This document shows, piece after piece, positions 1 through 64,000 of a stretch of DNA of 64,000 nucleotides (position 1 is its first letter; each line of letters starts with the position of its first letter). The stretch is from Blastocystis sp. Blastoise (lineage: Eukaryota > Protista > Bigyra: Opalinata). The notes under the pieces are model-generated. The model searched no databases, was not told where the DNA came from, and saw nothing but the letters and a program-made list of their open reading frames with translations. Both the position numbers and the translations under genes were made by a program. The stretch is taken from contig JBBPEB010000012.1 of assembly GCA_039096225.1 (NCBI GenBank), forward strand, positions 1 through 64,000, written 5' to 3'.

Positions 1-1489
1 ACATAAATAAAAATTACTAATATATATATATATATACTATTTTCTTATAGATACCTCTAGTAATCTATAGAGTGAGTCACCTAATATGTATTCCTGTTTA
101 TTAGTCTTTTTATTTGACTGTAGAATATAAATGTATAACAAATAATGCAAATAAATAAATAACAAATAAAATAAATAAATTTAGCAAATAATATAAATAA
201 CTAAATATATATACACTATCATAATTCAAGTTACAAGACTACTAATCTCTCTTTTATACTTCTCTGTTATTCTTTATATATAATAATACGATCTGAACCT
301 AAATATAAATAAATATAAATATACTCATATATATTAAATAAAAACAATATATATATATATGTATATAAATTCTTCTTAATAATAATAAAAATATTTCAAT
401 ATACCATAATATTTAATTAAAATTGTTTTAAACATTATTTTCTAATTAAAATTTCCTATATAGGAAATAAATAAAATTAAAAATACAATAACAAAAAATA
501 TATATAAAAAAAGTATTGAAATAATAAATAAATTTTATACATATATAATAAAATATTGAATTACCAAATTAACAGTAGATATAATGTAAAACAACTATTT
601 CCAATATATTTATATCTAGTATAATTAAATTAATATAATAAGCATATGAATTAAATAAAAAACAAAATAAAATATATATATATATGTATATAAATATTTA
701 CCTATAAGAATTTTTGAAGATTTTGTTTGTTTTATAATTTAGAACATTCAAGACACCAGAATGACATCAAAGTATTAATTTCGATATTCTAAACTAAAAT
801 AAATAAATAATATGAAATAATAAATATATACAAAAACAAATGATCTCCCATTTTCTCATTTTTTTGATTTTTTTTTAATTTATTTTGATTTAGAACTGTT
901 TGTATACCTTGTGAGATTGTTCTGAATCACTCCAATTATGATTAACCTATATATAAATAATAATAATTATCAACATTTACAATACTTTGTGGAACATATT
1001 TCTTCCTGTTTCATCACAACTTGATCATAGTCTGATAACGTCAGGTATTGCCAATAAACTATAAATATAAATAAATAAAAATATAATTATAATTAAGTTT
1101 TCCAGTATCAAATAAACATAAATTATTACAACTATACAGGTGGCAAACACTTTCTATAATAATTAGTAAAAAAATTAATTAATTATATTAATTATTCATT
1201 CAGAATATATATTATAAAAAGTAATCTTTATTTCAAAAGAAAAATAATAGAAAAATTTCACTTATTTTTTATATTTTTTTTCTTTTTAGAAAAACAAAAT
1301 ATATTCTTGGATATAGTTGAATTACATACCCATTTTGGGAATATATTATATCGATTTTATTTTTTTTTTTGGTTATTTTGGTACCCAAAACTGAATCTAA
1401 TAAAAAAAAAAACTGCCTACTAGTGATATATATTATAACAGTTTACAATCCACTTCTGTTTCATGTATCATCATATGTTTATCATCAAT

Positions 1490-4250
1490 TTTATCTATCT
1501 AATATATCAGTATTATAGAAATTTACATTATTTAATATTATTCAATAACTATATTTGATAATTATTCTATTCAAATATTATCATCAATTCATTCAAATAT
1601 ATATTTTTATTATATTATATAACTAAATATCATATTAATCAAATAAGAATGATTCTATTTGTATAATAATATCATTAATATTATTTTTTATAAAATTCAT
1701 TATAGTATGAATAATAAATCTTAATCATTTTCATCATTCTTTATATTTTTATTATTAGTATTTGAATTATTATTTGAGTTATTATTAGCAGTAGTATTAA
1801 CATCAATAATATCATTAATATTACTAATGTCTTATGAATATCTATTTAAATATTATTATTATTATGATTATAAGATTGATTCCCTGTTTGTGAATGAAAC
1901 ATAATATAATATGATAATGAAAAATATTTAGTAGCTCTTCAACAAATAAAAATACCTGTAGAAGAAAGAAATGAAGGAGAAATAGGATAAGTAATACCCT
2001 CATTATCATTTATATTCATATTATTATTGATATTAGTATTATTAGAAAAATTAGTTTTGATTGTTAGCCTTGAATTCGAAGATATAGTAATAATAGTAGT
2101 AGTAACTAATAATGGTGATAAAGAACTCGGTAATGATTGAATTGGAGATAAACAAATAGTATGGCTTCGTTTAGTCTTATAATAAGAAGGTATAGTAAAA
2201 GAAGTAGTAATAATAGTAGTTGCTGTTGTAATAGAAGTAATAGGATGATCAGTCGTTGTATAGTAGTAATTGATTTAGATGAGAATGTAGGAACAGGCAT
2301 ACTATTAGAGTTAGTTAAATGATTCATATCAGAACTATTATTATGATAAGAAGAAAGAGATTCTGAAGTCATAGAGAAAGAGTATATTGTGTAGATTAGA
2401 TAAAGAATGGATAGTATATGATGTAGGAGGAAGACTATTACTAACAGTAGTATGTATAGGATTAAAAAAGTAGAAATAGTAATAGTAGTAGCATTAGGAA
2501 TATAAATATTATTATTAGCAGTGTCTTCCCTGTCACTGGACGAAATTGCCACGTGGCAATTGTCACCAAAATTTGTGACAAAATATTTATTTTTGACAGT
2601 GTAATTTTATATTTTTATGACTAAGTCAATTTAAGTCTGGCTGAAAGTGACAGTCAGCTATTGTCATGGCAATTGTCACAAAAGTCAGGGAAGACATTGA
2701 TTATTAGTAGCAATTATAGAATTATTATTTATATTGTTATTAGTAGTAGTAATAACATTATTATTTGTAGAAGACATATTATTAATAGTAGAAATAAATA
2801 CCATATTATTATTGTATGCGATATTATTTTCATTAGTATTATTATTATTCATAATACTAATAGTATTATAAATCATATTATTAGCATCAGTTTTCATAAT
2901 CTTATGTTCTTATTTTATGTGAACTAACGATTGATTCTTCTCATTATATGAGATATTATTATCATTCTTTGCAGAATTATTAATAGTATAATTCTGATCT
3001 TCTGTTGATATAGATAATGGTATATATATATTAAAAGAATGTTCTGTAGGATCTAATATATCATTTGATTGAATATTAGGATTATTATCTTCATTATTAT
3101 TATTATTATTATCTGAGATATTATTATCTTCATTATTATCATTATTTGAATAATGTGTATCTATAGAAGGATTAGATGAATATATATCTATATTATATAA
3201 AATATATTTAGAAGAAGGAAGAAGACCAACAGGAATAGTATAATGAGTAGTTTCACAATGATTATGTATATATATGTAGATAAACTATGCGATATAGTAG
3301 AAGATAAATTATAAATACAAGAAGAAGAAGAAGAAGAATGACTAAGAAAACGTAATGATGAATGTTTTGTTTTAGAATATTCTGTTGTTTCTGTTAATGA
3401 TATATTATTATCATATACTGTAGATATACTATTTGAATGAAATCGATTATTTTGAGGTATTCTATTTATACTATTCTTCTTTTTAAATAATTTTTTATCT
3501 TGAAGAATTATAGGACTTAATGTATTCTTATTTATATACTCATTTTATGAATCATTATAATGGTTTATAGTTATTGTATTAGTTAATATAACTTTATTTG
3601 AATTATTATTATTTATTGAATTATTATTAGTATTCACAGAAATATTACTACTTATAAAACTTGATGTATCTTCTTCATTTGTTGTAGTTAAATATGTAGA
3701 AAGGATAGAACATGTATTTTGAGATATAGATATATATATCAGAATATATACTATTTTCTCGAATAGAAGAATATGATTTAGTATAATCGTTTGATATAGG
3801 TATAGTTGAAGATGATAAAGTTTTTGTTGAATAATTAGAAGAATCTGTAAATGAATGAGATGAAGAAGAAGGAATAGTAGATGAAGATCTATGTATAGTT
3901 GTAATAGGAGAAATATTTGTATTATTAATAGAAGGAGAAGGAGATATAGAAGGAGAAATTGAACGAAGTGGAATAGATGAATGAGATTTCAGAGTTGAAA
4001 GCACAGAAGGACTTTTTCGATTCATAAATAATCACGTAAATAATGTGTTATTCCAATGTGAAAGAGAAACTCGATTTGATTTATCTTTTTGTTGTGAGGA
4101 TCGCATAGAAGAAGGAGATACAATTGTATTATTATTATTATTATTATATATAACAATAATAGTAATATTTATTTTTTAAGAATTTCTTCAAATTCAGAAT
4201 GAATTTGTTTCATCACATTATATGCTTTAATATCATAAATTATTCTATAA
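1490..4250 (-). pseudogene. Decayed gene for a Ser/Asn/Pro-rich low-complexity protein (fragments 3675-4025, 2685-2897, 2106-2552)
   Basis: Minus-strand ORF fragments share S/N/P-rich composition and are separated by stops and frameshifts. One example is an in-frame TGA just upstream of 4025 (TLFT*LFMNRKSP). A MITE interrupts the frame at 2519-2699. Boundaries are approximate. Confidence 0.4.
2519..2699. mobile_element. Non-autonomous hAT-type DNA transposon (MITE), 181 bp
   Basis: TIRs CAGTGTCTTCCCTG (2519-2532) and CAGGGAAGACATTG (2686-2699) match at 13/14. Perfect 8-bp TSD ATTATTAG at 2511-2518 and 2700-2707. Repeated TGTCAC/GTGACA subterminal motifs. GC-richer than flanks, no ORF. Confidence 0.9.
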
Positions 4251-5570
4251 TCATAATATTATTATTTAAAATAGAATTTCATAAATTATTTTTAAATAGA
4301 TAAATATAAGTAACTACATTAATAGGAGAATAGAATAATGATGTTCAAGATGCATTAATATTTATGACTATAAAAAATATATAAAAATAACATATAACTA
4401 TAATAAGAATAAATATATTAATTATAACCATATAAGAATATATATATACCTATAGAATAGTTCTTCTTCCATTTATAATCGATATTTCAATATATATATA
4501 AGTTTAGTATATTTAATAATGTTTATATCTTTCTTTTAACACTTCTAAACCATATACAACAATTTATTTCTTTTATTCTTAGATAATAATATATCTTATA
4601 TAAATCTATATATTTATATATTCATTAATAAGATATTTTTTAACATAAAAATAATTCAAATATAAGCTATTTTCAAAGCTAACAATTCAAATATAATATT
4701 CAATTAATATATTTCAAAAAATAATTCCTTTTTAAATAATAAAGACCAAATATAGTATATATTGAATATATATAGAATAGCATTCAAATAGCTATTTAAT
4801 GATTAATATTTGAATTGTTTTCTCTCTCTATATATGTATTTTTATCAGTTCTTCTTTTGGAAATATATATATATATATATACATTATCAAGGTAGTAAGT
4901 ATATTAAATAGATCAAATGGATCTCAAATGAATAAGATGAATCATCCTCTATATAATATTTATGTATTATATATATATATATTATTATTATTATATATAA
5001 TAGATACATATTATACAAACAATATATATATAATAAATATATATTATACAATATATTTATATACATCAAGTTGTTGGAAGCCCTTAAGAATATAATTCTT
5101 GTAAATGGGAGATATGAATTGTTGTAAGAGTAAGAATAATGATTTGAAGGTAAGAAGATGAAATGTATGAACTCTTAGAAGATAATAATGTATATAAATC
5201 TATAGAGATATAATATTTGTTGTTCTATAACTTTTATAAAAGAAATAATTTAAAAAGTTTAGAGAGAAATATACAGATTCAAAATAGTAGTTGAGAAACT
5301 ACATATATATATGCTTGATAAAAATAGAATAAAAAAGAATAATAGATAGATTATTAAGTGTCATGAGTATCTATATAACATAGAAGAGAGAAATATACAA
5401 AATATTTTACATTATTATATATATAATAATACATATATACAAAACTATCATCTTTATAAAATGGTATTAATGAGAATATCACATGATTCCATTCATTTAA
5501 TTTAAGAGTATAAACATATTCATAATGTAAAATATATTTACAAACTTTTCCCTATAATAATAATAATAAT

Positions 5571-5738
5571 TTCTCTCTTCCCTAAACACTTTTTTTACAG
5601 CAATTGTCATAAAAAATGTGACACCTTTGTTATTTTTTAACAATTTAAAATATTTTTATATTCAACTGTATTAAGTCTGATTTAAATGTCTTTCTATGAT
5701 AGTCACAATAAGTACCACAAAATATTTGGAAGACACCA
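5571..5738. mobile_element. Degenerate copy of the same MITE family
   Basis: Same ordered motifs as 2519-2699 (TCTTCCCT...GCAATTGTCA...TGTGACA...TTAAGTCTG...GGAAGACAC) over a similar length. Termini are eroded. Confidence 0.55.
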
Positions 5739-6640
5739 ATAATATATTATTTATATCTCATTAAATCTATCTTTTTTATTATTTATTCAAATTTTCTATA
5801 TTATTCTATTATTCATCTATATTTATACTCTTCATCATAATAAAAACTATTCTCATAATCATTCTTATTTTATAATAGTTATAAATACTATTAAAATGTT
5901 CATTTGGCTACTTTTGAAAATTGTATACTATTCATGAATTCTATACTATTCTCAACTTATTCATGTTTATAAATTGTTTCTTTATTATATTTAAAAAATT
6001 CATTTATTTTTATTATTAATATTTAATTGTATTTGTTCATTTCTTTTAAATAATATTCATTCTATACATTTATTTTACTCATATTTATATTTATTATTTT
6101 TCAACAATGATATAATTTATTTTCTATTATTTAATTGATATTCATACATATAGTATTCCTATTATTATTGTTGATAAAAAAATATCATTTTTTTAATAAA
6201 TAAAAGAATAAAAACATTTTTCATTTTATATTATAAATAACTAATTATTGTTTTGAACTTTCAATAAGATTTTTTTAATTATTTAAATAAACGATAATGT
6301 ATTGATGTTTATTATTATCATAGAATTCCTATCCTTCATATATTTTATTGTTTTTATTCTTATAATTTATATATTATCCTTTGTTATACATCTATAAAAT
6401 AAATTTTTTAATAAATAATATTTTTAGTAAAAACTATTTATTTATTATTGAAAATATTGTATAGTAAATAATATTGATAACTTTAATTGTATGAATGCAG
6501 TTAGAAAACAATTAACAAAACTATTTTTTATATTCTTTTAAATTTAATATATATATTGAAAAAAAATTTCTCAATAAAGAAAAGAAAACAATATATATAA
6601 AGAGAGAAAATAAAAAAGAAATAGTAATTTATTATTCTTT

Positions 6641-8313
6641 TTATGCTCTTCCCCAGACTTCATAATCTTCTACTTTATAATTATTTTGAGAATTAGAGTT
6701 ATTTGTATTTACAAATAATGATGATTTCTGAGGAGTATTCACTTCAGAATAAGAACGTGCATTACAATAAGAACTAGTATTACTATGACATTGATCAGAT
6801 ATATGGATATCATTGCCACCTCCAAATGTTGGACCATAAGAAGAACCACAACATATACCATAACTACTATTCGTATTATCATATTTAGTAGGAAGAATAC
6901 CATGTTCATTACTTAATGTAAATAGAAATTCATTAGAATAAGATTTATTACCTATATAAATTATATTGAATAATTATTATAAAATAAATAAACATACAAT
7001 TGCTTGTTCTAGATTCCCAACTTTGATCTGTATATCCTCCAAATATATTAATATGATTATTTTTACCTATATGTTTGATTATAGTTACTGTTTCTCCTTT
7101 ATTATTGCAATATTTATGAAATTCACTTGCAGAATAATTATGTTCACTTGCTCTATATATATAATAATGATATAATATAATAAAATATATATACCTAAAT
7201 AATAATTTCCATTTCTTTTCTTTACCTAACCAATTTACTAATGGAGTTTCCAATGAATGATCCATTATTATTTTTGTGCCCACAAAATATTGAGGAATCA
7301 TCATTGCTTCTTTAACCTTTTCTTTTCCTTTATCACCAAATACACTATACATTTCATTCTCTAATAATTCTCTATTTATATTTTTTGCTTCTTCTTCAGA
7401 AATATAAATATAATTATATTGAATATATTCATCAATATGATCAATATATTTATAATTCATCTTCATAAACATTTCATTATTCTTTTCATCATAATCTACA
7501 TATCCATTACCATATTCATTAACAATCTTATTCATTAATCCATTCTTCTTCCAATAATCTCTTAATATATCATCTTTCTTATCATTTATATAAAGAATAA
7601 CATCATCATCTTCTTCATATTTCTTAATATTGTGATCTCTTTGGTAATAAACTTTCATTAATTCTTCAGGAATAGGTAAATAACAATATTCAAACATTTT
7701 TAATAAATCAATTTGATCTCCAAATTTCAATTTATCAATATTTATTTTCTTATTCATTAAAGAATCAATTAGTAAAGGAAAAAGTGTTTCATCACCACGA
7801 TAATCAAAAAAAATAGTACCATCAACACTTCTTTTATCTTCTTGAGAATATTCATATAAATATGTTCCTACTAAACTATTTGTTATTCTTTTAGGAAGAG
7901 AATAAACTGGACCGCTACTTGTGAATCGAATATAATCAATTCCATTATCATTATTATTCATATTTAAATCATTTTCATTCAGAAAAGAAGATTCTTGGAT
8001 AATTATATGTGGATCATCACCATTCTTATCATTCCTTCCTTCACAATTTCTTACAGATTGTTTTACCAACTCATTTATAGATTCACCTGAGTGAATACAG
8101 AAACTTATTGACTTACTTAAAATACCAATCAAATCACCAATCAGTCTTTCAAAATGAATTACATCCTTCTGAATATCACCAATCTTATCAGCATCAAATT
8201 CTACCTTCTCTTTCACCATTCCTAATAATAAAAGAAATAAAAAAAAAATGAAAACTTTTTAAAAACTCTTTTTCTATCCTATATAGAGAAACTTGTTTCT
8301 CTAATTCAGAATT
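6641..8313 (-). CDS. BTB/T1-like N-terminal plus TLDc domain protein (spliced; 5' end unresolved)
   Basis: TLDc motifs WKLLFR|ASEHNYSASEFHKYCNNKGETVTII...IFGGYTDQSW. Last exon reads FLFTL...YGPTFGGGNDIHISD...VEDYEVWGRA*, TAA at 6641-6643. GT-AG introns join the exons in frame. The N-terminal DGTIFFDYRGDETLFPLLIDSL resembles a T1-type BTB (inference). Confidence 0.85.
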
Positions 8314-10030
8314 CTAGTTAATAAACTGAATGAAAATAAATTTTTTTTATGCCTTAAAAATTTATAATAATCGTAAATATTTATGAAAAACTAGATTTTC
8401 ACCAATTCACGATTATTTTTGATTCATTGACTTTTATTCTAAAATAAATATAGATTATTTACAAATTTTTTTATTCATTTTTTATATTTCTTTATCATTC
8501 AATAAAATTGCATTTATAAAGAAAAATTTTTGATTTTGTTATTTATAAATCATGGAATCTACAAGAATAACACTAAAATAGATCAAAATAAACAAATAAT
8601 TATCATTCTTTATTCCATTAGCTAAGATAGCAAGTCAATTCTATATTAAATTTAAATCAGAGTGTTCTGAATATTAATAATTTTCATTAATTACTTTTGA
8701 ATTTCTACTTTTATTCACAATTTGGTTTTTATCTTCTTCATAGGATCTATTTGAACTTCAATTCATATTCTATGTTATTTAAATAATTATAATTCACATG
8801 AATCACTGATCTAAATCATAATTTTGATGTTTCTTTAGCTAATCATTCCAATTCTATCCTCGATTTAATATTTTTATATATTTATTACATTCATAATATA
8901 ATTCTCTACCCATTCAAATCACTTTATTTCTTTCAATTTCAATATCCTTCTAGTTAATTAAAAATCATTATTTTTTTCTATTTTTATTCTTTAAAAAAAT
9001 TAATCCTAATATATCTTATACTCCTTATAATCATCATGTAAATGAGTATATTATTTCCATCCAAACAATTATTATCACTTTTATTTTTATATACTATTCA
9101 ACAAAAAATAATTATCTAAGATACTTAACTTATATATATTTACCATATTCATCTATAGACCAAATATGATTAGCTCACAGTACAGAACGTTTCTTATTCA
9201 TTATCTTATTTAAACAATATCAATTATATAATAAATAATTAAATTATGATATAATAGTATATAAAATGATTTCAAGTATAACAAATCATATATACATTTA
9301 ATAACTGTATTTTTTAATATATTTATATTTATAATTAATCATAAAAACATATTTTTTCAATATTTATAAACATGTATAATTCTATTGGATGGCATACTAT
9401 ACTATTAACCTATTTATATCAAAGTCTCAATATGATATTTAATTATATATATACAAAAAACTATTTGGTATTTTATATATTAAGCATGAAAAGAGATTCT
9501 TATATAAACAACATATTTCCTCTATTCTTCTACAGCTTTCTTTGAAACTACTTTTATAAACTGTTAAACAAACATATTATAACACATAAGAAACCCTAAA
9601 ACAAATATTTTTTTAAATATGAAGAATTTGCAATTCTTTTAGAATATAAAAAATAGATCTCAAAATCATTTTTTTTTAATACTTCATATATAGTAGTTAA
9701 CAGTTGTTAAACATTTTTTACTAATCATTATTTGTAGTTATTATAATAAAAATATATCTATTCAAGTATTTATTCTTCTTTAAGAATACCTAATAAGCAC
9801 AATAAAACAATGAATTTATAACAAACAATAATATGTTATTTTAAAAATATCAAATACTGAAAACAACAGCTAACATATATACTGATTATTTTTATTCCAT
9901 TATTTTCAAATAAAATAATAAATTTATATATATATAATTAATAGAAATTTAAATTTTTTTTTAAATAAGAAAATAAATAGATTATATATAAAGCAACAAA
10001 AAAAAACAAATATAAAAGAATTTACTTAAT

Positions 10031-13000
10031 TTAATCGAATTTATAATACACATGATTTTCTAGAATAAACATAGAATCAATCAATTGTTGTTTATATGAA
10101 TTAATGTGTTCATCTGGAATATATTCATCTATACAAAACATTATAGATATATATAACTATATACATACTGATATGAATGACAAATTCTTTCAATTTAGGA
10201 ATTCTTCTTGCAGTTATAAAATTGATCAATTCTAATAAGTGTTCCTCATTATAAATATCTATAAAAAAATATAATTTAAAATATTTATATATATGTATAC
10301 ATATTTCTAAACTTTTTAAACTTTTCGTCTTATTTTCATTTATACAATCAAATAATGTCTCTATTTCATATTCATTTATCGTTTTATCTACATATTATAT
10401 AAATATATATTAGTTACATATATATACCTTCTGTACATTTAATTGTATCCATAAGTGAATGAGTATCCTGTTTACATCGAAGAATAGAAGTATTAGGATC
10501 ATAAATATACTCATAAGAAGAACCACCTATAGAATTAATAACATTAATGAATAATAGTGTATTATTTGGATTGATATACAAGTTAATTGAATACTAGTTG
10601 ATAATGGAAAGTTGTTATGATTCATATATGTGCATAATTTTTGGATAAAACCATTCCACCAATCATTGTCTCTAAATGTTCCTATTAATATATATAATAT
10701 TGAATAAAATGAAATTATATAATAAAGAAATAATACACAAAGATTCATAATTTATAATATATATCTTATTATTACTATAAATATATACGAAACTTGATCA
10801 ATTTCAACTTAGGGAAACTATCTGTAGTATATAGTTCACAAAAGTGTTCATCAGGTATATCATCAGGGTCTATAATAATACAAGTATTAAAATAAGATCA
10901 GATATGTCATGTTTTCTATTGAAAAGTTTTGTTTGCAGAATATATATATACATAAAGAGAATTCAGTTATATTATGGAAACAACCTTTAAGAATCAATCT
11001 ATTTATATCTGTCATATTTCCTTTATAATTATATTTAAATTAATTAAATAATTATTATTGAACATAATCATCATATATATATATATATATAATTACCATA
11101 AATAAAAACAATAGAAGCGATAGGAATCAGTATATTCATTATGTTTTCTAATATTGTGAAATATTCAGAGAATGAGTCTTCCTTGATATAGCGTACTATA
11201 TATTATCATATATTTATAATATAATATACAATTAATCGTTAATTTTTTAATAACTTTAATCTTATTATCATTAAAAGCACTTGATATCCATTTTAAATAT
11301 TCAAAACTTATATTTTCTTCAACTATAGACGTTATACAAAACATAATAATATATAATAAAGAATATACATGAAATATTTAATTCATTCAAATGTTCTAAT
11401 ACACTACTCTTTAAAAATCCTTCCAAAGAATTTCTTATATCATCTTCCATATTATCTATACATGAATATTAATACTATATATTAAATGAATACCATTGAA
11501 TGTAATATCTAAACGATCAATATTATGTTTATACTTTTCAAAATAATCCAATTTTTTGACATTTATAGAATCAGAAGTATCAACTTTATATGAATAAAAA
11601 TAATATATAGCATATAAAATAATATTTTTTTAATATATATATATATATTTTATACTATAAATTTTATCAAAAAAAATAAGATTTTTCTCCAATAATTCTT
11701 TTAAATGTGGAAAACAATAAATCAATCCATCTATATAAAAACAAAGAAATGTAATTGTATAGAGAGTGTAATACTATCAAATATATATACTACAAAGTAA
11801 TGGATTAATTTCATCAATATGAATTGAATGACTATAAACTAGGTTATCTAAAAGAGTAGCTATTTCCTTGTTATTGTTGATATCAATTCTATTTATTCTA
11901 ATAGTATCAATTATTGACATTAAATCCATAGGAAAAAGGAACTCAAAATTACTAGTAGCTAGAATAAAAATAATAGTCATGTATTATATATGAAATTACT
12001 TATTGTAACATTGTAATTGATAATATGTAATTTAGGGAAGCATCCTTTCTTTATTGAAGACAATCTGAAAGATTCTATATATCATATATACTTTATATAA
12101 TATATATCTATACCATCATCATATATAATTTCAGTAACATTCGGAAATACATGTGTTGCCATTATTTTCATAAACAATTTATTATTAATTTTATCAACTA
12201 ATTCTTTAACTATATTAAACAATAATATAAAGTAGTAATATTGACAATAATAACTAGAAATACATACTCCACCTATAATTTAATGTTTTTAAAGAATCAA
12301 AGACACCTTCCAATGATTTTATAATAATCAGAGCCTCATATTTTGAATAGGAATGTACTAGTGTTTGATATTATGTTTATAGTGTATTTATTTACATGTA
12401 TTAAACCATATTTCTGAAATAGAAAAATAAGGACAAAGTTGTAATAATTGAGACATACCCCATTCTGAAGATACTTTATCAATACTATTTGATATATATA
12501 TAAGAATAAATTAATGATATAAATATATATATATATATATATAAATATACCACAATTTTTTATTGTTTTTGTGGTCTATATTATAAGGATTATTAAAAAA
12601 TGCTTGATTATATATTATAAGGATTATAAATGAAAAGTTTTAATTCTATATATATATATATACTATCAAATGTAATTCTAACCGTATCTTTAAGCATATT
12701 ATTACAAATCATTTCACTATTTTTGATTTCTGAATAATCATTTGTATATATAACTTCATTAATACTATTCTTAAATATTTTTGGTAACTGATTTTGTTTT
12801 CTTTTTTTATTATAAGAAACAATCAAATCACGAGAATAATAAATATTTTTAGTATCTAAAGAAGAAATCTTATTATATTCATTCATTTCTGATTCGGTGT
12901 AATACTCATATTTTTACGTTTACTTATTTCATAGTCATTATTATAGTATAGGCGAACATATTCCATTATATATTCTTCACTATTTGGATTCAATATTAAT

Positions 13001-13814
13001 TCAGTTTGTTTACTACTTGTAGTTACTACATATATATAGTAAAACAAATATATATATATACTATTTATTGTTAATTCGTTTAATGAAGGGAATATATCTT
13101 TAATACACAATGGACATATATATTCTAATGGAATATTTGAAGAATAATCATCTATATATATTTATTTATTATTTTAATATCTATTTACATTCAATTTCAA
13201 CTATAATAATATTCATCAGTTTAATAAGTAATGAATAATAGAATAATTCTTCTCTTCGTTGTTGTGTAAATAAGCCTATACATATTATTTGTAAATAATA
13301 ATATAACTATACCTTTTATACTTATTTTTTTTCAAGTTGGATTAAATAATTCAATAGGATAATCATCATCCAACAGGTTTCTATTGTCATAACCTATAAA
13401 TATCTCATAATTATTCTCTTTCAGATACTCTGCAAATAATTTTTTAATATGAAAGAATAAATCACTTTGAATTTCATTATCAAGTGTAACTGAATATTCA
13501 AAAAGTGTTTTATATATATCATAAGTGTCTCGCAGATTTAAAGAAGAAATATCTTGGTTTTCATCATTAAATAAAGAAATAACTTTATTCATGCTCATTG
13601 AAGGTATATCTATATAATAGCTACCATCCTTAAATTGTTCAGAGTGTTGAATAATATCATAAAAGGGTAATTGAGGATATTTCTCAATAAAATCTCTAGA
13701 AATCCATAATTGCGTCTCATCTTGAAATGTAAATAAATCTAAAAACATATAAATTGGTTGTAATCATACTCACATGCATTTATCTTCTGTTAATAAAGAC
13801 TTGTTTTCTGACAT
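10031..13814 (-). pseudogene. Lineage-specific multi-exon gene (BTB-like N-terminus plus degenerate LRR-like FPxL repeats), copy A, with lesions
   Basis: ATG at 13814 (MSENKSLL...), TAA at 10031-10033, exon-by-exon homology with 37826-41630. In-frame TGA at 13332-13334 and a frameshift near 12912 (KRKNMSIT versus paralog frame KYEYYTESEM). Confidence 0.7.
13739..13777 (-). other. GC-AG intron (39 nt), first intron of copy A
   Basis: AAA T|GCATGT...TTTAG|AT TTA TTT restores DKYLFTF. Paralog B has AAA T|GTATTT at the identical position. Confidence 0.7.
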
Positions 13815-14689
13815 CACTTGAATTCAACTATAAAAATAACATAATTATAAAGTATTATTCTTCGGAAATGCATTTCTATATAATATATTCAATAAATACT
13901 TTGAAAATAGTTGTATTCTATATAAAAAACAATGAATCAATGAAAGCAAGGAAAATTAAAACTTGCAAATTTGTAGAAAAGACATATATGGAATTACTCT
14001 TAGTTACTAATTGATATTAAGTGTAATTATATAGCATTTCAAAGTGAATGAACAAGTATCAAAAAAGAATCACGATTATATATTTTTTTAAAGCGAGAAA
14101 TTAAAAAGTGAAAAATATTATTTCTTTTAAATCTTTTTTAACTCTTTTATATCGTTAAAATAACTTATTCAATTCAATATAGTTGATTATGTTCGTTAAA
14201 ATACTTAGAGAACATGAATATACTCAAATAATTTATTTTCATGATCAAAAAAAGAAATACAAACATCAAAATTACTAAATAAACATAAATGAACGTATTA
14301 TTGGCTGCTTTAATCAAATGTTAGCAAAGTATATTTCAAATAAAAGTCAAATATTCGCAATTCTTCAACAAATTATTTTCAAAATCCTATATTAATCTTC
14401 ATGAGAAGCTATTTAAGAAGTCTAGAATGATCTATGATGTCACGAGATGTCAATTATTTATTCTTTACTGGAGTTTCAACAAGAAAGAAACAATTAACAG
14501 TGATTCTCTTCTTGTTTTTGAAATAATAGCAATATTATATTCCATGAAGTTACAAAAATATATTCTATCAAATTATAATAATTATAACATGAATATACCT
14601 TATGTATACCAATTGAAACAAGCAATTCATCTTTATTTCCTGATATTCATGCTATTTACGTTATTATTATATTATATATAAATTAATAT

Positions 14690-14950
14690 TTATCAAGAAT
14701 CTATTCATGTACATAGATTGAAAACAGTGGAAGAATATGAAGTTGATTCATCTACTGAATTCTCTACAAGCATTTCATTGCTACTCTTTATTGTATAAAG
14801 TATTTTGAAGAAATAGTTCACATTATTAAATACATAAAGATCCTCTTCATATACTAAATCATTTATAAATCTAAATCTATGAGTTTATATTTCTTTATGA
14901 CACTGATATTGATATGTAAAGACTCTTCATATTATAATTTGTTATAAAAC
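14690..14950 (-). pseudogene. Short degraded coding remnant
   Basis: Coding-like minus-strand stretch (EESLHINISVIKKYKLIDLDL...DLVYEEDLYVFNNVNYFFKIL) broken by stops and frameshifts. Confidence 0.3.
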
Positions 14951-16117
14951 ATCATTTTTGATGTTTTTTCTTCGTTATTTTTTATTATTTCTTATTATAT
15001 ATATTCAATACATTGTGAATAACTTTTATTTTTAACTTATTAATAAGAAAAATATACTAATCTTTGAGAATCAGTGTTTTCATGTATTCATTTTAATCAA
15101 ATAAACAAGTTAGCAAGTAGATAGAATAGAATAATACATTTATAAATGATTTAATACGTTTTATCATTCAAAAATAAAAATAATACATTTATATAATAAA
15201 AAGTTTCACAAGATATTTACATAATGTTTTTTATACAATTTTACAAACTATTATTTTTATCATTTCCTCTTTTAATCCTATAAAATTCATTTATGTATAT
15301 CTTTAATATTGATAAACATTATATAACAATTTATACTCAAAAGTGACAACATTATTAAAATGGAATCACTATAATTGTCTTTATTATGTATTTTAAAATC
15401 TACTAATGAAGAGTACACATAAAATATTCATTAGAAAATAATAAATTATATAATTATATTCCATATTCATAGAATAAAATGAAAAATAAAAAAGGATAGC
15501 CAAAGTGTTTTGCAAAAAGTAACGAATACAAATGAATGAAGAGTTTCTGAATATTGTTTGCTGATTCATGGGAAAAGTCGTAGTGACGTAAAATAACAAT
15601 CTTTTTATATAGAAAAATACAGCAAATTTTACTATTTTTTATGACTCGTTTTGATAACATAGCTTATAAAGAATATCTTATTTAAAAACTAGGTAAATAG
15701 CGAGGAATTCTTAGAAGAATTCTTTGCTTATAAATTCCAATAGGTTTTCATCGTTTTTAGACTTGACTGTAGACACTGTAGAATTCTCTCTTGACTAATA
15801 AGATCATTTTTACTGATTTGTTGGGAAATACCGAAACTATAGCTATAACGATTTTTATACTATTTTCAAAACAGTTGAATTAGCAACTTTTTTATAATCA
15901 GTCAATTTATGTATAATACAAGAGAAATAGTGGTAAAATACGAGAGTTGCTATTCATTAATATTCTATATAGACATTCTAATAATTGTGTTTCTTTCCCG
16001 ACTTGAGTTGTCAGTTTTATGATATCTGCTAATTGTTCATATCATTATGTGAATTGATGGAAAGAAACGATAAAGGAAAAAAAGAAGAAAAATTGTTAGA
16101 AATACCCAAAAATATTA

Positions 16118-16353
16118 CTGGGTTTTCCATAATTTTTCATAAAAATTTCAAAACTTTTAGTAAATTTTTCAAAAATTTTGGTATTTTTTCATAATTTTTC
16201 GTTTTTTTTCAAAACTATTTCAATTTTTTCCATAATTAATTACTTTTTTCCAGAAGAGTTTCGTTTTTTTTCAATAAAAATTCATTTTTTTTTCATAATA
16301 ATTTCATTCTTTAATAACTTTTTTAAAATTATTAGACTTGTATATTTTTTTGA
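16118..16353. repeat. Left terminal inverted repeat (~236 bp)
   Basis: Reverse complement of 17668-17904. The outer 22 bp are perfect, with scattered mismatches inside. Confidence 0.9.
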
Positions 16354-16412
16354 AAAACTAAACAACATTTGAAGACTTTTTAAACAACTTCAACACAAAA
16401 TTAAGTTTTAAA

Positions 16413-17621
16413 TTAAGTTTCAATCACTTCATTGTTCAAACAACGACTATGATACGAGATTGAATGACGTTCCCAACCTAAAACATTCTCAATAGTCATA
16501 CAATCATTCATTCTAAACTTAACCATCTCCTGAATTAGGAAATAGCGATATTCGGTGAGATTCATTTGATGTTGTTGAGCCTCAGCAAGAATATGTTCTT
16601 TACTCCAATCAAATGAAGAAATACTCTCACGAGCCTTCCATTTAATGGCAGAAAAGCATTCTTCAATAGGATTAAGAAAAGGCGACCAAGGAGGGAGAAA
16701 CTTGTAAAAAACATTTTTTTCACGGAAAACATCAAGAATTTCCGTGGTTTTATGAATGCTACAATTGTCTAGAATGACACAGCATGGCTTATTGGTATGC
16801 ATCATGTTTAACTTATCACAAAGACCAATCAAAAATTCTTTAAAAGAATCTGAACCAACAGAATTCTTAAAAAATTGATGATAAACATAACCAGAGATAC
16901 TTGAGATTCCAAGAACCAATGAAACATTACAAAATCGTTGCCCATCCACAACGAGAATCGCGGGTTGACCCTTAATTGAGCGGCCAAATGTTCGTTTTTC
17001 CCAGAGATTAAAACCAGCTTCGTCAACGTATACAAAATTATACGCATTGCTGTTTTGGCTAAACCATTGGGCAAATTCTTTTCGTAAGCCAATAGTTCTT
17101 TCAGTATTTCTGTCACATGGAGACAACTGGATTTTTTTTGAAGTATATAGAAGGCCTTCCAAGACGCGATGAATCGTGGTTATTGACGGAATTTGGCTTT
17201 CTGGAAATTGATTGACTAGAGTACCCTTTATTTTTCGTAAAGTAATAGCAGGATCTTCATCCACCATTTTAATAATAGCAGACTTTATTTCATCAGTAGT
17301 GACTTTGATTGGACGGCCGACAGTTTTGGTAGGGACAGAATCATTACGGGGATTTCGACTTTTGCTAAATATTGACCTAGCTGTAGAGATTTTGACATCA
17401 AGGGTTTTTAGAAGCGTTTTTATATCTTCAGGATGCTGCTCAAAGCAACGGATAATTGCATCTTTCATTTCTTTCGTAATCTTTTGATATTTACAACCTT
17501 TTCTCATAGAATTACGTCTTTGAGTTGCACCACTGTTATTGTCAACGACCTCTTGTTGAGTTGAATCTCCTAAAACCACATTTTGACCACTGATTCCGTC
17601 ACCAGTATGATTATTTTCCAT
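16413..17621 (-). CDS. Tc1/IS630-family DD34E transposase, 402 aa, intronless
   Basis: HTH-like N-terminus with a GRP motif. Catalytic triad in FVYVDEAGF, VILDNCSIH and LPPWSPFLNPIE, with 34 residues between the second D and the E. Confidence 0.95.
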   Translation of the reverse strand: MENNHTGDGISGQNVVLGDSTQQEVVDNNSGATQRRNSMRKGCKYQKITKEMKDAIIRCFEQHPEDIKTLLKTLDVKISTARSIFSKSRNPRNDSVPTKTVGRPIKVTTDEIKSAIIKMVDEDPAITLRKIKGTLVNQFPESQIPSITTIHRVLEGLLYTSKKIQLSPCDRNTERTIGLRKEFAQWFSQNSNAYNFVYVDEAGFNLWEKRTFGRSIKGQPAILVVDGQRFCNVSLVLGISSISGYVYHQFFKNSVGSDSFKEFLIGLCDKLNMMHTNKPCCVILDNCSIHKTTEILDVFREKNVFYKFLPPWSPFLNPIEECFSAIKWKARESISSFDWSKEHILAEAQQHQMNLTEYRYFLIQEMVKFRMNDCMTIENVLGWERHSISYHSRCLNNEVIET

Positions 17622-17667
17622 TTTTGAGAGTCTATTTTAAAAAAGAATTATAAAATATATGTATTCG

Positions 17668-17904
17668 TCAAAAAAAATATACAAAACTATTAATTAATAA
17701 AAAATTATTAAAAAATGAAATTATTATGAAATTTTTTTGAATTTTTATTGAAAAAAAACGAAACTCTTCTGGAAAATAGTAATTAATTATGGAAAAAATT
17801 GAAATAGTTTTGAAAAAAAACGAAAAATTATGAAAAAGTTTCAAAATTTTTGAAAAATTTACTAAAAATTTTGAAATTTTTGTGAAAAATTATGGAAAAC
17901 CCAG
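17668..17904. repeat. Right terminal inverted repeat (~237 bp)
   Basis: Reverse complement of 16118-16353. Confidence 0.9.
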
Positions 17905-18574
17905 TATGTTGCAAGTTATGGAGAAGAGTAGTACAATTATGGGAAAAAACGATTCTATTCTTTTCTTCATTTTTTAATGTAATAAGAAAAATTATAAAGT
18001 ATTAAATGGCTTTAAAGTGAACTATAAAATGTATAGATGCTATATTATTCATATGATTCAGATTTATGATAATCATCAAGTTTTCATAGCAATAATTATC
18101 ATTAAAATAAATTAATTGATTTCAAATAATATGCAAAATGTTTTAAATAATATAATGAATTAAAAATAACTCACTAAAACAAACAATTAAAAAGTAAAAT
18201 TGACTTAAAATACTTTTCTTCTATTTGACTGATAAAATACTATCTAATTTATCACATAAACTTTTATATACTCATTACACTACTCCTCTAACTAAAATAT
18301 TAAATGAATTATTTCAAAATTAATTAATTGTTTTCAAATTCATATCTTAAACAACAAATAACTTAATAATTCAAATATAAAACCTTCTAACACTATAAAT
18401 AACACATAACTCCCAAAACAACAAAGAAATCAAAGAAAATTCAACCAAACACATTTTAAACAACACAAACCATTTTTTCACTGAGATTCTAACAAATAAT
18501 TAAGAGAATCTTCTTGTTTTCAAAACACTTTTGTTTTTTTCTGATAATTCATCTTATAATTCTTATTTAATTAA

Positions 18575-21500
18575 ATGAGAATATTATATCTACTTTTATT
18601 CATCTATACTACATGTTTAGCAGTTAATTCTGGAAAAACACTAGGTATGTTTTTTCAATTCTCTTAATTCCATAATATTTCACATAATTGAATAGGTAAA
18701 TCAAGAGAATTGCCTGCACAAGATTGTATGATAAAGCAAGGAGGTGATTATTATTTTGATTCTGAGTATGTTTGGATAGGAAAAGATCGTAATGAAGTTT
18801 ATCTTGTATGTAATGATACATAAATAGAATTCTAGAATCATTTATAAATTTATTTAGACTTATTGTTATCATTTTCAAGGTCAAATGTGGGAAATGTTTT
18901 ATTCGAATTCCAATAATGACTTTATAACAGATAAACGAAGTTATATAGAACATATATCGGATCCTACAGGCTTTAAGAACATAGAGAATAATTCATTCAG
19001 AGATTACGACGTAATTGGTATGATTTTTATAATTTATTTATTTCTATAAATATGAAATTTATGATTATTATCATCATATTTATCTATAAAAATAAATATA
19101 AATTAAAAATATATTTCTATAGGTTCCCTTCCTATTTCGTTATTGCCAGGAACATCGTTAAAGTTGTTAATATTGAATATAAATGGTTGGTCTGATGATG
19201 AATATTTCATAATGACTTTTCAAAAGTATTCTACATTTAATGAATTCATAACAAATCAATGGCCTTATGATTCTTGTCAATCACTTCCTGGAGGTGAATA
19301 TATTGAAATACAAACAAAATCAGTCACTTATAAGTATATATATAATATACAATTATTATTATTATTACTATATATAGAGTATATGCATTATATGTTGATG
19401 AGAAAGGATTTGGTATTCGTGATTGTATTATTCATTATACAGATAATTTTATTACAAAACAACCTTCAAATTATCCAAAGTATATTATATATTATATTTA
19501 TTTATATATTATATATATATAGATATATATATTCAAATTTATATTCAAAAGAAGATAGAGTAGAAACAGTATGTGATAAAGTGAATGATTATGCTGATAA
19601 TAATATTCGAATTTTTGTTGCTACTTCTCGTATATTTATATATAATTAATGAATATAATTCTATATAGCTATAATATATACAATGAGTACCTATTATGAT
19701 TATACTGCTGCAGGAGATGGATGTTGTTTCGTAGAGGATATTACTGATGATTTCCATAATAATGAAGTGATTTCTCGATTATGTTGTTTAGATCCCCAAG
19801 GGAATACTGACTTTCAGAAATGGGGAAGTTCTAAAGAAACTGGATTCGTTGAATCAGAACTCAATGATTATGATCTTCCTGTGTATATATATATATATAT
19901 ATAATATTTTTTTTTATTCTTTTTATAGTGCATCTATGAATTCTACATATGCTACCTTCAATACATGGTTTACAGAAAGTAATAATTCTTATTCTTTCTC
20001 TTTTCCTCTTATTGGTATTATTGGTACCAAAAACCTTCTTACACTCAACTAGTATATATATATATATTCTATAATATTCTATATCTTCTAGTCCTACTTA
20101 TTTTCCTTTAACAGATGTAAAAGGAGGATATGCATTAAGTCCAATAGAAGAATATATTGGTAAGAAATGTTGGTTTACTATGAAAACAAATCTATTCTTC
20201 TTGTATATTATTATTTTATATTTATATAATATTATTATATATATAGATATGAGAATAGAACAGATCAATTTATAGATTTTGAAACGAATAATGGATTATG
20301 GGTTTTTATTAATAAACATTTATTCTTAGATTATGGAGGGTATATATATTATATATATATTATTATTATTATTTATATAGTTATAATACTCCAGTTGGTT
20401 CTCATATTAATATAACGAATTATGCAGATAAATTAGGTCTTATTCCTGGAATCACCTATTCTATATCTATATTCTTTGCTTCTAGAACATGTGGAACTCA
20501 ATCAAGTATACATAATAATTAAAATAATATTATTCTATAGATTCTATATCTCGTTTTATAACTCAAACGAATTTGACATTTCTCTGTGATGCTCCTCTTC
20601 TCTCTAAAGTAGTTTCTATGATTATTGATAAAGAAGATACTACAACTATACCAAATATGAATAATACTATTAATCTCTCTGGAAATAGTTATAGTAGTAC
20701 TTTAAATAGTGAAGGAGAAAATCTTTATTATTGTACAAGAGATTTCCAAAATATTCATATTCAACAACAAGTATATACATATTTTATTAATATATATATA
20801 TTTAGACTGTATCTCTTAATAAAACATCAATATTTGGATATCATATTTATATGTATGAAATACTTCAATTTAAATCAAATATCTATTTAGGTATATATAT
20901 ACTATATATTATATTATATATATATAGAATCCATATCTCCATTTTGTATTCTTCTTCATCCTTATATACAATACTCTTCTTCTATTCCTGTAATAAACCC
21001 TGATATTCCTTATAATAATATACTTCAATCTCGATGTTTCTCTCAAACTAATTCTTATATATTCTTCTTTAATGAAAATAGTATATAAATATATAATAAT
21101 ATTAATAATAATAAATATATAGTTCTTCAAGTCTATTTACCTGGTGATACTCCTCCTACAATGAAATCTCCTTCTATAATCACTTCAGTATCCTATTCCT
21201 TCTATAATAATGGACAATTAACTCTACAGTTGATCTCTAGATATAATCAACTTCATCTCTATCTCTCTAATAAACATACTCTTAATATCAATCTTGTATC
21301 ATTCTATATATTATTATTATTATTATTATATTTATAGGATTCTGTCTCTCATTTATCATCAGGATATTATTTAGAAATTATTTCACCAGAAAATGTATAT
21401 ATTAATAAGAATAATAATATAATTATATTGAATAGGGTATCCAATTGATATCTCCTACAGTATCAACGATTCCTTTGACTTCTACTACTATTACTCTTTC

Positions 21501-24500
21501 TGAATATCCTCTCTTCTTCACGAGTACTGCAGGATCTATATATCCACTTCAATTATTCCTTAATAGTCGATGTGGACAAATACCTATAGATATCGATCTC
21601 GAACAACGAATTAAAGTCACTTTTATTAGTGATCGAAAGGGTATATTTATTATTTATATTTATTTATTATTCTATATATATATATAGTTCCATCTCTTCC
21701 TACATATACCTTCTCCTATCTTTCTTCTTCTTCTCTTTATTTATATTTAAAAGCTATCTATGTAGCTATATATGATATTTATATAACAGTAGATGGTATT
21801 CCTATTCATTATTCTCCATTTTTATCTGCATGGACAGTAACTCATGGTTCTCTTCTTCCTTCAAATACTATTTTTATACCACCAAATAAAACTACTACTG
21901 TTGGTATTATTCGTATATATTTATTTTATTTATATAATAATAATAATAATATATATATAGATGATTTTGAAATATATTTTCGTGATGAATATAATAATAC
22001 AGTTCCTACAACATTATTTACAGGAACAATTCTATTAAATACAGATCAATCTTATTTCTTTACTTCAAAAGAAGGTATTTTATATATTTATTATTATTAT
22101 ATATATATAGATCCATTACATGAAAAATTAATATATCAATTTGTTTCTTATACTTCAGAATCTGTTTATTTTAGATGGATGTATATTTATATAATTATAA
22201 ATAAATTTATAATAATATTTCTATAGTGTGAATGGTTTATCTGTGATTAATACTCCATTCCAATTATCAGTATATAGTGATGTTCCTTCTTATCTCTACT
22301 CTTCTATCTCTACTATCTATTCAATTATTCCTTTATATAGAAGTGTTGATGTATATATATAATAATAATAATAATAAAAATAATATATATAGTTTACATT
22401 AATAGTAAGAGATCGTTATTATAATTTAGTGAATCAGAATAATTTTATAATAAAATTATATGTAACATCTTCAGAAGGATTTGATATTCCTTTATTTCCA
22501 GGTGAATCCGATCAATTCTTTAGTTATAGAATCACTATGGATTCTACTTCACAATATACATTATCCATTCGTTTCTTTCGTGAGATTTCTAATGGTCATT
22601 TATATGTACGTCTTCTCAATCAAGAAGAAGAAGATATTGATAAGATTAATTCTTATATATATTGTACTATTCAAAGTAGAATTAGTCCTAATGATTGCTC
22701 GAAAACTGAAATCTATATATCCTTTTATTTTATTTTATATTATATTCTCTCAATAATAATATTATATATATTTCTTAATTCTACTTTTTACAGTCCTATT
22801 AGTTTTGCAGGTACATTAACGTATATGTATATATATACAAGAGATATATATGATGATGGATATTGTTTAGATAATCGAAGAGATAAATATAAAGTGTATA
22901 TTAAAGGTGATGGAGAAGTATATTTATATATTTATATTATAATAAATTATTATTATATATAGTATACTCAGAAATCCTTTTATTCATTTTCAACATCTCC
23001 TTCTCTTGATATATATACACAAGAATATCAATATACTTCTATTTGTCCTCTTTATACATTTATTCAATTACCTTCAAAAGTTAGAAATATAACTGTGAAA
23101 ATAGATTGTTTATCTGAAGATAATATTTGGTCCTCTTTAGAATGGAATATCACTACTATACCTTCTACTGAAATGTATATTATTTATTTTATTATTCTCT
23201 TATATATATATATATAGTACATCTACAATAAAAGTAACTCATGATTCTCTTTATACTGCTGGTGATATTATTCCTATAAACATCAAATTCTTTGATATGT
23301 AATTAATTATTATTCATTTATATATTATTTATAGATATAATAATTCAGTAATTAATTTACAAAGTGTGTATAAAATATGTGATTATAGTTATGTAGAAGG
23401 TATATTTAAATATATATAATTTGAATATAATTTTATATAGATCGAAATACTTATTATGATGTTATGAATCCAGATTCAATAAGTCTTCTTAGTACATGTT
23501 CTATACCTGCTAAAGTATCAGGATTCCATAAGATTTCATTGATTACATTAGTTTCTGGAAATATCTATGAATCTTATCTAAGTAAATATATTTATATATA
23601 TATATATAATATCTATAATAGCTGTTGTTCCTGGTACTCTTTATATTGCTCATACTGATATTCATGGGACTGGAATTGAATTTGCTTCTTATTGTGATTC
23701 TACTAATATTTCTATTTGTGGAGATATCTATATGAATTTAAAAGTATTTAATTATTATTATATATATATATATATATTTATAATAGGATGAATATTTTAA
23801 TTCATTGAATGCTACATATTATATTGAAGAAGGTGGATATTCAAAAGAAGATCCTTCTTTTTCTATATATAATCATGAAGGAGAATATATTGATATAGAT
23901 ATTCGACGAGCTGATACTTTAGAAGATACTCCTTTCACTGTAGATAAACATATACTCAATAATACTATTCATATTCATTATATTGTTGAAATGTCTTCTA
24001 TTATTGGTCTTACTGAATCAGAATATCCTTATTTATATATACGTCTATTCTTTCAAAATAAACAAGATAATCTATTCTCTAAAGATATTCCTGTTACTCT
24101 ATCTTCTCTTCCTTATTCTCTATTCATGTATATATTTTATTATTTTTTAATTATTTTATATATATTTATAGATTAACATCTCCTCTTAAATTTCATGTAT
24201 CATCGATATTAAATGTCAATTTAGAAACAGATCCATTCTTTTCATTTCAAATATTTGATGAAAATCAACATATTATTACGGGTCAACAATCTAATCTTAA
24301 ATGGTATTCTATTATTATTATATAAATATAAATATAAATATAGGATAAATATAGATGAAGATTATTATGATGGAATCATGTATATAGTTGAAACTACATC
24401 ACCTGGTACTTATAAATATCCTTTTATATATATATATATTAATAATAATAATTAAATACTATTATTTTCTTTAATCTATATACAACTATACCTCATCTTC

Positions 24501-25179
24501 CTACTGCTCGTAATTATACGTTTATATTATTATATAATAATATGCCTATATTGGATACATCAGTGACAATTACTACATTCACATGTTTAAAGTATTCTTT
24601 ATCATCAACCTATTCAGGAACATTCAGTATGGGATTTGTACCTGAAATAAGAAGAGAATTAGATGTTATTGTTAAAGATATTCATAATAATGAAATGTAT
24701 GTTGTTTTTAAATAATATTTATTATTATATAGTCCTATTCCTATAAATCAACAATTCAATTTAACTTCTTCTCCTCCTCTTCTCTATTCTTATACTCTCA
24801 ATAATAATCATATTCATGTATATATATAATAATAATATATAATTAATATATTATATATATAGTTTCTAATAGATTCTCCTCTTCATCTTTTTTCTTATCG
24901 AGATCTATATACTATTACTATTTCTACATCATTTGAAGATCAACCCTATATTGAAATACTTACTACTACTACTTATGCTTATCCTAATATGAGTATATAT
25001 ATAATATATAATATATAATATTATTATATAGATCTTCTTGGATCTCCTTCTTATTTACTTTGTCCTGATGAATTAACTACAGGAATAGAATTCAATTGTA
25101 CATTTCATCCACGAGATATTTATGGTAATGATATTAATCCTACTTATATTCAACCATTCTTAAAATCAACATGTATATA

Positions 25180-25213
<34 letters not shown>

Positions 25214-28200
25214 AAGTGATTGATTCTAAGGGTAATAATCTTAATGTATGTGATTTACCTTATTGCACAGGGAATAAACCAGCTATCTTTATTTTTGATC
25301 ATAATACTATTTATACAAAGTATATATTATATATATTATATTATTATTATATTATATAGAATGTATTATATTGATGCTGATACATACACAATAACATTTT
25401 CTCTTGAGCAAGTTCATTATGAACAACAATTTCAATTGATTATTTCTCCATCAATTATGGACCCTCAACAATCATTTATTCATTTCCCTTCTAATAATAA
25501 TCCTATTCCTGTTCCTAATTATGAAGATTATGGAAAAAATGGTATTTATTATATATATTATTTTATTATATATATAGAATTATTAGATGATGAAGGAATT
25601 AATAAAAGTATATATATATATATTTATTATAGTTATTATTTATATATATAGCTTATATAGCTGGTAATCAAATTTTCATTCATGTTCATCTCTTTGATAT
25701 ATCTTTTATATTATATATATATTATATTATTATCTAAATAAATATTTTCTTAATAATCACTCCTTTAATAATACAATAGAAGAAAATATATCAAAAGAAT
25801 TATATATAGAAATATATAAGAATGAAACTCGTATAGAAACTGATAGGTATATATATTTATTATTATTATAATTATTATATAGTTATGCAATATTAATTTA
25901 TGGAAATGTATATGTATTTTCGTTATATTTATATACAATTGGAAACTATGATATATATGTAAAACGATCAGGAGTAGCTTTATTAGTATTTATATATATA
26001 TTATATTCTATATATATATGAATAGAATTCTCCAATACAAGCTATTATAAAACCATCAGAAGCTACTTCCTATATATATTCCTGTTCTCCCTTAGAGAAT
26101 GAAGATAAGTTACCTGATGAATTATGTAGTATACATGGATTAAGAGAAAATGTATATATTTATATATTACATTATATTATATATTAATAGACAAAAGGAT
26201 CATTCTTATTATCTACTGTAGATATATATGAGAATCCTGTATATACCTATTTTGACACAAATCTATTCTCTATGGCTATTACATCTTCTGTATATTTATA
26301 TATATAATATATATATTATTATTATTCTATATAGTCGAATACAATGTTTATTCCACCTCATTTAACTGTTCAATTATATGATAAAGAACTTGGTATATAT
26401 ATAATAATATAATAAAATATAATATTTATATATAGGTCAATATTTAATAATTTATAATGATTTAACTTCTACTCATCCTGGAAATTATATCCTATTTATA
26501 TAAATATAAATATATTTAAAAAATGAAAATTATTTTCTTTAATGAATATACTAACTGAATATACACTTCAATTATATTATAATTCAACTTCTCCTTTTCC
26601 ATTATTAAAGATTCAACTCTATCCAGCACAAATCAGATATCAATCTACAAGTATTCTTATTATATAAATAAATGAATATAAATAAATATAGTCCTTAAGA
26701 ATGATGATTGTGAACGTGTGAATACAACTTGTTCTATATATGTATATCTTTATGATATATATGAGCGTCCAATAGAATTTGATGCCTATTCTATTTCTAT
26801 TGAAATGGATGTATCACTGGATATAGAGGGTGATGGAAATCTTATTCTTCATACTGAACTATTCCCTTGTATATTTATAAAGGATTCCTATACTTGTGAA
26901 TATAAATTAATCTATTCTGGTGATTATATATATTATCCTATTATTAATAATCATCCATATCTTCAATATCATTATCTATATCCTTTATATTATATATAAT
27001 ATTATTTATAATAATAATAATAATATATTTCTATATATTTCTTAATAAACTTACTTCTCTTTCTCCCTTAGAACCTGAATATACAAATACATATATATCA
27101 TTTATTTCAGAGAGTACTTCTCTATATACAGATGTGACTATGATTATTAAGATTCGTGATGCATTAGGGAATTTATTAGATATTAATACATCTAATAAAA
27201 CTCTATTTGCTATTATTACTCTTGATTCAAGTGGAAAACAAAGATCTGTATGATTTCATATATATTTAATAATAATTATTTCATAAAATTTCTATATAGC
27301 TTCGATTGACTATTCCTTTCAAATCTCAGACTCCTTATATACATAGTTTAACTATATTATCTCCTTTATATGGTTATGGATCTATAGATTTTTATTTAAC
27401 AGATATTACTTGGGATGATCTTACAAATACAGAAATCTATACAAAGATATTATTAGGTACTCAACCAAATCTTGTTTTCCTTCCTTCTTTATGTAAACAG
27501 CATTCTTCTCTTAGTCCTTATATGTGTTATAATAATATGAATGGTGATTACATAAAGAATCCTATAGAATTCTTTGATAATGGACAAACTATTCATTGTG
27601 TTTCTGATTGGAATGATTGTCATAATAGTCTTACTTGTCCTCTAGGAATGGAAGCTTGTATGAATCGTGAATCTGAAGATATTCATATAGGTTGTCAACA
27701 AGATATTCATAATTGTACTTGTCATGGATATATATGTGAAAATGGAGCTTGTGTAGATAATTATATGAAGTATATAGATTGATTTTATTTTTTTAACTAA
27801 TATAATATAATATAATATATTTTTAGATGTCCTTCTTTTCCTATACATGATACAAATAAAGTAATATGTGTTGATGGAACAATAGCTATAAATAAGCAAA
27901 TGTGTCCTCAACAAGTTCATTGTCCACCTTCTACAATTACTTGTGGAGATCTAGTTACTTGTGCAGTATCTATAGAAGAATGTAATCAATATAAAAACTC
28001 TATTCAATGTCCTTCTTATGCTCCTATTTTATGTTGGGATAAAGTATTTTATATGATTTTATTATTATTATTAATAATATATATATAAATAGAAAAGTTG
28101 TGTTATTGATCCAATTGAATGTCCTTCTCTTCGTTTTTGTCCTAAACCACTTATTTTATGTCCTGATGGAATGTGTACACATAAGTATATATATATTATA

Positions 28201-31200
28201 TTATAATAATATAATAAATAATAAATAATAATTATAGTATATCTGAATGTATATATACAACATGTCCATTAACGTATCCTTATCGATGTCCTCAAGGATA
28301 TTGTGTTAAGAATGCTACTTTATGTCCTTCTTCAATTACATGTCCAAGATATTATCATTTATCTCCTTCAAATCAATGTATTTCGGATTCTATATTTATT
28401 TTTGGTGAAACTTATAATTATCAATATGATAATAAATTCTTATATTTAAATTTATCTGAAAGTGCACCGAATACAAGATCAAAAAATATGAATTTATATT
28501 CATCTTCTTCTATTCTTAATAATAATATTCAAACTATTTCTTCTATTAAAACTATTAATAATAATAATAATGAAGAAACTACTTTATTTCCTTATCCTCT
28601 CTATCATAAAGATGCTTATAATAATATTATTTATGAAAAATCTTTAAATGAATCTACAATCATTAATATCTATACAAATTGTCCAAAAAACTTTTATAAA
28701 TGTAATGATAATACTTGTGTTGTTTCTATGCTTGAATGTCCAACACATGTTTCATATCCTTTATATATTTATAATATTTATTTATATTTATTATATTTAT
28801 TTATATATTTATATATTTTCTTTAATAACTTTACATGTCATTCTCCTCTTGTATTATGTCCTGATAATACATGTAAACCTTCATCTTTTTATTGTTCTCA
28901 AACACCTCTTTGTCGATCTCCTTATATAAATTGTCCTAATGGAGGATGTGCTTTATTCTATCAACAATGTAGACCTAGTATCTTATGTACTTTTGAAAAA
29001 CCTATTCTTTGTGATAATGGTACTTGTGTTGAAAATAGTCAAGATTGTTATTCACAAATTCATTTTATTGAAAGAAATCAACAAGGAAGTATATATTATA
29101 TATATTATAATAATAATAATAATAAACAATAAACTATAATAAAATAAATCTTTAGAAACTACTACAAATATAACTATTCCTTCTTCTTCAATATTATTAA
29201 CATCTCATTGTCCTTCTGCTTATCCATATTATTGTTCTTCTAGTAAAACATGTGTACGAAATAGTTTATTATGTTCAAGTCCTGTTATTTGTCCTACTAC
29301 GAGTCCTATATTATGTGATACTGGTTATTGTGTATCTTCTTATTCATTATGTACTGATGAATCTAATTATCATTGTCCATTAGGATTCTATATGTGTGAT
29401 TATCAAAAAATATGTGTAGAACATTCTTATTTATGTCCTACTATATCTGTATGTAGAGATAATGAAATGAGATGTGAAGATGGAGGTTGCTATATGATTG
29501 AAGATAGTACTTATGGTGTTACCAATATATTCCCTTATATCTATAATTCTTTACAAGAATATAATGAAGAATATTTAGATATAACAGAATATCATGCTAA
29601 ATCAGATTTAAATATAAAACATACAATAGAACAATGTGTTAGTAAATATTTAGAAATGTATATCGATGTATGTAATATATATAATAATAAAGAAGATATA
29701 AATAATTGTATAAATAAAATAAAAGATCGATATCAACATTTATGTTCACGTAATTATCAATTTTATCCTTGTAGAAGATATAATATACATTATAGTGATG
29801 ATAGTTATTATATATATAGTATATCTCCCTATTTTATACCTACAGGAGATCCTATTGCTTCTATAGAAGGATCTTTAACTTCTATAAATAAATATTATTG
29901 GGATCCATTATCTACAGATACATCCTTTCAATCGAATATCTTATCGAATTCTATTCCTCCTCCTCTTTGTCCTAAAGGTAGTAAACGATGTATAGAGGGT
30001 AGTTGTATATCTCAAAGTGAACAATGTCCTTCTTATCGTATATGTCCAAGAAATAAACCTATTTTATGTAGTGATGGATTATGTCATTATCATCAGAATC
30101 AATGTCTTAATACTATTCATTGTCCTATTAATTATAAATTATGTAATGATGGTAGTTGTGTATTTATAACAAAGAAATGTCCATTATTATATTGTCCAAC
30201 TACAAATCCTATATTATGTTGGGATCAATCATGTCATGTTTCTGAAGATGATTGTCCACCTATACCTCCTTATGTACCTTCAAATTGTCTTAATGGAAAA
30301 TGTATTACTACTGGAGCAAGACAAGTTACTAAATTTACTAGTTTCTGTAGTATTCATGGAGAATATGTTAAAGATCGAAGTGATTGTATTAATGGATATG
30401 AAGGTTATTATAGTATGTTTTTTTTTATTATTTGTATTTTTTTTTTATTTTATTATTTTATAATTTTTTTTTATAATAAAATATATATTTTTATAATATA
30501 TAATATCTTTTTTATAGATAAATATTCAATGGAAAGTGATCATTATGTGACTGGTTTTTGTAGTTATGATAAATATTTATGTTCTGATGGTACATGTGTT
30601 CGTGATTCTTCTTTATGTTCTGAACCTTTATGTCCTATGTTTAAACCTTATAAATGTATTTCAGGATTATGTGTATCTTCAAAAGAAGAATGTACATCGA
30701 ATGATAATTGTAATAATGATCAATTTAGTGGATGGTGTCATAATACATTAATATGTTATTCAAAAGATAGTTCAAAGAATAATATAGATATTTATCATTC
30801 TTCTTGTGATTGGACTTGTAATACTAATGGATATATACGTTGTTTAGATGGTACATGTCGTCAATCTATAGAAGATTGTCCTCTTTCGAATGGTTGCTCT
30901 TCTTCTAAACCTAAATCATGTTATAATGGTGAATGTATAAAAGAAGATGAAGAATGTAGTCGTATGTTTGTTTATTTTATTTTTTTATTTTTTTTTTTTA
31001 TTTTATTTTATTATTTTATTTATAATAATAATATTTATATTTATAATAATAATATTTATATTTATAATAATAAACAACTATTATCTAGCTTTATGTGTTG
31101 CTCCATATAAACAATGTGAGAATGGTTTGTGTATGATATCTACTTTTTATTGTCCTTATTCTTCTTATTCATTTATTCCTGAAGATACATCTCCTTCTCC

Positions 31201-34200
31201 TTCTTTATTTGAAACTTCATTATTGAATACAGATATAAATAATAATAGTTATCTTAATAAAATAATGAATAATATAAAATCTATAATAAATACTCTATAT
31301 AATACAATAATAGATTCTTTTATGAAATATATGGATAAATCTTTCTTTACAGAAAATAATCTTCAGAAATCATCTCCTTTATTAAATGAATATGAATATA
31401 CATTAATAAACAAAAATAATAATACTAATAAACTATCCTTATTTTCTTCAGAACTCTTTGAATCTCCTTTAGTTTATTTTGTAGATCGTCAATATTTATA
31501 TTCTTATTTTTCTAGTCTTCCTTCATTATGTAGTGAAGATAAACCAATTCGATGTGCTATAGGTATATGTGTGAAATCGTATACAGATTGTCCTTTGATT
31601 ATGCCTTGTAATACAAGTAATTATAATACAAATTATATTCGTTGTTCTGATGGTAGTTGTCGTGCTTCTTCTTCTTTATGTACTGATCGAACTATATGTA
31701 CATCTCCTTATAATTATATGTGTAAAACAGGATTATATAATGGATTATGTGTTGAAAAAGAAGAAGATTGTCTTAGTGATAATGGTAAGTTTATTATTAT
31801 TACATATATATTAATTAATTACTAAAAATAAATAATAATAATAATAATATATATAGGTTGTCCATTATCATCTCCCTATAAATGTCCAACAGGTCGTTGT
31901 GTGAAATATTCTTATAATTGTACAACTGAATATACATATCATTCTTGTCCTCATGAAAGACCTTATAAATGTATTCGAGGAGAATGTGTAAGGAATGCTA
32001 ATGAATGTACATTTATTAATGGTTGTTCTCCTCTTCATCCTATATTATGTTCTAATGGTACTTGTGTTTCTACAAGAAATGAATGTTCTTCTATTCTAAA
32101 TTCTAATACATATTCTTGTCCTATAAATCAATCTTATATATGTCCAAATGGTCAATGTGTTTCTCATCCTTCACAATGTTTATTATTAAATAGATGTTCT
32201 ATATATCATTCTCAAGCATGTGCTTCTGGAGATTGTATTCCTTTACATGGTCAACGATATTCACCTATTTTATTATCTTTAAATATTATAAATGAAGATC
32301 AATCTGATAATTATTATAATTCTATAGAAAATTATACATTAATACAAGGAAAAGAAACAGATCAAGAAATTAGTTTTATATATAGAAGTTGTCCAAAAAG
32401 ACCTATTTGTCCAAAAGATATTCCTTTTCTATGTGATGATATGAGTTGTGTAGCTCATTATAGTTTATGTAAACCATGTATAAATTGTAATGTATGTAGG
32501 TGATGTTTATGTTATTAATTTTTATTTTATTTATTTTATTTTATATTTTATTTTATGTTATTTTTATTTAAAATATATACTAATAATAATATCTATATAT
32601 AGCAAGATCCAGAAAAACTTCCTTTTTGTCCTTCACATTTACCTGTAGAATGTCCTGATGGTATATATAATAATAATTATATAATAATAATAATATTTTA
32701 TAGGTACATGTGTATTAAATGAAGGTGATTGTCCATTACTATCAAATTGTCCTGAGAATCTTCCTTATCATTGTTATAATGATTTATGTGTATCTTCTCC
32801 TCTTTATTGTGAAACATTAAATATAACATTATTTTCATCTCTTCCTTCTCCTCTTTCTTTTTCTTCGATTACATTATGTCCTGATGGGTCTTTTCGTGAT
32901 ATTTCTCTTTGTCCTCCTATTCCTCCTTGTCCTACTACATCTCCTAAAAGATGTCCTAATGGTATTTGTGTAGATATCAATATCGATTGTAATTCTATAT
33001 TTATATCACCATCAGGACAACAAGTAGGAAGATCTATTTATTCACCTTATCATTATTATGATTATTCTATTTATTCTAAAGAAAAATCAAATCAAATTAA
33101 TATTCATTATGATTCTACTACATTATCTATTTTTATTCCTATTCTATATTCAAATAATAATACATATAGTTGCTTTATATCTACATATCAATTATGTTCA
33201 GATGGTATTTGTAGATTAACATGTCCTATTACTTATGGATGTATGAACAATCAATTAAGATGTCCTGATTCTACATGTATATCTTTCTCTAAAGAAACAG
33301 AATCTACATTATCATGTAAAGGATTGTATAATTGTCCAAATAATATGTATAGGTATGGTTGTTATTTTTATTTTATATATATTATATTTTTAATTTTATT
33401 TATATAATTATTTTATTATAATAATAACAATAATAATATTTTTTTATAGATGTTTTGATGGTAGTTGTCATTATTCTATATCAGAATGTTTATATTTGAA
33501 TCCAAGAGATATACTTCCTTATGATTATCGTATTACTTTATTAGGTCAAGAATCAAAACAAATTATTCTATATACTCAAACGAATGATTTTTATGGTTAT
33601 ATACATACACCTCATGGTATATATATATATTAATTAATTAATGAATAAAATATATTATTTTTATATAGCTCAATTACATTCTACAAATTTACCAATATTT
33701 TTATCTATAACAACATTATCATCTTCACAATTAAATCAATATACATATAAAGCTAATAATTATACACGTCTTCAAGAATTACGTTTTATTTCAGGAAAAC
33801 CTATAGCTATATATGAACCTCCTCGATATGATTCTTCTTTATTATCTTTACATTTACCTGTAATTCAACATGGATTAATATTAAATTTAACTTTTATAGA
33901 TATTTATAATAAACGTGTAGAATCCTTAATGAATGCAATAGAGATCGATTTAATGTTCCCTCGTAAAGTATGGTTATTACCTCGTGTACTTCAAAATAAT
34001 ACTTATTATCGTCATCCATTAGATATTACAGAAGATGAACATTGTATTGCTAAATTAAATGAAAAACGAAATGAATTTGAATGTTTAGATGAAATTCAAT
34101 ATCGATTTGAAAAAAGTATGATTCTATGTAATATCAAAGAAAGTGGTGTTTATGGTATTATTATAAGACCCAAATTATCAAAAGGATCTTATCCTTATAT

Positions 34201-37200
34201 ATATACAAATCAAAATTCCCAAATTAATACAATCACAATGATTATTTGCTTTGTTTATCTTCCATGTTTTATTATTTTATTGTAAGTTGTTTTTTTTATT
34301 ATTATATTATTATTTTTTTATTTATTATTATATTTTAATTATTTATAAAAATAATATTTATCTTTCTATAGATATTTATTATTTATGTTCTTACGATATA
34401 AATTTCGATGGGATTTTATGAATAAGACCTTTGTGAAATTAGAGACAACAAAAGAAAGTGATCGAATTGAAGATCAATGGCATAGTGAAACACAAGAATG
34501 GATCAATAGTGGTATTGATTTAAGAGATCGAGGTAAATATCGATTAACAGAAAATCAATATGCTTTTGAAACTCAACAGAAAATGAAACAAGATGAAATA
34601 TGGAAAGAAAAATCTATTATAGTAAATAAAAATGAACAAGAAATTAAACGAAGAATTAAACGTATAAAAGCTTTACAAGTATATATTTATTATTATATTA
34701 ATATAAATTAATTTTAAAAATTCTTTTTATAGTTATATTATACTTATTTACAACAATTACAATTACAACCTCATTCTTTAACTCGTTCATTTAGTTCTCC
34801 TGGATATATATCCTTACAATTTCCTTCAAGTGATTCTTCTTCTATTCATAATGAACGTTCTTCTTCTATTAATAGTAATACAGATATGAATATACCTGAA
34901 GGAATAGATATAAATAATGTTGATTCTCATAGTATTCCTTCATCAACAATAGGATCTGCATCTCCTATTTTAAAATCAACAGATAATAATGATAAAGAAC
35001 GTTTATTACCTTTATTACAAGCAACTATGAACATGAATTTAGAACATTCATTATTTAGTCATAGTATTCATACAATATCATTTAATGAATATTATAATGC
35101 AAATATAACTCGATCTTATTCAATGAATAATTTCCATCGTACGAGTAGTACTTGTAGTACTTATGATCAAGATTCTATTCATAGACCTTCCTTATATTTA
35201 TCCTATTCACAATATCATCATAAAAATAGTAATAGTTTTGATCATAAGATGAATTCTAGAGATCAAGATAGAGATCGATATCATTTATATAGTAATGATA
35301 CTGAAGATTTATCTATGGGATTAGATATTGATGGAAGTGGAGATAGTTCTCATCTTTATAATAGTCGTAATAATAGTCATAATAATTCATTTTCTAATAA
35401 TAATAATAAAAGGATGATAATCACAGCAGATTCTGTTGTAGGAAATCCTAATTTCTTACGTGGAGGAACTCTATTGAATATGAATCAAAGAAAGAATAAT
35501 AATTATAATAATGATGATATTCAAGAAAATAATTCAAAGAATAATTTTAATTTAAATTCTAGAAGAGAATTTTTATCAAAAACTATAGATCCTTCTACAA
35601 TAAGAAATATGAGATCTTCTATGAATATACTATCTTCACCAAAACAGAATCATCCTTCTAGAGCTTCTATGTCTATATTAAATATATCTCATGAACCTAT
35701 AGTAGATTCTAAACATCAATCCATGAATTCAAGTGTTTCTATATCAAATTCAAAATCGAATTCGAATTCTAATTCTTCATCAAAACATAGTAGTTTAGAT
35801 TCTTATAAATCAAAGAAAAATAATATTATTATTAATAATAATGAAAATAATATTGATATTATTCATAAAGAAAATAATGAGAATAATGAATCAAATACAC
35901 CTATAGAATCAACAGAAGAGAAACCTAAACGTAAAGTAAAAAAGATTATTAAGAAACGTATAGTAAAGAAGATTGTTAAGAAAAACAGTAATTCTCCTGT
36001 TTCTGAAACTATTGAAGATAGAAAAGATGATAATAATAATGATTTAAATGAAGATAATAAGAATAAGAAGAAAGTAAAGAAAATTATTATTCGTAAAGTT
36101 AAAAAAGGATCTAAAAGTCCAATAGAAGAAGATTCAAAGATTATAAATGATAGTAATAATAATAATAATCATTCTTCTTCTAAATCTCCTCATGATCCAA
36201 TCAATTCATCAACTATAAATAAGAATTGTGAAGAAAATAATGAATTACTAGATACTATAATATTAGATCGTAAATCATTATTAACAAGAAGATCCCTTAA
36301 TATAGATGCTCTAAATGCATCAAAAATGAATCAAATGAATAATAATAATAATAATACAAATCGTGTGAAATCTATGGTTATTCTTCCTCAATCTTCTATT
36401 AATAATAAATCTATAAATCAAAATGATAATAATAATCTAACTCCTTCTCAAATCATATTAAATCATAATAATAATAGTTCTTCATCTTCTACATCTCCTC
36501 ATCCTATAACTATTTCAACTATATCTCCTACTCGATCAGGTATTCATTCTTATACTAATGGTCATTCACCTATTCTTAATAATTCAAATATACCTATACC
36601 TATAGTATCTACTATAGATCAATCTAAACTATTGAATGATTCATCAATCAATATATCAAATCAAATTCCTATTTCTTCTAATAATACATTATCTCATATA
36701 CCTATATATACAAATAATAATTATCGATTAGATTTCAGTCAATCTCCTCTTCCTTTATGGAATAATAATAGATATAGTTCAAATGGTTCTCCTTCTCTTG
36801 TCTCTCCTTCTCATCGAAATTCTTCTTTTGGCTATTATTCTGGACATCGAACTTCTTCTATTTCTTCTTCAGGATATTCATCTCAAAACCCATTATCCTC
36901 TCCTAATCCATTAATATATCCTATTTCTTTGTCTCATTCTCATACTAATAATGAAAATATTATTGAAAATAATAAGAGTAATAATGAAAATATAATAAAT
37001 AATGATGAGAAAATAAACAAAAAAACAAAAAGAATGAATCATAAAGAGAAATCAAAGAAACAAAAAAATAAGAATACTTTATTAACAAGTTCTAATAGAA
37101 ATAATAGTATATCTCCCATAAATCGTATTAGTCGAACTGTTATTCCTTCGGATCTTGATATTCAACAGGAACTTGATAACAAAGCTTATAGTCCTCCTCT

Positions 37201-37309
37201 ATTTATTCCTCATTTACAAAATGATATAAAAACATATAAAGAAGGTATAGAGAAAGATGGTTCTATTTCTTCTATTTCAACTATCGACGAAAATGAAAAT
37301 AAAGAGTAA
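18575..37309 (+). CDS. Giant type-I membrane/surface protein: signal peptide, PA14/fibro-slime domain, filamin/Ig-like repeats, Cys-rich repeats, single TM, low-complexity cytoplasmic tail; about 62 introns
   Basis: Manual splicing gives a continuous frame from ATG 18575 (MRILYLLLFIYTTCLA) to TAA 37307-37309. Fibro-slime-like motifs at ~19930-20505 (FNTWF, LWVFINKHLFLDYGG, LGLIPGITYSISIFFASR). Recurrent RD.Y.N motifs at ~21400-27400. CPxxxPxLCxDGxCV repeats at ~27480-33490. Hydrophobic ITMIICFVYLPCFIILLYLLFMFL followed by RYKFR at ~34230-34400. Confidence 0.85.
22717..22791 (+). other. U12-type AT-AC intron (75 nt, phase 0)
   Basis: ATATCCTTTT...TTTCTTAAT-12nt ending AC. Splicing gives KTEIY|SPISFAG. 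Confidence 0.85.
24416..24483 (+). other. U12-type AT-AC intron (68 nt, phase 2)
   Basis: ATATCCTTTT...TTCTTTAAT-CTATATAC. Splicing gives PGTYK|TIPHLPTARNY and removes a stop. Confidence 0.9.
25699..25760 (+). other. U12-type AT-AC intron (62 nt, phase 0)
   Basis: ATATCTTTTA...TTTCTTAAT-AATCAC. Splicing gives HVHLFD|SFNNTI, restoring the D.F.N repeat motif. Confidence 0.85.
26487..26551 (+). other. U12-type AT-AC intron (65 nt, phase 1)
   Basis: ATATCCTATT...TTCTTTAAT-GAATATAC. Splicing gives HPGNL|TEYTLQLYY. Confidence 0.85.
26978..27054 (+). other. U12-type AT-AC intron (77 nt, phase 2)
   Basis: ATATCCTTTA...TTTCTTAAT-AAACTTAC. Splicing gives QYHYL|SLSPLEPEY...KIRDALGN. Confidence 0.9.
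28754..28834 (+). other. U12-type AT-AC intron (81 nt, phase 2)
   Basis: ATATCCTTTA...TTCTTTAAT-AACTTTAC. Splicing gives ECPTHVS|CHSPLVLC, restoring the Cys-repeat spacing. Confidence 0.9.
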
Positions 37310-37825
37310 AGATTAATATAAAAATTTGTTTATATATATATATTTTTTATTGACTATATATTTTTTTAATAATATATATATTGATTTGTTCTTGTTATAT
37401 ATTAATTATGAATATTATAAAAATGCTTTATGTATATTTACTTTAAGAAATGTAAATAACTTTTGATTAAACCGGCTAAGAATTTGTAATAATTTGTAAA
37501 AGTTTTTTATAAAGAATTGTTTGTTTTTGGTGATATAGTTAGAAAATGTTTATTATTAATTTTATCATTTAAACGAACAAAAGCATTAATGTTAATATTG
37601 AGAACCACTCTTGGACAAATTTGTTTATATTGGGTTTAAAGTGAGTATAGATAGAAAACAGTAATTGGTCGAAAAAGTGTTTAGACTGGCAAAAAATATT
37701 TGGATAATAAAATAATATTGTTTCTTTATACTAGAAAAAGCTAGTTATATGACCAATATTTTACAAAAAAAAAAATAAAATATCCACTAGTGATTAGTAT
37801 AAAAAATATTTAGAAAATAATATAT

Positions 37826-39948
37826 TTACTCCATTCGTTCTAATTTATAAAATAAATGATTCTCCTGAATAAATGGCGAGGTCTTCAATTGTTGATAACA
37901 CATACTAGCTTGTTCATCTGAAATATAATCACCTATATCATATAATATCAATAGAATCAATTATATACCATAATAATAACAAATAAACTCTTCCAATTTA
38001 GGTATTTTTTCGTTTGCTATATTATTGATAAGTTTTGATAATTCTTCATCAAACTTAACATATGTTCTTAAGCTTCTTAGATTTTTAGTTTTATTTTCAT
38101 TTATACAATCAAATAATGCTTCAATCTCATATTGCCGTATATGCTGTTCTATATTTATATATATTTATATGTAAACTATGTAAGATAGATACATATACCT
38201 CCTGTACATTTAATTGTATCCATGAATGAATTAGTATCATATTTAAACCGAAAAACAGAAGTATAAAGATCATAAATATAATCCTGATAAAAGCGACTTA
38301 TATCTATATAAAAAGAGTATTAGTGATTTATGTTTTATCATTTTTATTTATTTACAATGTAATAGAACAGTAGTTGATGATAGAAAGTCTTTGTTATTTA
38401 TATATTTAATAAATTCTAGAATAAATGCACTCCACCATTCATTACTATCACATTTACCTAGAGATACACATAACATTAGACAAGAAATAATTATTAAATA
38501 ATAAAAAATGTATCTATAAAGATTCATGATAAATAATCTAACACATTAAATAATATACATACAAAGTTTGATAGATTTCAATTGAGGGAAATATTCTTTA
38601 GTATATACTTCTAAAAAACTATCATCTGGTAGATCCCTAATTTCTAGAAATATATTGATAATACATATAATGAAATATAATACAGGATTAAAATAAATAT
38701 ACATCTATATAATATAGATATATACCTAGAGTTAATTCAGTTGTATTACAAAAACAACCCTTGGAAATTAATTGGTTAATATCAGTCAAATAGCAATCTA
38801 CATATAATAATAGTTTAGTGAGTTAAATAGTTTTTATTAATAATAATAATAATATATATATATACTTCCTATATTAACAATAGAAGCCTTAGGTATTAAT
38901 TTGCTTAATATATTATTAAATATAGTAAAATATTCAGAAGATGAATCTTTATTAATACAACATACTATATATATTGATATACTATATTTAATAATATCAC
39001 ATACAATTAAAAGATAATTCATGAAAAGCATAAAATCCATTATTATTAAGTAGAGTTGATATCCATTCTAAATATTCTAAACTTATATTCTCATCAACTA
39101 TAGATATTATAAAAAGCATAATAATGATGATAATAATAATAATGATAATAATAATCTACATAAATATAGAGAAAAGAATATACATGAAAGATTTAACTTA
39201 TCCAAATGTTGTATTACATTACTCTTTAAGAATTGTTCTAAAGAATTTCTCATATCCATTTCATTTACTTGATCATCATTGATATGTTCTTTACAATCTA
39301 GAAATCAATAAGATTAATATTAGATATATATGTAAACTATATATTTATTCAATATATAATGAATACTTTTAAATGTGATATCTAAACAACTAATATTATG
39401 TTTGTAATTCATAAAATAATCTAATTTTCGGATATTTTTAAAGTCAGAAGAATCAACTATATAAAATATAATACATACTTAATGTATATAATATATAATA
39501 AATTAAAAGAATAAATAAGTATTATATACTACAAATTGTATCCAAAGAAATAAGTTCTTTTTCAATTAATTCTTTTAAATGAGGAAAATTTAAAATTATC
39601 TTATCTAGATATAATATAGAAATCCAATTAAATATTATATTTATATAACAACTCCATCAATATGAATTGAATGAGTATAAACTAGGTTATCTAGACGAAT
39701 AGCAACTTCTTCATCTTGTTTAAATTTATTAGTATATATATGAATAGTATCAACCATAGATATTAAATCCATAGGAAATAAGGACTCAAAATTAGAAACA
39801 TTTACTATATATACAAATATATATATATATATATATATATTAATAAACAAAGTTACTCATTTCAGTATCGTATTTGATAATATGTAATTTTGGGAAGCAT
39901 TCTTTCTTTATTGAAGATAATGGAAATGAACCTATATATATTATTATT

Positions 39949-39992
<44 letters not shown>

Positions 39993-41630
39993 ATCATCAT
40001 CATAGATGAGTTCTGTAACATAAGGAAATACATGAGTTGTTATAATACTATTCAATAGATTATCATCAATTCTATCAATCAAGTTTTTAACTATATTTAT
40101 AAAATAAGTATGGATAATAATAATTAAAAAATAATACTCCATGAAATATTTAATATAGTCACACCATCAAAAACTCCTTCTTCCAACATTTTTCTAAAAC
40201 ATTTTAGTTGATATCTTGTATAATAATCTAAAAGAAATGAATAAATTATATATATATATACATATTTTTATCATTATTTGTGAAATAAACAAATATAATG
40301 GAAGCAGTAATAATTGAGATATACCCATTTCTGTATTTACGTTTTTGATACTATTCAATAAATATATAAAAAATACATCATAATTCATCATATATAATAT
40401 AACTATATACCAAAATGTTTTATTATTTGCTTTATCTATATTTAATGATAATATAGTATATAACTTTATATATACATACTATCAAATTGAATTACAACTG
40501 TATCTTGTAATACATATTCATCTGCAGTTTCACATATTCAACGGATGAATAATCATCTATATATATAGCTTCACTAAGCATATATTCATATAATTTAGGT
40601 AATTCATTCTTTTGTTTTTTTTCTGTTATAGAATCAATCAATTCACTGGAATAATACATATTATTAAGATCTAAAGTAGAAATCTTATTATATTCATTCA
40701 TTTCTGATTCTGTGTAATATTCATATTTTTCTGAATTCATACTAAATCTATTGACTACACGAATGTATTCCATTATATATTCATCACTATTTGGATTTAA
40801 TAATAGTTCACTTTTCTTATAATTTGAATTTACTATATATTTAATTGAAAATGAAATTATACATCTAAATACCATTTATTATTAATTCTTCTAATGAGGG
40901 AAATATATCTTTAATACACGACGGACATATATATTCTAATGAAATATTTGATGCATATAGATCTATATATATATATATATGCTATTATTTATATCATATT
41001 ATATCTATACATTCGATATCAACTTTAGTAATCTTCATCATCTTAATAAGAAATGAATAATATAATAATTCTTCTTGTTGTTGAGGAGTAATTAGGTCTA
41101 TATATATATTATTTGTAAATAATTACATAGAATTACTTTTTATAAATATTGATGCTCTATCTGAAATAAATATGTCCATAGGCATATGTTGACCATTATT
41201 TTTACCATATCCAATAACTCTCCAATTATTTTCTTTCAAATAATCAATAAATAATTGTTTTAAAGAAATAATAAATCACTTTGCTGTTCATTACTAATCA
41301 CAGCAGGATATTCAACAAGCGTACAATAAATATCATAACTATCTCGCAGATTTAAAGAAGAAATATCCATGTTTTTGTCCATTAAAAAAGAAAACACTTT
41401 ATTCATAGGAGAAGAAGGTATATCTATATAATAACTACCATCTTCATATTTCTCAGAGTGTTTAATGATATCATAAAAGGGTAATTGAGGATATTTCTCC
41501 AAAAATTCTCTTGAAATCCATAATTGCGTCTCATCTTGAAATGAAAATAAATCTAGAAAAGCAAATAAATATTTCTTAGTGATATTTAAATACATTTATT
41601 ATCAGTAAAATGAAATTCGGTGTCTGACAT
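37826..41630 (-). pseudogene. Lineage-specific BTB-like/LRR-like family gene, copy B, with apparent frameshifts
   Basis: ATG at 41630 (MSDTEFH...), TAA at 37826-37828. FQDETQLWISREFLEKYPQLPFYDII is shared with copy A. Frameshifts near 41260 and 40530; sequencing indels cannot be excluded. Confidence 0.65.
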
Positions 41631-43167
41631 GACTCAATTTTAACTAAAATGATCAATAATAATGTACTCTTATGCTTGAAAGATACCTTTTATATGAATA
41701 ATTAATAAATACTTAAAAATATGGTAATCAATAACATATATGAATGATTCATTGAGATAAGCAAAGAATAAAGCTTGCAACTTTTTTGAATATTTTTCCT
41801 GAAAATAAACGAAAATTGAACTATTTTCATATTAATATCCAAGATTCTTTTTCAGTCATTTTCAGGTATTTTTCTTTTGTCTTTTTCAGAAACAACTCAT
41901 TATTCATTATTTCTGCCTTATTATTCATTATTTTTGAAAATAAAAATTCAATATATGCTTATATTCAAGTATTGAATGTATATTTACATTATATTATCAA
42001 AAAAAGTTCTAATTATATTCATTAAATTATCAAAATAGAGTAAATTCTTATCGGCGATATCAAAATAATATGGTTAGATATAGAAAATATCAAATAACTA
42101 AAAATTATTCACTTTTTAATTCAAATTGAGATAGATGATCCTACTTTTATCTTTATCTATTCGTTTGAATGTCTTTAAAAATCAAATTGTGCATCTGTAT
42201 TTATGAAAAAGATAACATTAGATCTGAATTCTTCTATTCTGAAATGAAATCACATAAAAATAATATACTTTCTTCAATAAACTTCTTATTATGTTCAAAA
42301 TTATTGCTACATATGTCTATCAAAGTTACACTCATTTTAAAGCATTAATTAAGCATAAATTATTATATTTTAATTGAACTATATGAGAAATAATATCTTT
42401 TATTTATACTTTTATTAAATAAAATATCATTAAGTGTACTTATTATATATTTAAATATAAATAACATGAAAAAATGAACTAACTATTATTCTTTATATTT
42501 TATTTTTGTTAAAAATTTTCTATAACAATTCATATTAAAGTATTCTTAATACTATTCTATATTTTTATTGTTTCCATTTCTTATATATATATATCCATCA
42601 AATCTATTGACTATTCTATGATTATCAATATGATTTATAAATAAAACTATATTCTTCATATTATCATAATAAAAATGAAACTCTTAACTAGTTGAACTAT
42701 CACTAAATAATTTATTAAGTATTATTCTATTTATAATATAATAATATATTCATTTATTTTACTAGTTGCATATATATATTTACATTCCTATACTATTTAA
42801 TAATATTTTCCTTGATAAATATCATAATAATACATAAGAAAAAAATGTTTTTGACACTAAAAAGTCTCTCATAGTATTTATTATATATATTATAGATAAT
42901 TTTAAGTTTCCTTAGAATAAGTTTTGAATAAACAAGAGAAGTTTTACATAAAAATGTTCTAAAAATATTTTACACTCAATATTATCAATGATTAACTTTT
43001 TAAAACAAAACTCACTCATAATCTTATTAAATAAAAAAAATGGAGAACTATATACTAATATAATAAATATAAAAAAACATAAATAGATAATTAAAAATAT
43101 ATAAACACATAAATACATAAAAGTTTAACATAAAAAATAAATAATTAAAATTTAATAAACTTAAAAA

Positions 43168-46100
43168 TTACATAGATTTCAATACTTGAGTATACTCATT
43201 AATAAGAATATCATCAAACATATCTTCCATTTTCTTTAGGGTATCAAAATTACCTCTATTATTATTAGGGTCTACTAAAAAGTCTTCATCAAATATATAA
43301 TTATTACCTTCAACTCTTCTACCATCAAAAATATTATTATCAATTACTTCTCTTAATTTATTAGCACTTAATAATATATCTTTTCTTTCAATAGGCATAA
43401 AATGTACTTTAACATTACATTTAACAATAGTTTCACAGATCTTATGATATTGTTTATTCAAATCAATTCCTCTAAAGGGATAAACTAATTTACATTCTTT
43501 TACTAAATTATGCATAGGATCTCCACCACATACCAATAATATATGAGTACAGCCAGGGAATTTATCAATTTCTTTTAATGCTTCCAATAAACCACCATTC
43601 ACATCTTTGCAATTTGAACAACAACCTTCACAGAAACCACCACCTGTTTTTGTTTTACTATTTAAAAAGTCATCAGAGAAATCATTTGGTTTACTCATTC
43701 CACTTGAAACAATACGTACGTTATCATCATAATTACTATATTGAACAACTTGATAACGAATAGAAGCATTATTCTTTCCTAAAATTTCATTACGTCTTTT
43801 ATCTAATTTCTTTAATACATTGCCAAAGAATTGTTTTGTACTATCATAATACTGATGTTGATTACCAGATGTGCATATAACAATAGATACAACTAAATTT
43901 GTAGGTGATTTTATATCTCTCCTTTCACATTCTTCTGTCTTTATATCTTGATCTGTAAAAGAAGACATATCTACTTTATTATAATAATCAGGTATTTGTT
44001 CATTACTAAGATCAGCTGCATGAGATTCATTAGTTTCATTCAAATAATCATCAAAATTAAGTGACCAAATAACTGCATTACTTATCCAACGAGCTGTACC
44101 ATCACTTGACCAATCACTATATAACTTACTAGCTGCTGTATCTATTACTATTCTACCATAATTCTGATATGCATCTTTTATCATTACAGCAGCATGACCA
44201 TTTTGTTCTCTTGCAAATGTTTTAAAACCACAATTAACTAATTCATCTTCATCAATATTTGCTAATGTTACACCTTCAAATATTTTATTTAAACCATAAT
44301 TTATAGGTAATCTACATTCTTTATTAAACAAATCTTCACCAATAGGAACAAATTGACCATAACCTGGATCTTTATCATCATCTACTTCATCTATCTTCTT
44401 CTCATAAATCCAACCACGTCCATCGATCTTCTCTTCAGTATCACATAATTCACTTATATGATAAGGACCATCTTCATAATTAAAGAATTTACAAGCTTCA
44501 AAATCTAATGGAGAATTCTCTAACATAAACATAATACCACCACCATGAGCATGGAATATATGTAAACATTTTATAAAACTATTCAAATAATTAAAATCAC
44601 CTTGATGCTCTGGATCTCCTAAAACACCATCACCAGGACTACATGTAATAACTACACTTCTATATTTACCTGATCTTAATCGATCCATAGCATCAAAATA
44701 ATCATATACTATATCTACTCTAAATCCTTTAACTTTTAATTTAGCTACAGGTCCTTTCTTTAAATTATCAACAGTAACATCAGGATCAACTTGATTTCCT
44801 TGTTCATCTATATTATTAGGTCTAGCAGTATATAAAACAACAAATAATACATTAAATTGATCAAAAGCACCATCTCTACCTAAATCATCACTTGAATTAT
44901 CACCATTTTCATCATCATCTACTCCATCACCATTATTATTCTTCTTATTAGAATTCATATTTAAAAACTTAGCACGTCGTTGATATTCACCAAATTCATC
45001 AATAACCTTCTTTATATCTGCTGGATGGAAAACATCATTGAATTTATTTTTTAATAAATTTTCATAATATATAGTATCACACATATAATTACATATAGTA
45101 TTAGGATTAGTAGTAGGTGTATGCATATTCTCTAAAGCAGTAGGAAGTTTATGTATATCACTACACCATATAAAAGAAGGGAAAATATTCTCATAATCTA
45201 CTATACTATATCCAATACCTATTCCTATAAAAGAAGTTTCACTACTTATAATTACATTCTTAATTTCTTTACGAGCTATTTCACAAGAAATACCATCAGT
45301 AAAGACAAATTCCATACTTGAATAAGGACGACTATTACATACAGAAGTAGCTTGTTTTATTACTTGATCAATACATGTAGAAGGAGTAGGAGAAGAGAAA
45401 TGTTGAAATAAAGAAGAAAGAATTGTATATGTCCAAATTTCATAAGATTGTAAACCTGTTCCAATACAATAACATTTATCTTTTGCTATCCATATATCTA
45501 CAGCTGATACAGATAATTCACTTAAACATCGTATAAATAATAATATAGTATGAATTGAATGACGAATATTTAATATATTAAAAGAAGAACATTTACAATC
45601 TATTATTATACTAATAGAATAAGCACGAATCTTACCTCCTGACTTCTTCTTAAATAATTTACCATTACCTGTTTTAGTTATCAAGAAATTAATATAATTT
45701 CTTAAATGAATTGATGTACCTGTAACAGAAGCAATCCAACAAGTAGCTTTATTTGGAGGAATTATAGAATTATTCATAGAATCATATATTAATTCCTTAC
45801 TAATAATACTACTCATTTGATTCAATACTAATGTATTTCCTCCATTAGGAACATGTTCTAAATCTGTTTGAGCAACAGAAGGAAGAATAATAGTTTCTCC
45901 TGTTTTTTGGAATAAACTAACTACATAAGGTATACCATTATGCTTATCAAGTTCTGATAAACGAGATATTGTATTATCCTTTCCATCTTCTTGAGGAATA
46001 GATAATATAGATAATATATCTATTACTTTAGAATTCACACTATTTTGACTTGGATATACTACTTCTAATTTATCTATATTTGATTCAAGTAATTCAGATG

Positions 46101-49100
46101 AATAAAACATATTTAACAATGAATCAGAAAGAGGTTGAGAACATAAAGAATCTATCTTTGAAACATTCATCATATTCTCTTTAAAATTATTCTCTAATAA
46201 ACGATTCATTTCATTCAAAAGTACTTCAGGAAGTCTTTCATCTTGTATTAAGCCATCAGATTGTATATGGAATAAAAATAAATGCTGAAGATTTGTTGTA
46301 AAGAAACTAGTAATTTCTGGTCGTTCACTTAATAATTGTTCAGAATAACCATCAGATAATATAAAGAATGATTGAGTTTTAAGATCTTTGGATGGCTTTT
46401 CAAAAGCAAATAAATCTAATGGTGTTGAAGGTATCTTTTCTACTGTTTCTAAATCATAAATAATAGAAATTTTTTCATATAAATTATCTTTTGTTGGTAT
46501 TAATTTAAATGCTTGTGAACGACCTCCTGTACAATATAGAGAAGTTGGTATACCTAAACAATCACAAATAAGTAATAATAAACAACCTATAGTACTTCTT
46601 AATCTTGATTTATTCACTTTATGACTTACATTCACATCAAATATCAAATTCACTCGAGGAATATATTTATTCTCTCTCTTTTCACTCTTACGTATACTAT
46701 TCACATAATATGATAATATACCTTTATAATTAACCAATATAAAATCTATTAGATTTTGATTTCTATTAATAGCTTCTATATTAATTTGTTTCAAACGATC
46801 TTCATTTGATGATGTTATTTTAACTAAATCTAATATATTCTTTCGAGACATTACATCTTTAAATAAATTAGATAAAGACATAGATCTAAACTCTTGTAAA
46901 ATCTTTTTAATATCATTTCTTTTAATTTCAAATTGTTTACGATCTTCTTCTTGTTTTTGTTGTTCTTCAGGATTTAAATCAGCATCTATAGAAATCACAT
47001 GTGTAGCAGCTGACGCTATATTCTTAGCTTGATGTAAGATATCTTCAATATCATTTGGATTAATATTACCACCACTAATCACAGGATTTGAAGACTTTGG
47101 TTGTGAATCTGATTTAGAATCTGTTACCTTCTTTTCATATTTAAATTCTTTTGTATATCTATTTAAAATATTCTCTATCGAAGGAAAAGATTCATTCATT
47201 TGATAAATAGAATCTTTACAATTAAACCATACTAATTTATATGTATTATTAAATACACATAAACTCTTTTCAGCATAATAATAAATAGTTGAGAAATAAT
47301 TATCTTTATGACTTACTATATACTTTAATAAAGTATATATCTTATTTATATCATCACCATGAGTAGAGTCAAATAAACAATAAGGAGATTGTTGAATAGC
47401 ATTTACATATTGAACAATATCATTATTACATAAATTATCTAATAATGAACTACAAGTAGATTCTAATTGAATACTTTGGGTTATTCTATTATCTTCTGCT
47501 TTTGGTTCTTCAAATATATTTATAATACCATTAGAATCAATGTAAAACTCATTATATCGACAATTTATATTCATATTATAACGAATTAGATATTTAGTAT
47601 TAAATACATATCTATTATCTTTATTTCCTGAACGATAATAATATGGTTTACCATTCATAATAAACGATATACTTGAACCAGCTACATTAAAGAACTTTGA
47701 TCCATCTTTATAACATTCACAAGAACAATTCTCTTTTGTATATAAATATGAAATTTGACGTTCTACTGGAGCAATACAATTAATAACCGTATCTTTATGT
47801 TGTTTGCTTCCATTTTTTTGATCTATATATTGAACACGTAATACTAATGTGAACTCAAGTTTATCTTTTTTATCTATATCATATTCATCAGAAAATTGTA
47901 TTTTTATTCCAGAAGAAACATTTTCAATAAGAATAGAACTATCATTACATTTACATATATATTCATATTTCATAGGATTTAGTATAGGTATTAATAATGT
48001 TGGTTTATTATATGAATAAACATAAGTAGGTAAACGTAAAATATTATTATTATTCTCACTAGCTACAATTATTTGAGGAATAGATCTTAAAGATAATATA
48101 TTAATACAATTCTCAAATTTTGGACTCTTTGTATATTTTAAGTAGTTCTCAGATCCTTCATCAATATTATATCGATCTACAAATACACGAGAACTTAATA
48201 AATGCTTATTTGTAGCATTAATAGTTTCTTCTATTGTTTTAAGTTCTTTTTCTATTCCAAGCTTAGTTTTATATTTCGCATCATATTCCTTTACAATATT
48301 ATTAATACGAATACTTATGTCTCGAAGATTCTTTACATACCTATCATCATTACTTAAATTAGGTACAGTATATATTTTTAATGCATTTATTTCATCTGCA
48401 TCTGTATAATATAAATCTTCTTTATTATAATGCTTACCTTCATCAGAATTCAAATAAGAATAATCATTAGCTTGAGGTTCAGGGTCCATCGAATAGCAAG
48501 GTATTTCTACAGATTTACAATCAGATTTAAAGTAAAAAGGCAATGTACAACAAGAAGAAGCAAAAGAAATAGCATAACGATCATTAATATCATTAGTTGT
48601 ATCATATTTATATAGCAGAATAGTATTTTCTTTTCGTTTACTAAAATCAGAATTAGATTGATCATGATAAAATAATGTTTTTTCAATAACAGAAAATTGT
48701 TCGATTCTAAATGATCTAGAAATATTATATAATATCTTTTTTTCTTTCATTATATTACATAAAGCATCTAAGAGATAATTACATAATAATAATTGTTCAT
48801 CTTCGAAAGAATCATGTCTAAATAAGTCAGGAAGACTAACATAACGATAATGAATATTTACACATTTCTCAATTTTATTTCTATTAATAATAACATCATA
48901 AGTAGAAAAAGGAAGAGGAATAAATGAAGAATACATAGTCTTCTTTGATAATGGTTTTGATTCAATTTTAAGCGAATGATATTTAAAAGTAATTGGTGCA
49001 GGTTCTCCTTGATTATTAACTAATTGGAACTCAATAGGAATATCTCTACAAGTAGAAGGATATGTAATAAAAGCTACTTTAATAAATTGATTAGAAATAG

Positions 49101-52100
49101 GCTTTTCCTTTAAGAAATAACGAGATGAACGACTATCAATTAATTCTTGAACATTTTCTTGTAATTCTTTTGGTATGAAATAACGTATAGTATTAATAGA
49201 ATTAATAAATGCATTCCAACTATAATGATATAATTGTGTTACATACCATGATCGCATACTCTGTTTCTTCAAAATAAATTCTTTATTAATATCATAATTC
49301 TTATTAATTTCTATTAAAACTAAAGGAATATTACTATTAAATTGATTTACATTTTGATCATATTGAGATTTCAAATCAGCACATTCAACATCTATATTTT
49401 GTAATTTTTTATTTATTTCATTATTATTAGCATATAAAGTATCTAATTTGCCAGTTTTTTGTTCTAATTGTTCTATTTTATTAAATATATCATTAATTGA
49501 AGTTTTTCCTGAATCAGACATACTTTCAATAGCATCTTTAGCAAATTGTGAATAGGAACTACGAACAAGAATTTCAATTAATAATGTAGACACAGGTGTA
49601 TAGAATGCAGGGAATAATAATTGATATTTATCACGAATATTTAATTTAGAATCAATAATATATTGATCAAACGGTTCTATCTTTTTATTAATCATATTTT
49701 TTAATATTCCATAATAAATGCGTAAATCATTTGATGGAATTATCATATTATGCTGATGATGATGATGCAAGAATCGAATATAATTATTTTTATTAATAGT
49801 ACACTTATCATTTATATCTAATTCACATTGAATACTATAATCTTTTGGTAATGATTTAATAGAATTAAAACAATCAATATTCAATAAATCATTTTTAGAA
49901 GGATCAATATAATTTAATAATTCATATGGATAAGATAATATAAGAACAGGATAATAATCATAAAGTTGAACTTGTATACTCATTGTACTAAATAATGTTT
50001 TAAATAGTTCTTCAATTGTTGATATATCTGATATTTTTGTATTCATAATACCATATAAACCATAATGACAACAATTCAATAATGCAATGCGTAATTGTTC
50101 AACCTTGACTTCTTTATGAATATATAAATCCTTTGTATGAATTATTTCTAATAATTGTGGAGATAAAATAATATATTGTGCATAACCACAATATATATTC
50201 ATAAAGAAATTAATAATTATTTTAATATCTTTAATGCAATCAGTAATAAATAATATATTCTTAGCAATATCTTCAATCTTCATATTTATATAAGGTAATA
50301 TTTCAGGTGTATTCATAAGAATAGGAACAGGATTCAATTTTGCTCTATTCATAGCTACCATAAAATGACTTAATCGTATATATTCCTTATAATAATTCAT
50401 TGTAATTCTCTTATAGTCTACAGGTATATCTATTGATTTCTCAGTATTCATTAATAAATCTCTTTTCTTTTCTAAATCAGGATCATCTTTTGAAATAGAT
50501 TGTTTAATTGATTCTTTTATACTTTTTGGTACACTATTAATAACATCATCAAATAAAGAATCACCTGTATCCATATATGAATTTTTTATCCTACGAATCT
50601 CTTCAAATTTGTTGTGAACTTTTTCTATTTCTTCATCTAATTCTTTAAATATAGGTAAATATTTTTTAATTTCATTTTGTTGAATAAAAAGATTATTATT
50701 AACTCGAAGAGAGACCTCGAATCGTTTACTTGTTGTTGAATTATCTTTAGTAACCTCTTGATAATAACCATCTAATTCTTCACATTTATTCTTTATATCA
50801 AATAATACTTTTAAAAATAAATCTATATTTTCATCAGCAACTTCTTCAAGCTTTGAATCTAAAGCTTCTAAAACATTATGAAATTCTTGAAAAGATATTG
50901 TAGAAAGAAAACTATCATATTTACCAGTAACATAAGCAAAATAAAAACGATCCATCTCATTAGATATTCTAAAATATTTAAATGGGTTAGAAGAAGAAGA
51001 ATATGTATTTATGGTTTCATCAATAGGTATCGACATAATTGGCTCATAATATTTATCACTAAATTTTGACCACCTTAATAAATATTTATATTCTTTTTGA
51101 TCTTCAGATAACATACAAGAAGTCAAACCACGTTTTGCAGATAAACGCTCACATATATAATTAAGTGGATAACATAATATACTACGTATCCATAATCGTA
51201 AAGAATTCTTTATTATTTGTATATCTTCATTTGAAAAGATTTGAATATTTTGTTTAAGACATTCTACAATCAATGGACCAAATTTCTTTTCATTCTCAGG
51301 AGTATATCTATGTTGAATCATATTAATAAAATCATTTTTAAATTCATTATCCATTTCTATATTCTTAAGTTGTCTATCTCTTGGATTATATTGTAAAGAA
51401 TTTGAAAATTCTATTGCGTTAATAGCTTCAATAGATTCATCTGAATTTAATATACGAATTAATTTTCTTGTTGATAATCCTTTTATTTCACTATTATTAT
51501 TATTATCTATACTTTTAGGAATATAATCACCAATTGGTTTATTAAAATTATTTTTTAAATCACATAATTCACATATATTTTTATATGTAGATAATGATTC
51601 TGCATATAATAATATACATCTACTTTGAAGAGGTGCAGGTACAGATACAATAGAATTTGATGATAATGTTAATATAATACGGAAATCAGGATGTATAGGT
51701 ATAATACATTCATTATTACTATCAGAATCTTCAGAATCTGATTTAACTTTATATAATAAAGGATTTATTATATTTTCAATAACATTTAATGTAGGTTGTT
51801 CTTCTAAAAGTGAATTCAAACGTTCTAAAACATCTCCTGAAGCTAATTGAATACCATCAATATTAATCCAATAACCTTTTTCCATAGCTGTTAATAAAGG
51901 TCCTTTTCGGAAGACTAAAATACTATTCTTATTATTATTATTTATATTATTAATATCTTCTTCTGGATTACGAGGTTCCATTCTACCAATAAGAACTGAT
52001 GAATTACTTTCATTATTAAGAGGAACAACAAGTAATTGTTTACCCATTATTTTAGCCATATTTGTAAGTACATGTGTTTTTCCTGAAGGAGATGGACCAT

Positions 52101-55100
52101 AAATTAATATACCTCGTTTACTAGAATAAGCAATAGATAATTGATATAATAATCTCATTTCTGAATTTGTTAAAGATAAAAGAGATGGAGATCTATCAAT
52201 ACATTCTATAGAAGTCACAAATGTACTTTGTAATTGTAAATAACTTTTATTAGTATATGAATCTACATAATAAGAACGTTGAATAATATCTGATAAATAT
52301 AAACCAAGTGATTTCTCAAGAGACTCACGATCTTCAGGTAAATATTTACATACAATCGTAAGCCATAAAGCAGCTTCTACAGGAATAGAATAATTCACGT
52401 GCCTAGATTGATCTATTAAGTATTTTCCTTTTAAAACATCACGTAATGAGAAATTGACACGTGTCTGAGTACTACTGTAAATAGCATTAGCAATCAGTGC
52501 CTTTATACGTTCTTTTAGATTCTCTTTATATGCTTCCGTAGCAGTAAAAGAATTATCAGATGTTATATTGTTAGAAACACATTCATTAAGAATAATACCA
52601 CTTAGTCTTGTCAATTCAAATACTTCAAATTCTATATTACGGAAATAAAAACTCTTATCAATAATAGATTTAGGTAAAACACCACGACTATTCGACATAA
52701 CAGCAGGATTCTCACAGATAACTATCAATAATCGTGGTAATCTCTCAATTGTTATATTACCTGGGATATAAAAACTACTTCTTTTACTAGCTTGTGTAAT
52801 TAAAGTAGATATAGTATCTAATAATTCAGGAGAAGCAAGATTTAATTCATCTAATAATAATCCTATTGTATATTCACCCCTATATAATTTATAATTCTTA
52901 TCATTATTTTTATATTTATCAATAACATTTGAATCATTAGGATCAAAAATATAACTACCTTTATCATCCATAACTCTATACTTATCTTTACCTTTTAATA
53001 AGAAACTTAATTCACTATCTTTAAATTGAATACCACCATTAGAAGTAGGAGATACAGAACCAAATACATTTCCAATATCTATATTTTGAGCAAAATTCTG
53101 ACGAATATAAGGAATATTTAATAATTCAAATATACGAATAGCTAAATAGGACTTACCAATACCTGGTGCTCCTTCTAATATAATAGGATAATAATCAATA
53201 TCTGATTTATTCGGTTTAGGATCTCCTGTATTCTTTGTTAATAAAATAGATATTAATATATGTAAAGTAGTAAGAGATTCCGTTAATGGCTGACCAGGAA
53301 GCTGTTTTATACAGTCAAGTGTTTGGATACAAATACCAGAACCATTTCTAAAGACTTTTTCTAAATATTTAGTTGGGTTTTCATCGGATTTAATATCCTC
53401 TGAATAAGTAAATAATTTGTTAATAGAATCACTATATTGACATGAGTTCATTAATTGAATACGTTCTTCTTTTGTCCCTGAAATATATTTTAAATAGAAA
53501 TAAGCATCTTGATAAGAATTCTTAAAGAATGGAGCAAGAGCATCAATTTTCTTTAAGAATATTAAAGATTCTTTTGCAAATATAGAATCAACTTGAGAGA
53601 TCCACGGAATAATCTTCATCTTTTCAGATAAATTATAATCAGAACAAGGTAAATAAATAAAATAATTACGAAGAGCAGTTTTAGTAAAGTTTTCTTCTTC
53701 AACAGTAGCAACAAATCGACAATTCTGAAGATTTACTTGATATCCACTATCAGATTCATGTAATAAGAAAGAATAGCCACTTAAATAACTATCAAATAAA
53801 GAACTTAATCGAGGAATAACATTATCATTCAATAATTCAAAATGTTTTAATAATAAAGCTTTCTCTTTAAATATACCTAAAGTAATTTGACCAGGTTTAA
53901 AAATCATACTTGTATCTGATTTTTCTGATAAACATCGTTCAATATCTTTAATCCAGTCTTTTAATGCTATATACTTATCATCTCCTGAATGAATATCAAT
54001 ATTTAATTTTGTAATTTCTGCTTTTATTCTTTCATGTAATGATTGAATATCTGTCTTACTACAAACAGTAGATAATCCAGTTAAATAATCACATTCGAAA
54101 GATCTTGATAATTCAATAGTACTAATGTTACTCTGTAGTATATCAATAAATTGATCTTTTGATTCAGATCCACCAATAAGAATAGGAGGAATTGTACTTA
54201 AACTTTGAAGAATAAGGAGACGGAATAAAGAAGAAATACACCAATGATAAGTAGATAAATTAATAGTATCAGGATAATATACTTGTAAAATAGAATTTGT
54301 TATTGTATTTTGTTTTGTTCCTTGAACAATTTCATAATTTACAAATTTCTTAATTTTATCTTTCATTTTTTCAATTTCAATATCTGAAGGTTTATAATCA
54401 TCATTATGTGTTTTTAAACAATGAGTAGCAATAGCAATTAAAAATGGAGAATTCATATGTAGAAAAGAAGAAGGTTGATATAAGCATACGATACCAGCCA
54501 TATATTCATTAGATTGATCAAAAGAGACATTACGACAATAACGTTGATAGATTTCATAATATATTAATAATTGTTGAATGGAAATAGATTCATAACGATA
54601 TAATCGACATAAAAGAGGATGATGAAGAATTAATTCTATTTCTGATTGTGTATATAAATCTACATATACTCTTTGAATATAAGAAGGTAAATCATGATGA
54701 ATCTTATTTTGTTGATAAGATTTAAATACATATATTAATCTGAAATTACTAGAAATATGATATTCTTTACCTAAATAAACAACAGATGTTGCTAAAGGAT
54801 CAATAAATTGTTGAATAGATTCAATTAATTCTTCAGATAAATAATGAGCATTCTCTAATATTAATATAGTTCCTTTTTCTAAAGCTTCTAATAAAGGTCC
54901 TCGTTTAAATCCTGTACCTTGAGAAACTGATTCTTTTGAAGAACTTGAAGAAAATGTATAACTACCTATTAATTGACTTATATCTGTATCTGGAGTTAAG
55001 AAAACTGTTTTATAACGTTTTATTAATCCAGTATTCTTTAGTACATTCAAAAGAAGATGTGTTTTACCTGTAGATTCTAATCCAATTAAACTAGTTGTTC

Positions 55101-58100
55101 TATGTTCACAAATAGAACTAAATAATTCATTACATTTATCACAACGAGTAGAAGGAACATATTGATCTAATATTGATAAATGTTTACCTTCTGAAGTACA
55201 ATAATCTTTAATTAATTGTACTTTCTGTTCAAATGATAATTCACACATTTCATATATGAAATCTAAACTAATATAATATTTCTTCTTATTAAAAAAGTTA
55301 GATTGAGAATCGATGAATTGTTTCATATTTATATATAAATTCTTTTCATTTTCATCATTTATATTCTGAATTACACTTGTAGAAATCTTATTAAAATAAT
55401 CTTTTGGCTCTTTATATAATTTATAACATTTTTCATTAAGCATATCATCACTAATACGTAAATGTATATATCGGTTATTAAGAGCAGGAGAGAAATGATT
55501 AAGATCATTAACAGAACAAGTAGCAATAATACGGAATAATGGATCTACAATAAGATCTCCATTACATTGTCGTTCATCAAAACGAACACTAATAGGCTCA
55601 ATATTATTATTACTAGCATCTAATGTATGATATTCTACTTCTAATAAATTATTTAATCTTTCAAGAGAATTAGAATTCATTAATCCTATATTTTGTATAA
55701 CACATATATTACCTTCATCAGCAGCTTTTAATAATTCTGAATCTACCCATTGAGGTATATATTCATGACTCTTAATATCTTCTTCTAATTTAGAAGAACC
55801 TATTAAATTCTCAGCTGTAATACCTTTAGAACAATATAAAGTTCTATATACACTAGAATAATGTAATTTAATACCATTCTTCTTTTTATTGATTTGACCA
55901 TATATTTGTTGACGATGATATAAGAATGCATATACATATTTACGAGCAACATATTCATCAGAAGCACATACTATTACATGACTACCACTATTTAAAGCAA
56001 TATCTAATTGTTTACCTATATATTGGAATACAATAGGATCTAAAGGTTCACCAGGATAATCTAAGCCTCTTTCAGCATCACTGAATCCATCTGAATTCTT
56101 TGATCTTGTAGATTGATCGTTTTGAAGAAGTTGTTCCATTAATTGTTTACGATTAAATCCTTGTGTATAATGAGTATTATATACTATTGGCCATATATCT
56201 TGAGAGTTTTCTTTTAATTTCATCATAGAAATAGCTCTATTAGCATCTCGAATAGTATAAAATTTATTAGCAATTCGTTTTGTGGCATCAAGAACGGCTT
56301 CATTATGTATTTGCAATAATTGACTTTCAAACTCATGATTTCGAATATTCTTTTTCTCAATAAATTGTTGAATTTCTTTTTGAGAAATAGGAGGAAATAA
56401 TTCTTCATTTAATACTCTGAAGTAATCACGAATATCTGTATTTAATGTATTTCGTTTATATATAGATCCAGCAGGATTTTGTGTAGCTATAAGACGGAAA
56501 TTGGGGTTCATTTCTCTTATTTCATATTGTCCCATCTTATCAATAAAGATTTGTTTAGAATCTAAGAAAGATAAGATTGATTGAACAATAGATTGAGGAG
56601 CTAAAGACATTTCATCTAATAATAATATACCACCATGAATAAATGCTTCTGTGAATGCACCAGATTTAAAGACAAAAGTACTATGTTTATTATTTGTTTG
56701 TAAAGTAATATCACCAATTAAATCTTCAGGAGAAGAAGTAGGAGAGAAATTATAACGAATAACACGAATACCACTTCTTTTACTTACATATTCTACACTA
56801 TAAGTTTTACCACTAGATGTTTCTCCTTCAATTAATAATGGAATATTATGTTGAATAGCTTGTTCAATATGATAAACACGTTGTTCAGCTTCAGGAGTTG
56901 AAATAAATGTATTCTTTCGACTCATAAGATTAATAGACCGATAAGGATATATAGTATAAGATTGACCTTTTATATTATAATTTAATGTATTCTCTATGGA
57001 ATGAACAATTACATAATCAGCAGTAATTCTTAATCTACCTACTCCTTCTATATATACACTTAATCCTTTATAATGAGGTTCTTTCTTTCCATCTTGATCA
57101 CGATTATAATTAACAGGATCGTTAGGACGAATACAGAAGAAATTAATAGTTTTATTACCAAGACGATTCATATCTAATTCTATATTTTTAAGTAAAGGAA
57201 GATAGAAATAAACTTCATTTTCAGTTGATTGATAACTAAAATTTACATAATCACCAAGAGATAATGTATCTAATCCATTATATAAAGCACAAGGAAGAGA
57301 TAGAATAGAAGTACGTTTATCATTATTTCTAGTTGATGGTTTCTCATGTAATGTATGTAATATAAGGTTATTAGGAGTAATAAGTGCAGGAGATCGAGTA
57401 TTCATACTAAAAGCAAGGTAGCAAGGTGCATAAGGGGTATATCCATAAGGAGAAGGAGGATTCACTTTAGTAGAGAAATAGGAAGAAGGATCTGCAGGAC
57501 GATGAGGTATAGTGTTATCTATATATATAGATATATAGTGAGTAATAATTTGAATAATAAAAATTATATAACATTAATTAATTATATATATATTTATATA
57601 TACGAAGTTTATATTCTTGATCTTCAAAAGACTCTAGATAAGATTCATCATATATTAATTTATTTCCATTAAACTATATAGATAATATATAATATTATAT
57701 ATATATATTTATAGAGAATAAACATACTGAGAAACGTTGTAATTCTTCACGACTAGCATTATAATTAATATATCCTTTATATAAATAAGCAAAGAATCGC
57801 GGATATTCTTGACTTTTCATATTCAGTTCGTCACAATAAATTGTAAAGCTCTGTAATGATATAAGTTTAGTATAAAGTTCAGGAAGACGGAAAAATTCAG
57901 ATAATTCGTTCTTATAATAAGAAACTATATATATAGATATATAAAGATATATAAAGATATATATACCTTGTAGACCCATTCTAAAAGGAATAATACCCAA
58001 AGAATTATTTTTAAAGGAACAAGTATATTCAAGACTATTCGTAGAACGATCTATATATATATATATATTATATTTATATTTATTTTCTTTATTTTTTGTT

Positions 58101-58301
58101 ACATTTGTTATATTTAATATATTTATTATGTTTATTATGTTTATTATGTTTATTATATTTATATTTATTATATTTATATACTATCTACAATGATTTCTAT
58201 GACTGTAGAAAGGCAATCCTCTTGAAATAATGAAATATCACTAAACATTTTAGGAGCACGAGGAAGATCAACTATATAATAATAATAATAATAATAACAA
58301 T

Positions 58302-58366
<65 letters not shown>

Positions 58367-58564
58367 ATAGACGAGGATGTATAATATTATTAATCCATTC
58401 AGAATATTGTTCATTAGATAATAATTTAATATCATTCAAAAGACTAAAATCTTCAGGAATATCTATAGAATTAATAATATATATATATATATAAAGCTAT
58501 GAAATAATAAAACATCTAATGTATACATAACAATATATTTTAATAAATATTCTTTTATATAAAT
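43168..58564 (-). CDS. Midasin-like (MoxR/dynein-clade) six-AAA+ giant protein with three vWA-like domains and a GATase1-like domain; terminal exon 43168-57518
   Basis: Walker A motifs GETSSGKT (~56810), GLESTGKT (~55070), GAPGIGKS (~53160) and GPSPSGKT (~52085), plus two degenerate AAA units. Midasin-like motifs LLDEMSLA, LERLNSLLE and FRLIATQNP. vWA-like units at ~46100-46660, ~45120-45720 and ~43190-43895. Six short upstream exons splice in frame back to 58564. Confidence 0.85.
58306..58362. repeat. (TA)n microsatellite at an intron 5' end
   Basis: Uninterrupted TA run abutting the GT donor of a minus-strand intron. Confidence 0.9.
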
Positions 58565-58658
58565 CTAATAACAAGTATATCTACAGTAAAAACAAGGAAA
58601 ATAAAAAGATAAATAAATCCTTTAGAGAAAAATAATTTAAATTAATATATATATGTAC

Positions 58659-61234
58659 TGAATCCCATATCTAATTGTGGATTTCTGAAAGCAGATGGAA
58701 TATTGAAATTATGCTATATACACAATGTAATTTAATAAATATATACTATAATTATATATATAAAAAATACATAATATATTTCTATATATATATATACGCT
58801 AAGAATAGCAATATCTAGTCTCTGAATATGCTTTTGTTTTACATAATTAAGATCGTCATGAGTAAGTACCTTATTATGATAGATAACATAGATACTCTCA
58901 CCATATTTTCTCTATTATATATAATGTCTATTAATAATATAAATGTATAAATACTTTTAAGGAATCCATAAATGACGCATATGTCAATTTGTGAGCAGTA
59001 TAATTTAATACTGAACTTTCACGGTTATTTAAGTAAAATGCAGAGATATCTACTGTAGAGACCTTCTGTATATAATATATATGAGGTAATAAAACAAGTA
59101 TATAAGTATATACATATAAATAATTAGAAAACGTTTGTTTTAAGTAATTCGTTTTATTCCTATAGATATTTGTTTTTAATAGTGTAATAATTAATATATA
59201 TATATTATAATATAATTTATATATAATTATATATATAATTATATATATAATTTATATATATAATTATATATACTCAACCTCAGCCTTATATTCATCCGCT
59301 ATATATATATAATATCATAATAATTTTATTTTTAAAAAATAATTTATATATAATATATCGCTTACAATTGATTTTTGCTTTCTGTTTAATAATATAAAAT
59401 TTTTTGGAATAAACATCAAGTTTTTCTTTCCAAATAGGAGCTGTATAATCATTCATCGGATATATATTATTTAAAGCTTCTTGAATGTTTTCTTGAGTAT
59501 ATTTCTTTAATAGCAATTCATATTGATTATCTAAAGAGGGTGTATCGGTTATAGTACATAATTTAAATAATTCATTTTGAAGGATTTCTAAAAAAGACAA
59601 ATTTTCAATGGGTTTCCCGTGGGAATCAGCAGCAGCTTCTTGTATATCTTTATTAGGAGATTGCTCTTGTGAGATATTTGATTGTTTATTAGCATCAGTT
59701 CTATTATTATTATTATTACTATTATTATCTTTATTATTATTATTATTATTATTATGTTTATTATTCTTATTCTTATTCTTATTCTTATTATTCTTATTAT
59801 TTTTCTGTTTATTCTTATCATCATTATTCTTATTATTATTATTCTTATTATTTTTCTGTTTATTCTTATCATCACTATTTTTGTCATCATTATTATTATC
59901 ATCATCACTTTTATTCTTTTGATCTTCAGGATTATTTGTATTTTTAATAACTTTATCTACGGAATGATCTACATTTTTAATATTATCTAAAGAATAACCT
60001 GATGAAGCTATATATATAATAAAATATATATATTTAATATAATTTATATTAGTTTACATATATATAGTTTATATATTATATATATATACAATTATCATCA
60101 GGTTTTTCTGAAGAATTATCTTTTGGTTGTGAAGAAGCTATTTGATCAGTTTTCATTGGTTCCTTAACCGTTTTAGTTATAGAGTCAGAACGTTCTTGAA
60201 TAGACTGTTGAATAGACTGTTGAATAGGTTCTTGAATAGGTTCTTGAATAGGTTCTTGAATATTTTGTTGTATAAGTTTTTGAGCAGCATTTCCAACATG
60301 TTTTTTAAAATTAATTTGAATAGGTTCTTGAATAGGTTGTTGAATAGGTTGTTGAACAGATATAGAAGGAGATCTTTGAATGAGAATAGCAAGTTGAGGA
60401 GAAAGAGACGGACTTGTGTGAGAAGGTGGAGGAGGAGGAGAAGAAGGAGAAGGAGATTTAACAATAGCAACTATATATAAATTATATTCTTTAACAAATA
60501 TACATATATATATATATATACGTGAAGGAGGACTAAATGGTTGAGGAGAAGGTTCCTTCATCTATATATATATAAAAAGCTAAGTAAATACAGAAAAAAT
60601 ATATTATAAATAAAAAAAATAATCGTGAATATACCTTAAAAAGCAAAACAAATATTATAGGTATAGGGTTCTGTTGAACATATTGATTATTTTGAACTAA
60701 GTAATTAACCCATGATGACTGAATAATATATCCTGATCCATGAGGCCAGGGAAGGGTAGAGATCTAAAATAAACATTAAATATAAGTAAAAAAACAACTT
60801 TTTTTTTTAGAAAACAATAAAAATTAAATTCAAATGAAAAATAATAATAATATACCCATTGTTTATCAGATTGACTTTGTTTTGACATGGATCTCATTGG
60901 ATAAAGTTCTTGAATTTGAGGATTCATCTTTAAAAAAGCTTCTTGAGTAACATCTAAAAATAAATAAATTGGTTCTCTTAATTGAATTAGATCCAGCATG
61001 GTAGATCTCGTATTGATCAACGCTGAGCCAGCTGTAAAGACATTATAACCTATTTGAAAATGTTCAGGGACCCATTTCTATAAAATAAATTCATAGATCT
61101 ATCGATAAGTAAATTACCATGTATCTATAGAGGAAAACTGTAGTTGTTTCATTGTAAATAACGTTTGTTAATGCATATTCATATTGGCTTGTTTCAGAGT
61201 TACATGTAAATTGGTATGCAACTTGAGGATTCAT
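58659..61234 (-). CDS. Intron-rich N-terminal exons, probably of the same midasin-like gene (Pro/Gln- and Asn/Lys-rich segments)
   Basis: ATG at 61234 (MNPQVAYQF...). GT-AG splicing keeps the frame open to 58659. The junction to the exon starting at 58564 could not be resolved unambiguously. Confidence 0.6.
59700..59915 (-). repeat. Coding Asn/Lys/Asp low-complexity repeat
   Basis: (TTA)n and (TTATTC)n arrays, with a duplicated TTTTTCTGTTTATTCTTATCATCA unit. Confidence 0.8.
60190..60360 (-). repeat. Coding 12-bp tandem repeat (QEPI/QQPI/QQSI)
   Basis: TTGAATAGGTTC-like units translate as IQEPIQEPIQEPIQQSIQQSIQE. Confidence 0.85.
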
Positions 61235-62444
61235 TCACACAGGTGAGTAATTTATAGTATATAACTAATTAATTATTTACTTCTATGAGCAAAAAAAATA
61301 AATTAAAATTATTCTAGTAAATGAATTCAACAAAGAAAACTCGATAATTTTCTATATAGTTTCCCTGTATATAGACAAAAGTGAGTTTTTTATGATAAAA
61401 AATCAGATTCCCGTGAGAATCCATCGAAATCTTTAGTATTCAATCTTGGTAATTGTTGAGAAAAGCATTAATTATAAACTAAATAGATTTTTGATTACTT
61501 GAAAAATATGGTTTTTGAATCATTTGAATAGTTTTAAATAGCTTTTAGTTATTTTCCAGCTTAATTGAAACAAGATCTGTTGGTTTGAAAGATGAGAAAT
61601 ATCAGTCTTTTACAAGAAAATGAATTTCTAGATAAAATTTTTTAAATAAGGTTATAAAATATGTATAGCATGCTTTTTAGATAGAATATAAGTGAATGTC
61701 AATCAGAATTATCAAGATATAAGGAGAATGTTGTTCTCAAATATAAAACAATTTCATATTTGATTTGTTCCTATTCATAATTATCAAGTTGATCAATGTT
61801 AATAGCGTAACGATTCCTCGTACAAACTCAAATAGAAGCATGGAGTAATTCTTTATTAATGAATTGGTTAAGTGTCATAGTATAAGATGTGTGGCATATC
61901 TAAATCGTTTAAGCTAATATTAGCAATGACAGCTGAGTTAAGTAGCACATGGAAGTTCTATTATTATGTAAATGTGACAAGTTTTTACTTTTATTTGTTA
62001 TTTAAATGGGTTTATCTTATATTTAATGTTCTATAAACAACATATCCTAATTTTTTAACTTTGATAGTCAAAATGAATCCAATGATTATGAATAAAAACA
62101 GAAACAATATGAAAAGGGTGAATTTCCCTCATCAAGATAATGTTTTTATTTATAAACTAGATAAAGAATAGTTATATTGTATTAATAATAAGCACAAATA
62201 TAATAATTGTTTTTATTTGAAACATATAAAAACTATTTTTTATAAAAAATAAGTAAAATAGATTTTAACCTTTTACATGAAAAAGTACTTTTGAATATAT
62301 ATATATATATATAATTCCATTAATAGCAAAACAAAAACATTATTATTATTATTATTATTATTATTACAAGCAGTGACACTGCATAGGATTTATAATTATA
62401 GATAAACATCAATATAACATATATATTAAAATTGTTAACACTAT

Positions 62445-63180
62445 TTAATAACAAGATAAAAGTATCTTTTCAACATCTTCAGGAGTAATATCATGATGTT
62501 CACCAAATACTAAACCATTCTTAGTAAATCTATACACATATATCATTATATATATATATTATAGTAAAATGTATATAAAAATATATTTTGAACTATTGAG
62601 TAATAGACTAAATATATATATATATATATATATACCTAGCTTTAACATCTTGAATCCATGCTTTATCTTGATTATAATAAGGATAAGCAGAAATATGAGT
62701 GGGAACATGAACAACATTTTCATAGAAATTAATAAGAGCTTGAATACCAGCTTCAGCCTTTTCTTCAACAGTTCCCTCTATAAAGAATAGCAATTATTAT
62801 TATATTTAATATTAGTAATCATCATAATAAGAAGAATAATTAATGAATATAATAATCAAAAGGTTAATTAGAATAAATTTATACAAAAAGAATTTAAACA
62901 TATATATACCTGTAATATTGAAGACTCTTTCCGCCATTTGAGCTAATTTCTCCTTCTTTTGTTCAAATTTATAATGGAATACAACAGGCTATATAGAATA
63001 GAAAATAATATATGCTTTTAATAATTTAGTAAAGAATAGCATTATATATATATAAGTATATATATAGTTCAACACAAGCTAATGTTTGACCATGATCCAT
63101 ACCTATATATATAATAATAGTATTAATTCTCTATTATATAGCATATGAATTATAATGAATAATATTTATTTAATAAAAAG

Positions 63181-63223
<43 letters not shown>

Positions 63224-63369
63224 AATATTAGCAGTGATTTCTTGTCCAATCATATGAGTAGCCCAATCTGTAGCGACACCAGCAGCAATTATTCCATTTA
63301 ATGCTTGAGTAGCAGCCCACATGACATTTGCACGTGCTTCATAATCTTCAGGATTAGTCATAACTTTAG

Positions 63370-63438
<69 letters not shown>

Positions 63439-63916
63439 CTCTAATAATAATCAATATAATTATAATTACAATAATATACATTATCAATAAGAGTTTTTAA
63501 AAGAGCTTCAGCATATCTATCATTGACATCAGCACCTATATATTTATATATAATTAAAAAATAAAAATTCATAATAATACAAAAATTATAAAAAAAAATA
63601 TATAATAATAATTATAAACATATAAAAAATACCTTGAGGATACGTAATATATTGTTCTAAGACATGTACCATGGCATCTACAATACCATTAGAGGTTTGA
63701 CGAGTAGGAAGAGAATACATAGTTTCAGGATCTAAAATAGATACTTTGGGATAAACACATTCATTCTGGAAGAATAACTTTAACTATATAGGAAATAAAT
63801 ATTATATATACTGGAATACGTATTATACTATTCAAATAAATATATATTTATATATAATATCATACATGTTTATTTCTCCAACTAACAACAGAACTCCAAT
63901 TCATCTCACTACCAGT
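62445..63916 (-). CDS. yqhD: Iron-containing (class III) alcohol dehydrogenase, YqhD/butanol dehydrogenase-like; 3' part only, gene runs off the window
   Basis: Spliced exons give TGSEMN...SILDPETMYSLPTRQTSNGIVDAMVHVLEQYITYP...ARANVMWAATQALNG...DWATHMIGQEIT...MDHGQTLA...KLAQMAERVFNITEG. The D/H/H/H metal ligands are intact. TAA at 62445-62447. Confidence 0.9.
63375..63436. repeat. (TA)n microsatellite at an intron 3' end
   Basis: Uninterrupted TA run abutting the AG acceptor of an ADH intron. Confidence 0.9.
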
Positions 63917-64000
63917 CTATATACATAATAATTATTATCATAATAATACTATTAACTTATTATTATAGAAATATATATATATACATAATAATTATTATCA

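What the first reader, a model, noticed from the sequence alone, without database searches (positions are those of the whole stretch)
22717..28834. Six U12-type AT-AC introns clustered in 6 kb of one lineage-specific surface-protein gene
Seen: six introns (22717-22791, 24416-24483, 25699-25760, 26487-26551, 26978-27054, 28754-28834) start ATATCC/ATATCT, carry TTCTT(T)AAT 6-12 nt before a terminal AC, and each restores the frame. That is about 6 of 62 introns in the gene, and about 6 of 31 within this stretch. Known: minor introns are normally well under 1% of introns, usually one per gene, and sit in ancient housekeeping genes; large expansions are exceptional (e.g. Physarum). Inference: this lineage may have gained minor introns extensively in a young, repeat-rich gene, making a giant surface protein dependent on the minor spliceosome six times over, possibly as an expression throttle.
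Basis: partly seen in the sequence, partly recalled or inferred. Interest (0 to 1): 0.92.

Follow-up and report, generated by a model that had tools for sequence, protein, structure and literature searches.

The report
Six minor-spliceosome introns in one gene
A giant surface-protein gene of a tortoise-gut Blastocystis carries six rare AT-AC (minor-spliceosome) introns, but five are shared with a distant pig-gut relative and all six recur in sister genes, so the cluster is old and inherited, not a recent burst.

Summary
All six segments have U12-type AT-AC signatures: ATATCCTTT-like 5' ends, a TTTCTT(T)AAT branch box 6-12 nt before a terminal AC, and restored reading frames.

- **Paralogs:** six paralogs at 95-97% identity keep all six introns. 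Splice motifs are invariant, while interiors carry indels that are not multiples of three.
- **Relative:** a collinear ortholog from pig-gut metagenomes has AT-AC introns at the same position and phase for five of the six. It has uninterrupted coding sequence exactly across the sixth.
- **snRNAs:** the genome encodes U11, U12 and U6atac, plus a weak U4atac candidate.
- **Organism:** NCBI's Blastocystis sp. 'Blastoise', matching the Russian-tortoise strain Rus-B of Lind et al. 2025 in size and GC. Minor introns are already published for the genus, at about 1% of introns and mostly one per gene.

Six of about 61 introns is a real excess. It is old, and it is multiplied by a gene family that lies near contig ends. 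The "young gene, recent gain" reading is not supported, and the "expression throttle" idea is untested. Deposited gene models break at or bypass these introns. The scan already reported the same cluster on paralogous copies (s1-723207, s1-729675).

The parts
18575..37305 (+). Giant gene of about 61 introns and about 5,200 codons. Predicted type I membrane protein with a beta-rich N-terminal half, a cysteine-rich CPxxC repeat half, and a long Ser/Asn-rich tail. The 3' end is uncertain.
   Evidence: Gene model. Start codon and signal peptide. No Pfam hit. Collinear ortholog L020 from exon 1 to exon 58.
18575..18644 (+). First exon. Met followed by a hydrophobic signal-peptide-like stretch (MRILYLLLFIYTTCLAVNSG), then GT-AG intron 18645-18694.
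   Evidence: read from the sequence. No predictor was run.
22717..22791 (+). U12-type AT-AC intron 1. 75 nt, phase 0, 5' end ATATCCTTT, branch box TTTCTTAAT 12 nt before AC.
   Evidence: Paralog lengths are 72-84 nt, some not multiples of 3. Same position and phase in L020:5700-5750.
24416..24483 (+). U12-type AT-AC intron 2. 68 nt, phase 2. An alternative in-frame AC lies at 24486.
   Evidence: Same position and phase in L020:7285-7334.
25699..25760 (+). U12-type AT-AC intron 3. 62 nt, phase 0, 5' end ATATCTTTT.
   Evidence: Same position and phase in L020:8464-8514. Deposited models skip the upstream 15-codon exon instead.
26487..26551 (+). U12-type AT-AC intron 4. 65 nt, phase 1, 5' end ATATCCTAT.
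   Evidence: Same position and phase in L020:9218-9279, and the 3' end AATGAATRTAC is also shared.
26978..27054 (+). U12-type AT-AC intron 5. 77 nt, phase 2. Absent from the pig-gut relative.
   Evidence: L020 has an uninterrupted ORF here. Only the 26978/27054 splice gives an ungapped protein alignment from the CEYKLIYSGDY region onward. The alternative donor 26957 and the deposited GT-AG 26920-27071 need gaps of 7 and 25 residues.
28754..28834 (+). U12-type AT-AC intron 6. 81 nt, phase 2, inside the cysteine-rich region.
   Evidence: Paralog lengths are 68-81 nt, some not multiples of 3. Same position and phase in L020:11463-11514.
34232..34393 (+). Predicted transmembrane segment, split by GT-AG intron 34282-34371 and followed by the basic stretch RYKFRW.
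   Evidence: read from exon translations. No predictor was run.
23965..23966 (+). Site where this copy precisely lacks a 37-45 nt GT-AG intron. Five near-full paralogs have it by alignment, and BLAST coordinates of three partial copies show a matching ~34-nt gap.

Best explanation
The six segments are genuine U12-type (minor-spliceosome) AT-AC introns in a giant signal-peptide/transmembrane protein gene of Blastocystis sp. 'Blastoise', a tortoise-gut strain.

Inferred mechanism, from established U12 biology:
- The 5' splice site ATATCCTTT is recognised by the AAAGGG 5' end of the genome's U11.
- The branch box TTTCTT(T)AAT pairs, with two G-U wobbles, with the conserved GUAAGGAAA of its U12.
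- Excision ends at an AC 8-14 nt after the branch adenosines.

The cluster is inherited, not new. At least five of the six were already in the gene before the tortoise lineage split from a 39%-GC lineage found in pig guts. The whole set was then copied with the gene into a family near contig ends: at least six further near-full copies and several partial ones.

How six minor introns first came to sit in one gene is not resolved. Nothing found here shows that the cluster has a regulatory role.
For: Shown:
1. Motifs, lengths and frames.
2. Six paralogs at 95-97% identity keep all six introns. Across 6-7 copies, the 54 alignment columns of the 5' splice-site 9-mers have no substitution or indel. 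Interiors have indels in 26% of columns, and lengths differ by non-multiples of 3 in every intron, including the two that are in-frame in this copy.
3. Exons evolve under purifying selection (dN/dS 0.2-0.4) with no stops.
4. The pig-gut contig L020 is collinear over exons 1-58. It has AT-AC introns with ATATCYTTT and TTCCTTGAT-like boxes at identical position and phase for introns 1, 2, 3, 4 and 6, with unrelated interiors.
5. Intron 5 is exactly absent there, which fixes its boundaries.
6. U11 scores 62.9 bits and U6atac 63.8 bits, both above Rfam cut-offs. U12 scores 46.8 bits (E 7e-7) with an intact branch-binding box.
7. The strict motif is 16-fold over its control genome-wide.
8. The organism is identified by exact contig lengths and NCBI protein names. 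Minor introns and all minor-spliceosome parts are published for Blastocystis ST1 (PMC5608401, PMC10639083).
Against: - No transcript-derived protein was found.
- Deposited gene models (KAK8797611.1 and cluster mates) do not use the AT-AC sites. They start or end inside introns 2, 4 and 6, and they bypass introns 3, 4 and 5 by exon skipping or by a 152-nt GT-AG intron. The annotation pipeline preferred RNA-supported introns (PMC12129017), so I cannot exclude that some of those junctions are real isoforms.
- U12 is below Rfam's gathering score. U4atac is only a 29.7-bit candidate.
- The U6atac candidate has an unusual 5'-splice-site box.
- The taxonomic identity of L020 is inferred, not shown.
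- The enrichment statistic uses the published ST1 rate, not a count for this genome.
Confidence: 0.8

Rival explanations
1. One reading: a recent, lineage-specific burst of minor-intron gain in a young, repeat-rich gene.
For: Larue and Roy argue from phase distribution that Blastocystis minor introns may be recently gained, and that turnover in the genus is fast (PMC10639083). Intron 5 is present here and absent in L020, so one gain is possible. No homolog of the tested exon was found outside two lineages.
Against: Five of six introns are shared in position and phase with a relative whose exons are only about 27-55% identical. Exons flanking the six introns show no significant mutual similarity. 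The introns share nothing beyond splice motifs.
Confidence: 0.06
2. The segments are not removed at AT-AC sites. Transcripts retain them or use nearby GT-AG sites or exon skipping, as in the deposited gene models.
For: Deposited models do exactly this, and the pipeline favoured RNA-supported introns. Introns 1 and 6 are stop-free and in frame in this copy.
Against: The deposited splices delete residues that are coding and alignable in L020; at intron 5 that means a 25-residue gap against none for AT-AC. They also end models by reading into introns. Paralogs carry frame-breaking indels inside every one of the six segments while keeping exons clean. Splice motifs are invariant in paralogs and conserved across lineages. 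BRAKER-type predictors do not model AT-AC introns (my knowledge).
Confidence: 0.05
3. The cluster arose by ancient internal duplication of an Ig-like repeat unit that carried one U12 intron.
For: The N-terminal half shows about 12 loose repeats with x-F-x-I-x-x-D-x-x-G-N and G-x-Y motifs. Introns 2 and 4 both follow a P-G-x-Y motif. Intron 3 follows an LFD motif at nearly the place where a GT-AG intron follows FFD in another repeat.
Against: Phases differ (2 against 1; 0 against 2), so the positions are not identical. Exon-by-exon BLASTP finds no significant similarity between the flanking exons (best E above 1e-4). Intron 6 lies in a different, cysteine-rich domain type.
Confidence: 0.1
4. 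The cluster is kept by selection, because slow or limiting minor splicing gates expression of this surface-protein family.
For: Across the family copies seen, no AT-AC intron was lost in 43 intron-copies, while eight GT-AG introns were lost precisely. The family holds about a third of the strong-consensus AT-AC introns I could count in this genome.
Against: With about 3% loss per GT-AG intron-copy, zero of 43 is expected by chance about a quarter of the time. No expression data exist here. Rate-limiting minor splicing is shown only in animals (my knowledge).
Confidence: 0.1

Closest known systems
U12-type AT-AC introns of Blastocystis ST1 (Gentekaki et al. 2017, PMC5608401; Larue and Roy 2023, PMC10639083)
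   Same: Same genus and same intron class. ST1 minor introns are 77% AT-AC, very short, and often phase 0. The full minor spliceosome is present.
   Different: ST1 has 346 U12 introns in 319 genes, so almost always one per gene; here there are six in one gene. The introns here are longer (62-81 nt against a median of 39) and use a C-to-T drifted branch box in a 23%-GC genome. The paper describing this strain does not mention minor introns.
Human genes with two or three U12 introns, mostly voltage-gated ion channels (Turunen et al. 2013, PMC3584512). Non-random co-occurrence of U12 introns in the same genes is also reported (Moyer et al. 2020, PMC7367187).
   Same: Several minor introns cluster in one gene beyond chance and are conserved over long times.
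   Different: The count here is twice the human maximum. The gene is a genus-restricted surface protein rather than an ancient channel or information-processing gene. The cluster is also multiplied by a gene family.
Physarum polycephalum minor-intron expansion (cited as the exceptional case in PMC10639083)
   Same: Many minor introns per gene are possible.
   Different: Physarum shows a genome-wide expansion. Here the genome-wide count of strong-consensus AT-AC introns is modest, about 120 by two strict patterns, and the excess is confined to one gene family.

Membership tests
U12-type (minor-spliceosome) intron, AT-AC subtype | Extended 5' splice site /ATATCCTT at the intron start | tested here: met
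   ATATCCTTT in four, ATATCTTTT in one, ATATCCTAT in one. Invariant in the paralog copies. ATATCYTTT in the ortholog.
U12-type (minor-spliceosome) intron, AT-AC subtype | Branch box resembling TTCCTTAAC, close to the 3' splice site (about 10-15 nt), with no long polypyrimidine tract in between | tested here: met
   TTTCTTAAT or TTTCTTTAAT ends 6-12 nt before AC. The differences from consensus are C-to-T changes that keep G-U pairing with U12's GUAAGGAAA. The ortholog has TTCCTTGAT-, TTCCTTCAT- and TTCTTAAT-type boxes. Distances are at the short end of the known range.
U12-type (minor-spliceosome) intron, AT-AC subtype | Terminal AC, with excision restoring the reading frame | tested here: met
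   Ungapped junction alignments to the ortholog.
U12-type (minor-spliceosome) intron, AT-AC subtype | The genome encodes the minor snRNAs U11, U12, U4atac and U6atac | tested here: inconclusive
   U11 and U6atac are above Rfam cut-offs. U12 scores 46.8 bits against a cut-off of 53, with the functional box intact. U4atac is only a 29.7-bit, E 0.045 candidate at C8:151033-151167. Minor-spliceosome proteins were not searched here; they are published for ST1 (PMC5608401).
U12-type (minor-spliceosome) intron, AT-AC subtype | Removal from RNA at the AT-AC boundaries, dependent on the minor spliceosome | not testable with these tools
No transcript-derived proteins were found.
Filamin / Ig-like repeat surface protein | A recognisable Ig-like or filamin domain by profile or fold | tested here: not met
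   No Pfam hit on 20 exons and ORFs. The Atlas look-alikes score 0.76-0.77, a lead only. The AlphaFold model has pLDDT 38 and is all-beta but unusable.

The most novel reading that the evidence does not exclude
The six-intron cluster is under selection. A family of at least 15 loci near contig ends holds about a third of the genome's best-consensus AT-AC introns. Its surface proteins would then be gated together by the activity of the minor spliceosome, giving a single trans-acting bottleneck for a surface-protein repertoire. This would explain why precise intron loss in the family has so far removed only GT-AG introns.
Probability: 0.08. Interest if true: 0.75.

Novelty: new member of a known kind. 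Interest (0 to 1): 0.45.

Why it matters
- **Number per gene.** Six U12-type introns in one gene is, from the literature I could read, the highest count outside Physarum. It sits in a genus flagged as the odd case for minor-intron evolution (AT-AC rich, phase 0 rich, fast turnover).
- **A natural comparison set.** This gene and its paralogs offer five old minor introns, one that differs between lineages, and recent precise losses of neighbouring major introns. That makes it a compact place to test whether minor introns resist loss.
- **Annotation.** The deposited annotation of this genome cuts a roughly 5,000-residue surface protein into fragments of 450-1,000 residues at these introns. Proteome-based analyses of this strain therefore miscount and truncate this family, and probably other AT-AC genes too.

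Tried and rejected
- **Reads.** Only local scripts that aligned the window to already fetched paralog loci touched them.
- **Joined model.** The spliced protein was never sent to a search tool. Searches were exon by exon, by reference. Short junction peptides were built only inside local scripts.
- **Homolog search through intron 6.** The search for homologous proteins with the stop-free stretch through intron 6 returned nothing.
- **Genome sampling.** There is therefore no genome-wide U12 fraction.
- **Relaxed motif.** A relaxed motif search was noise-dominated, 637 matches against 550 for the control.
- **Internal repeats.** Exon all-against-all BLASTP found nothing significant.
- **Pfam.** No hit on 20 pieces.
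- **Structure.** The single-sequence AlphaFold model had pLDDT 38, so no fold search was run.
- **Other subtypes.** The search for ST1, ST4 or ST7 orthologs found only the pig-gut lineage and one weak hit.
- **False positives.** A repeat of about 18 copies starting ATATCCTTTCTAAAATAA matches the U12 pattern, but it reads as an open frame on the other strand, so I take it as coding and a false positive.
- **Telomere.** No telomere repeat at the window start.
Full report
**Observation.** Their 5' ends are ATATCCTTT (four), ATATCTTTT (one) and ATATCCTAT (one). Each has TTTCTTAAT or TTTCTTTAAT ending 6-12 nt before a terminal AC. They are 62-81 nt long with 6-12% GC.

A dynamic-programming gene model allowed GT-AG, GC-AG and ATATC...AC introns. 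It chose all six as AT-AC among 53 GT-AG introns in one plus-strand gene. Two more GT-AG introns bring the total to about 61: the first intron at 18645-18694, and 25542-25577, which is in frame and is confirmed by the deposited models. Neighbouring GT-AG introns are mostly 35-57 nt with GTATAT...TATAG ends. Phases of the six are 0, 2, 0, 1, 2, 2.

Introns 1 and 6 are multiples of three and stop-free in this copy, so frame alone does not prove them. Two boundaries are ambiguous from sequence alone: 24483 or 24486, and 26957 or 26978.

**More than chance.** The strict pattern ATATCCTTT, gap, TTTCTTWAW, gap, AC has 114 matches in the 33.3-Mb genome against 7 for the reversed control. Four matches in 6.1 kb have P about 7e-15. 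My crude models for the rest of the window gave 67 GT-AG and no AT-AC introns.

**Organism.** Proteins 99% identical to the tested exon 45 are NCBI entries of Blastocystis sp. 'Blastoise'. Their contig lengths (752,296; 1,362,363; 2,387,977; 1,317,030) equal those of contigs C23, C13, C8 and C26 of this assembly. Size, scaffold number and GC match the Russian-tortoise isolate Rus-B of Lind et al. 2025 (PMC12129017). That paper never mentions U12 or AT-AC introns.

**Machinery.**
- The genome has U11 (62.9 bits) and U6atac (63.8 bits), both above Rfam cut-offs.
- It has a U12 at 46.8 bits (E 7e-7, below the 53-bit cut-off) whose GUAAGGAAA branch-binding box is intact.
- The observed branch boxes differ from TTCCTTAAC only by C-to-T changes, which keep G-U pairs with that box.
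- The U11 5' end reads AUAAAGGGC, complementary to CCUUU of the 5' splice site.
- U4atac is only a weak candidate (29.7 bits).
- The U6atac candidate reads GCCGA where the consensus has the AAGGA box. I could not follow this up.

**Transcripts.** The spliced protein was never sent to a search tool. Searches were exon by exon, by reference.

**Paralogs.**
- The 4.7-kb core has six near-full copies at 95-97% identity on C26, C31, C8, C14, C13 and C23, plus about nine partial copies. The six near-full copies lie 35-115 kb from contig ends.
- All six AT-AC introns are present in the near-full copies.
- Across 6-7 copies, the 54 columns of the 5' splice-site 9-mers carry no change. Interiors have indels in 26% of columns.
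- In every one of the six introns, some copy differs in length by a non-multiple of three, including introns 1 and 6.
- Flanking exons show dN/dS of 0.2-0.4 and no stops.
- The segments are therefore non-coding, but their ends are constrained.

**Ortholog.** An exon-45 search of 1.8 billion representatives found one other lineage. It sits on contigs from gut metagenomes, one of them labelled with a pig-gut sample. Contig L020 (39% GC) is collinear from exon 1 to exon 58, with exon identities mostly in the range 27-55%.
- It has AT-AC introns with ATATCYTTT starts and TTCCTTGAT-, TTCCTTCAT- and TTCTTAAT-type boxes at the same codon position and phase for introns 1, 2, 3, 4 and 6. Alignments across each junction are ungapped, and the interiors are unrelated.
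- At intron 5, L020 has an uninterrupted ORF. Only the 26978/27054 splice aligns without a gap from the CEYKLIYSGDY region onward. The 26957 donor needs a 7-residue gap, and the deposited GT-AG 26920-27071 needs gaps totalling 25 residues.
- Five introns therefore predate the split of these lineages. Intron 5 was gained here or lost there.
- This repeats, on this copy, what an earlier follow-up found on a paralog (s1-723207).

**Deposited annotation.** KAK8797611.1 starts at an ATG inside intron 4, bypasses intron 5 with the 152-nt GT-AG, and ends by reading into intron 6. Its cluster mates start after intron 2, skip the exon before intron 3, and end in intron 4 or skip its flanking exons. The pipeline combined BRAKER3 with RNA-supported transcripts. 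I therefore cannot exclude that some of these junctions exist as isoforms. They do remove residues that are conserved in L020.

**How unusual.**
- Blastocystis ST1 has 346 U12 introns in 319 genes, about 0.9% of its introns (PMC5608401).
- Humans have about 50 genes with two and a few with three (PMC3584512).
- At the ST1 rate, six or more in 61 introns has P about 2e-5. This is an inference, because I could not count introns in this genome.
- Two strict patterns find about 120 strong-consensus AT-AC introns genome-wide, a lower bound. About 40 of them lie in this family.

**Origin.** Exon-by-exon comparison gives no significant internal similarity around the six introns. Where motifs suggest equivalent repeat positions, the phases differ. 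Internal duplication is therefore unsupported. The introns share nothing beyond splice motifs, so an introner-like spread is also unsupported. The original cause of the cluster remains open.

**The protein.** It has a signal-peptide-like start at 18575, a hydrophobic segment followed by RYKFRW at the exon 57/58 junction, a beta-rich half with loose D-x-x-G-N and G-x-Y repeats, and a CPxxC-rich half. There is no Pfam hit. The Atlas search gives only a weak filamin/Ig lead, and the structure model is unusable. 'Surface protein' is therefore a reasonable inference, not a demonstrated fact.

**Verdict.** This is a real and unusually dense cluster of minor introns in a genus already known to have them. 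It is old rather than recent. It is multiplied by a gene family and is invisible to the deposited annotation. I class it as a new member of a known kind, of moderate interest.

Noticed in passing
window 23965|23966; paralog sites equivalent to window 23582-23621, 23744-23786, 24304-24343, 24697-24732, 24818-24862, 25173-25216 and 25320-25359: Precise presence/absence of GT-AG introns among 95-97% identical paralogs. This copy lacks one intron that the other copies examined have. Five other copies each lack one or two (twice an adjacent pair) with exact exon-exon joins. This looks like ongoing cDNA-mediated intron loss. No AT-AC intron is missing in 43 intron-copies, which is not statistically significant.
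   Followed up: partly
G000 contigs C26, C31, C8, C14, C13, C23 and C30 (this window): The seven near-full copies, including this one, lie about 18-115 kb from contig ends, which suggests a family near chromosome ends. There is no telomere repeat at the start of this window.
   Followed up: partly
L002:1501-1617 (-) = G000:C21:544821-544937: The only U6atac hit has GCCGA where the Rfam consensus (and, from memory, human U6atac) has the AAGGA box. From memory, that box pairs with the CC of the 5' splice site. The splice sites of this genome nevertheless stay ATATCC.
   Followed up: no
NCBI proteins KAK8797611.1, KAK8807832.1, KAK8813398.1, KAK8805924.1, KAK8789786.1 (P0001, P0005-P0008): Deposited gene models of the family are fragments of 448-996 residues. 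They begin, end or detour at the AT-AC introns.
   Followed up: yes
window 57908-57960 (-): One more possible AT-AC intron: ATATCTTTA start, TTTCTTATT box, AC end, 53 nt, 13% GC. It lies inside a second very large gene on the minus strand (about 43171-61234, 13 modelled introns).
   Followed up: no
G000, about 18 loci, e.g. C2:405333-405396 and C14:84322-84385: A dispersed repeat starting ATATCCTTTCTAAAATAA matches the U12 motif pattern. It reads as an open frame on the opposite strand, so it is a likely false positive for motif-based minor-intron counts.
   Followed up: partly
window gene and L020: In both lineages the AT-AC introns are clearly longer than most neighbouring GT-AG introns: 62-81 against mostly 35-57 nt here, and 50-62 against about 26-41 nt in L020. 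This fits a minimum length for minor splicing.
   Followed up: partly
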